The notes beneath the pieces are model-generated. The model was not told the DNA's origin. It was given only the letters and a program-made list of their open reading frames with translations, and searched no databases. This document shows, piece after piece, positions 1 to 59,026 of a stretch of 59,026 bases of DNA. This stretch comes from a virus. The DNA is taken from the IMG/VR virus record IMGVR_UViG_3300031027_000002; one strand, given 5' to 3'. The first letter of the stretch is position 1; every line of letters starts with the position of its first letter. The position numbers were made by a program, and so were the translations under genes.

Positions 1-127
1 AGTCGATAGCGACGAGCCGAAGTTAGCCCCGAACACGTCCACATAGATTCCGCCGCCGCCCTCGCCGCCTGTTGCAGGCCCTGAGAGGTTGTCCTGGTAC
101 ATGCAGACAGGGGCTTGCGCGAACGCC
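1..127. repeat. Terminal direct repeat identical to 58900..59026 (assembly overlap; circular or circularly permuted molecule)
   Basis: Read base by base: agtcgatagcgacgagccg...gcttgcgcgaacgcc occurs at both window ends; unique length about 58,899 bp. Confidence 0.95.
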
Positions 128-167
128 AGAGGCGAACAGAGCAATGCGAAAAGGAATGCAACTACCT

Positions 168-2597
168 TCACGGCTTCACCGCAATCACAATGGCTGCGTA
201 CGGGTCGGTACTTGTTGAATCGGAGGCAGTAGCGATGATTGCAGCCGCAGTGCCCTGGTTGAAGTATTCAGAAACTTTACTAAAGGTCCCGTTTACCAAG
301 GTGAAGGCATTGGGTGCGGTTCCGGCTGTATTGCCGTTCGACCCAGTGGCAAAGAAGGCAACGATCAAATCTCCGTTGGTAACGGGCGTTAGGGACGTGG
401 CGGTTAGGTTGTTCGCTCCTGCTGCCCCGCCAAACGCACTGGCCTTGATCGAATATCCAACTCCAGAACCGCCATCAATGGGGCTCGAAGATGCTGCGCC
501 AACAACCTCAAAGGCAAGTCCGCTAAGAAAGGTTGCCCCCGTTGAACTATGGACTGTTACGACATTAGAGGCCGTTGTGTGAGTGTTTAGTGCATAGAAG
601 CACTCCGATTGGTCGTTGGCCACGGTGAATGCAGCCTGTCCGGGGCCGCAATCAACATAAGTATTTCCTGCCGTATCCGTGGGCACTGTATAAGTCACAT
701 TTGAGCCAGAAAATTCGTGGACGATGATAAGACTGCCAGAGGTTAGCGCTGCGCTAAACGCCGTGAGTGCTGCACTTGTGACCGATGTCGCACCGCCATT
801 CAAAAGCCCAGTGTTAGGAATGGTGAATGAATTAGTGAGGTAATTCTGTGGGGTGCTTTGGACGAAGTACCCGCTGCCTTGGCACGATCCGTACAGCGTC
901 TCTGTAGAACTCACCACGATTCCAGTTCCACCAGCAACCGCCGTGGTCCCCGTTGAAATAAATGGAGAGCCGGTGCTGCAACTCGTCGTTACAGTGGTGC
1001 CGGGGCTGACGACTCCCGCGACAGGAGAGAATACCGGGGTAGCTGCGGACGGAGGCCATGTTAGCCCACCTGCCGAACCGAGAACAGTAAATCCGGTGTA
1101 GGCAACGCCGCCCGAACCTGTAGTGGGGTAGCCGGGGTTAGCACCTATATAGCAGGGGATGCCATTGAAGGACAAACATCCAGTGCTGGACCCACCGATC
1201 AAGAATGAACTGCCTTGCGTCGTATTGTTACCAGTGGCTGACCAGCCCTGCATGGCGGCTGAGGAGCCAGGATATTCGGCAATTAGAGGACTTGTGTATC
1301 CGTTGTTATTCGAAAGGGTGACCGGACCGACTGCTCCATTGTTCGACGGTAAGCCGAATTGCACAGAGGCCGAAACTCCCCCCGACACCGTACATCCGCC
1401 AGTGTCAAGACTGTTTCCCGTGGCGATCCATCCACCCTCCGCACCAGCAGCCGCCGCCTTATAAAAATCCAACACAACCGCGAAACCATAGAGAGTGTTG
1501 TTGCCTATCGAGGTGTGCATACTTGAATCAGAGTGCAGGATTCCACCACAGGGACCAAAGCTCAAGGCTGGAGTCGTGTGCTCAATCGTATTGCTTGTAA
1601 AAACTAAGGTATTGGCCCCTCCGTTCTGATCCACATTGCGAGAGAAGCATTGACCACTTACATTGCCCTGAAACTTATTTCTGGAAAACTCACTGGTCCC
1701 GATCCACGTATCCCATTGAACGGAGTAGTTCGTACAAGTCCCCAACGTGGCGTTCCCAGCGCCTGTATTGTTGAAATTCACATCGTCGATGACATCGATG
1801 TACAACCCCGGCTCAATCTCAAAAATGGCAGTGCCTAGACCAGCACCATTCGTAAACGTACCGCCGCGCCAAGTGAAATCGTGGCAGCCGGTTGAGTAGA
1901 AAGAGCCGCCAGTCGGACAGCCCGTATTTCCACCTTGGATGCAGTTGCCTCCCGTCTGAGCGCAATCAATTGTCGCGAAGGATTGGATGCTAGCGCTTCC
2001 TGCTGTACCGCCTGTTCCCGCTGGGCCAGTGAAGGCCAAGTTGCAACTCGCCAGCTTGTAAGCCTTACCTGAGCCGGAGCCTTCGATATATACGTGCGCT
2101 TCTCCGGGGCCTGCATAGGAATTGATCGCGGTCATGAAGGCCGTGGTAGCCGATCCGCAGTTATCCGTTGAATCGTCGTCTACCCATTGGAGGCAATTGC
2201 TTAGGCCATTGCAAGCTGAGGCGATGTAGAAGATGGAGCTTGTCGGCGTCGGTGTTCCAATGAAAGGAGCGCCCGTCGTGGTCGTATTATAGAGCGGTCC
2301 CGTAGCCAACCCAGACAGCAGCGTGCCGTTGAGTCCCTTCACTGTCGTCGCCCCGCCAGTCGATGTGCTTGTTGCGTCGCCGGTAAGGGCGTTGAAACTT
2401 CCACCGCCACCAGAACCAATTAGCGTCCAAGTTCCACTTTGGCAGGTGTAGAGCGTTCCGAGGGTTACGACCTGTTCATCCGGCAGGTTCTGAGTACAGG
2501 CACCCGATGGGGCCGAGGCGACATTGATGATGCTCGGGTTGCTCACCTGTGCGGCGGCCGGCAGTGCAAACAGAAACGCCAGTAGAACTTTCTTCAT
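168..2597 (-). CDS. Gly/Thr/Ser-rich fibre- or adhesin-like protein (809 aa) with N-terminal Sec-type signal peptide
   Basis: ORF track 168..2606; start moved to ATG 2597 behind AGAGGTGA RBS; N-terminus MKKVLLAFLFALPAAAQ; shares motif GDAxSTSTGGATTVxGL with the 1657-aa protein. Confidence 0.75.
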   Translation of the reverse strand: MKKVLLAFLFALPAAAQVSNPSIINVASAPSGACTQNLPDEQVVTLGTLYTCQSGTWTLIGSGGGGSFNALTGDATSTSTGGATTVKGLNGTLLSGLATGPLYNTTTTGAPFIGTPTPTSSIFYIASACNGLSNCLQWVDDDSTDNCGSATTAFMTAINSYAGPGEAHVYIEGSGSGKAYKLASCNLAFTGPAGTGGTAGSASIQSFATIDCAQTGGNCIQGGNTGCPTGGSFYSTGCHDFTWRGGTFTNGAGLGTAIFEIEPGLYIDVIDDVNFNNTGAGNATLGTCTNYSVQWDTWIGTSEFSRNKFQGNVSGQCFSRNVDQNGGANTLVFTSNTIEHTTPALSFGPCGGILHSDSSMHTSIGNNTLYGFAVVLDFYKAAAAGAEGGWIATGNSLDTGGCTVSGGVSASVQFGLPSNNGAVGPVTLSNNNGYTSPLIAEYPGSSAAMQGWSATGNNTTQGSSFLIGGSSTGCLSFNGIPCYIGANPGYPTTGSGGVAYTGFTVLGSAGGLTWPPSAATPVFSPVAGVVSPGTTVTTSCSTGSPFISTGTTAVAGGTGIVVSSTETLYGSCQGSGYFVQSTPQNYLTNSFTIPNTGLLNGGATSVTSAALTAFSAALTSGSLIIVHEFSGSNVTYTVPTDTAGNTYVDCGPGQAAFTVANDQSECFYALNTHTTASNVVTVHSSTGATFLSGLAFEVVGAASSSPIDGGSGVGYSIKASAFGGAAGANNLTATSLTPVTNGDLIVAFFATGSNGNTAGTAPNAFTLVNGTFSKVSEYFNQGTAAAIIATASDSTSTDPYAAIVIAVKP

Positions 2598-2610
2598 CTC
2601 TCTCACCTCT

Positions 2611-5600
2611 TTAGAAGACAGCCACAGAATAATTTTTGGCGGCGGGAGTCACTGCTGCTATTGCGCAAATGCTCACGGTCACCGTGTTAGCCCCGGTAGC
2701 GGCGGCCGATAGCGTAACGAGCCCATTCGGTAGTGACCCATCTGAAGCGGCAACGGCAACGGGAGATCCAATCGGGAAGTTGCCAGCGCCTACGCCTGTA
2801 ACCGTCGCCGTTCCTGTAACACAGCTTCCGGCCCCCGCTAACAAGCTTCCTCCGATGGACCCCGTGGTGCCGCTTAGGTAAGTGCTAGCAGCAACGAAAG
2901 CCGTCGTGGCAATCTGGTTGTTGTTCGTGCCCAAAGTCGCCGTCGGTGCCGTTGGGGTTCCTGTGAACGTAGGGCTGGAAAGAGGCGCGGCTCCCGGAAC
3001 TTGTGCCAGAGGCAGGTTCCCCGTAACGCCGCCCGGCGCGCTGCTGGCAAGATTCACCACAGAGAAGTTCATTAGCGACGTGAATTCTGATCCCCCGTTG
3101 AGATCTACCTTGAAGAGATGGGATGAGTCTGCGCGAATGGTGTCTACTCCAGCCGCAGCCGTAACCGCAGTTCCCGCTTCCGCGAAGGCTCCGCAGCCTG
3201 ACACTCCAGCGCCGCAGGTCGGAGGAGACGATCCGAGTGCAAGACTCGTCGCCGTCAGCGTTGTGAATGCGCCAGAGTTTGGGGTGGTGCTGCCGATTGT
3301 ACCCGGCGTAGCCCACGGGATGCCGGTGATGCAGTTGGACCATCCTGCTGCCGTTGAAGTTCCGCCGCTAGTGAGACATTGACCTGAAGTTCCGAGGCTT
3401 CCATTGGCCTCATACGCGAAGGCATTGAACGTTTCTGTCCAATTCAGAACCTCTTGACTGAAGAGACTTCCAGTATCAATGAAGCTTAGCGCACCAAAGC
3501 TATCGTCATACTTCACAATGCCGTTGTTCGTTTGACTGTGGTTCTGCATTTCGATCAGGTAGCTTGTGGGAGCGTTTGCCAACTTTAGGGCGTCAAACCA
3601 GAAGCCTGTATCGGCGTCGATCATTGAGAACCCTGGTGCGCCAGAGCTCCCGCTATTTCCAAGTCGGATCATTGCCAACATACGAGAACCACCCGAATCA
3701 GATAACTGCAAGCAGCTACTTGGATTACTACCATCTATCGGCGTCCACTGGCCGCACACCATACGGATGCCTTCGCCTGAGAATTCCGATGTTGGAGCGC
3801 CGACAATATTATCCGCCACAGTGAGGAGCATGTCGTTTGTTCCAAGCGTGGACGTATCCGTTGCGCCATTGCCGGTTCCAGTGGTGATCGCTGCGGAGTA
3901 AATCGTGACTGCCGTTCCCGAGGGGAGAATATTTCCTGTGCTTCCAACGCCGTTGCATGCTCCTGTGCCGCCGCCAACGCAATTTGAGAAAGCTAACTGT
4001 GTGGAGGTAAACGCTCCGTCGATCTTGTAAGCCACCGGCCACCCAGCGGAGACGGCGGCATTGGATACGAACGCCTCGCTGGCGGGTCCGCCCTGCATGA
4101 TACGCGTTGAGTTTCCGTTATTCCACGCGTTGCGCGTGCAGAAGGTAACACTGTCCGTGGTCGACCCCGTAGTAACGGCGGTGATATAGACCTCTTCCTT
4201 GAATGGTCCGGAAAGATTGGCGTCTAGCGATGTTCCTGGTGAAGCGGCAACCACTGGGCAGGAAGTAATACCACCAGAGACCACAAAGTGGTTAGGCGAG
4301 GCCGGAGATACCCCGAGCGTTACTGTGCAGGTAGTAGCAACGTACGCTTGGAAGTGGCCGCTCCCGTTGCCAGTGCAGGAGCTGCCGATGATGTTGCCCC
4401 ACGCGACCGACACGGGAACTGTACCCGCCGTAAGCGCGTAGGACATGCCATTCATCACGCTGCTCTCTGCGCCAAGCGTCACAGAAGAAGTCGCCGCGGT
4501 CGTGTTGATGACGATGTCATCATCTGGGATATTGCTAGCGAGGCGGGGGTTAGTGCAGTTGACGTTGCAATTCAGCGAACCCAACGTGATCGAGTTTGCT
4601 CCGTTCGTCGGCGCAGCGAGAGTAGCTGTCATCAGTAGGCCGCTTGCCGTCGAAGTTGAGAAGGTTCCGGCGCTCGGTACGCCAGAGAAGGCAGCTCCAG
4701 CAAATGAGCCATTGGCGGGGGCGTTCCCTGTCGCCTGATAGTAGTAAATTGTTTGCCCTGCCGCAGCAGTTAGAGATGGAGTCCATGTCTCGACGCAGGG
4801 TGAGCCGCTGGAGCAGGTTAGCGACGGTAAGGATTCAGTCACTGGAGCACCAAGCGTAAACGATCCTAAACCGTTCGGTGTAGCCAGCCCGATATCGATG
4901 GTTTGCGCCGTGGTGTTTGCCGTATAGGTCACAGAGAACGACTGAACCGCTCCCGCTGCTGGGAAGATTACTGGAGCGCCGTTACCCCCTACCCAGATGT
5001 AAGTTAGGCCTGAAGTTGAAGGGCCATGCGCGCCGCTAAGCGTTCCGACCGAAGGCGTTACGAGCGCTCCATTGAACCATGGGCCTTGCAGAAATTGAAA
5101 GGTAGCGCACTGACTTCCTTCGCCAGATGCATCCACAAACCCACCGCTAGCTTCGCAATACATGTAAAGTCCTGCGAAATCTCCGCCAGCGTTTTTCCCG
5201 GCATTGATTAGGAGGCCCTGCATGATGCCGCGAGTCGCTGAATAGGCGTCAATGGTTAGTGCATTTTGTGTAGACCACGCCGGGGGAGTACCACAGGATG
5301 TGCTGTTGTTTCCGCAATTCCAGCCTTGGCCGTAAGAGAACATCGAAATTACATTAGGCTGGACGACACCAATGTTTCCTACTGAGGTCTGCTCGAAGGT
5401 AGTCGTGTCTCCCGGTTGCGTCGTGATGAACTGACTGTCTCCGAGGGGAGGATTATTCTGGACGCACACTCCGAGCGCACAGCCGCCGCCACCACCCGCA
5501 GAGAACACCCAAGCCGTCCCCGTCCAATTCAGGAAACCGGCAGATAGGCTCGGCAACGCATTATTTAGGAGTCCCGTGACTGTGGTAGCTCCGCCTGTCG

Positions 5601-7584
5601 AAGTGCTGATCGCATCGCCTGACAGGGTTACGAAGGTTCCGCTTCCGCAAGATCCCGCCGTCCATGCGCCTGCAGATCCAAATACACAGTCTCCGTTTAC
5701 CGGAGCAAGTCCTGCTGGTGAGCTCGTGGAGTTGGAAATTACCAAGTCACCCGTTGCGGGCCACGTAATCGAACCACCACCACCCGTGCAGCCTACATTC
5801 GTCACCACCGCAGGAGAGCCTGTCGGATAGCAGAGTGGGCTGGTGCTGGGAGTTAGGTAGTTGAGTTCTAGGCCCTGAAATGCGACCGTAGAAATTAGCG
5901 CTGTTCCGCCTCCGGCACCATCGTTGATGCTAAAAGTTATGGTCGGATGACCAGTTGATGTCTCGTTGGTTGATAAGTCCATCCCCGAGAGGCTATACGT
6001 TATACAGTTGACGACATCTTGAGTCGGCAATCCATGACTGTCGCCGCAAATGTAAGGAGTTACGGGCGTTACAGCGACCTCGCCTCCGAGAACCATCCCA
6101 TTGAAAACTTGCACCGCGCCGGGGTCAGGACTTCCGTCTCCCGTCACCGCTAATAGCTGGCCACCCGTGAATGAATCTACGTCGAAAATGGATGAGTTCT
6201 GCCCCGTTACCTCTCCGCTCACTACCAGCGTCGTCTGGTCATTTCCGTCTGTGGGATTCACGTACAGCGGCAGGACTGAGGTCAGTACGCCAAAGTTAGT
6301 ATTGCCGTTGTCGATGGGAGAGTCGCCCAGCGTTGAGGATGTTGCAGCGAGCGGCAGAACTCCCGGTGTCAGGCCAGAGATTCCACCACCCCCCGGCGTA
6401 ACCCAGACTCCTAAGTCGTTGCAAACATCTCCTATGCCCGTCCCCGGCGCGCAGGTAACCATTTGCGACGTGGCGCTGGACTTACTGGTAACAAAACCAC
6501 CTCCACCCGAAACAAAGGTGAAGCCGTTGGGCATGTAAACACCGCCCTCAGCCGCCAATAGAAAAGGCATATAGACAGTGCTGCCAAAAGCTGTTCCGAA
6601 GTTGACGCCGGGGTTGATTCCGTTCAGAAGCCCGCCTTGGCCCGCAGAGGATACTTGAAAGTTCTGCGGAGACGCTGGGCCTGCCGCTTGCGTATAAACT
6701 GCTCCCTCAATATTCGTGTTGATCGGATGAGACACAGCCGTGTATGCATTGCCTCCGCGACGAAGGCTTAACTGATTCAATACAAGTGACGTAGGGGTTA
6801 TCGAATCCCAACAGATAAACTCCACCGCTCCATTCGTCCATCCGCATCCAGTAGAAGGCCAGCCCGTCGTAGAGGCCACAGGAATCGTTAGAGATGTTGG
6901 GGTAATCGCTGCCGTAGTGGTAACCAACACGGTTGCGAAGGTTGGGTTGTTCTGGTCTAGGTTGGCGCACGTAGGCCCGGCACAGAAAGGCGGCAGGGCG
7001 CACCCGGTGCTGCCTAATGGGCAATTTACCCCATTGATGACAGAGAATGGAGTAGCCAGCGTAGCCAGCACATTACTTCCTGAGGGGTTCGCGAAGTTGA
7101 TTTGCCCATTGCCGGTCGAATTGGCGAAGTTCACGGGAGAGGACAACGCAGAGCCACCGTTGACTGTTATTGATGCCCCGCCACCGCCAGAGCCGCCAGC
7201 GCCCGCCAGAAGCCCGGTCAGCGTCACCGGAGAGGTGTAGGTGTTTGGAGTGATGCCGCCGCTCAGCACTACGTCGTAAGCCCCAGATTGCATCGCGTAG
7301 AACAGCCATTGGCCTGTCGTTGGACTTGCCGTAAAGGGGTTGGAGAGTGCTCCACTTGATGGGTTGGCGTAGATCGTCGCAAGCGTGGTGGTTCCCGAAA
7401 GATAAACGGTCACAGTGCACGATCTAACCACCCCTTGCTGGTAGTTGGTGCTTTTTAGACCTGATACGGATGCCTGTTGTGCGCCCTGCTCGCAAAAGCC
7501 GTTGATGGCTCCAGTCTGAGCCGAGGCCACCCCTGTTGCCAAGCCCATCGCCAACGCCGCCAGCAGCCAGAGTAGTTTCCGCAT
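2611..7584 (-). CDS. Very large tail-fibre-like protein (1657 aa) with N-terminal Sec-type signal peptide
   Basis: Uninterrupted 1657-codon ORF; N-terminus MRKLLWLLAALAMGLATGVASA-QTG; C-terminal SSPTFTGTPTAPTATLGTNNNQIATTAFV (2881..2985) is the motif I recognise from many phage tail fibres. Confidence 0.8.
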   Translation of the reverse strand: MRKLLWLLAALAMGLATGVASAQTGAINGFCEQGAQQASVSGLKSTNYQQGVVRSCTVTVYLSGTTTLATIYANPSSGALSNPFTASPTTGQWLFYAMQSGAYDVVLSGGITPNTYTSPVTLTGLLAGAGGSGGGGASITVNGGSALSSPVNFANSTGNGQINFANPSGSNVLATLATPFSVINGVNCPLGSTGCALPPFCAGPTCANLDQNNPTFATVLVTTTAAITPTSLTIPVASTTGWPSTGCGWTNGAVEFICWDSITPTSLVLNQLSLRRGGNAYTAVSHPINTNIEGAVYTQAAGPASPQNFQVSSAGQGGLLNGINPGVNFGTAFGSTVYMPFLLAAEGGVYMPNGFTFVSGGGGFVTSKSSATSQMVTCAPGTGIGDVCNDLGVWVTPGGGGISGLTPGVLPLAATSSTLGDSPIDNGNTNFGVLTSVLPLYVNPTDGNDQTTLVVSGEVTGQNSSIFDVDSFTGGQLLAVTGDGSPDPGAVQVFNGMVLGGEVAVTPVTPYICGDSHGLPTQDVVNCITYSLSGMDLSTNETSTGHPTITFSINDGAGGGTALISTVAFQGLELNYLTPSTSPLCYPTGSPAVVTNVGCTGGGGSITWPATGDLVISNSTSSPAGLAPVNGDCVFGSAGAWTAGSCGSGTFVTLSGDAISTSTGGATTVTGLLNNALPSLSAGFLNWTGTAWVFSAGGGGGCALGVCVQNNPPLGDSQFITTQPGDTTTFEQTSVGNIGVVQPNVISMFSYGQGWNCGNNSTSCGTPPAWSTQNALTIDAYSATRGIMQGLLINAGKNAGGDFAGLYMYCEASGGFVDASGEGSQCATFQFLQGPWFNGALVTPSVGTLSGAHGPSTSGLTYIWVGGNGAPVIFPAAGAVQSFSVTYTANTTAQTIDIGLATPNGLGSFTLGAPVTESLPSLTCSSGSPCVETWTPSLTAAAGQTIYYYQATGNAPANGSFAGAAFSGVPSAGTFSTSTASGLLMTATLAAPTNGANSITLGSLNCNVNCTNPRLASNIPDDDIVINTTAATSSVTLGAESSVMNGMSYALTAGTVPVSVAWGNIIGSSCTGNGSGHFQAYVATTCTVTLGVSPASPNHFVVSGGITSCPVVAASPGTSLDANLSGPFKEEVYITAVTTGSTTDSVTFCTRNAWNNGNSTRIMQGGPASEAFVSNAAVSAGWPVAYKIDGAFTSTQLAFSNCVGGGTGACNGVGSTGNILPSGTAVTIYSAAITTGTGNGATDTSTLGTNDMLLTVADNIVGAPTSEFSGEGIRMVCGQWTPIDGSNPSSCLQLSDSGGSRMLAMIRLGNSGSSGAPGFSMIDADTGFWFDALKLANAPTSYLIEMQNHSQTNNGIVKYDDSFGALSFIDTGSLFSQEVLNWTETFNAFAYEANGSLGTSGQCLTSGGTSTAAGWSNCITGIPWATPGTIGSTTPNSGAFTTLTATSLALGSSPPTCGAGVSGCGAFAEAGTAVTAAAGVDTIRADSSHLFKVDLNGGSEFTSLMNFSVVNLASSAPGGVTGNLPLAQVPGAAPLSSPTFTGTPTAPTATLGTNNNQIATTAFVAASTYLSGTTGSIGGSLLAGAGSCVTGTATVTGVGAGNFPIGSPVAVAASDGSLPNGLVTLSAAATGANTVTVSICAIAAVTPAAKNYSVAVF

Positions 7585-7602
7585 GTTTCCCTCGACGATG
7601 CC

Positions 7603-7649
7603 AAGGCGCTATCGGGACTCGAACGAGGCGATTGCGGGACTCTCTGGGG
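7603..7649. promoter_or_regulatory. Conserved 46-nt element, copy A (partner at 26654..26699)
   Basis: aggcgctatcgg + ~11 variable nt + ggcgaWtgcgggactctMtggg shared with copy B; lies 19-65 nt upstream of the 1657-aa gene start on the minus strand. Confidence 0.5.
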
Positions 7650-7661
7650 AGAGTATACAAT
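7632..7661 (+). promoter_or_regulatory. Candidate sigma70-type promoter TTGCGG-18-TACAAT, 5 nt before ATG 7667 (leaderless geometry)
   Basis: Hexamers read directly; no RBS between -10 and ATG. Confidence 0.35.
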
Positions 7662-7666
7662 GGGCC

Positions 7667-8158
7667 ATGCCCAACGCGAAGAAAAACCCCGACCCCAAGG
7701 TTCCCACCGTCAACGGCGTTCCAATCAACGATCCCCCGGCTCCTACGCCAGCACCCACCCCACCCGAGACTCCCCCATCGCGTCAGCCTTCCGGCGCCGT
7801 AATTGCCCTGCAAGAGCAGATTGTCGGACTCATCACCGCCCGCGACAGGGAAATGGCGAAGGTAGCGCTCTCGCAGGCGAAGGTTAGCCTCTGGCAGGGA
7901 CGACTGCACGCTGCGCAGGCTGCGCTGCAAGGTGATATCACGAATCTCACGCGGCTGGATCAGGAAGTGCAATACCGCATGGGCGTGATTGACCAGCTCG
8001 AGGGCCGCGCTCCATCCGCTCCGCAGTACCCGCAACAGGCGTATCCGATGGCTCCAACAAGCGGTCCCAACCTCGTCACTACCTCCCAGCCGTATCAGGG
8101 CGACGACAGCGACCTCGTGAACCGCGCACACGCAACTAGGGCCTTGGCGGTAATCTAG
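7667..8158 (+). CDS. Pro-rich / coiled-coil hypothetical protein (163 aa), lone plus-strand gene inside the minus-strand block
   Basis: ORF track 7583..8158; internal ATG 7667 chosen; heptad-like ALQEQIVGLITARDREMAKVALSQAKVSLWQGRLHAAQAALQ; the antisense 260-aa ORF looks like junk. Confidence 0.5.
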   Translation: MPNAKKNPDPKVPTVNGVPINDPPAPTPAPTPPETPPSRQPSGAVIALQEQIVGLITARDREMAKVALSQAKVSLWQGRLHAAQAALQGDITNLTRLDQEVQYRMGVIDQLEGRAPSAPQYPQQAYPMAPTSGPNLVTTSQPYQGDDSDLVNRAHATRALAVI

Positions 8159-9032
8159 AGAACCCGAGGGATTCCGATGGCTCAACCCAGTTCGGACACG
8201 CCACACGGAACGGGCAGGGGCGAACGCGATCGTGACATCTACTTAGCTGCGGCTCTGGCCTATCGCCCGAAGAAATCCTCACCAGCTTCCGCTCCGCAAG
8301 GGCCACGACTTCAGTTGCTCGCGGATGCGGCTCAAACTCAAGAACATGAATAGTCTCGGCCAAGACTCCATCGGCACTCATTGCGTCAAGCCACTCTTCG
8401 CGGGTGGCTTTGTCGTCTTCGCGCGCCACGCGGTCCCACGTACCCGAGAAGGAGTCACCATCCCTACGCTCGAATCGGAGCGTCTTCGCCACAGGGTGAC
8501 GCACGCCGACGGTTAGCGGGCTTGACCAGCGGCCCTTGCGCATCGAGCCGATGACGACCACGATTGAGTCCATGGACACGCCGTAGGTTGCCGTCTCGCC
8601 TTGCACGCCCCACGAGTGCTTTAGTTCCGTCTCCCGCCACGCATCCCAGCGATCGACGATAGCCAGATGGCGCAGCTTGCGTCCATCGCGGCTGAGAAAG
8701 GCTCCCGAGTTCCATGAGCCTTTGGCCGGCGGACGCTCCCAAGGGCCATACTCCCCACGCACGATCCAGCAAATCATATCCGCGAGAGCCGCGATATGAG
8801 AAGCCAAGCCAAGCAGGTCAGATTCTGCTGTGTCGATGCCAACGTCGGTACAAAGTCGCATCGCCTCATCGGAAGCCGCGAGGCCCGCATCCTCGGCGGT
8901 GCTGGCGAGGCCAAAGTCTACAGCGGCAACGAGGATCATCTTGGGGGTTATCGAGGATGGTTCCCACTTCTGGAAATAATGGGCTTGACGTCGGCAGAAG
9001 TCATCGCTGGAAAGAATCGCGGCAGAGTTCAC
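8136..9032 (-). CDS. Cas4/RecB-like PD-(D/E)XK nuclease with putative 4-Cys (Fe-S) arrangement
   Basis: GTG 9032 sits 1 nt after the upstream TAA; N-terminal SSDDFCRRQAHYF, core IVD-x10-ELK, QGETATY, C-terminal C-x6-C-x5-C (CHDRVRPCPFRVAC). Confidence 0.5.
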   Translation of the reverse strand: MNSAAILSSDDFCRRQAHYFQKWEPSSITPKMILVAAVDFGLASTAEDAGLAASDEAMRLCTDVGIDTAESDLLGLASHIAALADMICWIVRGEYGPWERPPAKGSWNSGAFLSRDGRKLRHLAIVDRWDAWRETELKHSWGVQGETATYGVSMDSIVVVIGSMRKGRWSSPLTVGVRHPVAKTLRFERRDGDSFSGTWDRVAREDDKATREEWLDAMSADGVLAETIHVLEFEPHPRATEVVALAERKLVRISSGDRPEPQLSRCHDRVRPCPFRVACPNWVEPSESLGFSRLPPRP

Positions 9033-9033
9033 G

Positions 9034-9792
9034 TTACCTCTTCGTCGGCTGGGATTGGCCGCCCATGAGCGGGTCTGCGGGCGCCACACCGAGTCCTGGC
9101 GTTGCGTAGTCGGGAAGCCCCGGAGCGGCAGGCGCGGGAGCCAGAGGGCCAGTGCTGAGGCCCAGCAAGTGCTTCACAGCATCGACGTAGCCATTGCCCT
9201 TCGGAAGACTCGCCATCTGCTGAACGAAGGGGTGGTACGCCTGATACGTCTGCGACATCGCATGGAGGTCGGCGGGCTTGGCTTTGCCTGACTTCACCTT
9301 CGCTAGATATGCGTCCTGCTTGGCCTTGTAATCCGCCACGAGGTCGGCTTGCTGCTCCGAGTTGAGGTTGGCGCTCGTCTTGCCAGAGTTGCGCAGCGCC
9401 ACCAGCCCAGCCTCGCCGCCGTAGTCATAGTTGCGGAGGTCGCCCTTCGTGTAATTGAGTGGGGCGGTTGGTGCGGCATCGCCAAAGACGGGAATCTCGT
9501 ATCCTCCCGGAAGTTTGATATTTCCGTCGGCGCGGGTCTGCTGAAACTGGTGTTCCATCTCATGCACGCGGGTCTGCGGGGTGTACTGCGACTGGTCGTA
9601 AACCGAGATGGCTCCGGGGCTGAGCGATTCCGCAATCTTCTCGGTGCCTGGGGTTTGGTTCTGAGGGGCGGGCTGCACGGTCTCGGTGACGGGACCAACG
9701 TCCTCGCGGATAAACGATGGGATGGACGAGTCTCGAGGGACGACGCTGTACCCAGCGGGCGGGGTTGGGCTATTGGTTGGCAATCGGCTCAC
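9034..9792 (-). CDS. Virion-module protein with HExxH motif (VHEMEHQF)
   Basis: 252-aa ORF overlapping both neighbours; a single HEMEH motif seen; no other peptidase evidence. Confidence 0.6.
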   Translation of the reverse strand: MSRLPTNSPTPPAGYSVVPRDSSIPSFIREDVGPVTETVQPAPQNQTPGTEKIAESLSPGAISVYDQSQYTPQTRVHEMEHQFQQTRADGNIKLPGGYEIPVFGDAAPTAPLNYTKGDLRNYDYGGEAGLVALRNSGKTSANLNSEQQADLVADYKAKQDAYLAKVKSGKAKPADLHAMSQTYQAYHPFVQQMASLPKGNGYVDAVKHLLGLSTGPLAPAPAAPGLPDYATPGLGVAPADPLMGGQSQPTKR

Positions 9793-11902
9793 CCGTTTCC
9801 GAGTCTACCCAGTTTGATCCGTCATTGCTGCCGATGACGTGCCCATCCTTGCCTACTGCGGTGTGCTTGTACTTCTTCATCGACTTGAGCTGGCGCGTCT
9901 TGGGGCCGGAGGCGACCGCCAGCGCGAGGATTGAGGGGCTGATGGCGATGCCTTTGGCTTGCGCCGCCTTCACGATTTGGGGCATGCTTCCGCGGAGCTC
10001 GTCAGGAATAGCCTCAAGTTGTGCGGGAGTGGGCTTCGTCAGGAACTTCATCACCTCGGGCTTTTCGAGGACGTCAGCAATTCCACGCATGCCGCCATAG
10101 GCTACAGCGCCAGCTCCGAGGTCTCCGGGGATCTGGCCCAACCCGCTGAAGCCCTCCCCGGACATCGCGCGGCCCATCTCAAGCAGCGGGCGGTAGAGCG
10201 AGACGTAGACAGCCGCGTTGACGGCGTGCGAGCGCATCCATTGAGCCGTCTTTTTTACTCCAGCTTTGTTCGCTCCCTGAATTTCTTCGGGGACGATGGT
10301 CTTCACGGGCGCGACCTTTGGTGGCGTAGCCTTTGGAATCGGTGTAGCGTTTGGCTTCGGCGGTGGAACCTTCACTACGTCGCGTACCGGAGCTTCCTTG
10401 GGTAGCGCGGCGATGCCTTGCTTGAGGTTGTCGATGTGCGCAGCAACCTTTGGAATCTCGGGATCGAACGAGCCGAGCAAGCGCAGTCGGTTGGCTTGAG
10501 CGTCTGCGGCCATAAACTCCGCGTTGGCCCCACGCACGGCGGCTGTGGCGTTGTCGGTCATCGTTAGAGGCTTTCCGAAGGTCTGCTTCATGCGCCGCCA
10601 GTAGTTGCGAGCGTCGAGAAGCTCCGCACCCTTGCCCTTCGCGTCAGCGATGGCTTGCATATCCTTGCCAATGGCCTCGTGCATGATGTCGTAGGCGTGG
10701 AACGTCGCCCCGTCAAGTCCGCCCTTGGAGATGGCGTTGCCGAGCTCAGAGTAGAGAAGCTGCTCATCCTTGTAGGTGATGAGGTTGTCATCCTTGCCGA
10801 TAACTTCGTCGATACGCTTCAAAAGGGCGGGCTTGTTCTGAACTTCTCCGAATGAGTGGCTGGCTTTGGCGGAGGCTTCCTTTAGGGATTTTTCGTCACC
10901 CGGAATGTTGCTCAGTTCCTTGTTTACGCCGTTGTACTTCTCGTTTCCAACCTTCAGCGCATTGTTGCGGGCGGTCTCTTCGCGGGCGCGCATCTCCTCG
11001 GTGGCGGACTGCAGTTTCTCCTGCGTCGGAGCAATCTTCTGTTGCTGACGAAGCGCCTCGGCGTTGGCGGCATCTACATCCGCCTTCTTAGCCGCGTGAG
11101 CCGCTGTCGCATCCTTGTTTGCACGCAGCACATCCTGCTTCGCTTGCTTATCCTTAGCCGCCTGTCTTGCGTTGTCCTCTGCTGTGTCATTGGCTGCCAC
11201 CTCATTTTCGGCGCGAGTCTTCTCTACGAGGTCTGCGACGGTGCGCGTACTCGGACCCACCAGCTTGCCGACCTTTCCTGCCCCCTTGAGTAGTGCTCCG
11301 CCAGCCTCGCCTACAAGAAGACCCGTGGCAGCTCCGGCGGCGGTATCCGCGGCGTAATCGCTCGCATCGGCGGCGGTAGGGTCTTTGAGGGGATGCTGCG
11401 CGTCAACGGGAGTCCCGCCTTGAATCTCCGACTGCTGTTTGGCCTGAAACTGCGCTGGGGTCCACGACGCGTTCTTGACGGCGTCCACAGCACCCGCAGG
11501 GAGGGCCGTGAGGTCGCGGAAGGTCGTGTTGCCAAAGTTCTGGAGGATGCGTGGCGCGGAACCTTCAGGCTGCGCATCGGCGTCTGCGGGGGTGATGTGC
11601 GGCGCTTTCTTTGCTCCCCATGCCGCCAGCGCGTCGAGAGGGTGGAATCCGGGGCCGGGGTTCACTTGCGCTTGCCGATCCTTCGCGTACTGCGCCAGCG
11701 AGGAGGAAGCCAGCTTGTAGCCGTTCTGGAGAGCGTCGGGAACCTTGCTGTAAGGAATCTTCTCTGTGCCCTTTGGCCCTTGCATGTCATACAGCCCCTC
11801 GTTCTGAGGGTTGGCGTTGATGGGCGGCGCGGCGGGCGGAGGAGGCTCAACCGTGTAGCCCGACGACTGCGCCGGCGCTTCGATGGTGTATTGGTCCGCC
11901 AT
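9770..11902 (-). CDS. Large alpha-helical/coiled-coil virion protein (710 aa), putative internal/ejection protein
   Basis: Long ORF; Ala/Lys/Glu-rich helical middle; its position before the fibres resembles podovirus internal virion proteins. Confidence 0.65.
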   Translation of the reverse strand: MADQYTIEAPAQSSGYTVEPPPPAAPPINANPQNEGLYDMQGPKGTEKIPYSKVPDALQNGYKLASSSLAQYAKDRQAQVNPGPGFHPLDALAAWGAKKAPHITPADADAQPEGSAPRILQNFGNTTFRDLTALPAGAVDAVKNASWTPAQFQAKQQSEIQGGTPVDAQHPLKDPTAADASDYAADTAAGAATGLLVGEAGGALLKGAGKVGKLVGPSTRTVADLVEKTRAENEVAANDTAEDNARQAAKDKQAKQDVLRANKDATAAHAAKKADVDAANAEALRQQQKIAPTQEKLQSATEEMRAREETARNNALKVGNEKYNGVNKELSNIPGDEKSLKEASAKASHSFGEVQNKPALLKRIDEVIGKDDNLITYKDEQLLYSELGNAISKGGLDGATFHAYDIMHEAIGKDMQAIADAKGKGAELLDARNYWRRMKQTFGKPLTMTDNATAAVRGANAEFMAADAQANRLRLLGSFDPEIPKVAAHIDNLKQGIAALPKEAPVRDVVKVPPPKPNATPIPKATPPKVAPVKTIVPEEIQGANKAGVKKTAQWMRSHAVNAAVYVSLYRPLLEMGRAMSGEGFSGLGQIPGDLGAGAVAYGGMRGIADVLEKPEVMKFLTKPTPAQLEAIPDELRGSMPQIVKAAQAKGIAISPSILALAVASGPKTRQLKSMKKYKHTAVGKDGHVIGSNDGSNWVDSETGEPIANQ

Positions 11903-13396
11903 TTAGGGCTTCACCCATTGCCCGCCCTGACTCTTGGCGATGACCGTACCGCCTTTTTTGAGGAGGTGGTTGTCTTCCTTTGGAGCGGGAGGAGCGTCGG
12001 CGGGGGCCTTCCATGCGCCGCCGCCAGCGGGCTTTTTTAGGCTCTGAGTCTTAGGGCCGGCGGGGAGGGGCTTCACCTGCGCCGGAAGAGGCGTAACCGT
12101 GCCATCCGTGCCGCCAACGCCGTAATCCTTCTTCATCCCCTCAAGAACGGAACTATCGGCCGCCAGCGTGTTGGGAGCGAGCTCCACCATGTTCTGGATT
12201 TGCTCGGGAGAGAGCGTGACACCTTCGAGATATCCGTCCGGGCCGTACCGCTTCTCGACGTTCTGGAGCCATGGAGCCGACTGCTCAGCCTCTTCCACCA
12301 TCGCCCGCGTTGCGCGTTGCGCGGCCCCAGGCTGGTGCGTGGTCATGGCGACGTGGTTCATTAGGATGGCGAGCTGCGCCTGCTGGTTTCCAGCTAAGGC
12401 GTCGGGCATCAGGCTGTTCATCTTCGCCATCATGCCCTTGTCTTGATAGACCTGCTGCTCCTGCTTCGTCATCAGTCCCTCGGCGGGCTTGAATTGCCCC
12501 ATAGCAAGAGCGTTCTGGAACGAATACATCGCCCGCTGGTTGGATGCCGCGATCGAGCGCGCTTGCATCTGCTCCATGTGGCGGTAGTTCTCTTGACGGC
12601 GCTGCTCAAACTGCGAGTTCTTGGCCTTTGCTCCCGCGTCCATCGCATCCCACTCGTCCTTCACTTGCTGAGGCGTGTCGGGGTCTTTCATGTCCTTCAC
12701 TGTGAATACCTTGCCGTTGAATGGGATGCCGATGGGGACGCCACCCGAGACGATGGGCTTTAGGTTGTTCGCGGGCTGCTTCGTATCGAGGACGAACCCG
12801 CTCGGGATGCTTTCGGGCTTGTTCGCATCGAGCGTCTGAATTTCACCGTTCGGCCCACGGAAGTTCTTGAGGTTCGGCTTGTTGACGCTCAGCACGCCTC
12901 CCTTCTTTTCGGCCCACTGCTGCTTCGTCTGGTCGCTCGGCGGCTGGCCCGTGACGCGCTGATAGAGCGCAGCGTAGTTCCCCCACTCGTCAGGCGTACC
13001 CTGCGCGATGGCGGTAGCTTGGCTGGCGTCCTGCGTGGTGCCAACGGCGTTCTTGGCTGCCAAATCCTTTACTCGGGCGTCGTGGTTCGTGATGTGCAGC
13101 CGGTCGGTCGTGTGCGTCTTGAGCCAGTCGCCCGCGCCGAGCTTCGCGTCGGGGTGGAAGATTTCGCGCATCGCGTGGATGTTCTGCTGAATCTTGTCGA
13201 CGGTGTCGTTGTAGTCCTGCGGGTTCGCCTTTTGGTCGATGGTCTGGAGCTTGTCCTGAAGCCCTTTGATCGCCATGCTGTACGGCAGAGTTTGGCGCTG
13301 CTGGTCTGCGACGATGTTGTTGTTTTCCTGCGCGACGTTGCTCCGCGTGTTCGCCGCGGCTTGGTCGCCCATGTCGATGAGTGGGTTGGCTGCCAT
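11903..13396 (-). CDS. Gln-rich virion-module protein (497 aa), putative internal/ejection protein
   Basis: ORF abuts neighbours (stop/start adjacency at 11902/11903 and 13396); C-terminal GGTVIAKSQGGQWV resembles the C-terminus of the 710-aa protein. Confidence 0.65.
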   Translation of the reverse strand: MAANPLIDMGDQAAANTRSNVAQENNNIVADQQRQTLPYSMAIKGLQDKLQTIDQKANPQDYNDTVDKIQQNIHAMREIFHPDAKLGAGDWLKTHTTDRLHITNHDARVKDLAAKNAVGTTQDASQATAIAQGTPDEWGNYAALYQRVTGQPPSDQTKQQWAEKKGGVLSVNKPNLKNFRGPNGEIQTLDANKPESIPSGFVLDTKQPANNLKPIVSGGVPIGIPFNGKVFTVKDMKDPDTPQQVKDEWDAMDAGAKAKNSQFEQRRQENYRHMEQMQARSIAASNQRAMYSFQNALAMGQFKPAEGLMTKQEQQVYQDKGMMAKMNSLMPDALAGNQQAQLAILMNHVAMTTHQPGAAQRATRAMVEEAEQSAPWLQNVEKRYGPDGYLEGVTLSPEQIQNMVELAPNTLAADSSVLEGMKKDYGVGGTDGTVTPLPAQVKPLPAGPKTQSLKKPAGGGAWKAPADAPPAPKEDNHLLKKGGTVIAKSQGGQWVKP

Positions 13397-13959
13397 TAGA
13401 ATCCGGCCCCCGAGAGGAACGCGAGAGATTGATTCGCTCCGGCGGGAGATGCCGCGAGACCAGAGAACCCTCCGGTAATCATTTTGCCCACGCCGAGCGC
13501 GCTGCCTACGATGTCATTCAACTGCGCCGCCTTCTGCTTTTGGATCGTATCGGCGTCGGTAAACGCGGTCTGCGTGGCATTGATGCCCGTCCCGAGAAGA
13601 TTTGAGCCTTCGCTGCCGAGGTTCGTTGCGGCGCTTCCCGTGAGGCTGGCAATGGCCGACGTGATGTCCGCGTGCGTCTTATCGTTCCCTGCCGCCGTCG
13701 ACGCGTTGGTACCCCCGCCGCGATTGCCGAACTGATCGTTCGTCTTGGCCTGCTGCTGCTGCGCTGTTTTGGCTGCGCCGATCTGCGGGGCGAGGACGGA
13801 AGAGATTTTAGTCGGGTCGCCGCTGAGAATCGAGGACATGAACGCTGTGGATGAATTAATGTCCGATTCGCCCGTAGACGTGGCGAAGTTACCAGCCCCG
13901 GTAATGCTGCTGGCGGCGGTTGTTTCAGCTTTCGACGGGCCGACATCGACTCCGAACAC
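13396..13959 (-). CDS. Gly/Ala/Ser/Thr-rich virion-module protein (187 aa)
   Basis: ORF with coupled start/stop; its composition resembles small internal virion proteins. Confidence 0.6.
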   Translation of the reverse strand: MFGVDVGPSKAETTAASSITGAGNFATSTGESDINSSTAFMSSILSGDPTKISSVLAPQIGAAKTAQQQQAKTNDQFGNRGGGTNASTAAGNDKTHADITSAIASLTGSAATNLGSEGSNLLGTGINATQTAFTDADTIQKQKAAQLNDIVGSALGVGKMITGGFSGLAASPAGANQSLAFLSGAGF

Positions 13960-13976
13960 TCAGCACCTCTTTCGTC

Positions 13977-14906
13977 TCAATAATACTCTACCCACAATCC
14001 TAGAGAAGTAATCGCTCCGCTACCGCCCACAATCAGCTCGTAATAATTCCCGCTTGGCACGAGGAACCCAAAGCCAGCCTTGCCACCACTGACGGACGCG
14101 GTGTACTCGTTTCCCCAGCCCACTGTGACAGGCGGGGTTACAGTGTCCACAAGCGCCGTCAGATCGCTCGTAAAGCCGCCAGCCGTGCCGCCGTAGCCAG
14201 AAACCCACATGTCAACCCCAGTCGTGTTGTGATAGATAGTTGCGTACGCCCGAGAGCCTGTGACGTCGTGCCTTGTTTTCCCTCCACCACCCCCGCCTGT
14301 GGAGTTCACGGTGACAGCGCCAACCCCCGAAGATGGAGAGATGGTGACGTTGGTTCCCGCGACGATGGAAGTCACCCCGCCCGCCGTCGATCCCGGCGAC
14401 TCCGCCCAGAAGTTCAGCCCGTCGAAGTAGACCGTCACCCAGCTACCTGCGGGGAGGGTAAGGTTGGCGTTGCCGTTGATGATTCCCTGCGCTGGAGTTA
14501 CCGTCACGGTACTCGTGCCCGCGTTGGAGATGCTGGTGAACCATGGGAGGGTTACAGACGCGTTCAGCGTCACTGCGATGGGCGAGACCGCCCCGAGAAC
14601 GATGAGCGCCCCGTCGTCGGTCTGTTGCGTCCCGTAGGCCACTACGCCCGTTTGGTTGTTCACGACCCCGCCCGATACGGTAGTGTTGATGATGGTGACG
14701 GTCTCAGATGCGCCAGAACTTCCCGAACTTGCTGCCGATTGCGCCGTCTTCACCGTGGTAATACCCGCCGAGAGAGCGGCCACGGCCTGATTCAAGTCCG
14801 TGATGCTGTTGTCGTGGCTATGGATGGCGGCCACGATCGCAGGGTGCGCGGCGGCGGGCGGAATGAGGTTCGGGCGCCGGAATGACGGGACTAGGGGGTT
14901 GCTCAT
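13977..14906 (-). CDS. Fibre/receptor-binding-like structural protein (309 aa)
   Basis: ORF; Thr/Gly/Val-rich beta-type sequence with a GGGGGG linker. Confidence 0.65.
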   Translation of the reverse strand: MSNPLVPSFRRPNLIPPAAAHPAIVAAIHSHDNSITDLNQAVAALSAGITTVKTAQSAASSGSSGASETVTIINTTVSGGVVNNQTGVVAYGTQQTDDGALIVLGAVSPIAVTLNASVTLPWFTSISNAGTSTVTVTPAQGIINGNANLTLPAGSWVTVYFDGLNFWAESPGSTAGGVTSIVAGTNVTISPSSGVGAVTVNSTGGGGGGKTRHDVTGSRAYATIYHNTTGVDMWVSGYGGTAGGFTSDLTALVDTVTPPVTVGWGNEYTASVSGGKAGFGFLVPSGNYYELIVGGSGAITSLGLWVEYY

Positions 14907-15280
14907 CCACCACCGCCTTCCACGCCGAATATCTGAATCTCGTGATACGCATCTTCACTTCCCCAGCTTTTTCCAAAACAGATGCAACCATCCAAGTACA
15001 CCTGAAGCGCGGGGTCTGCCGAGACGAACTGCAACTGCAAAAGCTTCCACTTGTTCGCCAGCGGGCGAGTCCAGTACTTCGTGATTTTTCCGCCGGTGGC
15101 AGGGAGGGTGATCGTTGGGAAGCCGTAGCTGCCGTTGCCCACGTCCGCCGCGATGCCAGTCAGCGCCACGGGGAGCAGTGAACTGTACTCAAGAACGAGT
15201 TGACCGCAGTGCGTGTAGCCCTTGCCTCCCAGCGCCGCTGCGACGACCGTAGCTGTAGCAGTCTCTGCGCCTACAGGCAT
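14903..15280 (-). CDS. Hypothetical structural-module protein (125 aa)
   Basis: ORF with a 4-nt overlap to the downstream gene. Confidence 0.55.
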   Translation of the reverse strand: MPVGAETATATVVAAALGGKGYTHCGQLVLEYSSLLPVALTGIAADVGNGSYGFPTITLPATGGKITKYWTRPLANKWKLLQLQFVSADPALQVYLDGCICFGKSWGSEDAYHEIQIFGVEGGGG

Positions 15281-15294
15281 ACCGCCTCCAGTGA

Positions 15295-15361
15295 TAGAAT
15301 AAAGGGGTCAGGCGTTACTAGCGCCGGACAAGCCCAGCCGCCCAAGGAGCGACCGTGACCC
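15295..15361 (+). promoter_or_regulatory. Homing-endonuclease 5' module, copy 1: extended -10 (TGaTAGAAT), 5' stem, AAGGAG RBS, GTG start
   Basis: 67 nt colinear with 49767..49833 (57/67 identical by my count, last 38 nt identical); GGGGTCA (15304..15310) is complementary to TGACCCC covering the GTG. Confidence 0.5.
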
Positions 15362-15930
15362 CTTCCCCTCATCTTATCGAAAAACAATGCACGGCATGCT
15401 TCGAGACTCTTCCTTTGTCTAGTTTTTGGAAGAGAGCCGACATGCGATCTGGATATGCAAGTGGATGTAAAGCTTGCGCAACTATCAAAAAGAAACTCTA
15501 CCGCCCGAACTGCGATAAGGGGAAATATGCGGCTTTGAAAGACAGGAAGGGCCCCGAGTGGTCGAAGCAGAATATACGAAGAATTGGTTTCTCTAAATTC
15601 AAGGTCAACCAAGCTTGGTACGAAGAAAAGCTTGCATCTCAAGACGGTAAGTGCGCAATATGTGGATCGGAATCCAATCATCAGCGGTGGGCGCGCTTTT
15701 GCATCGACCATAACCACGAGTGTTGCCCCAAGCATACTGCTTGCGAAAAGTGCCGCAGGGGTCTGCTTTGTCACCGCTGTAACATCCGCCTCGGCATGAT
15801 CGAGGACTCCGAGTGGATCGCTAAAGCTCTTGCATACTTGGTGCGCCACAATAAAGACCTCTCAGTTGCTTTTGCTCAACTTCCTAGCTTTCTTACTGTC
15901 CCATCGGAGCAGCCGCACAGCAAGCCTTGA
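15355..15930 (+). CDS. Free-standing endonuclease VII-type (HNH-like) homing endonuclease
   Basis: CAICG...CIDHNH...RGLLCHRCNIRLG motif series; opposite strand to all neighbours; visibly lower GC; 3' end overlaps the 3' end of the 1016-aa gene. Confidence 0.85.
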   Translation: MTPSPHLIEKQCTACFETLPLSSFWKRADMRSGYASGCKACATIKKKLYRPNCDKGKYAALKDRKGPEWSKQNIRRIGFSKFKVNQAWYEEKLASQDGKCAICGSESNHQRWARFCIDHNHECCPKHTACEKCRRGLLCHRCNIRLGMIEDSEWIAKALAYLVRHNKDLSVAFAQLPSFLTVPSEQPHSKP

Positions 15931-18926
15931 ACTCCTTGGCTTTCGTTTGAAGTTCGCGAGGTTACGGGCGGAGTGTACGTGTCCCATATCCATCCCGCCC
16001 CTATTTCCTCAAACACTAAGGAGTGGAACTCTCCGTCTATACCCATAAAGTCGTAATAAAGATAGCCGTTCTGGTAGCTAAATTTCTGAAGAGAAGGCTG
16101 GGTGTCGTCCGGTGGAACTATATCAATCCCATTGCGCGTTATGATCTGCGGAGTGCTCCCCTCGTGGGGAAATAGCGGGTAGATAGATTGATCGGTGATC
16201 GACTGCGAGGCCTGTCCACCCGCAGAGACGTGTATTCCATCCGCCACGCGGAAGAAGATGTTTCCGCCACCCGAGACGGCCAAGCATCGCGGGATGAATA
16301 GACCACGCGTGATGCCCGTCTCCTGCAGGCTCCACGTAGAACCCACCGTGCCCGTTGCGGTTGCCAGCGCATTGTAGAAGTTCGGGACGATGAGCCAAGC
16401 GCGCTTATCGGAGAACAGCACGCCGCTGCCGCCGCTCATGCATCCGTTCACCAGGGCTTCGTTAGGGTCGGTCACGTCCTGCTGGTTCGTGTCGGGAGCC
16501 GAGTCTAGATTCGATCCCTCGCACCAGTAGAGCGTCCCCGGTCGCAGCGGGTCTCCCACGCCGTAGATAAAGTTGATGTTGTCCGTCGGGCCAAATAGGT
16601 ACGGCAGGGGCTGCGCTGCCAGAATAGGCTCGTTGATGACGTAGACCAGATTCGCTCCGTCGGGCACGCCGGGGATGAGCATCTGCGTTGTCGAGGTGGG
16701 CCGCGCAATCATCGTGTATGCCAGACCCGTAGGGGAGCCGATTGTGATGACCGTGCCGCCCAGCCATCGAGGGTTGAAGCCCGTCGCCGTGCCGCCGATG
16801 GCTCCGCCGCTTACCCACGTCAGAACGCCGCCAGAACTATTTAGGGTGCCCTTCTGCGGGAGGTCGATGGACGGGAACGGCTCGTAGTTGTCGAAGCTCA
16901 GGAGTTCATTGCTGAGCTCCGTGTCCGTAAGCGAGTCCACGATTGGCGTGTTCGTTCCACCGCCCCCGAGGTTGTCGTTGGGGCCGGTGGCGACGTAGGT
17001 GAAGTTCGACGTGGACTGATCTAGCCGCCAGTAATCTACAAGGTCGATCTGCGGGTCGGGAGACCAGAGCGACGTGACCGTGTTCGACGCAACAGGAAGA
17101 GATAGCGGCGCGGACTCAGGAGATGGGTTCGACTGCGCGCCGGTGGCGGATGAGCGGTAGGTGTAGCGGTACTGGACTTCGACGCGGGTATTCGCCGCGC
17201 CGGGGCCGATGATGCCGACCGCCCCGCCGGCGGTAGATGAAGCCTCAAGCAACAGGATGCGGCCCAGCCGATACCAGTAGTCGTAGTCGATTTCGATGCC
17301 GTACGTTCCCGCAGACGCAAAGCTCACGACCACCGTTGTTTTCGCGTAGTTGTTATCGTTTCCCGACGTATAGTTTTGGCGCGGGAGTAGTGGGTAGCCA
17401 TTGACAACGGTGATCGTTTGCCCGAAGTCCGACTTCGCGGTGCCAGAGCCTTCGCCCACCCCTCCGACGGTCGCAGATATGAGCGTTGCTCCCTCAATGC
17501 CCCAGATGCAGTCATCGTGATTCGTCAGAACGAAGGTGTAGTTTCCTGCCGATGGGACGTAGAGGCTTCCGTAGAGACAGAAGTTGAAATTCGATGTCTG
17601 CGTTGGGGAAACTGAGATGGTGCCAGCTACAGAGTCGTCCGGGTTGAGCTGGTTCCACACCATCGCAGTGGTTCCCGTTCCTATGCCGGGGGTCGACGGT
17701 ATTCCTGCGGTGAATGTGGCGTCGAAGATGAACGAGTTTCCCGAAAGCGAGTTTACCGCCGTGGAAGTCGTGCGCGGGGTGCCGCCGCCAGGGTCGCCCG
17801 GGTTGCACCAGATATACGCGCCGGTCGGGCCTGATGTCGGAGAGTCCTGAAAGAGCGCCAGCGTTAGGTTACCTATCAGCCCCATCGTCGGGGAGAGAGC
17901 ATCGATAGTGACCGTAGCGCCCAGAGCAAAACTTCCCGAGTTCGCGGAGAACGTGTTGCCGGTCGAGTTGATGCCGACTTGGAAGGTAAACGCCCCCGAA
18001 GGAACAGTGATCGGCGTACCAATCGAACCGCCGACGTCCACCACTGATGGAACGAACTTCGGAGCCACACCCGCGGGCATGACGTTTCCAGACGCATCGC
18101 AGAACGCTCCGGTGACGACCGTAGCCGAGGCGGGAGTGCCACCGGTGCCTGCGATTTGAATGTAGTGACCTGGGTTCGTGCTTACGCCCGTGGAAGGCCC
18201 CGTGGAGGTCGGCGTCTTGCTGCCGCCGTTGATCGTCGCCGTACCAGTCAGCGAGTTGATCGTGACCGTCGTGGCGTTCTGCACGTTGATAACGAAAGGT
18301 GCCGTGCCGTCCGGCGTGGGGCTCGGGTAGCCGTTAGTCTCGCCGAAGTTGAAACTCGGGTTCGCCCCGGCGAAGTTCGTCCATGGGATTGCCGTCGCCA
18401 GCAACGTTCCGGAGACGGTTGTTGACGAGTTTTGCGTGCTCACCACGGGCGCAAGTTGCGGTTCCTTGACGCCCGTCTTATAGATCGTTCCATCGGAGCG
18501 CACCTTGACCTGCCCAAAGCAGCTAAACGTCGTGGCGTCCCCGCTGTAGAGCGAGTGGGTGATGATCGTGACCGCTTCCGAGTTATCCCCGATGTACTCC
18601 CACGGCTGGACAGACGTGTTCGGACGGAACGGGATCATGGACGGCGGGTTGCCGCTCAATCCCGTGGCGATGAGGGTTGCGTTGTTGTAAAGCGACGTCC
18701 CCGCCGCAATGATTGTGGTGTAGCCCGAAGAAGGACCCGCGGGTGTCGAGTCATTAAGCCTATCCAGAGCGATGATGATGCCCGAGACGGTAATGATGGC
18801 GTCCGTCAGCAGGTTGCGTAGCATGAACCCACCCGACAAATATGCTCGGATGTTGATCCCGAGCGCCACAAAGCCAGCCTTCAATCTATTAATTGGGTTG
18901 GTGAGATCCAAGCCGCGTAGATTCAT
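15876..18926 (-). CDS. Large tail/virion protein (1016 aa) with an internal PA14-like domain
   Basis: ORF track 15876..18980, start moved to ATG 18926 (MNLRGLDL); residues ~440-572 (17265..17663) read GNYTFVLTNHDDCIWGIEG...AGTYGIEIDYDYW, PA14-like. Confidence 0.7.
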   Translation of the reverse strand: MNLRGLDLTNPINRLKAGFVALGINIRAYLSGGFMLRNLLTDAIITVSGIIIALDRLNDSTPAGPSSGYTTIIAAGTSLYNNATLIATGLSGNPPSMIPFRPNTSVQPWEYIGDNSEAVTIITHSLYSGDATTFSCFGQVKVRSDGTIYKTGVKEPQLAPVVSTQNSSTTVSGTLLATAIPWTNFAGANPSFNFGETNGYPSPTPDGTAPFVINVQNATTVTINSLTGTATINGGSKTPTSTGPSTGVSTNPGHYIQIAGTGGTPASATVVTGAFCDASGNVMPAGVAPKFVPSVVDVGGSIGTPITVPSGAFTFQVGINSTGNTFSANSGSFALGATVTIDALSPTMGLIGNLTLALFQDSPTSGPTGAYIWCNPGDPGGGTPRTTSTAVNSLSGNSFIFDATFTAGIPSTPGIGTGTTAMVWNQLNPDDSVAGTISVSPTQTSNFNFCLYGSLYVPSAGNYTFVLTNHDDCIWGIEGATLISATVGGVGEGSGTAKSDFGQTITVVNGYPLLPRQNYTSGNDNNYAKTTVVVSFASAGTYGIEIDYDYWYRLGRILLLEASSTAGGAVGIIGPGAANTRVEVQYRYTYRSSATGAQSNPSPESAPLSLPVASNTVTSLWSPDPQIDLVDYWRLDQSTSNFTYVATGPNDNLGGGGTNTPIVDSLTDTELSNELLSFDNYEPFPSIDLPQKGTLNSSGGVLTWVSGGAIGGTATGFNPRWLGGTVITIGSPTGLAYTMIARPTSTTQMLIPGVPDGANLVYVINEPILAAQPLPYLFGPTDNINFIYGVGDPLRPGTLYWCEGSNLDSAPDTNQQDVTDPNEALVNGCMSGGSGVLFSDKRAWLIVPNFYNALATATGTVGSTWSLQETGITRGLFIPRCLAVSGGGNIFFRVADGIHVSAGGQASQSITDQSIYPLFPHEGSTPQIITRNGIDIVPPDDTQPSLQKFSYQNGYLYYDFMGIDGEFHSLVFEEIGAGWIWDTYTPPVTSRTSNESQGVQGLLCGCSDGTVRKLGS

Positions 18927-19053
18927 CGTGGCACCACCACGCCGTCTTTTACCTGCCACTTCGCAGCGCACGCAGAGCATAGGCCACCCGATGGCACGGA
19001 GGCATTATGCGCCCCGCACCGCAAGCAGCGCCGTTCTGTGATCTGGATAGCCA

Positions 19054-19179
19054 CTATTTTGCAGTCTTCTTTTGCGACCAGTGCCGCTTGTAGTTTCCGC
19101 CCTTGCGAATCTTTTCCTTGTCGGGCTTCGCGTCGCTGTTGGCTACCTTCAATCCGGGGAACTTCCTAGCTTTGCCCAT
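19054..19179 (-). CDS. Small very basic protein (41 aa)
   Basis: Not in track (<60 aa); GAGAGGAA RBS then MGKARKFPGLKVANSDAKPDKEKIRKGGNYKRHWSQKKTAK. Confidence 0.5.
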   Translation of the reverse strand: MGKARKFPGLKVANSDAKPDKEKIRKGGNYKRHWSQKKTAK

Positions 19180-19218
19180 GGTTTCCTCTCGACTTACTGC
19201 GTCTCTTGAATTTGACAC

Positions 19219-19434
19219 CTAACGTCTCCGGCCTTTTGGTAGATCGCCCATCTTCAGCTTCGCACGTTTCGGCATCTTGCCCGTGTACTTTCGGTCGATG
19301 CCAGTGTTGCCGAGGCCCTTGTACTCGCGAGGCTTCGGTCCATTGACGCGCTCATGCCAGTCCGATCCCTGATTCTTGATGGCGCTCTTGATTTGATCGT
19401 TCGCCCCCTGCGATGCTTCGCGTGTCTTTTTCAT
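19219..19434 (-). CDS. Small basic protein (71 aa)
   Basis: ATGA start/stop overlap with the upstream 491-aa gene; Lys/Arg-rich C-terminus KMPKRAKLKMGDLPKGRRR. Confidence 0.6.
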   Translation of the reverse strand: MKKTREASQGANDQIKSAIKNQGSDWHERVNGPKPREYKGLGNTGIDRKYTGKMPKRAKLKMGDLPKGRRR

Positions 19435-20906
19435 CGTGGTTCATCCTCCGATTGGCGTTGTCCTTCGGTGTTGATAAGGTCGGTGAAGATTCCATACGAA
19501 AGCCAGCGTTTATTCCTCTCCCCGACGGCTCGGTAGAAGTCCTTGAGCAGCGGGTATGTGGCGCTGAACTCCTGCCCCCCCTGTTTCCAGCAAGCGACGT
19601 GCTGCGCGTAATCCAGAACTGCTTGGAAATCATCGCGGGAGACCTGAACGTACGTGTTGGTCGAGTCGAGCAGCGGGGCATTGCCGACGAGCGTTAGCCC
19701 AACCGACTGACCAAGTCCCGGAGTCGGCGCCACGAAGTCGATGCCAGCCTGCACGATAGAATTCAATGTGTCGTTCGATGCCTGCCACTCGGGAGCGTAG
19801 TCGTCCATTGAAGCCAGCGCGGTAGAGTCGGCTGTAGCGCCGTTGATCTGCGTCTGCTTGAGCCAGTTTGACTTCAGCATGAGTTCCAAGCCCTGCGTGT
19901 ACCGCTCAAGGCAGTAGGAAGCCCTCTGGCGGTCGGTGGCCTCAGACTCACGCCCCAGCAGGTCCGCCAGAGCGCCGTACATCGGTAGCCAGCTCCAATC
20001 ATCTGGGATGCCCAGCAGCGTCGCGGCGGGAGGAGCGAAGGTCGCGGCCGCGTTCAGGACGATGATGTCGTAGGTGCCCGGAACGTTCGGAGCGATGTCA
20101 ACGTCGAAGGCGAGCGGAGCCTCGGTAGCTATATCCCAAGACTGCGGTAGCCCAAACTCGTTTGTGTAGTCGGGCTCGAAGAAGTCGAAAGCTTGGGTGT
20201 CCTCACGGGTCAGCGTCACCGACTGCGCGAACTGGAGTGGAGTAGCGGAAAGCCCCGCAGAGACCGGCAAGGAGATTCCCGCTACATTTCCTGAGATGCT
20301 GGTGACGAAGGTGTTGGGTTGCACCCCCGCTCCGACGACTACCATGTTCTGATACACGCCCAGCGACGATGCGAGAGTGATGGCCATATCTCCCGTCGAG
20401 GCCGTTCCGGTAGTCTGGGCCGAGACTGCCATGAATCGGATGCGCCGAGGCTCGAGCACCGTATCCGGCAATGCGTTATCCCTTGTCCCGGGTACCGCCA
20501 CGACCGAAAGCAAGCCGAGATTGCACGCGCTCGCCTGAATCACTTCCTGCGTGCGCTTCTGGAGAGCGTATTGGAGGGCCGAGATGCTGAATTGATTGGT
20601 TCCCGTCCACGTCCCGCCCGTCGGCGGCTCCAGCAGCATGTTCTCCATGTTCGTGTAGAGGTCGACGTCGGTGACGGTGCGCAGCCGTGGAGACCCGGCG
20701 AGGGTTCCAGTGTTGATCCACGAGCCGTTGGCGTTCGGGATTACTAGGTCGGCGTTCCAGCACTCCGCCATGGCGGACCAGTGGCGTAGGCCCTCAACGA
20801 GATACCCCCAGCACTCGTCCGCCGTCCAGAACGTTGTGCTGTTCAGTCGACCTTGCAGCGCGGAGACTGCGGCGGTCTTCGTTAGCCATGTGTAAGGGGC
20901 CGCCAC
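19431..20906 (-). CDS. Hypothetical virion protein (491 aa)
   Basis: Long ORF in the structural block; no motif recognised. Confidence 0.7.
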   Translation of the reverse strand: MAAPYTWLTKTAAVSALQGRLNSTTFWTADECWGYLVEGLRHWSAMAECWNADLVIPNANGSWINTGTLAGSPRLRTVTDVDLYTNMENMLLEPPTGGTWTGTNQFSISALQYALQKRTQEVIQASACNLGLLSVVAVPGTRDNALPDTVLEPRRIRFMAVSAQTTGTASTGDMAITLASSLGVYQNMVVVGAGVQPNTFVTSISGNVAGISLPVSAGLSATPLQFAQSVTLTREDTQAFDFFEPDYTNEFGLPQSWDIATEAPLAFDVDIAPNVPGTYDIIVLNAAATFAPPAATLLGIPDDWSWLPMYGALADLLGRESEATDRQRASYCLERYTQGLELMLKSNWLKQTQINGATADSTALASMDDYAPEWQASNDTLNSIVQAGIDFVAPTPGLGQSVGLTLVGNAPLLDSTNTYVQVSRDDFQAVLDYAQHVACWKQGGQEFSATYPLLKDFYRAVGERNKRWLSYGIFTDLINTEGQRQSEDEPR

Positions 20907-20913
20907 GCATCAC

Positions 20914-21198
20914 CTACTTGACTACGAACGTGAGGAGGGTTTGGCCGGCGGTTCCGGTCACGTACCAGTCGCCCAGCGTCTCGGTATACCCGACGGGCGT
21001 CTGCACGGTGAACGATCCGGAAGGCTGAAGCGGGATGCCCAGCGACGCCGAAACACGGCTGTCACCGATGTACATCACGGCGGCAGAGTTGTTGTAGAAC
21101 GTCACCCACTGGAACGAGCTTTCATGCTGCACGATCGGGTCGCGCGGAACGATGGACGTCGGAGAAGTCGCTGCGATGGTCGTCGAGATTACATACAT
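20914..21198 (-). CDS. Hypothetical virion protein (94 aa)
   Basis: Start set at the TAATG overlap (MYVISTT); ORF track 20914..21276. Confidence 0.55.
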   Translation of the reverse strand: MYVISTTIAATSPTSIVPRDPIVQHESSFQWVTFYNNSAAVMYIGDSRVSASLGIPLQPSGSFTVQTPVGYTETLGDWYVTGTAGQTLLTFVVK

Positions 21199-22241
21199 TA
21201 GTTGCTCCTGTTCCCGGAATACCCGCCGAGATTGATCCCTGCGTTCATTGTGGCATAAGGCGAACCTTGGCCCCACGGACCACGGAGGCGAACGTTGTTC
21301 TGCTGCTGCCCGTCGAGATTGAGGTCGATCGCAAGAACCTGCCCGAAGATGAACATGAACTTCTTTTCCGCCATCTGCGACAGGAGCATCATGCCCTTGC
21401 CGGAGCCGGGGGTCTTCGCTTCCATCTTTGCGGCCGCATCCTCCAGAAGCATCTGGCGAGCCTTCTGCTCGAGCATGTCCTCGGTGATCGGGTACGGCGT
21501 CGTCATAGACATCCAGTCCGCAGGAACCTGCGGGAGCGGTCCGCGGCGGCGGTACGAGTAGCTGTACGGCACGTAGTTAGTCTGGTGCGGCCATAGTTCG
21601 AACATCTGGTATCCGAGCGTGGCGCTGCCGGGGCGTTGGTCCGTGCCCGCCGGAACCGCGTACCGTGGGTTCGAGAAGTCGAGGCGCTGAGGGTCTTTGA
21701 CTGACAGGGTGGCCTGCGTGACGCTCCAGAAGTCGATGTAGCCATCGTTGGTTGTGTCGCGGATTTCGATGAACTTCCGGAAGTCGGCAACTGGCGCCGG
21801 GTAGTAGACCTGATAGATCATGTACGGCTGGCCGGGACCACTGGTCGGCTCCATCCAAGGGCGGTCAAGGGTCAACGTCGCAAACGGGTAGTTCGGCGAG
21901 TTCGCCGGGTCTTGCCCATTGTCGTACGCGATGATGTTGTAGACCGAGAAGCTCGGGTTACGGTACTGAAGCTGCGTGATGAACGGCTGGCCGGTGTAGC
22001 CCAGCAGGAGATTCGTGAGGTACGAGTTGCATACGATGCTGGGGGAGTACGGCGTCGTGGTCGTGCTGCCGGTGTTGAAGATGATGCCAGGGGTGAGCCA
22101 TCCAGAGAAGCCCTTTTGAAACGACCAATCGCAGTTATCGTAGATCGCCCCCAGCGCGCGCTGCGTCTCCGTCTGCGAGCGAGACAGTGGCGTATCGGGT
22201 ACCAATCCAGTCAAGGCCTTCGCAACGTTAAACAGGCTCAT
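21198..22241 (-). CDS. Hypothetical virion protein (347 aa)
   Basis: Start at ATG 22241 behind TAGGAGAA RBS, directly after terminator 22251..22288. Confidence 0.7.
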   Translation of the reverse strand: MSLFNVAKALTGLVPDTPLSRSQTETQRALGAIYDNCDWSFQKGFSGWLTPGIIFNTGSTTTTPYSPSIVCNSYLTNLLLGYTGQPFITQLQYRNPSFSVYNIIAYDNGQDPANSPNYPFATLTLDRPWMEPTSGPGQPYMIYQVYYPAPVADFRKFIEIRDTTNDGYIDFWSVTQATLSVKDPQRLDFSNPRYAVPAGTDQRPGSATLGYQMFELWPHQTNYVPYSYSYRRRGPLPQVPADWMSMTTPYPITEDMLEQKARQMLLEDAAAKMEAKTPGSGKGMMLLSQMAEKKFMFIFGQVLAIDLNLDGQQQNNVRLRGPWGQGSPYATMNAGINLGGYSGNRSN

Positions 22242-22250
22242 CGTTCTCCT

Positions 22251-22288
22251 AAAAGTAAAGGGCCGCGCCGAGAACGGCAACGGCCCCC
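22251..22288 (-). terminator. Candidate intrinsic terminator
   Basis: Minus strand GGGCCG...CGGCCC stem followed by TTTACTTTT. Confidence 0.45.
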
Positions 22289-22308
22289 ACTGCGATTCTC
22301 ATATCCTT

Positions 22309-22905
22309 CTACAGCTGCGAAACAAAGGCTCCGAACTGGACAGTCTCAGCAGTGAGATTGGTTCCACTTGGAACGCTGCCGCTGCTCGGTGCCACCGATA
22401 CGGTGAGGGTTGCGGGAGTACCGCCGGTGCCGGAGATGGTTGCCGTAGGTGCCGCCGTGTACGATCCCGAGTTGGTGATGTTGATGGCGATGGTTGTCGC
22501 CGTCAACACCGTCACGGTTCCAGCAGCGCCGCTGCCAGTACCACCCGCGAAGACGATGGGAACAACCGTGCCAGGAGTCATGCCGACGCCCGCTGCGTTC
22601 TGAACCACGAGCACGCCGTTCCTGCCCGAGTACGTCCAGTACGCCCTCCAGCCCGATTGCGTTGGGGAGGGAGCGCCAGCGCGAACGTAGGCCGCTCCGA
22701 TGCCCGCAGCCGTCGGGATAAAGTCAACCTGGTAGTTTCCGCTAACCGTGGTGCAAGCCATCGGAAAGCTGATGTACTCGTTCGCGCCGGGGTTGGAGAG
22801 TGGATCGCCAGTCGCGGGGGCGTAGGATGAGGGTCCGCTGGCGACGAGAAGCGCCTCGCGGAACTCACCTACTTGAGCGGACTGGTAAACATATGAAGGT
22901 GTCAT
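22309..22905 (-). CDS. Hypothetical virion protein (198 aa)
   Basis: ORF; Gly/Thr/Ala-rich beta-type C-terminal half; followed by a terminator. Confidence 0.65.
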   Translation of the reverse strand: MTPSYVYQSAQVGEFREALLVASGPSSYAPATGDPLSNPGANEYISFPMACTTVSGNYQVDFIPTAAGIGAAYVRAGAPSPTQSGWRAYWTYSGRNGVLVVQNAAGVGMTPGTVVPIVFAGGTGSGAAGTVTVLTATTIAINITNSGSYTAAPTATISGTGGTPATLTVSVAPSSGSVPSGTNLTAETVQFGAFVSQL

Positions 22906-22914
22906 CCTTGCTCC

Positions 22915-23256
22915 TTATGCCAACTGCTCTATGGTCAGATAGGCGGAATAACTGCTACCACTGAACGACCCTCCGACAGATGTCGACAGTGAGATATATG
23001 ATCCATCCCCAACGAACACAAAGTCGGCACCTATTTGAGACGGTTCAGTGAGCGAAGTGTTCAGCGAGCATCCGTTACCCACTGGCTCCAGCGAAAGAGT
23101 AACGCTTGGACCAGAAGATGCAGCTTCGGAAGAGAGCGCAACGGTGATCCTATACAAGGCCGCCGCCGTCGTCGTGTAAACGCTCGTCGACGATATAGCC
23201 GACGTTTGCCCCGTCCACTCATTGCTGTATACGATTTGCGCTGCGCAGAATGGCAT
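22915..23256 (-). CDS. Hypothetical virion protein (113 aa)
   Basis: ORF tightly packed between neighbours. Confidence 0.6.
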   Translation of the reverse strand: MPFCAAQIVYSNEWTGQTSAISSTSVYTTTAAALYRITVALSSEAASSGPSVTLSLEPVGNGCSLNTSLTEPSQIGADFVFVGDGSYISLSTSVGGSFSGSSYSAYLTIEQLA

Positions 23257-23257
23257 A

Positions 23258-24118
23258 TTATCCCTGCCTCACTGGAAGCTGGAGGTCAACACGAACAATC
23301 GTGCTAGCCGCCGGTAGGTCAAGAGTGTATCCCATGAATCCGCCGGTGGTCGTGATCGTAGAGTTCGTTGTAACCGCCGAAGCGGTCGCCGCCGTTACTC
23401 CATTTCCTGCCGCCGGGGTACCGCTCGCCGTGGTGACGAGTACAGGAGCGATACCGAGCTCTTGAATGACCACCCATGCGTTCGCGGTAATTTGCGCCGC
23501 CGTTACGGACGTAAGGAACACGCCGCGCGGGGAGGAGAGGGAAAGCGCCGAGGCGTCGAATGTGGAAACGAAGTTGGGGTCAACGTTCATCTCCGCCAGA
23601 ACCGAGCCGCCCGAACCAGTCGAGAGGACCGAAGTCAGGGTGAAGGTGGGAACCGAGGTCATGTTCGCGCCCGCATAGGTCAACTGCGCACCGACGATGG
23701 CACCGCCAGAGAGCGTGAGGAGAGCCGTTGCCGCCGTTCCGCCCGCAGCCGAGGAACTTATCGCCACCGTGCCCGTGCCGGAGCCTGTAGCCGTGATGAC
23801 GTAGCCGGAGCCAGCTGCGGAAACCACAACCTGCCCAACAGTCGTCGGGAGGCCCCATCCCGCTACCTTACCGAATCCGGTGTTGGCGGCGGTGGAAGCG
23901 GCAGAGAGGCGCACGAGGCGGTATCGGCCAGTGTTGAGGTTCGACCCGAAGCGGATGTTCCACTGAGCAGCCTCGCTCGTTTGGAGGTCCACATAATCGC
24001 CCTCGTGGAGCGACCCGCCGAGGTACGGAACCCCGGTGATCGCGTCGGACATGCCGCTCGGCGAGGTGTAAACCGCGAACGGCCCAAGATAAAAGGATTG
24101 TGCGAGTGTTTGTGCCAT
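23258..24118 (-). CDS. Capsid-associated (decoration-like?) protein (286 aa)
   Basis: Start at the TAATG overlap with the capsid gene stop (MAQTLAQSFYLGPF); Ig-like Gly/Thr/Ala-rich middle. Confidence 0.6.
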   Translation of the reverse strand: MAQTLAQSFYLGPFAVYTSPSGMSDAITGVPYLGGSLHEGDYVDLQTSEAAQWNIRFGSNLNTGRYRLVRLSAASTAANTGFGKVAGWGLPTTVGQVVVSAAGSGYVITATGSGTGTVAISSSAAGGTAATALLTLSGGAIVGAQLTYAGANMTSVPTFTLTSVLSTGSGGSVLAEMNVDPNFVSTFDASALSLSSPRGVFLTSVTAAQITANAWVVIQELGIAPVLVTTASGTPAAGNGVTAATASAVTTNSTITTTGGFMGYTLDLPAASTIVRVDLQLPVRQG

Positions 24119-25395
24119 TACTGTCCCACTCCCTTGAAGCCGAAGATAATCATGCCGTGGGTCGGCTGATCGCTGTACACGTTTGTCGCCAACCGCAGAT
24201 ACCGGATGTTGGACGAGATGTTGTTCGGAATCGGGTTCTCGCGGATGTTGAAGTTCCAACCGCTACCCGGCTTCGGGGGAAGCATGACCATCGCTTCGGG
24301 GTCGATGAAGTAAAGCGCCTCGCCCGGGTTGATGGTGGTTGCCGACGGGATGTTCGATCCTGTCGGGGAGAGCGTGCCCGCCGCCACTGCAACGCCGTTG
24401 ACGTTGAATGTGGGGGTAAGGTACGGCGAAAGCTGGGTGCTGCCACCCGATCCGTCGTAGTACTTGGCCTGACCAACCGAGCCGAACGCTGCCGGGTTGC
24501 CGCCAGGGAGGAAGTTGAATGCCACCGAAGACGGGCAGAGCGGGTCTTCGTGGATCTTGATGCCGTTGAAGTCAATCGAGCGCCAACCGAAGTCGGTGCC
24601 TTCCTTGACGTCAAGCTGCATCGTGACCGACTGCGTCCGGAAGGCAGTTGCGACTGCGCCCCATCCGAACGGCCCAACGAAGCCAACCTTTGCCTTCGCG
24701 CCGAGAACACTCAACTGAGCGACTGCGCGCTGGAAGACGGGCCACGTGATCGAGCCAGCCGCACCGGTGTTCGTTCCGCAGTAGTACGGGGTGGCGTTGT
24801 ACGCCTGTCCCGTCACACCGTTGCGGGTGACGCCGCCATAGAGGGTGTAGTAGTTGCCGAATGGACCCGGATCGTAGCCGTTGTTGAACGCCTCGTCGAA
24901 GCCGTTGGACGACTTGTGACGATCGTTCGATACGCCGGCAGTCGAGCCGCCAGGGGAGCCAGAGTTCCACTGGCCGTGCTGGTAAGCGTCCATCTCAACC
25001 ATCGACTCAAGCCGCTTGGCGAGGCAGTAGTTGTCGATCGCTTCCTGAGAGACGATCTGAGTGTCGCCCGCGGCGTTGTAGAGGTCGTACTCCGTCTCTT
25101 CGATTTCGAGGTCCGACTCATAGAACCGAATATCGAACTTGGAGTCGTTGACCATCTGCTTACGCGTCGGGTTGATTGTCGCACCCGGCTGGGTGGCGGA
25201 ACCATGAGCGAAGTCATAGATGTAGGGGTTGCGAACGCCCGTGCCCTGGAAGAAGACGTCCATGACGCCAGCTTCTTTCAGCAGCGTCAACAGAGGGTAG
25301 TTGGTACCGAAGCAGTCCGCTACAAACCCCTTGCGAATAAGCTCTCGTGATACCGCATCCCTTTGATTATAAAGAGGATCGTTTGGCTGAGGCAT
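24118..25395 (-). CDS. Major capsid protein (425 aa)
   Basis: Size and position directly after the scaffold-like gene in terminase-portal-scaffold-capsid order; no HMM run. Confidence 0.7.
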   Translation of the reverse strand: MPQPNDPLYNQRDAVSRELIRKGFVADCFGTNYPLLTLLKEAGVMDVFFQGTGVRNPYIYDFAHGSATQPGATINPTRKQMVNDSKFDIRFYESDLEIEETEYDLYNAAGDTQIVSQEAIDNYCLAKRLESMVEMDAYQHGQWNSGSPGGSTAGVSNDRHKSSNGFDEAFNNGYDPGPFGNYYTLYGGVTRNGVTGQAYNATPYYCGTNTGAAGSITWPVFQRAVAQLSVLGAKAKVGFVGPFGWGAVATAFRTQSVTMQLDVKEGTDFGWRSIDFNGIKIHEDPLCPSSVAFNFLPGGNPAAFGSVGQAKYYDGSGGSTQLSPYLTPTFNVNGVAVAAGTLSPTGSNIPSATTINPGEALYFIDPEAMVMLPPKPGSGWNFNIRENPIPNNISSNIRYLRLATNVYSDQPTHGMIIFGFKGVGQ

Positions 25396-25410
25396 TTACA
25401 TTAACCTTTC

Positions 25411-26184
25411 TTAGACAGCACCACTGGTGGATTTTCCAAACTCGTTTGCGCGGGTCATCGCGCTGGCGATCTTCTCGCGTGCCGACATCGAAGAGAACTC
25501 GCGCACGCTCTTCGTGTCGCGGGGCTTCGGGATGTTCGGGTAGCCGCTCGGCATGCCGCCATTCAACTCAGGATGGCCTGCAACGGAAGGGTTCGTTTCC
25601 TTGTACTTGGTGACGGCGGCCGCGGCGTAGTCGTCCATGCGCTTCTGCTCGCGCTCGGTGTTGACTGCCGTCTCCTTTGCCGTGATGCCGTACTTCTGCT
25701 CCGCCCAATCAGCCACCGACAGACGGCGGCTCTGCGCTTCCTGTGCGAGCGTTGCGGGGTCGTCGGGGAGCGGCTGGCCGAACACTCGCTGGTAGCGGGT
25801 GGACACGCCGAGGGTCTGACCGACGCTGGCGAATCCGTTCACGATCGTCTCACGAAGGGAGTCCATCGGGTCTTTCGCTGCCGGGGTGATGCTGGGAAGA
25901 TCGGGGATGGTGATGCCGTTGAAGCCCTGCGCCTTGACGGAATCGAGGGCGGCCTTCAATGCAGCGTTGGAAGCCTGCAACTGAGCCGTGTTCGCTTCGG
26001 TCATGCCGAACTTGGCGATGTTGTCGTTCACGATGCGGTCGAGGTTCTGAGCCTCTTCCAGTTTCCGCTGCGCTTCGGTAGCCGCCGCCGACATGGATTG
26101 GTCGAACTGCGAGATGATGTCCGCCTTGGCGGTGAGGGTCTCTTCTGGTACTCCGAGCGCAAGTGCGAGTTCGCGTGTCGTCAT
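25411..26184 (-). CDS. Scaffolding-like protein (257 aa)
   Basis: Helical, Ala/Glu/Gln-rich ORF immediately upstream of the capsid gene. Confidence 0.55.
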   Translation of the reverse strand: MTTRELALALGVPEETLTAKADIISQFDQSMSAAATEAQRKLEEAQNLDRIVNDNIAKFGMTEANTAQLQASNAALKAALDSVKAQGFNGITIPDLPSITPAAKDPMDSLRETIVNGFASVGQTLGVSTRYQRVFGQPLPDDPATLAQEAQSRRLSVADWAEQKYGITAKETAVNTEREQKRMDDYAAAAVTKYKETNPSVAGHPELNGGMPSGYPNIPKPRDTKSVREFSSMSAREKIASAMTRANEFGKSTSGAV

Positions 26185-26194
26185 CTAAATTCTC

Positions 26195-26461
26195 CTATGC
26201 TCCTTGGGGCGGCGCCGCCGGAGCGGACTGTTGGGGGTTCCCTGGTGCTTGCTGCGAAGATTTCTGAATGGCCTGAACGAGCGCGCTTACGGCTACTTCG
26301 AGTTCGGGCTGAATGGTGGTGTTCTGAGTCGATATCTGCTTGAGCGCCATCGCGATCTTGCCCAGCGTGTCTTGTAGCGGATTGGCTTGAGGCGAAGCAC
26401 CGCCCCCACCCTGAGGGGAGGGAGCGGATGCTTGCGGGTTGGGCATTGTTGCTGAAGCCAT
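26195..26461 (-). CDS. Pro/Gln/Ala-rich hypothetical protein (88 aa)
   Basis: ORF between the small basic gene and the scaffold gene. Confidence 0.5.
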   Translation of the reverse strand: MASATMPNPQASAPSPQGGGGASPQANPLQDTLGKIAMALKQISTQNTTIQPELEVAVSALVQAIQKSSQQAPGNPQQSAPAAPPQGA

Positions 26462-26479
26462 GACGGTGAAACTCCTGAA

Positions 26480-26596
26480 CTACTTGTGGCGCTTTTTCCC
26501 ACCCTTGTGCTTCTTGCCGCCATGCTTCTTGTGCTTTTTGCCCTTGTGCTCTTTCTCGGAAGTGCCCTTGATTTTGAAGCCGTGTTCCTTCTTCAT
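26480..26596 (-). CDS. Small Lys/His-rich, extremely basic protein (38 aa)
   Basis: Not in track; AAGGAG RBS 7 nt before ATG; MKKEHGFKIKGTSEKEHKGKKHKKHGGKKHKGGKKRHK. Confidence 0.55.
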   Translation of the reverse strand: MKKEHGFKIKGTSEKEHKGKKHKKHGGKKHKGGKKRHK

Positions 26597-26618
26597 GGTG
26601 GAACTCCTTGTCCTAGCA

Positions 26619-26658
26619 AACAGAAAAACGCCTCGCGACATATTCTGTCTGCGAGGCG
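26619..26658 (-). terminator. Intrinsic terminator between the portal-side genes and the capsid operon
   Basis: Minus strand CGCCTCGC-14 nt loop-GCGAGGCG followed by TTTTTCTGTTT. Confidence 0.65.
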
Positions 26659-26699
26659 CTATCGGAACCGTGGGCGGGCGAATGCGGGACTCTATGGGT
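26654..26699. promoter_or_regulatory. Conserved 46-nt element, copy B (partner at 7603..7649)
   Basis: See copy A; on the minus strand it begins at the predicted transcription start of promoter 26705..26733 and runs into the terminator stem. Confidence 0.5.
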
Positions 26700-26704
26700 T
26701 TTAC

Positions 26705-26733
26705 CTTATCACTAAATCGAACTTACGTGTCAA
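26705..26733 (-). promoter_or_regulatory. Candidate sigma70-type promoter TTGACA-17-GATAAG
   Basis: Hexamers read on the minus strand (-35 at 26733..26728, -10 at 26710..26705); same -35 and nearly the same -10 as the 39.5/39.8 kb promoters. Confidence 0.45.
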
Positions 26734-27014
26734 GCACTTACTTCAGAAATAGTTTTTGCGAACAATGCAGTCACCATAATGTCCGCCTCGGAACCATCTG
26801 GGATGCGCGCGATCTGGTCGAACTCGATAACCGTGAGCGTGCCCTGATTGAAGTTCATCTTCAATGGAACCGGGCCCGTCATGCGGCTTGACTGGTACGC
26901 CGCGATGACTCCGGCGAGGACTTCGATGGCCTCTTCGCGCGTCTTGGGGCGCACCTGCTGGCGGACGGTTGAGAAATGCTCGCGCTTGGTCACTACGATG
27001 TCTTCAGCTTGCAT
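26730..27014 (-). CDS. Hypothetical protein (94 aa)
   Basis: ORF with good packing. Confidence 0.6.
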   Translation of the reverse strand: MQAEDIVVTKREHFSTVRQQVRPKTREEAIEVLAGVIAAYQSSRMTGPVPLKMNFNQGTLTVIEFDQIARIPDGSEADIMVTALFAKTISEVSA

Positions 27015-27023
27015 GAGGTCTCC

Positions 27024-27215
27024 TTAGAACGCGGCGATGCGTTCGCCTAGAACGCCAGAGTAGTTGTTCATTATTGCGAGTTGCCGCACAAGGCGTCCCT
27101 GCTCCGCTACTGGTAGTACTTTGAATATATCGGTATCGGTGAACGTATTGAGTTTCTCGATCTTTTCATCCAATTCGGTCTTCTCGTCTACTACGCGCTG
27201 CTGGTGTGGTTGCAT
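27024..27215 (-). CDS. Small conserved-looking helical phage protein (63 aa)
   Basis: Pattern QQRVVDEKTELDEKIEKLNTF...LPVAEQGRLVRQLAIMNNYSGVLGERI resembles a small family I have seen in many phages/prophages; function unknown. Confidence 0.6.
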   Translation of the reverse strand: MQPHQQRVVDEKTELDEKIEKLNTFTDTDIFKVLPVAEQGRLVRQLAIMNNYSGVLGERIAAF

Positions 27216-27226
27216 TTTGGGTCTCC

Positions 27227-29272
27227 TTATGATGTTGAGTTCACTGCGCGAACGTTGCCAGACTGAGATCCCTTACCCTCTGGATGGTTTGGCTTTTTGA
27301 ATGAGTTGGGCCTTCCCCCTCCTTGCCCTTGCTGGGATGCTTCCGGCGGAGGATCAAGACCTAGCTCGTGTTGCTTGGCGGCGATCGTGGCCTTGGCCTC
27401 AAGCTCCCACACGCCGTCGGCAACCTGCTCTTTCTCCCACTTCTTATGCTGGACGTCGTAGTCCTCAATGCCCAGTTTGGCGAAGACGGTCTCGTTGGAA
27501 ATCTTAGCACCCTTCTGGAAAAGCATCATGTAAATCATGCGCTCCTGCTGGTGCGTGATGTTCAACAACTGAGCGGGAGTCGAGATGGTGCGCAGCTTCT
27601 CGCAGAACCACATTGACCTTTCGCGCTTCGATTTATTGCTGACCTTGCTGCGGTCTTCTCCGGTAAGGTGCGAGGGGATAATCGAGTTTGGGTCATTGTC
27701 GAAAGTTTCTAGCCCCACACCTTCAGGTCCAACCATCGAGAGCAAATCTTCCACCGTGTAGAACTGCGCGATGTTGAACTTCAGCATGTTCGCTTGCCGA
27801 TTGTTCGATCGCCAGATGTTCACGGCGATGCCCTTCGCCATAGGGCCAAGGTTCTCCACGAACTTGTCCATCGACTCATCGCTCATGTTGCCCTTGACTT
27901 CGCGCATGCTGGCGAGGTCGGTGAGGCCGAGCGTGGCCTTGATGGACGCCCCGAGAAGGTCGATGCCCTTGAAGTCCGTCTCCGAAACCTCAAGACCTTC
28001 AGGCAGGAGAGAGCGCGTCCACTTGGATGGGTCGCCGCGGCCGCCAAGACGCATGCCCTGCGCATGGAGGAGGTCAAGCTTCTCCATTTGCGTGCGGGCC
28101 ACGCCGTTCGATACGTCATGGCCCAGCGGCGGGTCTTTCTGGACAGCGAGAACAGTGTTCATGTCCGAGATGCGGTCGCGGCGGGCAATCTCTAAGCCCT
28201 TGACGTTCTGGATCGACGAGTAGCCCACCGCAGACCATGCCCAGTCGTTGACGTCGACATGGGATACAGGAATCTCGCCGTGCCAGTTGAAAGCGGTGTC
28301 ATCATAGAGCGGGACGGGAACCCCTGGCGAAGTGATGACCAGTCTAAGCTGGGGGTACATGCGGCAGTCTGCCACACCTGCCTTACGAGATTCGGGTAGG
28401 CCATTTGCAGGGTTGATAGTGACCAGCAGGTCGCCCAGACTTGGTACTTGGTATCCCCAAGACGTTCCGTCGATACCCATCTGTTGAGTTCGCCCGGTGT
28501 CATTGATGCGCAGGTCTCGAATGAAGCTATAGCGGATTTCGCAGTACCGATTTTCCCATCCATTGTGCTCTTCTCCGGTGAAGCGATAGCGGTCGTAGAA
28601 GTCCATGCGCCGCGCCATGCCCAGCGTGCCGTAGTTCTTCCAGTCCATGCGGCCAATCGGCGTAAGCCACTGCTGAAACGCTGGGAAGCGCGCGTGAGCT
28701 TCGGCAACCGGCATTGGGCGTACGATCGTGCCCGCGTAGCAGCCCTGAACGTCGTTGTCGGCCGGCAGTTGCTCGGGCAGGAACTCCCGAGGCCCTAGCG
28801 CATCGAATACGATCTTGCCGCGCCCCCAGCCGTACTTGTCGCGGCTGTACTTCTGCCAGAGATAGCCACGGCCCACCATCGCGTACTGCAGCGTGCGGCG
28901 CATGTTCGAGACGAACTCGGAGTCCCAGTAGGTGAAGCGGAACACGTCGTTGTAGAGCGCGGCGTACTTCGAGAACTCCTCGGCGCGGGAACCCAGCGTC
29001 GCAATCTGCCGCAGGTCGGTGATGGTTTCGACGAATGTGCGGATGTCCGGCTGGAGAAGGTTCGACTCGAGGTCGCGGTCTTGGCCGAGACCCATGAGGA
29101 GCTGAATGTCTTTGTTGACGTTGCGGATACCCGGCTGCGCTTGCGTCCATGCGTCGCCGTTTTGTACAAGCTCCGATATCCATCCAGCCCGATAGTAATC
29201 AGGCGCCTCGCGCGGGGGGCACTGCCAGCTTCGGACTTTATCGCTCTCAAGCGGCAGCACAGAGTTTGGCAC
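27227..29272 (-). CDS. Portal protein (681 aa)
   Basis: Size and position just downstream of the large terminase; no HMM run. Confidence 0.65.
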   Translation of the reverse strand: MPNSVLPLESDKVRSWQCPPREAPDYYRAGWISELVQNGDAWTQAQPGIRNVNKDIQLLMGLGQDRDLESNLLQPDIRTFVETITDLRQIATLGSRAEEFSKYAALYNDVFRFTYWDSEFVSNMRRTLQYAMVGRGYLWQKYSRDKYGWGRGKIVFDALGPREFLPEQLPADNDVQGCYAGTIVRPMPVAEAHARFPAFQQWLTPIGRMDWKNYGTLGMARRMDFYDRYRFTGEEHNGWENRYCEIRYSFIRDLRINDTGRTQQMGIDGTSWGYQVPSLGDLLVTINPANGLPESRKAGVADCRMYPQLRLVITSPGVPVPLYDDTAFNWHGEIPVSHVDVNDWAWSAVGYSSIQNVKGLEIARRDRISDMNTVLAVQKDPPLGHDVSNGVARTQMEKLDLLHAQGMRLGGRGDPSKWTRSLLPEGLEVSETDFKGIDLLGASIKATLGLTDLASMREVKGNMSDESMDKFVENLGPMAKGIAVNIWRSNNRQANMLKFNIAQFYTVEDLLSMVGPEGVGLETFDNDPNSIIPSHLTGEDRSKVSNKSKRERSMWFCEKLRTISTPAQLLNITHQQERMIYMMLFQKGAKISNETVFAKLGIEDYDVQHKKWEKEQVADGVWELEAKATIAAKQHELGLDPPPEASQQGQGGGRPNSFKKPNHPEGKGSQSGNVRAVNSTS
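28034..28064. repeat. 31-bp exact repeat, copy inside the portal gene
   Basis: gccgcggccgccaagacgcatgccctgcgca is also at 33522..33552; encodes AQGMRLGGRG in both genes. Confidence 0.9.
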
Positions 29273-29275
29273 GTC

Positions 29276-29749
29276 CTACCTCAACTCGATCTTGGGGTTC
29301 TCAAGGGCAACATCCCCCGAGGTCTTGGTGGCTTCGTACTTCTCGGCGGCGATGCAGACCTCCTGCCGTTGTCGGGACTCTACCGCGGTGTCGTAGTAGA
29401 AGTCCATCGTCTTTAGGAGCGCGTTGTTGATGTCGCGCTGGCGGGCGGGCAGGGATGCGTTGCGGTCGCGCACGGCGGCCTTGATGGACTCGCGCATCGG
29501 CCTCTCGGCCTCAAGGCGTCGCAGGGCGGTCTCCTGCCGGTCGCGGAGGGACTGCTCGCGGAACTGCTGGGCCTTGCGCTCAATGTCGGAGGCGTGCAGA
29601 AGAAGCTCGGTGCCGTACTTGGTTCCGGGCGGCACTACCGGGGGGAACCCCTCCGGCCCAAAGCCTAGTATTCTCTTGGTTTCAAGGTCGGTGTAGACGA
29701 CCGTGGCTTCGCGGCTGGATAGCTGGACATTATGCTGGCTCATCGGCAT
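29276..29749 (-). CDS. Hypothetical protein between terminase and portal (157 aa)
   Basis: ORF track 29276..29797; start moved to the ATG after the terL stop. Confidence 0.55.
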   Translation of the reverse strand: MPMSQHNVQLSSREATVVYTDLETKRILGFGPEGFPPVVPPGTKYGTELLLHASDIERKAQQFREQSLRDRQETALRRLEAERPMRESIKAAVRDRNASLPARQRDINNALLKTMDFYYDTAVESRQRQEVCIAAEKYEATKTSGDVALENPKIELR

Positions 29750-29762
29750 GAGTGTATCATCC

Positions 29763-32669
29763 TCAGTCAAGTACGACCTCTCGGGTCGCCCATTCATCTA
29801 CCACTTCCTGCATCTTCTTCGTTAGTGGATATCTAGACTGCAGCCTGAGAGCGGTATTCTCGAAATCTCTCAGCGTCGTCCAGCCCATAGCGCAGGCGAA
29901 TACATTGTCGTCTTTTTGCCCTTCTTCATGTTCCATCCGGGTTTGCCCGCCATCCTTCTTCTTTCGCACGAACGTTCCGAGCTGGCGGATAACGATGGGG
30001 TCGTTCAGGATGTACCAGCCCGTGTTCACCGCATCGACGAACCTCTCCAGCAGAATCGACCGAGACCATGCCGTGGTGCGCCAGCCCTCCTTGCTCCCCT
30101 TGTTCGGGTCGATGTTCCCCTTCTGGTCGTAGAACTGCATGATGTGGTGGTACGTGAACCCCATGATCTTCAATTGGTGCTGGCACTCGTCCCCAGGCTT
30201 CCGTACCTGCTCGATCACGAACTTGGGGTCGTTGCCGCCATTCTCGTTCTGCCCGAACAGCACGGCCACGCAAGCGGCGATGCGCGCCATCTGCGGGGAG
30301 TTCACTTTGAGAGACGTGAAGGATGCTACCTGTACCGTCGGGGCTGTGGCGCCGCCGTCCCTGCACACGCTGAGCGCGGCGCGGTCCTCGTTTGGGGTGT
30401 TCAACCCATAGGCGGTATCAACCGAGATTGCGTACTGCACACCGGGTATCGGCGGCTCGTAGATCATCAGCTTGTCGAAGGTTGCGGCGTCGTCCGAGTC
30501 GTCAAACGACTTCATCGGAACCAGCGTCCACTCGTAGTGGTTGCCGTCGGGGGCGTCCCACTCCAGATTGATCCGCTGCTCGGTCCAGTCCACTTCCTCT
30601 TCGTTCGGGCGGTGAGGAGTGTTGTCGCTTCCGATGAGGATCGTCCTGCCGGTGATGGAGTAAGGCTTGTATCCGCGCTCGCGGCCGGCTGTGACCACTT
30701 CGATCGTGTCGCGCTCGAATACGGGGTCATGCTCGCTCTGGAAAGCGTCTTCGGGAGTCGGAGCGTACTGCGAAAGGAACTGGCTCTCCGAGTGAGAGGC
30801 TACGGCTTCCTTCCAAAGGCACTCCCAATACCACTGGAACACTCTGCCCATCTGCCAATGTTGGCCCAGCACGTCGCTGAGATAGGACGTCTGGCGGACG
30901 AATAGTTCGGCGCGGCGGCGCATGCGGCTCGTCGCTTCCGATGGGGCCCAGCCCTCAGGAACCGGGCGGGCGCGGAGCCAGTCCTTCGGAGGGTACAAAT
31001 CCTCAGCGCACGACGGCGGGATAAAGAATGGGGTGAAGCGTCCGCCTTTGTCTAGGTTCTCGGTGTAGTATTCCCATTTCTCCCGCTGCCACGTAGTCGC
31101 CATGCTGCCGGTGCCCTCAAGCACCATGAAGAGGCTGCGGGTGGCGTGGCACGCCGGGAAGAGGCCTTCTTCCAGCACGCGCTTGGGGTTGGCGTAGTCA
31201 CCGAGCTCGCTGATGTGAATGCAACTCGGGCTGTCACCCTGAGCGATACCGACTTCCTGATTACCCGACTGCACGGAGAGCTTGGAGCCGTTCGACCACC
31301 GCGGCTCTTTGGCTTTGATAATCGTCTTTGGCGGACCCAGCCAGAATGGAAGGCGCGTCCACGTCGTGTCGATCATCGCGGCCAGCTTGTCGGACTGCTG
31401 AGCCTGGACGGAAGCCATCACCGCGTAGGTGTTCGTGCGGAAGAGAATGCGGTGTAGGAAGAATTGAGCAACGGCAGTCGAGATTCCGACTTGCCGACAG
31501 TTGTGAGTCACGAATCCTTCGGCGATAAATGTTCCGGTGGATGTTTGAATATCCACCATGCGCTGCTCTGGCAGGAGTTCTATCTTGACCACTTTAGCCC
31601 ATCCCACACCACTGCGCTTACCCGGGAGAGACTTCCCCTCCCACCAGTTTTTCCCTATGAACCTACTTGGTCTTCCTCGTCCGAAGAGGCGGAACAACTC
31701 GTCCATGCGGGACAATCGCAACCTACCCACGGGCTGAGTTCCAAGAACCGAAGAGTCTTCTGGCGTTCTGATGTCTAGTTCTTCTCCAAAGTTATAATCG
31801 CGCTCCCTTAGGTATCTCCGAGCCCTGTTGAACGTTTCTCCAAGCCGTTGAGTTATACAGAAGTCAGCACCCTTGCGGGCCGAGTTGCAGCTTCCTTCTC
31901 CATCCGCCAAACCAGCAAACCATCCATCCTCGTGGGTCGGCTCCTCCCACGGTTTCGTTATCCATCGCACCCTATCGCCGATGCGGAAATCTTCTGCGTT
32001 TCTCCACTGCGTTGTTGTTCCACCACGGAGACATCCCAGCAAGGGATGCTCGGGTCCGCATACCACTTCACGGCCGTCATCCATCGTCAATCGAACTGCC
32101 TTCTCTCTCGTCTCCCACTTTTTCTCGACCGTACACGTCCGCATCTTGCGGTCGTTGCCTTTCCCTTTCGGTGCATACTCGTCTACCGCTACGAGTTGCT
32201 GGCCATCTTTCACGTCGTCCAGGGGAATCCATCTCAAGTCGGCTGTGAGAACTTTGGTCTTTGGGTCCATGCATTTCAGAACGAACAGTTGAATAGCTAT
32301 CTGCTTGTCGTCACATATCGCAAGGAAGTGGAGGAGAATCTTCTGCCCTAGCCGAAACTCAAACGGCAGGATTCGCTCTTCAGCGTTTCGGATCTTTGCA
32401 TAGCGGGTAATGAAATATTCTGCTGAGGCGAAACATAGGTACTGCTCGTTGTCGATCCACCGGCGAATAAACTTTACTTCGTTCTTCGATGGAACTTTTC
32501 CGTCCGCCCACCAGAACGACGCACCGGCCTTGTTGCGCCGCGCGTCCGTAATTGAGTCGATGTACTTGCAGAACTCCTCCGCCTCAACAGGCGTGTGAGG
32601 TTCAGGCATCCAGCCATTCTTTTGTGCAAAGGCTCTAAGTGTTCTCTCTGTGACGGCTTCCGAATACAT
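29763..32669 (-). CDS. terL: Terminase large subunit, interrupted by an in-frame intein
   Basis: Exteins join as LFVLK/CRQVGIST (P-loop, compare T4 gp17 SRQLGKT); Walker B-like SCIHISE; nuclease-like AISVDTAYG...NEDRAALSV. Confidence 0.85.
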   Translation of the reverse strand: MYSEAVTERTLRAFAQKNGWMPEPHTPVEAEEFCKYIDSITDARRNKAGASFWWADGKVPSKNEVKFIRRWIDNEQYLCFASAEYFITRYAKIRNAEERILPFEFRLGQKILLHFLAICDDKQIAIQLFVLKCMDPKTKVLTADLRWIPLDDVKDGQQLVAVDEYAPKGKGNDRKMRTCTVEKKWETREKAVRLTMDDGREVVCGPEHPLLGCLRGGTTTQWRNAEDFRIGDRVRWITKPWEEPTHEDGWFAGLADGEGSCNSARKGADFCITQRLGETFNRARRYLRERDYNFGEELDIRTPEDSSVLGTQPVGRLRLSRMDELFRLFGRGRPSRFIGKNWWEGKSLPGKRSGVGWAKVVKIELLPEQRMVDIQTSTGTFIAEGFVTHNCRQVGISTAVAQFFLHRILFRTNTYAVMASVQAQQSDKLAAMIDTTWTRLPFWLGPPKTIIKAKEPRWSNGSKLSVQSGNQEVGIAQGDSPSCIHISELGDYANPKRVLEEGLFPACHATRSLFMVLEGTGSMATTWQREKWEYYTENLDKGGRFTPFFIPPSCAEDLYPPKDWLRARPVPEGWAPSEATSRMRRRAELFVRQTSYLSDVLGQHWQMGRVFQWYWECLWKEAVASHSESQFLSQYAPTPEDAFQSEHDPVFERDTIEVVTAGRERGYKPYSITGRTILIGSDNTPHRPNEEEVDWTEQRINLEWDAPDGNHYEWTLVPMKSFDDSDDAATFDKLMIYEPPIPGVQYAISVDTAYGLNTPNEDRAALSVCRDGGATAPTVQVASFTSLKVNSPQMARIAACVAVLFGQNENGGNDPKFVIEQVRKPGDECQHQLKIMGFTYHHIMQFYDQKGNIDPNKGSKEGWRTTAWSRSILLERFVDAVNTGWYILNDPIVIRQLGTFVRKKKDGGQTRMEHEEGQKDDNVFACAMGWTTLRDFENTALRLQSRYPLTKKMQEVVDEWATREVVLD
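31500..32273 (-). mobile_element. Intein (258 aa) in the terL P-loop
   Basis: Starts CMDPKTKVLT, ends FVTHN followed by +1 Cys; block-B-like GPEHPLL; one LAGLIDADG-like motif FAGLADGEGS; visibly lower GC than the exteins. Confidence 0.8.
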
Positions 32670-33415
32670 TACTTACCGTCCGTGAGGCGGCGGCGGTCTT
32701 CGCTCCATTCCTCTAGCCGAGTGCTGATGTTCGGGAATGCCTCGTCGAACTTCTCGTCATCCTCGTCGTCGCTGTCCTCTTCCTTGCCCTTCGGTGGCGC
32801 GCCAAGGTTTATGGCGATGCTCTGCCCGTTGCGAGTCGGCAGGAATGTCGTGGCCTCGTGCAGCATTCGACGGCTGGTATCGCCCGCGGGACCGAGCAGC
32901 AGCGCCGTCTCAATCGTCATGTCCACCACGTCCGGGTGCCTCAACACAGAGCGAAGCGCCGACTCCTGACCCTTCACCTGCCGAGCGGCTTGGAAGATGG
33001 CCCCAAGGATTTCCAGCGGTGAAACGTCCGCCAGAAGGCAGATAGCCTCGACCGGGATTCGGTCGCGGTCGCGCTTCGAGACTTTCTTCCATGCCTCAAG
33101 ATAGGCGACGGCGGCGGGGGCAGTAGACCATTTCAGGTAGTGGATGATTTGCTTGCGGGGTACGTTGGTGTCCCCCTTGACGTTGAAGCATGCAATCAGC
33201 GAGTCGGTGATGGGCTGGCAATCTTCTAGGTCGTCGGGGTCGATGTCGATTCGGGCAAGGACCGCTTCCAGTTCCGTGTCTAACTCATGCTTTGGAGGAA
33301 GTGAAGCGCGATTCAAACCTTCCAATATCGTCGGGGAGGGCGGCGTACTCTTCGGGGCTGCGCGCTTCTTTGGTTGCTCCGACTTTGGAGAGGTAGGTTT
33401 CTTCTTGGCTGTCAT
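32669..33415 (-). CDS. Putative terminase small subunit (248 aa)
   Basis: Call rests on position only (immediately upstream of terL with 1-nt overlap); basic N-terminus, acidic C-terminus. Confidence 0.45.
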   Translation of the reverse strand: MTAKKKPTSPKSEQPKKRAAPKSTPPSPTILEGLNRASLPPKHELDTELEAVLARIDIDPDDLEDCQPITDSLIACFNVKGDTNVPRKQIIHYLKWSTAPAAVAYLEAWKKVSKRDRDRIPVEAICLLADVSPLEILGAIFQAARQVKGQESALRSVLRHPDVVDMTIETALLLGPAGDTSRRMLHEATTFLPTRNGQSIAINLGAPPKGKEEDSDDEDDEKFDEAFPNISTRLEEWSEDRRRLTDGK

Positions 33416-33515
33416 CGCGCTTTGGATACTCCACGTCCGCCCATCGTTCTGCTACTGTAGCAAATCTCTCAAGGATATCGAGCGCACGGTCTAACTGTTT
33501 GGCGGTCATCGTCAT
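33285..33515 (-). CDS. Doubtful ORF (76 aa) overlapping the putative terS start by 131 nt
   Basis: The first ~32 residues look helical and real; I cannot decide which frame is used in the overlap. Confidence 0.2.
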   Translation of the reverse strand: MTMTAKQLDRALDILERFATVAERWADVEYPKRDDSQEETYLSKVGATKEARSPEEYAALPDDIGRFESRFTSSKA

Positions 33516-33518
33516 ATC

Positions 33519-33725
33519 CTAGCCGCGGCCGCCAAGACGCATGCCCTGCGCACGAATCCAGTACGAGAGCATGTTCTTGACGTTCACGCCAACCGAGCCT
33601 TCCATGAGGTTGTGGTGCTCGGTGCAAAGATTGGCCCATGGCTTTCCTGCGTTATCGACTTGGAGATGCAATGCTTGGGCGGAGCATTTTGGCTTGTCTG
33701 GGTCTTTCCATGTGCACTGGCTCAT
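33519..33725 (-). CDS. Cys/His-containing hypothetical protein (68 aa)
   Basis: ORF; last 10 codons lie in the 31-bp repeat shared with the portal gene. Confidence 0.5.
   Translation of the reverse strand: MSQCTWKDPDKPKCSAQALHLQVDNAGKPWANLCTEHHNLMEGSVGVNVKNMLSYWIRAQGMRLGGRG
33522..33552. repeat. 31-bp exact repeat, copy at the 3' end of gene 33519..33725
   Basis: Identical to 28034..28064. Confidence 0.9.
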
Positions 33726-34174
33726 GCGTCCTTACCTTTCACGCGACTCTTGGGCGTCCGGCTCAAACCAAGTCCGTCATCCTGCTTTGGGATCACCACG
33801 TTCGATGGGATGGGCTGCGCCGTCTCCCTGCGGAACCGATCGGGCGGCATAGGTTCAATGACACCCTCGACGCGCTCCACTTGGCAGGGCATCCCGAGCA
33901 TCCCTCCGATACCTCCACGGTCGATGCGTCCAAAGTCATCCAGTTCGTAGTCCACCCACCACTGATAGGCCACGTTGTCATCATCGCAGTCCACCCACCA
34001 CGTAGCCCGCACCCGAGAGAACGACTGCGCGTTGAACGAGCACGACCGGCTGAGGCTGGATTCGATGGAGTCAACTGGAAGCCCTGGCACCTTGGCGTGG
34101 ATCATGGCCGCGATGCCCTTGCGGATTTCATCGCCTTCCAGCGGAGCTACTATTTTGATTGGAGCTGCTGCCAT
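33722..34174 (-). CDS. Hypothetical protein (150 aa)
   Basis: ORF track 33722..34282; start moved to MAAAPIKIV behind GAGGGAAG. Confidence 0.55.
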   Translation of the reverse strand: MAAAPIKIVAPLEGDEIRKGIAAMIHAKVPGLPVDSIESSLSRSCSFNAQSFSRVRATWWVDCDDDNVAYQWWVDYELDDFGRIDRGGIGGMLGMPCQVERVEGVIEPMPPDRFRRETAQPIPSNVVIPKQDDGLGLSRTPKSRVKGKDA

Positions 34175-34368
34175 TCTGCTTCCCTCGCATACCGCTTCTG
34201 AAGTTCTCGGAACCGGAGCCGCGTACGGGCTATCGGCTTCGTCTTTCCTCGCTCTACGTTGTGGATGCTCCGCGTGCAGCATCCGAGTACTCTTGCCATA
34301 TCGGACTGCCGGAGTCCGTGCTTGCGGCGCCAGCGCAGCCAGTCGGTGACTACCCTACTTCTCGCCAT
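34150..34368 (-). CDS. Small XRE-like HTH protein (72 aa)
   Basis: LRQSDMARVLGCCTRSIHNVERGKTKP helix-turn-helix pattern. Confidence 0.5.
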   Translation of the reverse strand: MARSRVVTDWLRWRRKHGLRQSDMARVLGCCTRSIHNVERGKTKPIARTRLRFRELQKRYAREAEWQQLQSK

Positions 34369-34504
34369 GCGCCTGCCATGGAAAGGGCGTCGTGTTCCTC
34401 TTGAAACCCCATGCAGCCATGATCCCGTCGAGTTGCTTCTCGGATGCAATACGCTTCCTGTCGCTCCAAGCAAGAAAGGCTTCGTGAAGTTCAGATTTAG
34501 TCAT
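34355..34504 (-). CDS. Small hypothetical protein (49 aa)
   Basis: Not in track; MTKSELHEAFLAWSDRKRIASEKQLDGIMAAWGFKRNTTPFPWQAHGEK; overlaps both neighbours. Confidence 0.4.
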   Translation of the reverse strand: MTKSELHEAFLAWSDRKRIASEKQLDGIMAAWGFKRNTTPFPWQAHGEK

Positions 34505-34616
34505 TGGTCACCTTCTTTTTGGGTGGATTGAGAGGCTGCATGCACCTGGGACACTTTACGGGGTTCGGCTTCCGTGGCGTCCATTCGGCTCCGCAGTTTG
34601 GTCTAGGGCACTTCAT
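34497..34616 (-). CDS. Zinc-ribbon protein (39 aa)
   Basis: MKCPRPNCG...VKCPRCMQP (CxxxxC...CxxC); the longer track ORF 34497..34721 has an implausible N-terminus. Confidence 0.5.
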   Translation of the reverse strand: MKCPRPNCGAEWTPRKPNPVKCPRCMQPLNPPKKKVTND

Positions 34617-35210
34617 GAACCGAATCCTACTGGTGGTGGTTCTTTCTGTCAAGGATGAAATTGGTCTCGGCCAAGACTCGTCACATCCCGGTCGAGTGCC
34701 TTTGTTCTTTTCTGGACACACCTCTGGCTAGGGTAGTGCGATCTACTAACCAGAAACCATCCCCGGCTGACTCTCCGGTTCACCGCGTAGGGGCATGAGG
34801 TGTATCCTCACACGACGTCCTCGCTCGGCAGGCCATTATGCTTAGAACCGTGAACCCCCGCTGATACACATGAGGCGGTATAGAGGTTTGCGCTGGGAGG
34901 AGGGGCGATTCCAAATGCGTCTTCGATCTTCGTTGCGCTGACGTTTGGGATGGCTCCCTGGCGTCGGTCACACGCTAAGAGAGATATCGAAGCTGCGTAC
35001 TTTCCGCCTGACCGAACAGGATGCAAACTACCAGATTCCCGCCGACTCCGATGGAGCTGCATACGGTCGGCATTAACGTCGATACACGGGCGCAAGTTCG
35101 CCTAACCTCGACGCCGCCCTTGCGGACGGGTGTCAAGGCGCACGAAGTCGCTAGATAGTAAAAAATCGAGTTGTTCGATGATTTATCTTGCATTTTCATC
35201 TACCTGACGG

Positions 35211-35245
35211 TTGCAGGATAGCACGATGATGCATCATAATGTCAA
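35211..35245. promoter_or_regulatory. Overlapping face-to-face promoter candidates sharing a 12-bp palindrome
   Basis: Plus TTGCAG-18-CATAAT (35211..35240); minus TTGACA-17-GCTATC (35245..35217); ATGATGCATCAT (35226..35237) lies in both spacers. Confidence 0.4.
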
Positions 35246-35358
35246 TAGACGGTATCTTGCATGCCTGCCTGACAACAGCCGCTCCCGTCTAAACTTCCCA
35301 AAGCGCCACAGGAGGGGAAGATTACCAACCCGTTTCTCCTGAAATCGGGTTACAGACT

Positions 35359-35385
35359 GACCCCATCTCGCAGTGGGGTCTTTCT
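35359..35385 (+). terminator. Hairpin with weak T-tract in the leader of gene 35415 (attenuator candidate)
   Basis: GACCCCA-8 nt-TGGGGTC followed by TTTCT, 30 nt before the ATG. Confidence 0.35.
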
Positions 35386-35414
35386 GCATCTAACGGTAGC
35401 GAGGTACTACTCCC

Positions 35415-35624
35415 ATGCTTTCAGGTCTCATAGGCTTACTCATCAGCCTTCTCGTCCTTGGCCTGGTGCTGTGGCTATGCTGGTGGTTCATCAACATGAT
35501 CCCAGCGCCGCAGCCCATCGCTACCGTGATCCGCGTGGTGTTTGCGCTGATCTGCCTCATCGCTGTTCTCAGTCTTTTGTTCGGCGGATGGGCTTTTCCT
35601 TTTGCCGGCCACTATGTTCGCTGA
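35415..35624 (+). CDS. Small two-TM membrane protein (69 aa)
   Basis: Two hydrophobic helices; resembles the small Thivi_2564-type membrane proteins (from memory, unverified). Confidence 0.6.
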   Translation: MLSGLIGLLISLLVLGLVLWLCWWFINMIPAPQPIATVIRVVFALICLIAVLSLLFGGWAFPFAGHYVR

Positions 35625-35636
35625 TAGGCTAAACCC

Positions 35637-36152
35637 ATGAGCCGCGACCGTAACGAAGAAGACCGCATCCTGCACACTGAACGCGAGATTCTACGCGACG
35701 ACCGTGAAATCTTGCACGAGCTTCGCCCCCAGCTTTCACGTATCCAAATCCGCTTCAAAGGAAAAAATCACATGGCAGACTCCACCGCAGGTCCCGTAGT
35801 TCTGACAGCAGTTGGCGCAACCGTCACCGCAACGGTAATTGGTTACGACCAATTCGGCAACGTCTTCGAAGGCAACTTCCCCAACCCCACGTTCACCGCT
35901 TCTGACACGACTGGTGCGATCGCGACGTTCAACACTACGTCGGGTCTCATCACGGCAGTTGCGAACGGCGTGGACACCATCACGGCCACGGTGACCACCA
36001 CGGACGCGAACGGCAACCCTGTCACCCTCACGGACTCTGAGACGGTCACCGTGGCTCTGGCAGTCGTTCCGCCGGTCCTCACGACCATCAAGGTGGCGTT
36101 CTCGGCTCCCGTGAACAACGCAGCGCCTACGTCGACCCCCTCGGCGTCGTAA
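35637..36152 (+). CDS. Bacterial Ig-like (Big_2-type) domain protein
   Basis: TASDTTGAIATFNTTSGLITAVANGVDTITATV pattern; the real start may be ATG 35772 (better RBS). Confidence 0.65.
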   Translation: MSRDRNEEDRILHTEREILRDDREILHELRPQLSRIQIRFKGKNHMADSTAGPVVLTAVGATVTATVIGYDQFGNVFEGNFPNPTFTASDTTGAIATFNTTSGLITAVANGVDTITATVTTTDANGNPVTLTDSETVTVALAVVPPVLTTIKVAFSAPVNNAAPTSTPSAS

Positions 36153-36166
36153 CGGTACCTCTCTCA

Positions 36167-36212
36167 GGACACAACAAAGCCGCCCGATGTGCTGGGCGGC
36201 TTTGTTGTGTCC
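36167..36212. terminator. Bidirectional intrinsic terminator between convergent operons
   Basis: Perfect 19-bp stem GGACACAACAAAGCCGCCC / GGGCGGCTTTGTTGTGTCC with an 8-nt loop. Confidence 0.8.
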
Positions 36213-36314
36213 ATTTGATTCTCTCCCACTTCCAGCAGACGCACTCCCGACGCCAGCAATAGGTCTTACCGTCCGCACCTGTCCCGAGGGCTGGTTGGCC
36301 GCACGAGACGCAGG

Positions 36315-36503
36315 TCACCTCTTTTCCATCGCACGTATGGCGTTGGTGATGTTGTTTACTTTGTCGCGGGCGTCATCAGTAGAAGCCTTGGCGACTTGAT
36401 AGGAGTTGTAGAGCTTATTGCTAATATCTCCCTTTTCTTCGTAGTCGAGGGTTAGAGATTTCTCCATGCGTCGCATTTCTTCCAGCAATTCCTCATGAGT
36501 CAC
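36315..36503 (-). CDS. Small helical hypothetical protein (62 aa)
   Basis: ORF; last gene of the operon before the terminator. Confidence 0.55.
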   Translation of the reverse strand: MTHEELLEEMRRMEKSLTLDYEEKGDISNKLYNSYQVAKASTDDARDKVNNITNAIRAMEKR

Positions 36504-36856
36504 CGTTTCACCGCCTTCGCCTTCGGCTTGAGCTTGGTAATCTGGCCCCGTAGGTTCGCGCTGGTGCGCCGCTCAGACTCCAGTTGGGCGTGGAGCGAGT
36601 CGGTAATGTCCAACGCCCGCGAGAGCTGGCCGCGCAGGTCGGCAATCTCAAGGAAGCAGTCTGGTTCTGGACTGGACGGCGTGGGAGCCTCAAGCTGGGC
36701 CTTCTGGCGCCTATTCAGTTCGTTCAGGGCCTCATTGATGCATCGCTGATCGGTAAGAAGTCCCTTGAGCGTCTTCACCTCACCGCGGCTCTGTTCGTTC
36801 CTCCACGAGAGCGCTACAACCGCCAAGCCTAGAATCAGTACAAGGAAGTCCATCAT
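36500..36856 (-). CDS. N-terminal TM + coiled-coil protein (118 aa)
   Basis: Start at the ATGA overlap; MMDFLVLILGLAVVALSW followed by heptad-like sequence. Confidence 0.55.
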   Translation of the reverse strand: MMDFLVLILGLAVVALSWRNEQSRGEVKTLKGLLTDQRCINEALNELNRRQKAQLEAPTPSSPEPDCFLEIADLRGQLSRALDITDSLHAQLESERRTSANLRGQITKLKPKAKAVKR

Positions 36857-37131
36857 TTTTTCACCTCGGGCTTTTCCGATGGCTTGGCGACGCACGCCGG
36901 ATCGCCCGCCGGACTCATCTGCAGAAAAAACTTCTCTCCGCATGCAGCCTGAAGCCTCGTCACGGCCGCCTGGAACTCGGTCTGCGCACCCTTGGCTTGT
37001 TCGCTGGCTGCCATGAGCTTGGATTGGGCCTTGAAGAACTCGGCGCGCTGGGCGTCGGTGATTTGTGGGATGGGTGCGCCCTGAGCGAAGGCTATGCTAG
37101 TCAGCAGCAGAATGGGCAGGTACTTCTTCAT
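36853..37131 (-). CDS. Small secreted protein (92 aa) with signal peptide
   Basis: MKKYLPILLLTSIAFA-QGAP; AAGAGG RBS. Confidence 0.6.
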   Translation of the reverse strand: MKKYLPILLLTSIAFAQGAPIPQITDAQRAEFFKAQSKLMAASEQAKGAQTEFQAAVTRLQAACGEKFFLQMSPAGDPACVAKPSEKPEVKK

Positions 37132-37522
37132 CGGAAACCTCTTTCGTGGTGGGTGGAATGAGAAGGGCAAACGCCGGCACTCCAAAGGCGTCCGCAAAAC
37201 GTTGTATGGAGGCCAGCGTAGGGGATATGCGCTGGTTCTCGAACTTGGAGATCCACGTCCGAGGAACGCTCATGCGCTTCGCGAGCTGGCGCTGAGACAG
37301 GTGGCTGTGGCGCCTCGCGGTTAGGACGTTCTGCTGGAACACGAGGCAGATGTCAACCGTAGGCTCCTCGTGGGGTCTAAAGACGCTGATAGGCAGGGTG
37401 GGCATGGCAGCAACAGGCGGAACGAACAAAGGCTTCTCGCACCTCCGGCAGTCTTTGGATTTGGTCATGTACTGGGTGAGATCACAGGACGGGCACTTGA
37501 CGACTTCGCGCTTATCGTTCAT
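37097..37522 (-). CDS. Zn-ribbon + XRE-family HTH regulator (repressor-like)
   Basis: CPSCDL...CRRCEK then LSQRQLAKRMSVPRTWISKFENQRISPTLASIQRFADAFGV. Confidence 0.75.
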   Translation of the reverse strand: MNDKREVVKCPSCDLTQYMTKSKDCRRCEKPLFVPPVAAMPTLPISVFRPHEEPTVDICLVFQQNVLTARRHSHLSQRQLAKRMSVPRTWISKFENQRISPTLASIQRFADAFGVPAFALLIPPTTKEVSDEEVPAHSAAD

Positions 37523-37683
37523 TCGGCATCCTCGGGGTCAGCAAGCCACCCCATCGACGTACAGACGCCCCAGCAGAGGATGCGCCACGTCCAGTGCAAC
37601 AGGAGAGATAATAGTCCCACCGTAGCTGCCGCAGCTCCGAGAATCAGGATGCCGATGGCGTAGTCCTTGAGCAGTTGGCTCAT
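37519..37683 (-). CDS. Small membrane protein (54 aa)
   Basis: Not in track; MSQLLKDYAIGILILGAAAATVGLLSLLLHW...; ATGA coupling at both ends. Confidence 0.45.
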   Translation of the reverse strand: MSQLLKDYAIGILILGAAAATVGLLSLLLHWTWRILCWGVCTSMGWLADPEDAE

Positions 37684-37916
37684 GCGTGCCTCAATTCAGA
37701 GTCTTTGCAGTAGCATTCCTGACCGAGAGGGTTGTCGAGTGACACTCTCCATCCCCACCAACCCAGTCCGTACTTTTCGTAGGCAATGCAGGTCCCTACG
37801 TTCGGCGCCCAAGGATGCCCGGCGGTGACGAATACCCTATCTCCCGCACTGAACGCACTGATACGAGTCTCGCCGGACAGTCCCGACCTACGATCCATTT
37901 TACGAAGTCTGGTCAT
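37680..37916 (-). CDS. Hypothetical protein (78 aa)
   Basis: ORF with overlapping stop/start on both sides. Confidence 0.55.
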   Translation of the reverse strand: MTRLRKMDRRSGLSGETRISAFSAGDRVFVTAGHPWAPNVGTCIAYEKYGLGWWGWRVSLDNPLGQECYCKDSELRHA

Positions 37917-38125
37917 TTCGTACGCTCCTGCTCCAACGCTTGCTCAAGGTGCTGCACCACCAGTTTGAGCCGGTTGACCTCTGCGGCCGCATCTCTGAAC
38001 GCAGGCCACGGTGCGTACTGCTTCTGATGGTCACAGCAGTCACCATAGCGCGGGTATACGCGGGACAGGTCGGGCCTTTCCTCTTGGGCCTCTCGCGTCA
38101 GCCGTTCAATCATGTTTTCGCTCAC
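37913..38125 (-). CDS. Hypothetical protein (70 aa)
   Basis: GTG start in a GTGA overlap behind AAGGAGG. Confidence 0.55.
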   Translation of the reverse strand: MSENMIERLTREAQEERPDLSRVYPRYGDCCDHQKQYAPWPAFRDAAAEVNRLKLVVQHLEQALEQERTK

Positions 38126-38508
38126 CGTGCCTCCTTACATCCGCGCTGGTGCATGCCATTCATTCCGCTGCAATAGGGGCAGGACGAGCCTACCCCAACG
38201 CCAGGATCGACGAGTCCAACTGCGCCAGTTCCTTCTCCAGCGCTTCCTTCTCCGCCAATAGCTTCGTGCGCTGCTTGTTGAGGTGGTTGAGGGCTACGCG
38301 TACGTGTCCGGTTACCTTCTTTTCGGGCTCCGGTTGCTCGAACAATTCCTTCGACTCGACTGCTACCGCCATGGTGGGTCTCCTTTGAAATTCTGATTCT
38401 ACTGCGCGCCACATCCCAACGCGGACTGTGGCAAAACGGGCACTGAACAGGCTTGGTCTCCGACCGCTGCACCCATTCGTGATCGCACCTGAGGCACTTC
38501 GGCATTAC
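38122..38508 (-). CDS. Zn-ribbon ... CCHC-knuckle protein (128 aa)
   Basis: TAATG coupling at the start and GTGA coupling at the stop; N-terminal CLRCDH...CPFCHS; C-terminal CPYCSGMNGMHQRGC; middle part low-complexity. Confidence 0.5.
   Translation of the reverse strand, partial: VMPKCLRCDHEWVQRSETKPVQCPFCHSPRWDVARSRIRISKETHHGGSSRVEGIVRATGARKEGNRTRTRSPQPPQQAAHEAIGGEGSAGEGTGAVGLVDPGVGVGSSCPYCSGMNGMHQRGCKEAR
38190..38372 (-). CDS. Coiled-coil protein (60 aa) embedded out of frame in 38122..38508
   Basis: AAGGAG RBS 8 nt before the ATG; MAVAVESKELFEQPEPEKKVTGHVRVALNHLNKQRTKLLAEKEALEKELAQLDSSILALG. Confidence 0.45.
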   Translation of the reverse strand: MAVAVESKELFEQPEPEKKVTGHVRVALNHLNKQRTKLLAEKEALEKELAQLDSSILALG

Positions 38509-38756
38509 CGGCACTGCCTTTCCACGAACGCCTTAGCTCCGTCGATCGTGTTGAACTCTTTGCTGTCGATCTTCTCTTCCTCCCGTGGCCGCACGATATC
38601 CGCGTAGAACATTCCATCATGGGCCTTGCCGACCGCGCCACAGACGTAGGACACAGACTCATCCGCTCCAGTCGAATACGAGACGTGGTACTGGATCTCG
38701 TTGATGAATCCGTTGTAGTGCCAGAATCCTAGCGAAAGAGCGATTGCAAGGATCAT
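38505..38756 (-). CDS. Hypothetical protein (83 aa)
   Basis: ORF with coupled boundaries. Confidence 0.55.
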   Translation of the reverse strand: MILAIALSLGFWHYNGFINEIQYHVSYSTGADESVSYVCGAVGKAHDGMFYADIVRPREEEKIDSKEFNTIDGAKAFVERQCR

Positions 38757-39463
38757 CCCATCACTTCCTTCCGCGAAACCTGCGTCACGAACTTTCCGAC
38801 ATAAGTGTACTTCGATCGAAACTGATTCTCCGGCATCACCATCTCCACAGCCGAGAAGTCATTGAATGCCCTGAATCTAACGGATGGGTAGTTGGTTCCG
38901 TTCAGTTGGCACCAGATTTTATCTGGCCCCGCCAAGAAAACCACTCGCTTTGGCGGTTCGCTGTGCTTGCACTCCGGCCAAGTAAGGGAACACTTCTTGC
39001 ACTGCGGTCGATACCGCTCCTCGTAAACCCCATGCCGATAACGTGGCCTCATGGCTTCACCTCGTCGATAGCCGCCAGAATGCCAGACACAAGCCCCCTC
39101 TGGATCGTGATTCCACGACTTACCGTCCAGAAAGGCTTTTACCGCCGCTCGCCGTGGGTCTACTGGCTTGGGCTGGAGAGCCGCGTTGCGGCGGCGAACG
39201 AACTCTCTGAGCACCATCTGCGAGATGTCACGACAAACCGCTCCTACTACGTTCACCGTTCTTCCGTAGGCCAGATTTTCGAACGTGTCAATTTCGTAGT
39301 CGGACGGCATCTCCCACGGTAGCTGTAGGTGCGGTGCCACACGGCGTAAAGCATCCATCCTCACAGCCGTCTCGCGTCCAAGCCCTAGAGAATACCCATG
39401 GCCCCTACCGAAATCCTCGTAGACTTCAACTGCTTCTTTGAGTTGCTGTTCTGTTAGTTCCAT
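38753..39463 (-). CDS. Hypothetical protein (236 aa), first gene of the leftward operon, probably leaderless
   Basis: ATG lies 6 nt after the -10 box of promoter 39464..39498; no RBS is possible. Confidence 0.7.
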   Translation of the reverse strand: MELTEQQLKEAVEVYEDFGRGHGYSLGLGRETAVRMDALRRVAPHLQLPWEMPSDYEIDTFENLAYGRTVNVVGAVCRDISQMVLREFVRRRNAALQPKPVDPRRAAVKAFLDGKSWNHDPEGACVWHSGGYRRGEAMRPRYRHGVYEERYRPQCKKCSLTWPECKHSEPPKRVVFLAGPDKIWCQLNGTNYPSVRFRAFNDFSAVEMVMPENQFRSKYTYVGKFVTQVSRKEVMG

Positions 39464-39498
39464 GTGATTATTATCATCCTACTCATCATCATTGTCAA
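39464..39498 (-). promoter_or_regulatory. Sigma70 consensus-like promoter TTGACA-17-GATAAT (leftward)
   Basis: Minus strand reads gaTTGACAatgatgatgagtaggatGATAATaatcacATG. Confidence 0.6.
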
Positions 39499-39807
39499 TC
39501 CCCATTTTGATTTTTAGGGTTGGGTGGAAAAAAGCGTCCATGCCACCACCACCCCCTTGTCGAGGACAACTTCGCCGGCGCAGCCAACTTCCGCGATGGT
39601 CAACCTCTAAGGAATGGTGCGCGGCGGCGCTGGGCGGGCCTCAGGTGCAGGCAGGGCGCGGGTTGCGTGCCGATGGGCAGGGGATTCGTGCTGGGCAATC
39701 CGCGGACTATTGGCGGGGGTTTGGCGTGCGGCGATGTTGGGGTCAAGAGAGATGGTCGCCGCAACACAAGCAAAAACGCGAGCAATAGAGAAAGTTTACG
39801 AATTAGC

Positions 39808-39835
39808 TTGACACGTCGCGCGACATGGCGATAAT
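39808..39835 (+). promoter_or_regulatory. Sigma70 consensus-like promoter TTGACA-16-GATAAT (rightward early) with GTCGCGCGAC palindrome in the spacer
   Basis: Read directly; followed by CACTCAGGAGGTG RBS and ATG 39865. Confidence 0.6.
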
Positions 39836-39864
39836 GTAGGGGAGTCACTCAGGAGGTGGCGAAC

Positions 39865-41190
39865 ATGGATACACCCTTAGAAGTGTTGCATAGGGTAGTA
39901 GGTCAAGCGATAGCAGATGGCGCGCCGGTATTTGAGAATCAGCCGGTTGAGGATGAGATCGAGGAAGATGAGCCCGAAGTGGATCTCTGTAGTGTGTGTG
40001 ATGAACCTCTAGACGATTGCACGTGTGCGGTTTGCTTAGGCCATCGTTACTTCAGTGGGTGCGAAGAGCGGTTTGATGGTTCGCCGTGCGAACGTTGCCA
40101 GAGGTGCCCGGATTGCTGCGAGTGCTATCACTGCGATGGGTGCGGTTCGCAGGTGGAGTATGTTTGTTCGAATTGCGAGCAATGTGAGGATCAATGCTGC
40201 AGTTGCTATTCCTGCGAAGCGTGCGGCGAACGTTCTCAGTCCGCGACGTGCGGCGGTTGCGATAGATGCAGCGATTGCTGCGAATGTGAGAGCAACTCCG
40301 AAGGTATGTATGAGGGGATGCTTCGCTTCCACTCTGCGCAGCGCAATCAATTCAAGATCAATCCGTCCAAGCGTTTTATCTCTCTTGAGATCGAAGTAGC
40401 GGACGGCGACGCGGAATCCATGCATACCGTTGCGGGGGATTGGGCGGATTCGATTGTCGAGGATGGTTCGCTTCCGTCCTCGGGGTGGGAGATGAACCTA
40501 AACCCATCGCAGGGTGATGTATTCATTGACCATACAAACGAGGTTGCCGATGCGCTCAAGCGTGCTGGCGCGTCTGTCAGTCGCGCGTGCGGGATGCATT
40601 GCCACGTAGACGCGCGTGACTTCCAATGGTTCGACCTATTCAAGCTCTGCAAACTGTACGCGAAGATCGAAGGTGGAATGTTCGCGCTGGTATCGCCGTC
40701 GCGTCAAGGCAATCGCTACTGTGAAGAATCCGCACGCTCTTACACTTTCTCAGACTTCCGTACCTTCAAGGCGGATCTTATTCGGTCACTGTACGGATGG
40801 ACGCCACAAAAGGGGAAAAGGGTGCATACCGGCATGACGGGCGCGTCCAAGCGTGCGCACAAATGCTCGCACGGCACGCGCCGGGAGTTTTCGCAGCGGA
40901 TGGACAAATACAATGGCGAGCGCTATCGCGCATTGAATCTCCACTCATTCTTCTATCGTGGAACAGTAGAGTTCCGCCACCATCACGGTACAGTCATAGC
41001 AGCGAAGATGCAGGGATGGGGAATGGTTTGCGCGTCCGTCCTAGATGCTGCGATGCGTATGAAAGTGTCGGATATCGAAGCATTGCCGATGGGTTGGGAT
41101 GGGTTGCTCGCCATCCTGTCAACAGACTTACAATCTTGGGCGATTACGCGTCGCTCTGAAATTCAAGACAAATGCAAAGGGGAAAACTAA
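39865..41190 (+). CDS. Cys-repeat domain fused to an Amidoligase_2 (PF12224-like) COOH-NH2 ligase
   Basis: 28 Cys in residues ~45-144 of the track ORF (39988..40287); then SLEIEV, EDGSL, GWEMNL, CGMHCHVD, RYRALNL, GTVEFRHHHGT; start moved from GTG 39856 to ATG 39865 (8 nt after AGGAGG). Confidence 0.8.
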   Translation: MDTPLEVLHRVVGQAIADGAPVFENQPVEDEIEEDEPEVDLCSVCDEPLDDCTCAVCLGHRYFSGCEERFDGSPCERCQRCPDCCECYHCDGCGSQVEYVCSNCEQCEDQCCSCYSCEACGERSQSATCGGCDRCSDCCECESNSEGMYEGMLRFHSAQRNQFKINPSKRFISLEIEVADGDAESMHTVAGDWADSIVEDGSLPSSGWEMNLNPSQGDVFIDHTNEVADALKRAGASVSRACGMHCHVDARDFQWFDLFKLCKLYAKIEGGMFALVSPSRQGNRYCEESARSYTFSDFRTFKADLIRSLYGWTPQKGKRVHTGMTGASKRAHKCSHGTRREFSQRMDKYNGERYRALNLHSFFYRGTVEFRHHHGTVIAAKMQGWGMVCASVLDAAMRMKVSDIEALPMGWDGLLAILSTDLQSWAITRRSEIQDKCKGEN

Positions 41191-41191
41191 T

Positions 41192-42163
41192 ATGTGCGGA
41201 ATCGCAGGGTATTTCAGTCAAGGCAACAAACCGTCTACGGCAACGGCCGTAGCTATCGCCATCCTCGCGCGCGAGATGGAGACGCGCGGAGATCATAGCT
41301 GGGGATGTACGGACGGGGAGATGGTCAATCGCAAGCTGGGGAAGATTAGCAAGGGGTTTGCCGTTCCGAAGCGTCTACCCTCTAACTTCACGCTACATAC
41401 GCGATTCGCCACAACGGGGAAGGTCAAAGAGTCCAACTCTCACCCATTCGTCGTCCAACGCGAGGGAAGGATGGTCGTAGGGATGCACAACGGCATCATC
41501 TCAAACCATTCCACGCTCAATCAGAAGTATGGGAGAACGTGCCGCGTTGACTCCCAGCATATCTTCGAAAACATCGCTTCGGGTTTCACGCTCAATGATC
41601 TTGAAGGATATGGAACCATCGTCTATCGAGATGCGGGAGAGTGGTATATCGGCACGTTCAACGGTGGCGAGATAGCCATTGCTCAAACATCCGCCGGGAT
41701 ATTCTTTGCTTCCACCTTCAAAGCCTTAGACGGCGCGTTGCTCGCGGCTGGGTTGGAACCATCGAAACGGGATCTACTCACGCAAGACGATACGATCTAC
41801 AAGCTAACCCCAGCGGGTTTGGTGGTGGCGTATACCGTCAACGTAAAAGACTCATTCGCGCGCTGGGATGATGACTGGAAGCTCAAAAGCAAGTCGTGGG
41901 GTACCACGTTCGGTCCTATGGTGGAAACGTGCGAAACGTGCGGAGATTACCTTCCGCCGGAAGCGACGGGTTCACTTTGCCGCCACTGCGCAGCGTTCCA
42001 GCTTGACTGGGATACACAGGTAGTCCCGGAAGACATGTTCGCCAAGTGTGAAGATTGCGGACTCAGGGTCGAAGCTGGCGAGGAAGTAGCAGTCTTAGGT
42101 GACACGTACCTGTGCATCGACTGCGCAACAAAGTACGACGACGCGGAGGTGAATGTCGCATGA
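41192..42163 (+). CDS. Class-II (Ntn) glutamine amidotransferase-like enzyme with two C-terminal zinc ribbons
   Basis: MCGIAGY N-terminus, MHNGIISN motif; C-terminal CETCG...CRHC and CEDCG...CIDC. Confidence 0.8.
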   Translation: MCGIAGYFSQGNKPSTATAVAIAILAREMETRGDHSWGCTDGEMVNRKLGKISKGFAVPKRLPSNFTLHTRFATTGKVKESNSHPFVVQREGRMVVGMHNGIISNHSTLNQKYGRTCRVDSQHIFENIASGFTLNDLEGYGTIVYRDAGEWYIGTFNGGEIAIAQTSAGIFFASTFKALDGALLAAGLEPSKRDLLTQDDTIYKLTPAGLVVAYTVNVKDSFARWDDDWKLKSKSWGTTFGPMVETCETCGDYLPPEATGSLCRHCAAFQLDWDTQVVPEDMFAKCEDCGLRVEAGEEVAVLGDTYLCIDCATKYDDAEVNVA

Positions 42164-42480
42164 GGCTATCAACGATTCAATCTCGCTGGGTTAGCGCGCT
42201 GCGCTCTGGCCTGTTCGCCCAAACCAAAGTCCTCTACCCGTACCTGAGAGAGGACGACGGGTTCACCGCGCTGGGAGTCTTATGCGAACTTGCAAGGATT
42301 GCTGGCGTGGTGGAAGGATTCAATCCCGCCCAGGATGTTCCGCCGAAGGTGACGGAGTGGGTGGGATTGAAATTCCCCTACGCGTCGTCGCTATCCCTCG
42401 CGGATAATAGCAAGACGTTCGCAGAGATGGCGTCCGCTATCATCTTGCACGCGGAAGAACTATTCGAGGTGACGCGATGA
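42160..42480 (+). CDS. Hypothetical protein (106 aa)
   Basis: ATGA coupling; W..ALRSG...LGVLCEL pattern common in phage proteins of unknown function. Confidence 0.6.
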   Translation: MRLSTIQSRWVSALRSGLFAQTKVLYPYLREDDGFTALGVLCELARIAGVVEGFNPAQDVPPKVTEWVGLKFPYASSLSLADNSKTFAEMASAIILHAEELFEVTR

Positions 42481-42617
42481 TCTACACCTTCCACGCCTAC
42501 AGCTTCCCATGCACCGTAATCGACCCCAAACCGCGTAGGGATGGATGGCTCTACATCCGCAATGACCAAACCGGGCGCCACTCGTGGGCTAACCCTCAGT
42601 ACCTCACCGCTGCATAA
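42477..42617 (+). CDS. Small hypothetical protein (46 aa)
   Basis: Not in track; ATGA coupling; MIYTFHAYSFPCTVIDPKPRRDGWLYIRNDQTGRHSWANPQYLTAA. Confidence 0.4.
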   Translation: MIYTFHAYSFPCTVIDPKPRRDGWLYIRNDQTGRHSWANPQYLTAA

Positions 42618-42633
42618 CCGAAAGGATCACGCC

Positions 42634-42777
42634 ATGTTCACTACCGAAGTAGGAAGCCGAACCAACCCTCTCCATGTCGTATCGCTCACCATTGCCGCTG
42701 TCTTTGTTGCCACCATAGCGGTCGCCCTGGCGCACAACTCGTTCCCGCACGCGTGGCTAGTCATAGGGAGGCTCTAA
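42634..42777 (+). CDS. Small single-TM protein (47 aa)
   Basis: AAAGGA RBS; hydrophobic LHVVSLTIAAVFVATIAVALA. Confidence 0.4.
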   Translation: MFTTEVGSRTNPLHVVSLTIAAVFVATIAVALAHNSFPHAWLVIGRL

Positions 42778-42929
42778 TGAGAGGCCTCTACGACCCCACC
42801 GGCTGCCGTCGCATGCAACGCCACAACCAAGAACGTCAAGACTTGTTCCGCGCCATCCGCAGCGGCATTATTTATACCGTCGCGATGCTCGCCATAGCCG
42901 CTTTCGTAGTTGCAATCTGGAGTCGATAA
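42777..42929 (+). CDS. Small single-TM protein (50 aa)
   Basis: TAATG coupling at both ends; IIYTVAMLAIAAFVVAIW. Confidence 0.4.
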   Translation: MRGLYDPTGCRRMQRHNQERQDLFRAIRSGIIYTVAMLAIAAFVVAIWSR

Positions 42930-43123
42930 TGCCGAAGCTTACCCGCACCGTAAACCCCGACTGGTTGACCAAACAACAGGCCGCCGACTTGCTCCAGGTC
43001 TCCGTGCGCACGATCAACCACTACATGACCACTGGAGTCATCGACGTAGCCAAGCACGTTCGCCGGCCTACCAGCCGCACCACGCGCATCGCAGCTGCAG
43101 CTATCGAGAAGATTTTGTCCTAA
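42929..43123 (+). CDS. Excisionase/MerR-like HTH DNA-binding protein (64 aa)
   Basis: WLTKQQAADLLQVSVRTINHYMTTGVI. Confidence 0.6.
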   Translation: MPKLTRTVNPDWLTKQQAADLLQVSVRTINHYMTTGVIDVAKHVRRPTSRTTRIAAAAIEKILS

Positions 43124-43128
43124 TATTG

Positions 43129-43157
43129 GCAAGCTATTTAGGTTTTAGCTTGCTTTT
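43129..43157 (+). terminator. Intrinsic terminator closing the amidoligase operon
   Basis: GCAAGCTA-9 nt-TAGCTTGC followed by TTTT. Confidence 0.6.
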
Positions 43158-43179
43158 GCACAACGTTGCATGATAGCAT
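43150..43179 (+). promoter_or_regulatory. Weak promoter candidate TTGCTT-18-TGaTAGCAT
   Basis: Extended -10-like TGATAGCAT; followed by CACTCAGGAGGTG RBS. Confidence 0.3.
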
Positions 43180-43213
43180 CGCTCAAGAAAATCACTCAGG
43201 AGGTGATTGCATT

Positions 43214-43669
43214 ATGGGTCTCGACATGTACTTACACGCGGAGCGCTACCTCTATTCCTACCCTGAAAATGGGCCGGATCAGTTGATCGCTAGTCGTATC
43301 GCAGAGGCTTCCAGCGTCCCGTATGGACGCGTCAAGGAGGTGAAGGTAGAAGTAGCTTACTGGCGCAAGAGCAACCAAATTCACGCATGGTTCGTGAAGA
43401 ACGTGCAGGACGGCGAGGACGACTGCGGAGACCACTACGTCTCCCGCGAGAATCTTCAAGATCTTCTAACTGCTGTTACTGAATCCATCTCCCACAAAGA
43501 CAAGGCGGTCGAATTACTTCCAACGCAGGGAGGTTTCTTCTTTGGCTCAACCGATATCGACGAGTGGTACTGGAAAGGCCTCGAAGAAACGTCGGTGAAG
43601 CTGCGTGAGATTTTGAGTGCGTTCCCAGACGACAGCCAGTGGTCATTCTCGTACCACTCAAGCTGGTAA
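43214..43669 (+). CDS. Hypothetical phage protein (151 aa)
   Basis: Start MGLDMYLH 10 nt after AGGAGG; ORF track 43166..43669. Confidence 0.65.
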   Translation: MGLDMYLHAERYLYSYPENGPDQLIASRIAEASSVPYGRVKEVKVEVAYWRKSNQIHAWFVKNVQDGEDDCGDHYVSRENLQDLLTAVTESISHKDKAVELLPTQGGFFFGSTDIDEWYWKGLEETSVKLREILSAFPDDSQWSFSYHSSW

Positions 43670-43712
43670 ACCAGTCTCGAACCAGACCGAATCGCACTCA
43701 GGAGGTGCAACC

Positions 43713-44420
43713 GTGGCAACAGAATTGACAGTTCAAAAGCAGGTAAACCCACTCCTAATCCTTCAGGAAGCCGTAGACAAGGGCGCGGACATCGAGAAGC
43801 TAACCGCGCTCATGCAGCTCGCGGAGCGCTGGGAAGCGAATGAGGCCAAGAAAGCGTTCAACGTAGCGTTTAGCGCTTTCAAGTCGGAAGCGGTCACGAT
43901 CGTCAAGAACGTTGACGTGAAGGATGGCCCACTCAAGGGCAAAAAGTACGCCGATAAGTTTGGCGTCGTTGGCGTCGTCACCCCCATCCTGTCAAAGCAT
44001 GGCCTCAGTCACTCGTGGAAGCTCACGAAGGACGAGAAGGAGTGGATGGAGGTCACCTGCACCATCAAGCACGTCCTCGGTCATTCTGAGACAGCTTCGA
44101 TGGGATCAGCGCCGGACACTGGCGCTGGTCGCAACGCCATCCAAGCACGTTCCAGCGCGAACAGCTACCTCGAGCGCATCACCCTTCTGGCAATCACCGG
44201 CATGGCGGCATCGGACGAGGATGACGACGGAAACGGCTTTCAGCAAACGGCCAAAGAGAACGTCGTGGATGACCTTCTGGCCGCCCCCACGACCGCCGCA
44301 CTGCAGTCCATGTTCTCCACGGCCTACATGCTGGCAGCGAAGCGTCCTGAGTCGCAGAAGGCATTCAAGGAAGCATATGAGAAGCGCAAGGCTCAACTCG
44401 CCAAGAAAGAAGGTGAGTGA
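43713..44420 (+). CDS. erf: ERF-family single-strand annealing recombinase
   Basis: GTG 7 nt after AGGAGG; KYADKFGVVGVVTPILSKHGLS, GHSE, GAGRNAIQARSSANSYLERITLLAITGMAASDEDDDG. Confidence 0.75.
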   Translation: MATELTVQKQVNPLLILQEAVDKGADIEKLTALMQLAERWEANEAKKAFNVAFSAFKSEAVTIVKNVDVKDGPLKGKKYADKFGVVGVVTPILSKHGLSHSWKLTKDEKEWMEVTCTIKHVLGHSETASMGSAPDTGAGRNAIQARSSANSYLERITLLAITGMAASDEDDDGNGFQQTAKENVVDDLLAAPTTAALQSMFSTAYMLAAKRPESQKAFKEAYEKRKAQLAKKEGE

Positions 44421-45202
44421 TGCGTATTATCGAATGCGAGCAAGGATCACCGCAATGGCTCAAGGCTCGGGAGGGCAAGATAACCGCCTCCCGCATGGCC
44501 GACGTCCTCAACTTCCTCAAGCGCGGCGGCGAGTCTCAGAAGCGCGCAGACTACCGCGTGGAACTCATCGCGGAGCGTCTGACCGGCCTAGCCGCCGATT
44601 ACTACGTATCGCCTGAGATGAAATGGGGCACCGAGCAAGAGCCCTTTGCGCGGTCAGCCTACGAGATTGCAACGGGAAACTTCCTCGATCAAGTCGGATT
44701 TGTCCTCCACCCCACGCTGGACTATGCCGGCGCGTCGCCTGACGGCCTGTACGGGAAGCATGGCGGCGCCGAGTTCAAGGCTCCGAAGTCCACAACCCAC
44801 CTCGAGTACATGATGGCAGGAGCCGTTCCCGAGGCTTACATCCCACAAATGAACATGGAGATGCTTTGCTGCGAGTGTGACTGGATCGACTTCGTTTCGT
44901 TCGATCCCAGGATGCCCGAAGACCTGCAGTTGTTCATCGTGCGCCACCACCGCGACGAGGCGAAGCTCAAAGAGATGGAAGCCGAGATTGTCCGCTTCGA
45001 GGGCGAGATAAACGAACAGATAGCGAGGCTCTATGGACTACAGCGCAGGAATCTTTCAGGTGTTGATGCGGGAGTGCCCGAGTCTATCGACCTTCAATCA
45101 GTTCGTGGTTCCCTTGATGAAGCTCTTGCCGAAGGACTTGAGGGACATTGCGGCAACGGAAGCCAAGCGCCGGAACTACAAGCCGAACAAGGAGCGAGGT
45201 GA
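44417..45202 (+). CDS. YqaJ/lambda-exonuclease-like recombination exonuclease
   Basis: GSPQWLKAREGKITASRMADV, PDG...EFKAP motif series; partner of ERF. Confidence 0.8.
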   Translation: MMRIIECEQGSPQWLKAREGKITASRMADVLNFLKRGGESQKRADYRVELIAERLTGLAADYYVSPEMKWGTEQEPFARSAYEIATGNFLDQVGFVLHPTLDYAGASPDGLYGKHGGAEFKAPKSTTHLEYMMAGAVPEAYIPQMNMEMLCCECDWIDFVSFDPRMPEDLQLFIVRHHRDEAKLKEMEAEIVRFEGEINEQIARLYGLQRRNLSGVDAGVPESIDLQSVRGSLDEALAEGLEGHCGNGSQAPELQAEQGAR

Positions 45203-45204
45203 GT

Positions 45205-45330
45205 ATGAATAGCTTCCTCGACTTCGACGACTCCCTAGACCTAGATGACGATGACGGTCTCTGCCCCCACGGAACCGCCTACAACGAATACTGCGAACCA
45301 TGTGACGAACTGATTGTGGAGGAGCTATGA
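45205..45330 (+). CDS. Small highly acidic protein (41 aa)
   Basis: MNSFLDFDDSLDLDDDDGLCPHGTAYNEYCEPCDELIVEEL. Confidence 0.4.
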   Translation: MNSFLDFDDSLDLDDDDGLCPHGTAYNEYCEPCDELIVEEL

Positions 45331-45581
45331 GACACCCACCGACCGGATGCTACTACAACATGGGCGAGCTAACACCATTGCCCAAACCATACAGCCCCTA
45401 CCGCTGGGACGCCAGCAAGGTTGCGGAGCCCGAAGTCTTCATCAAACATCGCTTTGGAGCCATGCTTGATTGCGCTATATTTGGCTGGCGGTTTAGCTAC
45501 ATCCCCACAGTTGCAGAGGCAGCATCTCGTGAGCGTGAGGCTCAGGCGTGGGAACCTGCCGGCCGCTACTCGGGGTGCTGA
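45327..45581 (+). CDS. Hypothetical protein (84 aa)
   Basis: ATGA-coupled ORF. Confidence 0.5.
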   Translation: MRHPPTGCYYNMGELTPLPKPYSPYRWDASKVAEPEVFIKHRFGAMLDCAIFGWRFSYIPTVAEAASREREAQAWEPAGRYSGC

Positions 45582-45582
45582 C

Positions 45583-45831
45583 ATGAAGACCTCAGAACTA
45601 CTCGCCAAAGTAGAGATGAAGCCCGTCTCGAAGGCCCGGAACCTATCGCGCTTGGGCTGGGCTGATGGGTACATGGTTGTCCAGTTCGCAGGACGGCCCG
45701 ACCTCTGGGTATACGGCCCGGAAATTCCTGAGCTCAAGCGCGATCAGATCCTCGCAAACGGATGGCCTGACGCACTCTTCACAAAGGCCATCAAGAACAA
45801 GTACCAATGTCACCACATCGGAGCGAAATGA
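45583..45831 (+). CDS. KTSC-domain-like protein (82 aa)
   Basis: LSRLGWADGYMVVQFAGRPDLWVYGPEIP...FTKAIKNKY resembles the KTSC pattern; uncertain. Confidence 0.45.
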   Translation: MKTSELLAKVEMKPVSKARNLSRLGWADGYMVVQFAGRPDLWVYGPEIPELKRDQILANGWPDALFTKAIKNKYQCHHIGAK

Positions 45832-46091
45832 GATTTTACATGCACGAACACTACTTCGGGGAAAGCACGGTCTCATCGACCCTCGTTGCGTGCCCGTGTG
45901 GGCACATCGATTTTCTCGATAAGCCAATAGACTCATGTGAGTTCATGGAAGAGTTCGTCTGCGCAGCCTGTGGCGGATCGGTATTTATCAACTGGGGTCT
46001 AACCTCCCCTGATCACCTTTCTATCTTTCAATTCACTTCATTTTGCCCTAACCATCTGTGCCAAGCGAAGGGATCCAATGCTTCTGCGTGA
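45828..46091 (+). CDS. Cys-containing hypothetical protein (87 aa)
   Basis: ATGA coupling; CPCGH...CAACGG. Confidence 0.45.
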   Translation: MRFYMHEHYFGESTVSSTLVACPCGHIDFLDKPIDSCEFMEEFVCAACGGSVFINWGLTSPDHLSIFQFTSFCPNHLCQAKGSNASA

Positions 46092-47703
46092 CTATCAACT
46101 CGACTGCTTGAATCGGAGCAAGACGGCCTACGAGAGCGGGATCAACCGCCAGCTTGCCGTTCTCGCCACCGGCCTAGGAAAGACGGCCATCGCATCGTCT
46201 CTGCGTTCACACCACGGACTCAAGGGCAAGGTGATGATGCTAGTCCACATGGACCAACTCGCGAAGCAAGCCGCCCGAGCAATGGCTACGTGGAATCCTG
46301 GCGCATTTGTCGGAGTGGAGATGGCCGGCCAGTACGCGAGTCCGATGGACGACTTTGTAATCGCGTCCGTTCCGACGCTCGGCCGCAAGGGTTCTGACCG
46401 CATCAAGGGCATCGACCCATCCGAGTACTCCGCCATCATCCAAGATGAAGCGCACATTGGCATGGCCGACTCATTCAAGCGAGTGTACGACCATTTCGGC
46501 TTGATGCAGCCAAACCCGGAAGGACCTCTCTTCCTCGGGATCACAGCGACACCGAACCGCAACGACGGGCAGGGGCTGAAAGCCTTGTTCGACATGATCG
46601 TGTTCGACATGGGCATCCGTGACGGCATTGCCTCGGGCTTCCTCTGCGACATCCGCGCCATGCGGGTATCAGGCAAAGCAGACCTCGGCGGCGTCCACGT
46701 TCGCATGGGTGAGTTTGCGGAGAATGAGCTAGCTTCGGCAGTCAATACGCCAGAGCGCAACGCCATCATCGTCAAAGAGTGGTACAAGCACGCACGCACC
46801 CGCAGGACGATCTGCTTCACCGCAAACGTGCAGCACGCTCTTGACCTCGCGCAAGCGTTCGTAGTGCATGGCGTGGATGCGAAGGCAGTATGGGGAGACG
46901 ACCCACTCCGGCAGGAGAAGATCGACTACCACAAGACCGGCCAGTATCCCGTCATCTGCTGCGCTCAGTTGCTCGGCATCGGATATGACGACCCGCAGGT
47001 TTCGTGCATCGTCCTGGCTGCCCCGCGCAAGAGCTTCGTGCGGTACGCGCAGGAGGTTGGCCGCGGAACCCGCATTGCAGACGGCAAAGAAGACCTCCTC
47101 GTGATGGACATTTGCGACTCCAGCAGCAAGCACGACCTCTGCACTGTCTCCAGCCTGCTCGGGCTACCGAAAGACCTTGACCTCAAGGGAGAGAAGTTCT
47201 CGAAGGCTCGCGAGCAGCTTGAGCGCGTGGCGGCCGAGTTCCCCACGGCAAACATCCAAGACCTCCGCAACCTGTCCGAACTAGACTCCCTCGCGGAGAA
47301 GGTGGAACTGTTCAAGGTGGCGTATCCGCCCGAAGTCTCAAGGCTCACCGAACTGGCGTGGCGAAAGCAGGGCGAGGCGTACGCAATCAACGTGGAGCGG
47401 GAGCGGCTGGTCATCTCGGCTGATCTGCTAGGCGACTGGTGGGTGCGTGGCTCGGTGGCTGGGAAGCATGTAGAGATTCAGGCGCAGAACTTGGCGGGAG
47501 CGTTCAACATAGCTGACAAGACGGTTGCGGACTCTGGGGTGAATCGCTCTATCCTGCAACGCGAGGCCCGCTGGCGGGAGTCAGGGCCGAGCGACAAACA
47601 GATTGCGCTCTGCAAAAAAGTAGGACTCCCCATTCCCAATGGGGCTACCAGAGGTCAAGTAAGTTTTGCTTTAGACCAGCACTTCCAGAAGAGGCGCGCA
47701 TGA
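46078..47703 (+). CDS. SF2 DEAH-box helicase (ResIII/Helicase_C type)
   Basis: LRDYQ, ATGLGKT (Walker A), IIQDEAH (Walker B), TATPNR, later helicase C motifs. Confidence 0.85.
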   Translation: MLLRDYQLDCLNRSKTAYESGINRQLAVLATGLGKTAIASSLRSHHGLKGKVMMLVHMDQLAKQAARAMATWNPGAFVGVEMAGQYASPMDDFVIASVPTLGRKGSDRIKGIDPSEYSAIIQDEAHIGMADSFKRVYDHFGLMQPNPEGPLFLGITATPNRNDGQGLKALFDMIVFDMGIRDGIASGFLCDIRAMRVSGKADLGGVHVRMGEFAENELASAVNTPERNAIIVKEWYKHARTRRTICFTANVQHALDLAQAFVVHGVDAKAVWGDDPLRQEKIDYHKTGQYPVICCAQLLGIGYDDPQVSCIVLAAPRKSFVRYAQEVGRGTRIADGKEDLLVMDICDSSSKHDLCTVSSLLGLPKDLDLKGEKFSKAREQLERVAAEFPTANIQDLRNLSELDSLAEKVELFKVAYPPEVSRLTELAWRKQGEAYAINVERERLVISADLLGDWWVRGSVAGKHVEIQAQNLAGAFNIADKTVADSGVNRSILQREARWRESGPSDKQIALCKKVGLPIPNGATRGQVSFALDQHFQKRRA

Positions 47704-48230
47704 ACATATCTCCATTGTGTCCATGCGGTAAGACTGCCCTCTACCGAGTAGGTCATATTGGCTATTGCAAGCAGCACAGGGCGGACGCCATAGCGCAGAT
47801 CGAGAAGTTCGGAAACCCTCGCAACAAGACACTTAGGACGGCCCCCAAGGTAAAAGTTAGACACGTCGCCAAGGTTAGCTCCCAGCAGTTCAAGCTAGAC
47901 CGCCAGAAGGCCATGATCGCAGCTCCTACGCCATCCGAGGCTGCTCTGCGCATCATGTTGCGAGCGAACCCTATTACGAGAGGTAAGTGGAAGTTCCAAC
48001 CTATCCTTCACGGGTATATCCCGGACTTTCTGAACACCAAGGCTGGAGTAATTGTCGAATTAGATGGCGCTCCACACTTCACGGCAGAAGGAAAGCGCGC
48101 AGACGCTCGCCGCTCCCGTCACCTAATGCGTCATGGCTATCGCGTTATACGATTCTCCAACCACGAGGTGTTCACCAACCCCGACGGGGTGATGGCGTTC
48201 ATCATGGCCGCGCAGGACGGAACTCTGTGA
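47700..48230 (+). CDS. DUF559/Vsr-like PD-(D/E)XK endonuclease-domain protein
   Basis: YIPDFLNTKAGVIVELDGAPHF...GYRVIRFSNHEV. Confidence 0.7.
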   Translation: MNISPLCPCGKTALYRVGHIGYCKQHRADAIAQIEKFGNPRNKTLRTAPKVKVRHVAKVSSQQFKLDRQKAMIAAPTPSEAALRIMLRANPITRGKWKFQPILHGYIPDFLNTKAGVIVELDGAPHFTAEGKRADARRSRHLMRHGYRVIRFSNHEVFTNPDGVMAFIMAAQDGTL

Positions 48231-48793
48231 CCTTCGAGGATCTAGTCCGCGCATTCGACGCCAAAGGGCGAGGCCGCAAGAAGCGAGCCAAGTGCCCATG
48301 CCACAAGAGCCGTGGATCGACCCTCATCGTGTCCGACGACCGAGAGAAGGGGCTGGGCGTCTATTGCTTCGCGGGGTGCTCCAATGACGACGTGCTGGCC
48401 GCCGTGGGGCTTTCATGGAAGGACTTGAAGCCCCGCAAGGACTGGCTACCCCCCGAAGAGTTCAAAGCCCTCCAAATCAAGCGGAAGGACGAGGAGGCGG
48501 TCTTGGCCGAGACTAAACGCAAGACCCGAGCGCTGGTGGACGAGACCCGCCGCTGGGAGGCTGTGGCAAGCCTCCTGCACGCTCACCTTGTCCACGCCCG
48601 AGATAGCCCACAGGAAGCCGCCATCAGCCGCCTGTGGCGCAAAGCGCTGGCTACGGCGCGGGATCGGCATGAGAAGCTGTGCGTGCTCTGGCCGGCGGCG
48701 CCGCAGGTTGAGGGCTACCGGATTGTGCGGATGCCGCGGGAGATAACTCGGCGCTTCACTGGCGACGCTATCGCGGACGTTTTGGGCTTATGA
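48227..48793 (+). CDS. Primase-type CHC2 zinc-finger protein (no TOPRIM recognised)
   Basis: GTG in a GTGA overlap; CPCHKSRGSTLIVS...YCFAGCSNDDVL. Confidence 0.6.
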   Translation: MTFEDLVRAFDAKGRGRKKRAKCPCHKSRGSTLIVSDDREKGLGVYCFAGCSNDDVLAAVGLSWKDLKPRKDWLPPEEFKALQIKRKDEEAVLAETKRKTRALVDETRRWEAVASLLHAHLVHARDSPQEAAISRLWRKALATARDRHEKLCVLWPAAPQVEGYRIVRMPREITRRFTGDAIADVLGL

Positions 48794-49452
48794 TTGTCGT
48801 ACCGCACCATCCCCACCTACCGGAGACGCCCATGACACCAGACCTCGAAGCCACTGCCGACGCTGAAAGAGAGCGCGCCATCTTTTCCAAGCTCCGCTCG
48901 ATCGACGACAACGAACGCCAGTCTCACGCACAGAAGGGCATCCTAGCCCGGGCCGTACGCGACCAGATGCTGTGGAAGCACCGCGAGGACCCCGACACCA
49001 AAAAGCCGTGCAAGTCCTGGACCCGATGGTTGAGAATAGCTTGCCCGTTCTGCTACAGCACCGTGCACAAGGCCTTGGCCGACGTCGAGGAGCTACGCGA
49101 CATACCCGAGGAAGACTTGACGCAGATAGCCACTGGAAACTTCCCAACGCTGATCCAGCTATCAACCGCCGTGCGCGCTGATCCTGAGGTATTGGATGCG
49201 GCAAAGAATAAACGCCCCGAGCAATTCAACGAGCACATCCGCCAGCACCATCCAGACCAGCACATCGAATCACGCCAGCCGATGAAGTTCTCTCCCGAGT
49301 CATCTGCCGCGAAGGTTATCAATGAAGCGCTGGAAGCGGCAATGGAGCGCGGGGCGAGATCGAGGGATGAAGCTCTTGAGATGATCGCGGTGAACTTCAT
49401 AGACGATTGCAGGATGGAAGCGGAGGTCGAGAGTGCCCACCAAACTACCTAA
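48790..49452 (+). CDS. Hypothetical protein (220 aa)
   Basis: ATGA-coupled ORF; no motif recognised. Confidence 0.6.
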   Translation: MIVVPHHPHLPETPMTPDLEATADAERERAIFSKLRSIDDNERQSHAQKGILARAVRDQMLWKHREDPDTKKPCKSWTRWLRIACPFCYSTVHKALADVEELRDIPEEDLTQIATGNFPTLIQLSTAVRADPEVLDAAKNKRPEQFNEHIRQHHPDQHIESRQPMKFSPESSAAKVINEALEAAMERGARSRDEALEMIAVNFIDDCRMEAEVESAHQTT

Positions 49453-49771
49453 AGCTCTGTCTGAAGGTGAAGAGACTTTCCAGCTTCACTGCAAAATCTA
49501 TAACCTCTCCCCCGAGCGCGAATTTTACTTCGCCAAGGATGAGGGGCGTCTCTGGAGATTTGATTTTGCGTGGCCGGATAAGAAGGTAGCTGCCGAAATC
49601 AACGGCGGGACATGGACGAACGGCCGGCACAATCGTGGCTCCTCGATGGCGAAGGAGTATGAAAAACTGAATCACGCAAGTTTGGGTGGATGGAGAGTCT
49701 TCCAATTCACAACTGAGACCGTGCAGAGCGGAAATGCCATCGATCTCATCGTTATGGCTTTGCAGGTATAA
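49433..49771 (+). CDS. Second Vsr/DUF559-like small endonuclease-fold protein
   Basis: FDFAWPDKKVAAEINGGTWTNGRH...GWRVFQFT. Confidence 0.5.
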   Translation: MPTKLPKALSEGEETFQLHCKIYNLSPEREFYFAKDEGRLWRFDFAWPDKKVAAEINGGTWTNGRHNRGSSMAKEYEKLNHASLGGWRVFQFTTETVQSGNAIDLIVMALQV

Positions 49772-49833
49772 TGGGAGGGTCAGGTGTTGATCGCACCGGA
49801 CAAGCCCAGCCGCCCAAGGAGCGACCGTGACCC
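49767..49833 (+). promoter_or_regulatory. Homing-endonuclease 5' module, copy 2: TATAAT, 5' stem, AAGGAG RBS, GTG start
   Basis: Colinear with 15295..15361; GGGTCA / TGACCC complementarity conserved. Confidence 0.5.
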
Positions 49834-50351
49834 TTCCACTCTTCCCATCCTATCGTGAAATCTCTCTTACTAAAGGGCTCGTTGCCATCGTAGACCAATT
49901 CGACTTTGAACTTGTTTCAGTTCATCGTTGGTATGCGAAGTGGAGCGAGTGCACCCAATCCTTTTATGCCGCCACTAGCATTTCTGTTTCTGGAAAGTCT
50001 AAAACTTTGCGGATGCACCGGCTCATCTTGAGCATCTCAGATCCTCGTATTCTTTGCGATCACGCGAATCAGGACACGCTAGATAATCGACGCAGCAATC
50101 TTAGAGTCGCCACTTATCAAGAAAACAACCGAAATCATCGTCTCAGGAAAGACAATCGCTCTGGATTTACGGGCGTGTGCTGGTTTTCTCCCAAAGCTAA
50201 GTGGAGAGCCTACGTCTACTTAGATGGAAAGCAAAAACATCTTGGGTACTTTACCGATGTGGGGGAAGCCAGGAAAGCGCAAGTAGCTGCCGCCAAAGAG
50301 TTGTATGGGGAATTCAAGCCTAGCGACATGATCGTTACGGCGCTGGGATGA
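49827..50351 (+). CDS. HNH (HNH_3-type) + AP2-domain homing endonuclease
   Basis: HRLIL...CDHANQDTLDNRRSNLRVAT..EN and SGFTGVCW...KWRAYVYLDGKQKHLGYF. Confidence 0.85.
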   Translation: MTLPLFPSYREISLTKGLVAIVDQFDFELVSVHRWYAKWSECTQSFYAATSISVSGKSKTLRMHRLILSISDPRILCDHANQDTLDNRRSNLRVATYQENNRNHRLRKDNRSGFTGVCWFSPKAKWRAYVYLDGKQKHLGYFTDVGEARKAQVAAAKELYGEFKPSDMIVTALG

Positions 50352-50623
50352 TAACCGTGGGCAAGCTAGGCATCGTGCGATGCACTGGAGACGATCTCAC
50401 CAGCTTGCGCATTGAGTGCTTTGAGCGGGACGACTACCGCTGCGTGGACTGCGGGAGGACGGTGCGAGTGGACGCTCCTGAGTGGGCTGACAACCGCGCT
50501 CACATGGCCCACATCGAAGGCAGGGGTCGTGGCGGGTCTGACGTCATCACCAACGTCCACACCAAGTGCCGCCGGTGCCATAGCGACCTTGAGCACAATC
50601 CGAAGTCAGTGCCAAAGAAATAG
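50348..50623 (+). CDS. HNH endonuclease (91 aa)
   Basis: CVDCG...HMAHIEGRGRGGSDVITNVHTKCRRCHSDLEH. Confidence 0.8.
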   Translation: MITVGKLGIVRCTGDDLTSLRIECFERDDYRCVDCGRTVRVDAPEWADNRAHMAHIEGRGRGGSDVITNVHTKCRRCHSDLEHNPKSVPKK

Positions 50624-50626
50624 TTC

Positions 50627-50655
50627 TTGACTCTCTACCGGTATAGGCGCACTAT
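50627..50655 (+). promoter_or_regulatory. Weak promoter candidate TTGACT-17-CACTAT, 6 nt before ATG 50662 (leaderless geometry)
   Basis: Good -35, poor -10; no RBS before the ATG. Confidence 0.3.
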
Positions 50656-50661
50656 CTATCC

Positions 50662-50868
50662 ATGCCGAAGAGATACACGGAAGCGCACATCAGAATCGAG
50701 CTAAAGAATCGGCTGCAAACCATGACGCAGAAGGATATCGCTCGCGTCGTGGACATGCACCAGCCGGACGTGTCGGTTGCTGTTCGAGGCGGAGCGATAC
50801 CCGCGAAGCTATCTGCGTGGCTCGGGTTTCGCAAGGTTGAAGGCATCTACGAACGGAGAGCGAAATGA
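50662..50868 (+). CDS. Small HTH-like protein (68 aa)
   Basis: MTQKDIARVVDMHQPDVSVAVRGG. Confidence 0.5.
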   Translation: MPKRYTEAHIRIELKNRLQTMTQKDIARVVDMHQPDVSVAVRGGAIPAKLSAWLGFRKVEGIYERRAK

Positions 50869-51113
50869 GAAGGAAGATTAGCCAGATCGACTCCATCAAC
50901 TATCGCAACCGCATGTTAGCTGCAGAGAAAAAGCTCAGGGATCAAAAAAACAGATGGTCGAGTGATTGGCAGAACTCGTGGATCAATATCGAGTCGCTAA
51001 CCCTTTCTGATGCCTCATTCGCCAAGATCGATACTGCGCGGAAGCTCGGGCATGCCGTTATCATTCTGCCAGGCAACCGCAATGAGATTCTGATCTACGC
51101 CGACCCGCTGTGA
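50865..51113 (+). CDS. Hypothetical protein (82 aa)
   Basis: ATGA-coupled ORF. Confidence 0.5.
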   Translation: MRRKISQIDSINYRNRMLAAEKKLRDQKNRWSSDWQNSWINIESLTLSDASFAKIDTARKLGHAVIILPGNRNEILIYADPL

Positions 51114-51262
51114 CTGAACTACTCCAACTCATCGCGGAACTGGAGAGGTTAGCCAGACCGCGGCATGAGATGGATGCTGAGACGTTTGAAAGCTGGCAGG
51201 AGTCGTACCTGCAATTTCTGATTGAGCGCATCGAGCGCGAGGATGGAGGTGACAGACATTGA
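51110..51262 (+). CDS. Small helical protein (50 aa), 3' end possibly remodelled by an insertion
   Basis: GTGA coupling; VTELLQLIAELERLARPRHEMDAETFESWQESYLQFLIERIEREDGGDRH; contains the first copy of the 15-bp repeat. Confidence 0.35.
   Translation: MTELLQLIAELERLARPRHEMDAETFESWQESYLQFLIERIEREDGGDRH
51213..51227. repeat. 15-bp direct repeat, left copy
   Basis: aatttctgattgagc is also at 51455..51469. Confidence 0.85.
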
Positions 51263-51454
51263 CAAAATATCTTCCCTACAAATCATCGCAGTGGGTGGTA
51301 GTAAGCCTTTTGAGTCTCAATACATTATCAATTGGTCTTGCCCAGAGGACGCCGGAAACAACGGAGAACTCTCCCAGCCTCACGTATGCAAATCTGGGAA
51401 TGATTGACCGCGCACTGTATGGCTGTATCAGTGGCGAGATGTAGAAACAGCCGT

Positions 51455-51469
51455 AATTTCTGATTGAGC
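51455..51469. repeat. 15-bp direct repeat, right copy
   Basis: aatttctgattgagc; the intervening 227 bp are AT-richer and have no convincing gene. Confidence 0.85.
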
Positions 51470-51482
51470 AAGAGGAGCAAAG

Positions 51483-51944
51483 ATGGCCGAACTAAGCGAG
51501 AACGACCCAGAATTTACGTGTAGCCATTGCGGTAGAGACATGCGCACCTTCGACAATGTTTGCTCAAACGGCGCGTATTGTTTCTCTATTGCCGACTATA
51601 AGGAACGGTTTAGGGATGCCCGAGGCCACACTGACGTACCCGTAAAAGCTATTCCGACACCACCAAGCAACGGGGGCGCAGCATGGCCGGTTGCGCGCGA
51701 TCCTTTAGACGTAGCTAACGAGCGCATCAAGGTCTTAGAAGTCCTACTTGAAGATGCCTATGGTACCGGGAACGTCTTCAAAACCGAAGCTACTCGCAGG
51801 CTGAGACTCATTGAAACCGCAAGGGATTTACTAGCTGAAGCAGCTTGCAAAATGAGCCTCCAGTGGTTCCAGCGGGAGCAGGCTTGGGTTGCGTCATTGA
51901 ATGAGCACCTTCCGTCCTCCAACACGAAGTATCCCACACCATAA
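51483..51944 (+). CDS. Hypothetical protein (153 aa)
   Basis: GAGGAG RBS; N-terminal CSHCG...C...C. Confidence 0.6.
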   Translation: MAELSENDPEFTCSHCGRDMRTFDNVCSNGAYCFSIADYKERFRDARGHTDVPVKAIPTPPSNGGAAWPVARDPLDVANERIKVLEVLLEDAYGTGNVFKTEATRRLRLIETARDLLAEAACKMSLQWFQREQAWVASLNEHLPSSNTKYPTP

Positions 51945-51953
51945 GGAGCCACC

Positions 51954-52148
51954 ATGACACCGAAACAGCGCAAGATTTGGGAGAATCGGATGATTCAGAG
52001 AGAAATTCGAATGCTCAACTTCTACCGAGCTCCCCTCGCGAATAATGACCCTCCTGATGGATCGTTTCTCATGGGCGCATTCTTGCATGGATGGGATTCT
52101 GCGATGCGGGCTTCGCGGAAAAACCCCAAATCAAAGCCAACGAAGTAG
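51954..52148 (+). CDS. Hypothetical protein (64 aa)
   Basis: AAGGAG RBS inside the repeated junction CCACACCATAAGGAGC. Confidence 0.5.
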   Translation: MTPKQRKIWENRMIQREIRMLNFYRAPLANNDPPDGSFLMGAFLHGWDSAMRASRKNPKSKPTK

Positions 52149-52168
52149 CCACACCATAAGGAGCAGAG

Positions 52169-52396
52169 ATGGCAGACGTTATATGGAGTGAAGAGGAAAA
52201 ATCGGCAGCGCTTGAGCAACTAGAGAAGGATGAGCGTTCTATCTCTTGGGAAGACAAGGGCATTGAACTCCAGTGCGAGGTAACCGCCTTGCGTGAGGCG
52301 CTGGAGACTATTGCGGGATTTGCTCCCGGCAATGGAGATGTGTGCGAGATTATCGCTAAACGCGCGCGAGCAGCCTTGCAGAAAGTTGGAGAGTGA
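52169..52396 (+). CDS. Hypothetical acidic protein (75 aa)
   Basis: Same repeated junction/RBS upstream. Confidence 0.55.
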   Translation: MADVIWSEEEKSAALEQLEKDERSISWEDKGIELQCEVTALREALETIAGFAPGNGDVCEIIAKRARAALQKVGE

Positions 52397-53133
52397 TGGC
52401 AGACGTAGAAGAGATGAAGGATCACGATTGGGGTAATGACTCTCGCTGCATAAACTGTGGAGCTTACGGCGATGTTGCGGGAGTGTGGGGCCTAGCTACC
52501 TATGAGGCTCTAACCCGCAAACAATGTCCAGCCAAGCTCCCAGCAGATGCTAGCCCCTCAGAGCCGCAGGAGCAGCGCCTCTACCCGACTGGCGGCGACC
52601 CTAAAGACTTCTGTACATGCGACCACCACGAGATGTGTCATGCCAACTATGCGGGGATGTGCCGGGCATGCAATCAGACGGGATGTGAATGCAGAGACTA
52701 CCAGCCCGAGGCAGCCCCAACAGCAGCAGGGAGCGAGGGGCCGCAGGATATTCTCGCGGGAGATGTTTGGCACCGCGCCAACGAGAATCGTACGGACGCT
52801 ATCTGTAACGTCGCGAAGCCTTATGAAGCGATCACCACCGGCAAGTATCCTGTCACGTGCCCCGCGTGCCTTGCGTTGCTGGCGGCTCCTGTGGCATCCC
52901 AAGCTCCAGCCGCCCCGAAGCGGCCCAGTGAAATGTATCTCGGAAACGGGAAGCAAGGGTGGAATTACTTTGCACCTGCTCCGATAAAAGCCTACATGGA
53001 CTATCTAGAGAGCCGCGTAAGGGAGTTGGAGACCGCGCTGAAGCTTTGCGCAAACCTACTTCAAAGTATGGAACCGAATTGTGATTGCATCGCGTGTACG
53101 ACAGCGAAGAAAGTGCTGGCCAACCATGAATAA
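52396..53133 (+). CDS. Cys-rich hypothetical protein (245 aa)
   Basis: TGATG coupling; several CxxC / CxC pairs. Confidence 0.6.
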   Translation: MADVEEMKDHDWGNDSRCINCGAYGDVAGVWGLATYEALTRKQCPAKLPADASPSEPQEQRLYPTGGDPKDFCTCDHHEMCHANYAGMCRACNQTGCECRDYQPEAAPTAAGSEGPQDILAGDVWHRANENRTDAICNVAKPYEAITTGKYPVTCPACLALLAAPVASQAPAAPKRPSEMYLGNGKQGWNYFAPAPIKAYMDYLESRVRELETALKLCANLLQSMEPNCDCIACTTAKKVLANHE

Positions 53134-53890
53134 GCCCTCTCAGTTGGAAATGGGAGAAGCGATCCGCAAGGTCTACCCCTACTTCAATCTTCGCGGTCTT
53201 GAAGGCGACGGACCAAAGGTATGGGGGGCATTCTTTACTCTCGGCCAAACCTATGAACAGACGAAGTGGTATCCGACACAAAAACTGGCCGTCGAGGAAG
53301 TCTTCTACGCGCTCCCGAAGAAGCTGGAGAGCGCACTGGCAGTAGTAGGGGACGAGGAGCCGGATCAGTTACTCTGCGTCCACGGCATATTCGGGCGCGA
53401 TGGATTGGGTTGCGAAATCTGCAACTCCCTAGACACACAAGAACTGCCGTCGCTGGACGTAAAAAATATGGCTCTTGAAATGTTCATCGAGGAGCGAATG
53501 ACCGTCGCTAAAGATTGGGGAGTACCCACTAAGGGCTTTGTTTCAAAGCAAACGCTCGATGGTATCGATGCGGAAGTAAACGATCGCCTGCGCATACGCC
53601 TAATCGAAGCCTTGTCTCGACTCTCCGCAATGGAGAAAGAGAACCATTGGATCAGCGTGGAGCACGAGCTGCCACCAATGGGCAGACTTGTCATCGTATC
53701 CGCAGGTAAAGTAGTGCAGATGTGCCTCTACAGTTGGAATGGAGAAGACAATGCTTGGAGTCCATTCGATGAAGATTTCGATTGCGCTCCTGCGGATACC
53801 TTCACTCACTGGCGTCCTCTTCCATCCCCTCCCAAGGAGGCACTAGACGTTAGAAGGGACAAGAATGGGTGGCCAGACAAGCCACATTGA
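53126..53890 (+). CDS. DUF551-domain protein
   Basis: C-terminal WISVEHELPPMGRLVIVS...FTHWRPLPSPP. Confidence 0.65.
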   Translation: MNKPSQLEMGEAIRKVYPYFNLRGLEGDGPKVWGAFFTLGQTYEQTKWYPTQKLAVEEVFYALPKKLESALAVVGDEEPDQLLCVHGIFGRDGLGCEICNSLDTQELPSLDVKNMALEMFIEERMTVAKDWGVPTKGFVSKQTLDGIDAEVNDRLRIRLIEALSRLSAMEKENHWISVEHELPPMGRLVIVSAGKVVQMCLYSWNGEDNAWSPFDEDFDCAPADTFTHWRPLPSPPKEALDVRRDKNGWPDKPH

Positions 53891-54605
53891 CCCCTAGAGT
53901 CCCGTAGTTGAGTATCTTCTTCCACCATGGCTGCGGCGCCGTTGCTTGGTCTGCGGCCTTTCTTATGTCCGTCGCGATCGCTGTTATCTGGACTGTCGTG
54001 AGCGCTGCCTGCTCTGAGGTGTCCGCTACGCCCTTCAGAGCCCGGTCTACGTCTGGGGAGGTTACGCGCGCATCGAAGTCTTTCACCATTCTGTCGGCGT
54101 CGTCCTCGACGGGTTGTAGCTTCCTGATTGCGGCCCCAGCGTCGCCTATGGTCGCGTTGGCGGTGTCGATGGCAGGGTTTATATGCGTCGAGAGCGTGGT
54201 GAGGCTCTTAGACGCAGCGTCGGCCGTTCCTGTGAGGGCGTCTGTAGCCGTGTTGACGTGGGTTAGCGTCCCCGTCACTGCTCCGCCGACATTCTGGATC
54301 GTGCCGGCGGCCGACGTAAGCACTGCTCCAGTTTGCTTTACCTGTTCAGCCCCCTGTGCTGCGAGGATGCCGATGTTCTTGGTGGTCTGGCTCATCTGGG
54401 CAATTGGGCCACAGGTTACGCTGCCATGGAAGCCTGTGCAGGGCGCGTTGACTGTTGCGAGGGTCTTATTGACCCCATCGATCGTGCTGCTTGCTTTCCA
54501 CAGCACTAGACACAAGAAAACCCCCGCCACGGCATACGTAACGAGGGTTATATCTCGGAGGATGGAGCGAAGGTTGTCCATAGGGTTATGGATGGGCGGC
54601 CCCAA
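53850..54605 (-). CDS. N-terminally membrane-anchored protein (251 aa), last gene of the lysis-side block
   Basis: TTG start behind GGAAGGGG; TM ITLVTYAVAGVFLCLVLW; Ala/Thr-rich helical remainder. Confidence 0.5.
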   Translation of the reverse strand: MGPPIHNPMDNLRSILRDITLVTYAVAGVFLCLVLWKASSTIDGVNKTLATVNAPCTGFHGSVTCGPIAQMSQTTKNIGILAAQGAEQVKQTGAVLTSAAGTIQNVGGAVTGTLTHVNTATDALTGTADAASKSLTTLSTHINPAIDTANATIGDAGAAIRKLQPVEDDADRMVKDFDARVTSPDVDRALKGVADTSEQAALTTVQITAIATDIRKAADQATAPQPWWKKILNYGTLGVNVACLATHSCPF

Positions 54606-54635
54606 GGAACCCCTTCCGAAAGACCGCCCAACTGT

Positions 54636-55076
54636 TTAGGCCGCTGGGGTTGCCGCTGGCGCGGGTGACGCCGTGGTGAGTGCGGTAGCCAAAGTGGTGA
54701 GGTTGGTCACGATAGCCGTAGCCGCCGCAACGCTCTTCGGGTTCTTGATCTGGGCTGCCGAGATGAGGGAACTTGCATTGGTCGCGAGCGAAGATGCGAG
54801 GCTGGCCGCCGTGGGTGTGGCGCCGTAGTCTGCAATCAGGCCGCTGAGGGCCGTGACACCGGTCGTGATGGCTGAGGTGGCCGCCGTGACTGCTGCTGAT
54901 GCAGCTGGGCCTCCCTCGAGGCCTGCGATGACCGAAGCCGCCCCGCCAACGTACTGGAGAGTCGTGTCGGCGATCTTCTCGATCGCGGGCTGTTCGGCGT
55001 GAAGTTTGGTCAGTTCCTTCTCTGCCCAGTTAATAAATGTGTGTTCTGCGCCTTCAATGTCAGAAATAAAGCTCAT
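54636..55076 (-). CDS. Ala/Thr/Ser-rich hypothetical protein (146 aa)
   Basis: ORF downstream of the holin-like gene. Confidence 0.5.
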   Translation of the reverse strand: MSFISDIEGAEHTFINWAEKELTKLHAEQPAIEKIADTTLQYVGGAASVIAGLEGGPAASAAVTAATSAITTGVTALSGLIADYGATPTAASLASSLATNASSLISAAQIKNPKSVAAATAIVTNLTTLATALTTASPAPAATPAA

Positions 55077-55130
55077 GTGGGGCTCCTTTGGTGGTGCGGT
55101 TGATGTTTCTGCTGGGATTATAGTCCTCAG

Positions 55131-55424
55131 TCATGCGGCTGGGGGATTGATCGGGGGAACTTTCAACGTGCTGGAGCTCATGTCCGTAACCACGGAGCCT
55201 CCCGGTAGATCGCTGGGATCACGATGGGTAAGGTCTTTGCCGGTTAGGAGGGTCGAAGCGATGGCAATTTCAGCCACGGCTATGCCACTCGTTCCGACCA
55301 GGGCCGCTACCCTCAGATTTGGGTCGCCGCGGGAGAACAGGAACACCATGATGCTGATGGCGTCGGCGCTGATAATGGCCAGCACAATGATGGTGAACAA
55401 CTGCCTCGCGTTGAGTCCGCCCAC
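55131..55424 (-). CDS. Holin-like membrane protein (97 aa)
   Basis: Two hydrophobic helices; GTG overlaps the lysozyme stop (TAGTG). Confidence 0.55.
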   Translation of the reverse strand: MGGLNARQLFTIIVLAIISADAISIMVFLFSRGDPNLRVAALVGTSGIAVAEIAIASTLLTGKDLTHRDPSDLPGGSVVTDMSSSTLKVPPINPPAA

Positions 55425-55852
55425 TAGACCGCCTCCAGAAAGAGATTCGCCTCAGCTTGACGTCGGCGTACAAGGCCCGGAATTACTTGTCCTCCAGCAT
55501 GTACCCATTCCCCGAACTGCTCGGAGGCTAGCTGGAAATTGCCTTGATTCACCAACCGTAACAGGGTGGAACCAGTAAAGTTACCTGAGCCTACGTTGTA
55601 CGTGAAGTCTACCATCGCATCATGCTGATTCTGGTTGATTTCGGACGTAACGTTCTTGTTCACCACGGAATTAGCCCACTGGGTATCAATGACGAGTTGA
55701 GCATCCGCCTGCTCTTGCGTCCAGACCGTCCCCAGTGTAGTCGGAGTATGACCCCAACCGATTGTAGGGACGCCTGCGGAGTCTAGGTAAGCCTCCAGCC
55801 GGCATCCTTCAAACGACTTCGTTAGCGCGAGTCCTGCGGGTCCGTAGTTCAC
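55424..55852 (-). CDS. GH24 (T4/lambda-type) lysozyme endolysin
   Basis: LTKSFEGCRLEAYLDSAGVPTIGWGHT and the following lysozyme pattern. Confidence 0.85.
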   Translation of the reverse strand: MNYGPAGLALTKSFEGCRLEAYLDSAGVPTIGWGHTPTTLGTVWTQEQADAQLVIDTQWANSVVNKNVTSEINQNQHDAMVDFTYNVGSGNFTGSTLLRLVNQGNFQLASEQFGEWVHAGGQVIPGLVRRRQAEANLFLEAV

Positions 55853-55968
55853 GACGGCAATACCGGATTGTTCGGCGAAGGAAGCGGACCACCCTTGCGC
55901 ACTGGAGGGTTGGTAGGGTCAACTGGCTGCGGGGGGGTGTATGGCGGGTTTACTGGATTAGATCCCAT
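55849..55968 (-). CDS. Small Pro-rich ORF (39 aa)
   Basis: Not in track; MGSNPVNPPYTPPQPVDPTNPPVRKGGPLPSPNNPVLPS; GTGA coupling to the lysozyme gene. Confidence 0.3.
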   Translation of the reverse strand: MGSNPVNPPYTPPQPVDPTNPPVRKGGPLPSPNNPVLPS

Positions 55969-55977
55969 GTGAGTCTC

Positions 55978-56232
55978 CTAGAATGAAGTGGAAATCTGGT
56001 GCGCTTCGTGTTGGCCCCTAGCTAAGTCAGCAACAGTTCCCCCCAGGATCGTGAGCAGAAGGAGAATGATGCCCCAGAACATTTTCTTTATATCAGAAAT
56101 CGATTTTGTATGAGTTTCCAACGCGTCCTCCGCTTGCTGCATCCTCGTAGTGATCCCCGGTTTTCCGTTACCGTGGAACATATTCTTCTCGAGTCGTTCG
56201 ATCCTACTTTCGTGTTCGTATCCGTTCGGCAC
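55978..56232 (-). CDS. C-terminally TM-anchored protein (84 aa)
   Basis: MFWGIILLLLTILGGTV helix. Confidence 0.5.
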   Translation of the reverse strand: MPNGYEHESRIERLEKNMFHGNGKPGITTRMQQAEDALETHTKSISDIKKMFWGIILLLLTILGGTVADLARGQHEAHQISTSF

Positions 56233-56301
56233 TGGCCCTACCTCTAAGTTAGATTCTCGACGGCACCCTTGGGAGGCTTGGCCATTACTGCCATAGGCCG
56301 C

Positions 56302-56517
56302 TTACTCAACGAACTTATCTCTATCCAACTCTTGCTTGACGCCTTCAGCTTTGCTCGATTTTCTCGTAAGTTCAAGCAATTCAGTCAGACGTCCGTCTAC
56401 CCTCTCGCCCACATCCGTCAACTTAGTACGGTTCAGCCACCCAAGGACCGCGGCAGAGAGTGCAACGATCGTCGGCGGAGTGGTGGCAATCAGTGCGATC
56501 TTTACGGCGTCCGTCAT
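56302..56517 (-). CDS. N-terminal TM protein (71 aa)
   Basis: ATGA coupling; MTDAVKIALIATTPPTIVALSAAVLGW. Confidence 0.5.
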   Translation of the reverse strand: MTDAVKIALIATTPPTIVALSAAVLGWLNRTKLTDVGERVDGRLTELLELTRKSSKAEGVKQELDRDKFVE

Positions 56518-56726
56518 CCTCCCTCCTTGCCCTGCAACTGGCCCAGCACATCTTTGAACATCTTCGCGGCCTCGGGACACTTCCGAGACTCGCAGAGATA
56601 GATTGCTCGATTGAGGCATTGAACCATGATATCTACCTTTTCCTCCGCAATATAAATATCCATCTCCGCCGCATCGTAATAAGCTCTGGTGCCGAGGAGA
56701 ATCCGCTTTGGGTGGTTCAACGGCAT
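56514..56726 (-). CDS. Hypothetical protein (70 aa)
   Basis: Start moved to ATG 56726, 6 nt after AGAGGT. Confidence 0.5.
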   Translation of the reverse strand: MPLNHPKRILLGTRAYYDAAEMDIYIAEEKVDIMVQCLNRAIYLCESRKCPEAAKMFKDVLGQLQGKEGG

Positions 56727-56791
56727 AAGGTTACCTCTAAAATAAGTCTTACAGCCATCCAAACAGCCAACTTAGTAACTTCTCCCACCAG

Positions 56792-57187
56792 CTAGTTGGC
56801 GGTAACGGTGAGGCCGGTGGGGGCGGGAAGAGGGAGCGTGCCGCTCGCGATGTTCGATGCGGGAGAAGTTTGGGTCCCGTTGACGTTCACCGCGTAGTAG
56901 GAATACGTCCCAGCCGTCACCGTGGAGTCCGTGTAAGGGCCGCTAGCCGTGACACCAGTAACCAACTGCGTGAAGGATGTCGGAGCCGTGCAGGGCGTGC
57001 CAGCGCACCGGAAGAGGGTAACCGTGGTGCCAGCAGGAACTCCGGTGGGCTGAGTCCACGAGACGGTAGCGGTTGGACCGGTGGCTGTCTGAGCGAACGA
57101 GACCGCCAGCATTGAGTGCTTGGTCTGGGCCGAGACTGGCAGGCAGAGGACAAGTAAAGCGGCGAGGAGCGATAACTTCGTTTTCAT
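56792..57187 (-). CDS. Secreted single-FN3-like-domain protein (131 aa) with signal peptide
   Basis: MKTKLSLLAALLVLCLPVSA-QTK; FN3-like TVSWTQP...YSYYAVNV; ends PAPTGLTVTAN, which looks like the first strand of a second FN3 unit. Confidence 0.7.
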   Translation of the reverse strand: MKTKLSLLAALLVLCLPVSAQTKHSMLAVSFAQTATGPTATVSWTQPTGVPAGTTVTLFRCAGTPCTAPTSFTQLVTGVTASGPYTDSTVTAGTYSYYAVNVNGTQTSPASNIASGTLPLPAPTGLTVTAN

Positions 57188-57195
57188 GGTTCTCC

Positions 57196-59001
57196 TTAGT
57201 GTACGGACGTGCCTGATGACAAGGCTACTCCAGATGAAAATTGAACTCCGAGAAAAGTTGGCGGCGCTATCCCCGGCTCTACAAATCCGATCGCCGGTGG
57301 GTTAGGACGTGTGACACCTACAAAGTCCAGCGTGGAGGCTTGAGACGCTGTACCAGCACCAATTGCAGGTGATCCACTCTGAAGTTTGTAATTCGTCCAC
57401 GGGCCGTTGGTTGCGCTTACGAATAGCGGATTGGTTGGCAGACTCAGCGACGTGAGGCTGGAGGCTGGTGTCGTCCCGCTGGGCGTCCCGCCGTAGAACA
57501 AAAGGTTGTTCGACCCTGTAAGGATCGCCTGCGGGGAGCCGCCGCCGAAAAGGATGTTGAAGGACGACGTGTTGGCGTACGCAGGCTGGTAGATGATGTT
57601 GTTCGTTAAGTGAACAGTGAACGGGGTCTGCGCTGTCTCGAAACCGTATGCGATCGCCGCAGCAAACGTGCTGCTGGATGAGTTTACGTAGACACTGCAA
57701 TCATAGAAAGTGTTGTTATAGACCTGTGCCGTTCCCGAGCCTACCGCGCTAGTTGCCTCGCCGGGGAATGAAAGGCAGGTGTGAACGCCGTCTGAGTCGC
57801 TGGCGGGTTGAATCCCGACGTGGTGGATGATGTTGCCGAAAATGTTTAGTGGTCCCTGCGCGCTATCCCACGTAGCGATGTTGATGCCCGCACCGTTCAC
57901 GTCGGTGATGTCGTTATAGGCGAACTCACCATTGCCAAAGCCGAGGGACGTATCTGTGAAGTAGTTCCACTGAATGCCGTTCCATGTGCAGTCGTCGATC
58001 TTGTTGTAGTCCGCGACCACCTGATTGCCCGTCAAATAGATCGAGTGGTACTGCTTGTTGGACACGCCCCCCGAATCGGAGCAACTGCTGTTGTGCAGGT
58101 AGTTGCCGAGGACAAATGTGCCGACATTGACTTGAGCTTCTTGACCGCCTGTAAGACAGGCTGAGGAGCCAGAGCCGGTCGGAGCGGTGAGTATATTGTT
58201 AACTGCCCGCATAAACGGCCCAGTGGGCGGCTCGGTGAACGAGAGGCAATTTCCTTGGCCCAATATTGTTAGCCCGGAGATTACCGTGCCCACGTCGCCA
58301 TAGTCGCGGATGCCCGTTGAGGCATTGACACCGTTGCCGATTGTTGCTGTAGCTCCGGGGCGCGCCATAAGGACGGTAGGAGTTGCTGAGGTCTGCGTAA
58401 ACCCCATATCCAATTGGAAGGCGGTGTAGAGGCTTCCCCCATCCGCGTAGGCAAAGTCGAACCCATTCAAGAACACAATAGTGTCCCCACCGTTGATGCA
58501 CTGGTAAAACTGAATCGGGATCAGACTATTGGCTGGCGGCGAAACATTGCTGCCTCCGCCGTTGATTTGCGTGCTGGGCGTGTTATTCGTCTTCCACGGA
58601 TTGCCGAACGATCCGTTACCGGCGTTGCCGTCCAGAGCGGTGCCGTTCTTTAGATTCGTGCAGTTCAGCGTAGTTCCGGTTGTGGCATTGTCGATGCCGG
58701 AGCCAATGTAGTAGATCGCACCCGAGCGCACAGTGAAGGTGAGGTTTGAGCACGAACCTCCCGGCGTGGTGATGACGATGTTACCGCTTCCCGTCGTGGC
58801 TGACGGAACCTGAAAGCCCAACTGTTGACGGTCTCCCGTCTTGTCCGCGCCGAGGTAAATCTTATTCGTAACTGCCGTGCCGTTCACCGTGATCGAGATA
58901 GTCGATAGCGACGAGCCGAAGTTAGCCCCGAACACGTCCACATAGATTCCGCCGCCGCCCTCGCCGCCTGTTGCAGGCCCTGAGAGGTTGTCCTGGTACA
59001 T
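57196..59001 (-). CDS. Tailspike/depolymerase-like protein: IPT/TIG-like N-domain + right-handed parallel beta-helix
   Basis: IYVDVFGANFGS...ITVNGTAV...IVITTPGGSCSNLTFTV, then repeated NxxxxN/G beta-helix rungs (NNILTAP, GNYLHNS, YNDITDVNGAGINI, GNIIHHVG); its first 34 codons lie in the terminal repeat. Confidence 0.8.
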   Translation of the reverse strand: MYQDNLSGPATGGEGGGGIYVDVFGANFGSSLSTISITVNGTAVTNKIYLGADKTGDRQQLGFQVPSATTGSGNIVITTPGGSCSNLTFTVRSGAIYYIGSGIDNATTGTTLNCTNLKNGTALDGNAGNGSFGNPWKTNNTPSTQINGGGSNVSPPANSLIPIQFYQCINGGDTIVFLNGFDFAYADGGSLYTAFQLDMGFTQTSATPTVLMARPGATATIGNGVNASTGIRDYGDVGTVISGLTILGQGNCLSFTEPPTGPFMRAVNNILTAPTGSGSSACLTGGQEAQVNVGTFVLGNYLHNSSCSDSGGVSNKQYHSIYLTGNQVVADYNKIDDCTWNGIQWNYFTDTSLGFGNGEFAYNDITDVNGAGINIATWDSAQGPLNIFGNIIHHVGIQPASDSDGVHTCLSFPGEATSAVGSGTAQVYNNTFYDCSVYVNSSSSTFAAAIAYGFETAQTPFTVHLTNNIIYQPAYANTSSFNILFGGGSPQAILTGSNNLLFYGGTPSGTTPASSLTSLSLPTNPLFVSATNGPWTNYKLQSGSPAIGAGTASQASTLDFVGVTRPNPPAIGFVEPGIAPPTFLGVQFSSGVALSSGTSVH

Positions 59002-59026
59002 GCAGACAGGGGCTTGCGCGAACGCC
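58900..59026. repeat. Terminal direct repeat identical to 1..127
   Basis: See the first feature. Confidence 0.95.

Follow-up and report, generated by a model that had tools for sequence, protein, structure and literature searches.

A late gene cassette in a podophage genome

The window, that is, the whole stretch of 59,026 nucleotides that was analyzed, is a complete, terminally redundant podophage genome of 58.9 kb; the exact repeat at its two ends (127 bp) means that the genome, circular or terminally redundant, measures 58,899 bp. The phage is an Acidobacteriota podophage, and its relatives come from Acidobacteriota, which they infect or in which they reside (Tunturiibacter, a Terracidiphilus MAG, and an Acidobacteriota MAG). 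Four consecutive late genes, encoding proteins of 1657, 809, 624, and 131 amino acids (aa), carry signal peptides, and this cassette lies directly upstream of the lysis cassette. The features are as follows.

2611..7584, minus strand: gene of the 1657-aa tail spike/fibre protein (open reading frame, PHROG matches, homologues P0001-P0038)
7519..7584, minus strand: signal peptide of the 1657-aa protein (aa 1-22, MRKLLWLLAALAMGLATGVASA), predicted cleavage before Gln23
7210..7518, minus strand: N-terminal beta-sandwich anchor domain of the 1657-aa protein, aa 23-125 (alignment, AF2 model, Foldseek, profile)
2887..2994, minus strand: tail-fibre motif SPTFTGTPTAPTATLGTNNNQIATTAFV of the 1657-aa protein, aa 1531-1566 (phrog_7032, E=2.8e-9; phrog_2631, E=2.5e-10)
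168..2597, minus strand: gene of the 809-aa protein, a second receptor-binding protein (ATG at 2597; open reading frame, homologues P0098-P0131); signal peptide aa 1-16 (2550..2597)
1..171, minus strand: 5' end of the 624-aa gene, signal peptide aa 1-18 (118..171); P0039 identical
57196..59026, minus strand: rest of the 624-aa gene, TIG/IPT domain and predicted right-handed beta-helix glycanase (58900-59026 duplicates 1-127)
56792..57187, minus strand: gene of the 131-aa Ig/FN3-like protein; signal peptide aa 1-20 (57128..57187)
7583..8158, plus strand: opposite-strand gene of a 191-aa protein, separating the spike cassette from the upstream virion operon
21198..22280, minus strand: gene of the 360-aa "tail protein," homologue of Tunturi_1 gp11 (tblastn synteny, Tunturi_1 annotation)
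53850..56619, minus strand: lysis cassette, directly downstream of the spike cassette on the same strand
56619..56302 and 56232..55978, minus strand: two small proteins of the lysis cassette, each with a single transmembrane (TM) segment (translations)
55852..55424, minus strand: endolysin (Pfam Phage_lysozyme, E=1e-43), no SAR or signal sequence
55424..55131, minus strand: 97-aa protein of the lysis cassette with two TM segments (translations)
within 53850..56619, minus strand: 146-aa protein and 251-aa DUF948 protein with an N-terminal TM segment, lysis cassette (Pfam DUF948)
58900..59026: 127-bp exact terminal repeat, equal to bases 1-127 (identity of both ends)

The first-pass annotation had listed a 601-aa tailspike-like protein without a signal peptide next to these genes, which proved to be an artefact of the point at which the window is cut. 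In the circularized genome the gene encodes 624 aa, its product starts MKVVAFLFALLCSPLAFA followed by QAP, its GTG start codon (171..169) overlaps the TGA of the 809-aa gene (GTGA), and an identical protein (P0039) is present in a public protein collection. Correction of this error strengthens the finding, because a fourth consecutive gene gains a signal peptide.

Since the 191-aa gene on the opposite strand separates the spike cassette from the virion operon, the cassette by implication has its own promoter. Homologues of the 191-aa gene are found in the same antisense position in L004, L028, L029, L031-L034, and L040, and the arrangement is conserved in type-B relatives. The endolysin is, by the lack of an SAR or signal sequence, assigned to the cytoplasm; a cytoplasmic endolysin of this type needs large holin lesions.

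Signal peptides and paired cysteines

Virion fibres of tailed phages assemble in the cytoplasm, and an export signal is not expected on them. Sec-type N-termini had been noticed earlier on the 1657-, 809-, and 131-aa proteins, which start MRKLLWLLAALAMGLATGVASA, MKKVLLAFLFALPAAA, and MKTKLSLLAALLVLCLPVSA, followed by QTG, QVS, and QTK, respectively; all three were borne out, and in each of them the n-region, the core, and the small residues at −3 and −1 were confirmed. The n-regions of the four cassette proteins are positively charged (MRK, MKK, MK, and MKTK), all four have a hydrophobic core of 9 to 13 residues, within the 7 to 15 that mark Sec/signal peptidase I signals, and ASA, AAA, AFA, or VSA precedes a Gln that occupies +1 of the predicted cleavage site in 4/4 proteins. 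In a heuristic scan of the ~82 crude gene calls of the window (h-region Kyte-Doolittle >2.6, positive n-region, and AxA/Q site), only these four genes combined a strong h-region, a positive n-region, and AxA/Q. The twin-arginine motif was absent from all four N-termini. Lipoprotein (SPII) signals were rejected, as no canonical lipobox was present in the window proteins, and so were C-terminal sorting signals (PEP-CTERM or T9SS CTD), none of which was found in their C-terminal sequences. LLGC-like motifs occur in a few homologues, where the AxA/Q site comes after them, and a T9SS tail is present on one distant homologue of the 624-aa protein.

A Gln right after the signal peptidase I cleavage site is known as the Q-rule and has been described as Bacteroidetes specific (PMC5837995); Porphyromonas gingivalis phages carry genes with Q-rule signals, of unknown function and not identified as tail spikes (PMC10367356). 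The window proteins share the Gln at +1, but the hosts here are Acidobacteriota and not Bacteroidota, the group in which the rule goes together with a glutaminyl cyclase of the inner membrane.

Signal peptides were found in 36 of the 38 homologues of the 1657-aa protein (P0001-P0038), the other 2 being truncated, and in 125 of 128 further representatives of this family (mutually <50% identical and drawn from 3877 clusters at E<=1e-3), with Gln at +1 in 110 of the 125. Related loci were sought with a consensus peptide from the alignment. Of 31 close IMG/VR relatives, 30 likewise had the signal. Nearly all homologues of the 809-aa protein (P0098-P0131) had a signal peptide with Gln at +1, and the signal was retained in the 624-aa family as in the 1657-aa family. 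Across hundreds of homologue clusters, the function of the signals is conserved and their sequence is not.

It is hardly credible that the signal peptides are an annotation artefact with the true starts lying downstream, a reading to which an occasional Met near the cleavage site in a few homologues lends its only support. The first-pass annotation had itself raised a downstream start that would remove the hydrophobic segment; the conserved domain begins directly after the cleavage site and leaves no room for one. Shine-Dalgarno-like sequences precede the chosen starts (GAGG, GAGGTGA, and AAGGAG for the 1657-, 809-, and 131-aa proteins), and the reading frame is open through the hydrophobic segment, which is retained by the family as a whole.

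A structural role of an uncleaved N-terminus in tail assembly, as a membrane tether or as a trimerization or assembly helix, would agree with the AF2 model of the 1657-aa protein, in which aa 2-15 form a helix separate from the following domain, and an assembly role of the hydrophobic N-termini had been one of the options considered previously. However, only the signal-peptide properties of this helix are conserved and not its sequence, the cleavage motif is conserved as well, and no such helix is found on the anchor domain of the Pan3 tail spike or on those of the signal-less L043-L049 (see below). In addition, L021, a natural variant of the same lineage, begins exactly at the predicted mature N-terminus and entirely lacks the hydrophobic segment while retaining the domain. 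These data do not support the option of an assembly role, and we consider an uncleaved structural element highly improbable.

The signal-like N-termini might also be unused in infection, with spikes that fold and attach in the cytoplasm and cysteines that oxidize after release. Cytoplasmic assembly is the rule for every tailed phage studied, and, as L021 shows, the anchor domain can function in a protein that has no signal peptide. On the other hand, the n-h-c architecture and AxA/Q have been kept in hundreds of divergent sequences despite their drift, which one would scarcely expect unless Sec and signal peptidase I exerted selection; a hydrophobic helix left uncleaved on a cytoplasmic protein would go to the membrane anyway; and host homologues of the 624-aa protein have the same kind of signal. 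L021, the sole signal-less variant, is also devoid of cysteines, which links the two traits. We regard unused signals as quite unlikely.

The mature 1657-, 809-, 624-, and 131-aa proteins contain 40, 20, 10, and 2 cysteines, respectively. Those of the 1657-aa protein form 20 close sequential pairs (P<2e-4 versus random positions), and the two of the 131-aa protein are 5 residues apart. The number of mature cysteines was even in 37 of 38 homologues of the 1657-aa protein (36 by script, P about 3e-9, with P0025 corrected by eye), in 118 of the 125 family representatives, and in 27 of 31 homologues of the 809-aa protein, whereas window proteins without a signal peptide, taken as a control, had 12 even and 17 odd counts. 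In the 624-aa family, cysteine columns covary as reciprocal-best pairs (r = 0.67-1.0), and the conserved pair C31/C56 in the anchor domain of the 1657-aa protein has been lost jointly in L004, P0261, and L021. An even-cysteine bias in disulphide-bonded exported proteins was reportedly found by Dutton et al. in 2008. Even, closely paired, and jointly gained or lost cysteines are, as far as sequences can tell, the signature of such proteins. Oxidation of virion proteins after release could in principle also select even cysteine counts. No phage-encoded thiol oxidase or Dsb-like protein was found among ten early or Cys-rich proteins checked (amidoligase, ERF, YqaJ, HNH, and DUF551).

Export of the cassette proteins is thus strongly supported by sequence comparison, because the signal features have been kept despite divergence, the mature proteins have even numbers of cysteines, and gain and loss of cysteines occur pairwise.

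Anchor domain, gene neighborhood, and relatives

The 1657-aa protein consists of the signal peptide, the anchor domain, a poly-Gly linker that follows this domain, a long Cys-paired body, and a C-terminal tail-fibre module. The tail-fibre motif reported near its C-terminus by the first-pass annotation was recovered (SPTFTGTPTAPTATLGTNNNQIATTAFV at aa 1531-1566), and matches to PHROG tail-fibre families span aa 1412-1638. The domain that comes first in the mature protein is the tail-anchor domain that podophage tail spikes carry at their N-terminus. The top PDB matches in Foldseek were the tail complexes of the cyanopodophages Pan3 and Pam1 (E about 0.02, probability 1.0), a profile search against the PDB retrieved the Pan3 "Tail spike protein" with a modest match (E=0.002, 20% identity), and BFVD returned many phage tail spikes and depolymerases (E down to 2e-5). 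The N-terminus of the Pan3 spike that is matched by the anchor domain is the part resolved in the tail complex. Without a signal peptide, the same domain stands at the extreme N-terminus of a prophage tail fibre encoded downstream of baseplate genes and in 7 other viral contigs (L043-L049).

Pan3 (PDB 9vyg/9vyh), the Pam1 tail machine (PDB 7eeq), and the window protein have in common the beta-sandwich with the motif V.VY..GTTT.ATIY...NPF.A at the spike N-terminus, a conserved modular N-terminal and a variable C-terminal part, and a gene in the podophage virion module. The Pan3 spike differs in that it lacks a signal peptide and has its domain from about residue 15 on, and its identity to the window protein is only about 20%; the 1657-aa protein adds a Sec signal of 22 aa, a Cys-bridged N-terminal segment, and 40 paired cysteines. 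The 809-aa protein starts with a second type of conserved N-module (QVSNPSII.VASAPSGAC), common to proteins with different C-termini. An anchor module was not recognizable in the 624- and 131-aa proteins. Homologues of the 131-aa protein occupy the equivalent position in L009 (126 aa, with a signal peptide) and L004.

TerL, portal, capsid, and "tail protein" are homologous between the window and the phages Tunturi_1 and Tunturi_2 (PP887698 and PP885685), which are cultured members of the same large, otherwise uncultured lineage and share the anchor domain and the signal peptides on gp12 to gp14. In cultured Tunturi_1, gp12, gp13, and gp14 all begin with signal peptides and have 20, 10, and 20 mature cysteines, respectively; gp12 and the 1657-aa protein have the anchor domain in common (51% identity), whereas the C-terminal parts are unrelated. 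The Tunturi phages are cultured podoviruses with imaged tails, and the published description contains neither virion proteomics nor mention of signal peptides (PMC11924767). A host-imposed trait was considered and rejected: Tunturi_3 (same host strain) and Tunturi_4 (related host) have no signal peptides on their tail proteins. The fibres of Tunturi_3 lack signal peptides and have few cysteines, which makes the trait a property of the phage lineage rather than an effect of the host.

The spike gene belongs to the virion module in about 30 related viral contigs and in Tunturi_1. It is flanked by the "tail protein" gene and the 491/1034-aa tail genes in about 20 related contigs, as in Tunturi_1, whereas the window and about 9 loci have it at the end of this module, before the lysis genes; the Tunturi_1 spike genes are thus not beside the lysis cassette. 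In most relatives the 360-aa "tail protein" is encoded just upstream of the signal-peptide spike, which makes it a candidate docking partner. Pfam and PHROG searches with the 1034-, 710-, 497-, 491-, 681-, 425-, 360-, 333-, 309-, and 317-aa proteins identified TerL only, and PDB sequence searches with the 1034-, 491-, and 360-aa proteins and with a 4-sequence profile of the 360-aa protein gave no match; adaptor, nozzle, and docking partner were not found by Pfam, PHROG, and PDB sequence searches.

The 624-aa protein matched TIG in Pfam (and, weakly, DUF5123), and its AF2 model (pLDDT 83, pTM 0.87) is a right-handed parallel beta-helix with Foldseek matches to GH136, GH87, RbmB, chondroitinase B, PL6, K1 lyase, and VexL (E 9e-8 to 1e-3). 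By the predicted fold it is a beta-helix glycanase, with activity predicted accordingly from that fold. Its identity to P0064, a protein from a Terracidiphilus MAG that has its own signal peptide, is 40% across 96% of the length of the 624-aa protein; the P0064 gene lies in an exopolysaccharide (EPS) biosynthesis locus amid glycosyltransferase, Wzy, and Polysacc_synt genes. The previously suggested capture of host genes finds support here, for the 624-aa protein. It has the beta-helix fold in common with secreted or periplasmic EPS-locus glycanases (Vibrio RbmB, VexL, and P0064) but is phage encoded, without Ig-like repeat extensions, and located inside a receptor-binding-protein cassette.

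The cassette products may instead be exported and yet not part of the virion, as free depolymerases, receptor-destroying or superinfection-exclusion enzymes, or surface fibres, with N-modules that bind the cell envelope. The signal peptides and the disulphide signature are just as compatible with this reading, the cassette of the window forms a transcription unit of its own adjoining the lysis genes, and the 624-aa protein is similar to monomeric glycanases that bacteria secrete or keep in the periplasm (RbmB, VexL, GH136, and PL6) and has host paralogues in an EPS locus. The MAT fibres of Bdellovibrio bacteriovorus, with a signal peptide, a conserved ~130-aa beta-rich N-domain, a long phage-like trimeric fibre, and swappable tips, have the same architecture, sit on the cell surface, and show that Sec export of phage-type fibres is possible (PMC10769870). 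This likeness is one of architecture, and MAT fibres are encoded by chromosomal genes of a predatory bacterium, in contrast to the phage virion and lysis context of the window proteins. Against a nonvirion role, solved podophage tail complexes and signal-less fibres encoded after baseplate genes contain this N-domain as the tail-spike anchor, most relatives have the spike gene within the virion operon, and L021, without signal peptide and cysteines, keeps the anchor domain at the same place. Moreover, the phage would be left without a receptor-binding protein, because no further fibre- or spike-like gene was recognized in the window by Pfam and PHROG. We consider it unlikely that the cassette as a whole is nonvirion. 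Exported nonvirion proteins, also among the options of the first-pass annotation, are possible in the case of the 624- and 131-aa proteins and not favored in the case of the 1657-aa protein, because its tail-anchor domain comes first and its gene is inside the virion module.

Spike attachment and virion assembly

We give about equal weight to belief and doubt in our preferred reading, which the sequences suggest and which was not among the options of the first-pass annotation, that the late cassette encodes four host-recognition proteins that are exported by Sec and disulphide bonded, the spikes among which attach at lysis. Preproteins would be translocated by Sec and cut by signal peptidase I, in most cases with Gln as the new N-terminal residue, and the mature proteins would undergo oxidative folding in the periplasm. 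Genuine receptor-binding spikes or fibres present in the virion would include the 1657-aa protein and probably also the 809-aa protein, with conserved N-modules that dock on the tail and C-terminal parts that are swapped freely. As capsids and tails assemble in the cytoplasm, the spikes would meet them only upon opening of the inner membrane by the holin, or later in the lysate; export and cleavage as such, presence in the virion, and the time and place of attachment are what we infer. The 624-aa protein may be an exopolysaccharide depolymerase of the host-secreted kind, free or bound to other spikes, and the 131-aa Ig-like protein, speculatively, a periplasmic accessory or chaperone.

Podophage spikes are the last parts to be added, and addition is possible in vitro, as for the P22 tailspike. 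At lysis, spike attachment would be exposed to dilution, which speaks against this reading, and we know of no tailed phage in which an essential virion part is assembled across a membrane barrier. In the literature on signal peptides of tail fibres, tailspikes, and receptor-binding proteins, no account was found of the phenomenon, a secretion route for spikes of tailed phages with attachment at lysis.

Taken together, the data suggest that tail spikes with signals and paired cysteines fold outside the cytoplasm and join the particle only at lysis. That a whole tailed-phage lineage builds its virions in two compartments, with heads and tails made in the cytoplasm and Sec-exported, oxidized spikes added at or after the holin breach, is a proposal that we make tentatively, with doubt slightly prevailing; the disulphides would then be formed by the periplasmic disulphide machinery of the host. 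It is directly testable, as Tunturi_1 and Tunturi_2 and their host are in culture.

According to the textbook, tailed-phage assembly is wholly cytoplasmic, a view that is challenged by conserved export signals and a disulphide signature in a large lineage of soil phages. If the proposal is true, assembly would depend on host Sec, signal peptidase, and disulphide machinery, opening new routes to resistance and targets for inhibitors, and annotation pipelines in which a signal peptide counts against a place in the virion would have to carry a warning. Spike attachment would be an extracytoplasmic and potentially shared step, and phenotypic mixing in the lysate would be possible. It would also provide a simple basis for spike stability in acidic soils and explain the exchange of modules between phage spikes and host-secreted glycanases, as a phage could recruit host-secreted, disulphide-dependent glycanase domains directly as receptor-binding modules.

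Genome context and layout of the spike cassette

The window (59,026 bp, 57.6% GC) carries an exact 127-bp direct repeat at its two ends (positions 1-127 and 58900-59026) and is thus a complete genome of 58,899 bp, either circular or terminally redundant. Among its products are a phage lysozyme, a helicase, the recombination proteins ERF and YqaJ, and a large terminase recognised by PHROG. The terminase, the portal, the capsid, and the "tail protein" all have homologues in Tunturiibacter phage Tunturi_1, a podovirus that has been cultured on an Acidobacteriota host and has a tail of 23 nm (PMC11924767). Since relatives were also found in MAGs labelled Acidobacteriota and Terracidiphilus, the element is identified by homology as a podophage of Acidobacteriota. 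Two contigs of the lineage, L004 (CAZNOW010000006.1) and the contig of P0019, entered the databases under the MAG labels "Candidatus Saccharibacteria" and "Patescibacteria group." L004, at 55 kb, is syntenic with the window, so these labels probably stem from mis-binned phage contigs.

The large terminase (window 29763-32669, minus strand) is unusually long (968 aa), with PHROG matches scattered across residues 176 to 930 and no match in the first ~175 residues. A 444-aa Amidoligase_2 protein in the early region (window 39856-41190, plus strand) contains 35 Cys and a 246-aa protein (window 52393-53133, plus strand) contains 17, both by crude gene calls with start codons as called; these Cys-rich early proteins may be metal-binding.

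Four successive genes, encoding proteins of 1657 (window 2611..7584, minus strand), 809, 624, and 131 aa, start with a signal peptide of typical n-, h-, and c-regions ending in AxA before a Gln, and when every crude gene call in the window was scanned heuristically, only these four signal-peptide proteins came up. The N-termini quoted in the first-pass annotation for the 1657-, 809-, and 131-aa proteins were found to be correct, as was the tail-fibre motif of the 1657-aa protein, which lies at residues 1531 to 1566 and matches PHROG tail-fibre families. The 601-aa neighbour described there as having no signal peptide proved to be an artefact of the window cut: its gene spans the genome junction and, read across it, encodes 624 aa starting MKVVAFLFALLCSPLAFA-QAP. 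Translation of this gene begins at a GTG overlapping the 809-aa gene's stop codon, and a protein on record (P0039) is the identical 624-aa product.

Directly downstream, on the same strand, lies a lysis cassette of small TM proteins, an endolysin of the cytoplasmic type (lacking both SAR and signal sequences), and a membrane protein with DUF948. Upstream, a conserved gene on the opposite strand divides the spike cassette from the virion operon, its place and orientation being kept in at least nine related contigs (L004, L028, L029, L031-L034, and L040 among them):

Window 7583-8158, plus strand: 191-aa gene, coiled-coil- and proline-rich, antisense between virion operon and spike cassette.

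Conserved signal peptides and paired cysteines

Signal peptides were called by a heuristic together with conservation. By these calls, 36 of the 38 homologues of the 1657-aa protein, which mostly have only the first ~125 residues in common, carry a signal peptide, the remaining 2 being N-terminally truncated. The signal sequences themselves are highly divergent, while charge, hydrophobic core, and small-x-small site are all kept, usually with Gln in the next position. An exhaustive profile search yielded 3877 clusters (50% identity) at E<=1e-3 and 552 at E<=1e-30; among the top representatives that were new and had the domain motif, 125 of 128 carried a signal peptide (the other three were truncated), and Gln occupied position +1 in 110 of these 125. 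Close relatives in IMG/VR (30 of 31) and the 624-aa and 809-aa families showed the same conservation, and gp12, gp13, and gp14 of Tunturi_1, the last annotated as "tail spike," also have signal peptides. A host-imposed trait was considered and rejected, as the annotated tail fibres and tail proteins of Tunturi_3, a podovirus on the same host strain, and Tunturi_4, a siphovirus on a related host, have no signal peptides; these proteins contain few Cys, often in odd counts. In three homologues of the 1657-aa protein (P0002, P0009, and P0036), a lipobox-like LLGC or LFGC lies inside the signal peptide, before the usual YA-Q site, and some members of the family might be lipoproteins.

In 2008, Dutton et al. 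reportedly found that disulphide-forming exported bacterial proteins tend to even numbers of Cys. The mature 1657-, 809-, 624-, and 131-aa proteins contain 40, 20, 10, and 2 Cys, respectively, and mature gp12 to gp14 of Tunturi_1 contain 20, 10, and 20. Mature counts were even in 37 of the 38 homologues of the 1657-aa protein (36 by script, P about 3e-9; P0025 was recounted by eye) and in 118 of the 125 further representatives, and the control set of other window proteins of at least 150 aa comprised 12 with even versus 17 with odd counts. Cys content was 2.3% in the four exported-type proteins versus 0.9% in the virion block. Virion-module proteins of 252, 710, 497, 187, and 309 aa (window 9034-14906, minus strand) contain no Cys, and this run may represent ejection or internal proteins obliged to cross the tail unfolded. 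The 40 Cys of the 1657-aa protein fall into 20 close sequential pairs, with a summed within-pair distance of 289 versus 797±126 at random. When the 624-aa family was aligned (37 members), Cys columns came and went as reciprocal-best pairs (226/259, 343/362, and 395/418 at r=1.0; 330/361 at r=0.95). Both Cys of the N-domain, the domain directly after the signal peptide of the 1657-aa protein, are lost jointly in L004 and P0261, and a natural variant lacks the signal peptide as well:

L021 (IMGVR_UViG_3300048503_000007), 9992-11053: spike anchor variant from the same phage lineage.

The start codon of L021 coincides exactly with the predicted mature N-terminus (MSIGAITNYS...), leaving no signal peptide, and both N-domain Cys are replaced, with zero Cys in 353 residues; the signal peptide and the cysteines thus travel together. 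Downstream fibre genes on this contig look repetitive or possibly frameshifted. The weaker explanations of the hydrophobic N-termini, namely, that the signal is non-functional, that the helix is a structural element, or that the start codon is wrong, are all made less likely by the pattern of conservation and by L021. Moreover, because the conserved domain starts immediately past the cleavage site, a downstream start codon removing the hydrophobic segment, envisaged in the first-pass annotation, is excluded.

Gln directly follows the predicted cleavage site in all four signal-peptide proteins of the window. This pattern resembles the Q-rule of Bacteroidetes, whereas the hosts here are Acidobacteriota, and since the rule has been described as Bacteroidetes-specific (PMC5837995), a strong Gln+1 preference in an Acidobacteriota-tied lineage is a second oddity. 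A study of P. gingivalis phages noted Q-rule signal peptides on the products of functionally uncharacterised phage genes (PMC10367356).

Virion-type anchor domain and host-type glycanase

A model of the N-terminus of the 1657-aa protein places the signal peptide in a helix of its own, apart from the N-domain (aa 23-125, followed by a poly-Gly linker; 30-sequence alignment, pLDDT 78.5), which folds as a beta-sandwich. In the PDB, this domain was best matched by the tail complexes of two cyanopodophages, Pan3 and Pam1, the likeness of the model to these anchors being modest. The sequence profile of the N-domain matched the Pan3 "Tail spike protein" (E=0.002) through V.VY..GTTT.ATIY...NPF.A at Pan3 residues 20 to 60; the Pan3 spike has this anchor-type domain in common with the 1657-aa protein but has no signal peptide. 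Among predicted viral structures, the N-domain matched many phage tail spikes, depolymerases, and fibres (E down to 2e-5). The same domain, again without a signal peptide, occupies the extreme N-terminus of a Sediminimonas prophage tail fibre, whose gene lies right after the baseplate genes, and of proteins on seven other viral contigs.

The 31 related loci from IMG/VR represent a single phage lineage. About 20 of them, like Tunturi_1, have the spike gene placed between a 360-aa "tail protein" homologue and the 491-/1034-aa tail genes; in the rest, as in the window, it comes after the virion operon. A conserved N-module, a variable C-terminus, fibre motifs, and this module position are features typical of a virion receptor-binding protein, and the predicted 1657-aa protein has them all. 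A second conserved N-module (QVSNPSII.VASAPSGAC) is present in the 809-aa protein and recurs in proteins with unrelated C-termini.

The main rival explanation is that these proteins are exported yet never enter the virion, acting either as free depolymerases or, on the cell surface, as fibres resembling the MATs of Bdellovibrio, with which they share the plan of signal peptide, conserved N-domain, and variable trimeric tip (PMC10769870). For the 1657-aa protein, the evidence against such a role is the anchor-domain homology, the virion-operon position, and the fact that no second spike gene was recognised in the window; for the 624- and 131-aa proteins, an exported non-virion role is plausible.

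The 624-aa protein consists of a TIG domain and a right-handed beta-helix (AF2 pLDDT 83), and its nearest structural neighbours are glycanases and lyases from bacteria, among them RbmB (a biofilm-matrix lyase) and VexL (a capsule depolymerase of the periplasm). A protein from a Terracidiphilus MAG is 40% identical to it across 96% of its length; the gene for that protein has glycosyltransferase, Wzy, and polysaccharide-synthase genes as neighbours, along with two more paralogues that carry signal peptides:

L008 (Terracidiphilus MAG EPS locus), 4267-14797: three adjacent TIG and beta-helix paralogues with signal peptides (1527, 991, and 545 aa).

These paralogues are cellular relatives of the phage protein. 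The homology and the location within EPS biosynthesis genes support capture of a host-secreted exopolysaccharide enzyme, and the earlier suggestion that cassette genes were captured from host surface-protein genes therefore gains support for the 624-aa protein.

Proposed route of spike assembly

From these sequence features, we infer that the spikes are exported, cleaved, oxidised, and incorporated into virions. They would be translocated by Sec, cleaved, and then oxidised and trimerised in the periplasm, and would reach the particles built in the cytoplasm only once the holin opens the inner membrane. Attachment at lysis is plausible because an endolysin of the cytoplasmic type needs large holin lesions and because podophage spikes are the last part added to particles and can be added in vitro, as is the P22 tailspike. 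A possible rationale is that exported spikes are compatible with disulphide-stabilised, host-derived secreted glycanase modules.

Our literature search turned up no tailed phage whose tail spikes or fibres have been described as carrying Sec signal peptides, and the Tunturi phage paper makes no mention of signal peptides or of virion proteomics (PMC11924767). In our classification, the predicted proteins are tail spikes that carry export signals and have obligate disulphides. Periplasmic maturation, if confirmed, would be a new assembly route for tailed phages.

Follow-up and report, generated by a model that had tools for sequence, protein, structure and literature searches.

The locus analysed here raises the question of what reaction is carried out by two adjacent phage genes, the first encoding an amidoligase fused to a cysteine-repeat array and the second a stand-alone class-II amidohydrolase, and what the array contributes to it. 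The window, i.e. the whole stretch of 59,026 nucleotides that was analysed (IMG/VR record IMGVR_UViG_3300031027_000002), represents a complete genome of about 58.9 kb from a tailed phage that is novel and uncultured. The two genes open a cassette of seven same-strand genes, which is the first operon of the rightward arm of the genome, is closely followed by the ERF/YqaJ recombination genes, and adjoins recombination and replication genes. From first to last, the junctions between the seven genes are TAAtATG, ATGA, ATGA, a 16-nt gap, TAATG, and TAATG.

Ahead of the cassette lies a divergent pair of sigma-70-like promoters, one rightward (TTGACA-16-GATAAT, 39808..39835, + strand) and one leftward (TTGACA-17-GATAAT, 39470..39498, - strand), each with an 11/12 match. 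They are the sole promoter-like sites within 36-46 kb. With two matches observed and 4.3 expected from shuffles, their count was not above chance, and the sites are notable only for their quality and placement, not their number. The rightward 11/12 promoter is real, and the imperfect palindrome CACGTCGCGCGACATG inside its spacer (39812-39827) is a possible operator. An AGGAGG is located 8 nt ahead of the ATG of gene 1 (39865), and the extended Shine-Dalgarno leader TCACTCAGGAGGTG (39845..39858, + strand; three matches versus 0.01 expected) was seen again ahead of the next two gene starts, at 43192 and 43694. At the other end of the cassette, a weak hairpin followed by TTTT (43128..43157, + strand) was compared with the features of intrinsic (rho-independent) terminators, namely a GC-rich stem, a short loop, a run of at least five T, and a stability beyond that of shuffled sequence. 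The hairpin combines a stem of 9 bp and a loop of 9 nt with just four T; its fold of -14.3 kcal/mol (z = -1.7) was equalled by 17 of 200 shuffles, leaving it without statistical support as a terminator, and the terminator scan did not report it. Thus, of the "promoter-to-terminator cassette" proposed in an earlier, sequence-only reading, the promoter, the AGGAGG, and the seven coupled genes stand, whereas the terminator was rejected as no better than chance. The label "immediate-early" was not borne out either, since the relatives' loci gave no consistent promoter signal; early expression would follow from one consensus promoter.

Gene 1 (39865..41190, + strand) encodes 441 aa, a start on which the public gene calls agree, and was assigned using Pfam, PHROG, AlphaFold, and Foldseek. 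It matched Amidoligase_2 (PF12224) with E=1.9e-17 and 64.4 bits against a Pfam gathering cut-off of 22, as well as the PHROG amidoligase phrog_2443 at 3e-24, and all of the motifs previously quoted as the Amidoligase_2 signature were present. The catalytic domain (40360..41187, + strand), delimited by profile, structure model, and homologue alignment, has a pI of about 8.5. The best PDB matches of the AlphaFold model (mean pLDDT 82) in Foldseek were glutamine synthetase, plant Glu-Cys ligase, and YbdK, with probabilities of 0.99-1.0. Catalytic-type Glu, His, and Arg residues were invariant across 35 homologues, including R170, E175, E177, D200, E209, H245, H247, E269, R353, and R365. Gene 1 is consequently a predicted ATP-dependent carboxylate-amine ligase with the glutamine-synthetase / gamma-glutamylcysteine-ligase fold. 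In the literature searched, no substrate had been determined for any Amidoligase_2 member, in agreement with the earlier remark that the phage versions have no experimentally defined function.

The poly-Cys repeat array, recognized by its Cys count and repeat pattern, spans residues 42-141 of gene 1 (39988..40287, + strand). There are 28 Cys within residues 40-150 versus 7 in the other 291 residues, and both this number and the three units C-x2-C-x2-C-x2/3-C-C-x-C reported earlier were confirmed. The full repeat comprises about 27 residues with eight Cys, C-x2-C-x5-9-C-x2-C-x2-C-x2-C-C-x-C, and the units follow one another head-to-tail in a strict 8-Cys register with fixed spacing and conserved aromatic and Gly positions. 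The Cys residues are invariant or nearly so among homologues, and the ligand positions contain no His. The array of gene 1 has a net charge of -18, while the array family has a mean net charge of -16, 24% Cys, and dense CxxC, CC, and CxC spacing. The array is presumed to be metal-binding, and its pLDDT of 70-89 within the full-length model suggests a defined fold; modelled alone, it gave an uninformative pLDDT of 54.

Searches with the array found no match in Pfam, in the literature, or in deposited phage genomes, and in the PDB only PHD-finger matches with E>=0.008 (best 0.0076-0.03), in which the bias was as large as the score. The annotated zinc-finger families therefore did not account for it. 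It was found in 147 protein clusters (50% identity), almost exclusively in uncultured phage sequence, and an amidoligase domain was present in 102 of the 136 new array clusters; most of the 85 gene 1 homologues carry it as well. Although the array is fused mostly to amidoligases, it occurs elsewhere on COOH-NH2_lig and RIIB-like domains, as expected of an adaptor, and it also exists as stand-alone small proteins. The array thus looks new, a very acidic, cysteine-packed repeat domain recurring in metagenomic phage proteins. The fusion had been called undescribed, which fits the lack of matches in these searches, but it is not peculiar to this phage and defines a metagenomic subfamily.

Gene 2 (41192..42163, + strand; 323 aa), which is translationally coupled to gene 1 with 1 nt between them, was assigned as a stand-alone class-II (Ntn) glutaminase-type amidohydrolase by Pfam, PHROG, and homologue alignment. 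It matched GATase_6 (E=2e-7, 31.5 versus a cut-off of 27) and GATase_4 (E=9.5e-7, 28.4 versus a cut-off of 23), and the PDB profile search returned GlmS (E=6.5e-14). Accordingly, the Pfam matches of both proteins were significant, and the class-II fold read from MCGIAGY and MHNGIISN was upheld together with the two CxxC...CxxC ribbons. The N-terminal MCGIAGY places the C2 nucleophile directly after the initiator Met. Of 33 homologues, at least 90% retain C2, and R71, N100, G101, and D120 are invariant throughout. C2, R71, N100, and G101 align with GlmS Cys1, Arg73, Asn98, and Gly99, and D120 was equated with D123 by motif alone. As judged from the alignment, the active-site residues are intact, and gene 2 keeps every residue that class-II amidotransferases use to hold glutamine or a gamma-glutamyl group. 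No fused synthase domain was found; beyond residue 240 there are just the two zinc ribbons, recognized by motif at residues 247-266 and 286-311 (41930..42124, + strand; CxxC at residues 247, 263, 286, and 308), the first of which is conserved in nearly all homologues.

Neighbours were counted at 80 IMG/VR loci, a partner being defined as a gene-2-like GATase on the same strand within 1 kb. Such a partner accompanied 45 of 46 distinct Cys-rich amidoligases versus 5 of 42 Cys-poor ones (Fisher p about 3e-18, for loci that are related and not phylogenetically independent). At least 20 homologues of the two genes shared contigs, and their adjacency was also seen on contigs L087 and L166-L169, so the pair is strongly co-conserved in relatives. 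The C-terminal zinc ribbon was present in 29 of 35 GATases beside Cys-rich ligases versus none of three beside Cys-poor ones. Many relatives have two ligases and only one GATase. At the Cys-poor loci, the commonest neighbour was a GGACT/AIG2 gamma-glutamyl(amine) cyclotransferase (22 loci). This enzyme only cleaves gamma-glutamyl amides and cannot donate ammonia. Since it replaces the GATase beside Cys-poor ligases, the shared partner role points to cleavage of gamma-glutamyl bonds. The pair, which gene 3 joins in close relatives, is a mobile module found almost exclusively in uncultured phage sequence.

The remaining genes of the cassette are small. Gene 3 (42160..42480, + strand; 106 aa) belongs to DUF8296 / phrog_18067 by profile match and, as the relatives' loci indicated, follows the pair only in the closest clade. 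Gene 4 (42477..42617, + strand; 46 aa) had no homologue in the Pfam and PHROG scans or among relatives. Genes 5 (42634..42777, + strand; 47 aa) and 6 (42777..42929, + strand; 50 aa) contain the hydrophobic stretches VVSLTIAAVFVATIAVALA and IIYTVAMLAIAAFVVAIW, respectively, each read from the sequence as a likely membrane helix; a weak T2SSF match of gene 6 reflects the helix only. Gene 7 (42929..43123, + strand; 64 aa) is an HTH_17 / excisionase-type DNA-binding protein according to Pfam and PHROG. No target candidate was conserved across the family.

We tentatively favor a gamma-glutamyl-type "write and cleave" amide pair directed by a metal-binding adaptor array, to which we give somewhat less than an even chance. 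On a target bearing an amine, the ligase would create an amide or isopeptide bond of the gamma-glutamyl type. The Ntn enzyme would then cleave or process this bond, so that one enzyme would write or add what the other erases or trims. The 28 Cys of the array would suffice for seven Cys4 metal sites. The array is probably a zinc-stabilised, strongly anionic adaptor that may bring the ligase to its target, for which a protein or polycation would be plausible, and/or dock the zinc-ribbon tail of the gene 2 hydrolase. The chemistry, metal binding, target, and expression timing of the pair are what we infer here, as is the role in take-over or counter-defence suggested earlier. A wider proposal, which we regard as unlikely, sees the 8-Cys array as a new mobile domain that binds metal and directs amide-bond enzymes to a single class of targets in the host, and the pair as a phage system, not recognised before, by which host proteins or polycations are covalently and reversibly modified in the service of take-over or counter-defence. 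In that case, the array would deliver both the gamma-glutamyl ligase/hydrolase pair and a second ligase family, and perhaps E2-like and other effectors as well.

The retained gene 2 residues are equally compatible with free glutamine, so that cleavage and ammonia donation cannot be told apart by sequence. Gene 2 might therefore pass ammonia from glutamine to gene 1, which would convert an ATP-activated carboxylate on a protein, cell-wall precursor, nucleotide, or metabolite into a carboxamide, functionally like MurT/GatD or asparagine synthetase. Such glutamine-dependent amidation would suit the full glutamine-binding and catalytic set of the homologues, the nearly constant adjacency with a 1-nt gap, typical of two-subunit amidotransferases, and the fold that gene 1 shares with glutamine synthetase, which itself takes ammonia. 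It is nevertheless improbable, because sister amidoligases pair with a cyclotransferase unable to supply ammonia, many relatives have two ligases per single GATase, and we know of no GATase subunit that feeds an enzyme with the GS fold.

We likewise doubt that the pair is an auxiliary metabolic module lacking a macromolecular target, in which a free gamma-glutamyl compound (for example a gamma-glutamyl-polyamine, a glutathione-like peptide, or a nitrogen-shuttling metabolite) would be synthesised or recycled and the array would be regulatory or structural. The closest solved folds are indeed those of the metabolic enzymes GS, Glu-Cys ligase, and YbdK, and the two-ligase loci suggest stepwise peptide synthesis. 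Phage sets of amidoligase, GATase, ATP-grasp/glutathione-synthase, and cyclotransferase genes have been interpreted as metabolic (PMC10945688; PMC3890496), but that claim is not biochemical, and targeting fits better with an array that is large, conserved, mobile, and present both on non-metabolic proteins, such as one with an RIIB-like domain, and as stand-alone small proteins.

For the array itself, an Fe-S cluster site or metal store is possible. That it is no adaptor at all, but a redox/Fe-S module or metallothionein-like store regulating the ligase or sequestering metal, appears quite unlikely: its high Cys content with dense CxxC, CC, and CxC, its C-x2-C-x2-C runs resembling cluster-binding motifs, and its lack of a match to any structural zinc-finger family are offset by the strict register with conserved aromatic/Gly positions, the model confidence suggesting a defined fold, and the fusion to many unrelated domains, which fits a binding module. 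Addition or trimming of an amino-acid-derived group on a modified base is highly improbable, because although amidoligase and GATase genes co-occur with thymidine-hypermodification clusters (PMC8989533), the cassette lies beside recombination and replication genes, and both proteins carry zinc-type modules, the charge of the array is ill suited to DNA binding, and no dUMP hydroxymethylase, 5-HMUDK, aGPT-Pplase, TET/JBP, or deazaguanine genes were found by Pfam or PHROGs among the window ORFs scanned, about 48 in number and including part of the small ones.

Compared with known systems, the array resembles the eight-ligand, two-zinc LIM/PHD/RING fingers in having eight Cys per ~27-residue unit with CxxC pairs; its weak best PDB matches were tandem PHD fingers, and one BFVD amidoligase is auto-named "LIM domain containing". 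Its units differ in having no His ligands, much shorter inter-ligand loops, an extremely acidic composition, and a head-to-tail arrangement, and with the Pfam and PDB results given above it was rejected as a finger of this kind. MurT/GatD and other two-subunit glutamine amidotransferases likewise consist of an adjacent, coupled glutaminase and an ATP-dependent carboxylate-activating enzyme, but GatD is a class-I (triad) GATase and MurT has a Mur-ligase fold, neither being homologous to genes 1 and 2. Pupylation is alike in its GS-like ligase PafA, its gamma-glutamyl-lysine isopeptide on proteins, and its amidase partner, the deamidase-depupylase Dop; however, Dop does not belong to the Ntn enzymes but is a PafA paralogue, the window yielded no Pup-like tag with GGQ/E at its C-terminus, and Pup ligase gave no Pfam match.

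The write-and-cleave logic favored here is that of PuuA/PuuD (putrescine), EgtA/EgtC (ergothioneine), and GmaS/MgsA, in which a GS/GCL-fold ligase makes a gamma-glutamyl amide and a GATase-fold hydrolase then cleaves it, EgtC being a stand-alone class-II domain. These distant homologues lack a Cys array and act in metabolic pathways that are encoded on chromosomes and whose small substrates are known. The pairing of amidoligase and GATase is itself already known from comparative genomics, which described Amidoligase_2 genes beside either a GAT-like thiol peptidase or an Aig2 cyclotransferase (Iyer, Abhiman, Burroughs & Aravind 2009; Pfam text), and from LUZ24-like Pseudomonas phages (PMC3890496). 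Relative to these, gene 1 adds the roughly 100-residue poly-Cys array, gene 2 has zinc ribbons and no synthase-type extension, and the window is without ATP-grasp or COOH-NH2_lig companions. Both they and the present cassette lie in an early or replication arm, with predicted functions, and combine the same ligase family with a class-II GATase partner; the alternative of GATase or cyclotransferase was reproduced in the IMG/VR loci.

Gene 1 (39865-41190) starts with an ATG 8 nt past AGGAGG, and public gene calls agree on its 441-aa product, which contains all six of the motifs quoted in the sequence-only reading. Its Cys residues number 28 within residues 40-150 versus 7 in the remaining 291, and they include three C-x2-C-x2-C-x2/3-C-C-x-C units. 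Gene 2 (41192-42163) starts with MCGIAGY, carries MHNGIISN, and has four CxxC motifs at residues 247, 263, 286, and 308, and the protein-level claims of that reading were all correct. The predicted family assignments were recovered with Pfam, where gene 1 reached 64 bits for Amidoligase_2 (cut-off 22) and gene 2 exceeded the cut-offs of both GATase_6 and GATase_4, as a class-II glutaminase-type enzyme (GATase). The seven genes are tightly coupled by 1-nt gaps or ATGA/TAATG overlaps, with the exception of one 16-nt gap.

The structural model of gene 1 had a mean pLDDT of 82, with most of the catalytic domain above 90. Its best PDB matches in a structure search were glutamine synthetase, plant glutamate-cysteine ligase, and YbdK, while dozens of phage "amidoligases" were matched in a viral structure library. 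Across 35 homologues, the characteristic Glu, His, and Arg residues of the fold were invariant. A profile built from 33 gene-2 homologues matched the GlmS glutaminase domain (6.5e-14), and in the profile alignment Cys1, Arg73, Asn98, and Gly99 of GlmS corresponded to C2, R71, N100, and G101 of gene 2. Among the 33 homologues, R71, N100, G101, and D120 were invariant and C2 was present in at least 90%. No synthase domain was found in gene 2, and past residue 240 the family has only zinc ribbons, two in the nearest relatives and one in the remoter ones.

The N-terminal Cys array of gene 1 (residues 42-141; 39988-40287) is not peculiar to this phage, as the majority of 85 gene-1 homologues span 82-92% of the query and have 20-45 N-terminal Cys in one to five strict units. 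Each unit comprises about 27 residues with eight Cys in the pattern C-x2-C-x5-9-C-x2-C-x2-C-x2-C-C-x-C, in which the CxxC is usually preceded by an aromatic residue, and 22 Cys columns were invariant in an alignment of 13 sequences. The array consists of 24% Cys and 20% Asp plus Glu, with net charge averaging -16 (-18 in the window phage), unlike the catalytic domain, which is basic (pI ~8.5). Seven Cys4 sites could be filled by the 28 Cys. The array reached a pLDDT of 70-89 in the full-length model, with only short beta-bridges, as might be expected of metal knuckles, while AlphaFold gave no reliable model of the array alone (pLDDT 54). The coding region of the array shows no tandem repeat at the DNA level, so its units are old. 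The suspicion that the Cys-repeat fusion was undescribed agreed with the searches: the array matched no Pfam family, and no paper connecting amidoligases with a Cys-rich domain was found in the literature searched. The PDB profile matches were to tandem PHD fingers only (E = 0.008-0.03), with a bias as large as the score, and this identity was rejected as compositional.

A homologue search with the array profile returned only three matches because it relies on a word index. An exhaustive profile search (1.84 billion representative proteins; E ≤ 1e-3) yielded 147 array clusters. The amidoligase domain was present in 102 of the 136 new clusters, and the others were fragments, stand-alone proteins of 86-170 aa, or other fusions. 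In the metagenomic proteins, the array is fused to the COOH-NH2_lig domain (PF14395) of a phiEco32-type COOH-NH2 ligase (P0204), an RIIB-like domain (P0285), phrog_4301 (P0185), an unassigned domain with the motifs AVGGE.RHHR and FVDRVFT.QHN (phrog_20946; P0156, P0231, P0235, and P0277), and a large C-terminal domain without a match (P0224 and P0237), for which a PEP-utiliser-like reading of P0224 found no support. Three further proteins with a C-terminal array (P0157, P0208, and P0219) have the invariant motif HPH-x7-C-x-G-[ND]-[LI]-S in common. E2 ubiquitin-conjugating enzymes have an HPN...C active site with identical His-Pro-to-Cys spacing; the E2/UBC-like reading draws on this spacing, Pfam, PHROG, and PDB sequence searches gave it no backing, and it is retained as no more than a lead. 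In two gene-1 homologues (P0030 and P0038), a long pentapeptide-repeat domain lies N-terminal to the array. Pentapeptide repeats are often DNA mimics, and by analogy the acidic array might itself be one.

Across 185,579 species genomes, the array aligned at two loci only, both in metagenome bins, while the amidoligase catalytic domain without the array was common in Firmicutes. A tblastn search of deposited phage genomes with gene 1 gave five records covering the catalytic domain only, and none aligned with the array alone, to which the low-complexity filter possibly contributed. In view of this cluster spread, the varied fusions, the two species-genome loci, and the lack of a deposited phage over the array, the array is a mobile module observed almost exclusively in uncultured phage sequence.

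The proposed co-conservation of genes 1 and 2 held in a neighbourhood census of 80 IMG/VR loci, where 45 of 46 distinct Cys-rich ligases had a gene-2-like GATase no more than 1 kb away in the same orientation, versus 5 of 42 Cys-poor ligases (p ~3e-18, inflated in significance since the loci are not independent). At least 20 gene-1 and gene-2 homologues lie on contigs of identical length, and in the five fully read contigs with both, the ligase is followed by the adjacent GATase on one strand. A C-terminal zinc ribbon was present in 29 of the 35 GATases of Cys-rich loci. The GATase is mostly absent from Cys-poor loci, whose commonest neighbour is a GGACT/AIG2 gamma-glutamyl(amine) cyclotransferase (22 loci). 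In four loci (L049-L051 region, e.g., L051 9447-10343), an ADP-ribosylglycohydrolase gene, which is another modification-reversing enzyme, lies within 3 kb of a Cys-poor amidoligase.

Many loci have a second layout, with a long ligase first, then the GATase, and last a Cys-rich ligase. Between the latter two sits a conserved protein of ~105 aa (L011-L070, e.g., L014 7480-7780 and L027 5423-5740), which ends in a short conserved tail (...ITANYAIA, ...NTGG, ...NIGV) and is a candidate tag or substrate; it is absent from the window. Conservation of gene 3 (DUF8296) behind the pair is limited to the three closest relatives (35-47% identity), and genes 4-7 had no homologues in related loci. The pair often adjoins a recombination module, which is ERF/YqaJ in the window phage and elsewhere Sak with a 294-aa protein that is conserved, lacks annotation, and by eye resembles Cas4.

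The window (57.6% GC) is a circularly assembled complete phage genome of ~58.9 kb, because nt 1-127 are identical to nt 58900-59026 and the gene 2 protein recurs unchanged on a public 59,028-nt contig. It encodes terminase large subunit and tail-fibre PHROG matches, phage lysozyme, ERF and YqaJ recombination proteins, a helicase, and HNH endonucleases; the phage is tailed and has few known relatives, and a blastn search with the cassette matched nothing among GenBank phages. The terminase large subunit candidate (29766-32669, minus strand, 968 aa) has a weak Intein_splicing match at residues 176-390, below the Pfam cut-off, and its gene may be interrupted by an intein. Interspersed in the plus-strand replication arm are a DUF559/Vsr-like endonuclease and two HNH endonucleases (47700-48227, 49827-50348, and 50348-50620), which may be homing elements.

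Minus-strand genes fill 168-39463 and are followed by a 400-bp gap, after which the plus-strand genes start at 39865. The promoter scan of 36-46 kb found only two strong sigma-70-like sites, both inside this gap, at 39808-39835 (plus) and 39498-39470 (minus); they are divergent, with identical hexamers and an 11/12 match each. The plus-promoter spacer contains the 16-bp imperfect palindrome CACGTCGCGCGACATG (39812-39827), which has no second copy in the genome and is a possible operator, with the HTH_3 protein at 37097-37519 (minus strand) or gene 7 as candidate binders. The 14-nt leader TCACTCAGGAGGTG occurs at 39845-39858 ahead of gene 1, at 43192-43205 ahead of the next gene (43214), and with one mismatch at 43694-43707 ahead of the ERF gene (chance expectation, 0.01 matches). 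The copies resemble an extended ribosome-binding site, or a regulatory site, common to the three genes, and they mark three strongly translated starts, not a closed-off cassette. The claimed hairpin and TTTT terminator fared poorly: its 9-bp stem is modest in GC, its loop spans 9 nt, and just four T follow; the terminator scan did not report it, and 17 of 200 shuffles matched it in stability. By far the strongest terminator-like element of the region is a perfect hairpin at 36167-36212 (20-bp stem, 12 GC pairs), which separates the leftward block of small genes from the structural genes. No Rfam match was found in 36-44 kb, and no site lay consistently upstream of the ligase in promoter scans of three relatives (L167-L169). 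Early expression fits the first-gene position and the near-consensus, possibly operator-controlled promoter; "immediate-early" timing is an inference.

The switch of partner enzyme is the central result. The common ground of the cyclotransferase and the Ntn "glutaminase" is cleavage of gamma-glutamyl amide bonds. Because of this partner switch and the precedents among enzyme pairs of the same folds, we tentatively favour a reading in which the gene 1 ligase would form a gamma-glutamyl-type amide on an amine and the gene 2 Ntn enzyme would remove or trim it. In gene 2, the Arg and Asp that are kept suit a gamma-glutamyl group whose alpha-amino and alpha-carboxyl groups are free. Free glutamine would suit them equally well, so glutamine-dependent amidation is the main rival, at a rather low probability; a cyclotransferase is unable to donate ammonia. 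A purely metabolic role has a similarly low probability, and would reduce the pair to ordinary auxiliary genes, one of them with an unusual domain. DNA hypermodification is unlikely, as the array is far too acidic for DNA binding, and membership in such a cluster was rejected, its defining genes being absent among the window ORFs scanned. Since the array is mobile across unrelated catalytic domains, fixed in register, and highly charged, we suggest that it acts as an adaptor, with a protein or polycation as target, or that the zinc ribbon of the hydrolase docks on it; it may alternatively serve in metal storage or redox.

The amidoligase and GATase pair is an already known, predicted phage module, annotated in many phages, including LUZ24-like and crAss-like ones, and ranks among the most widespread functionally unassigned phage enzyme pairs. 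Such pairs have reportedly been predicted since 2009, in work by Iyer and co-workers. The array, its tight link to the GATase, and its occurrence on further phage proteins seem to have gone undescribed, as far as the searched libraries and literature show. This conserved acidic, Cys-packed putative adaptor co-varies with the partner enzyme, is reused on other phage effectors, and could provide a bait for the target. The switch between GATase and cyclotransferase would narrow the chemistry to gamma-glutamyl amide bonds, with predicted mass shifts of +129 Da for gamma-glutamyl addition versus -0.98 Da for amidation. Should a host protein prove to be the target, the pair would represent a new type of phage-imposed post-translational modification.

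The Pfam text for Amidoligase_2 reportedly gives a GATase-like or a cyclotransferase partner as alternatives, and the switch in the IMG/VR loci reproduces them. Pairs of a GS-fold ligase and a GATase-fold hydrolase act on gamma-glutamyl amides in PuuA/PuuD, EgtA/EgtC, and GmaS/MgsA, and PafA/Dop is the protein-tagging analogue of such a ligase and hydrolase pair.
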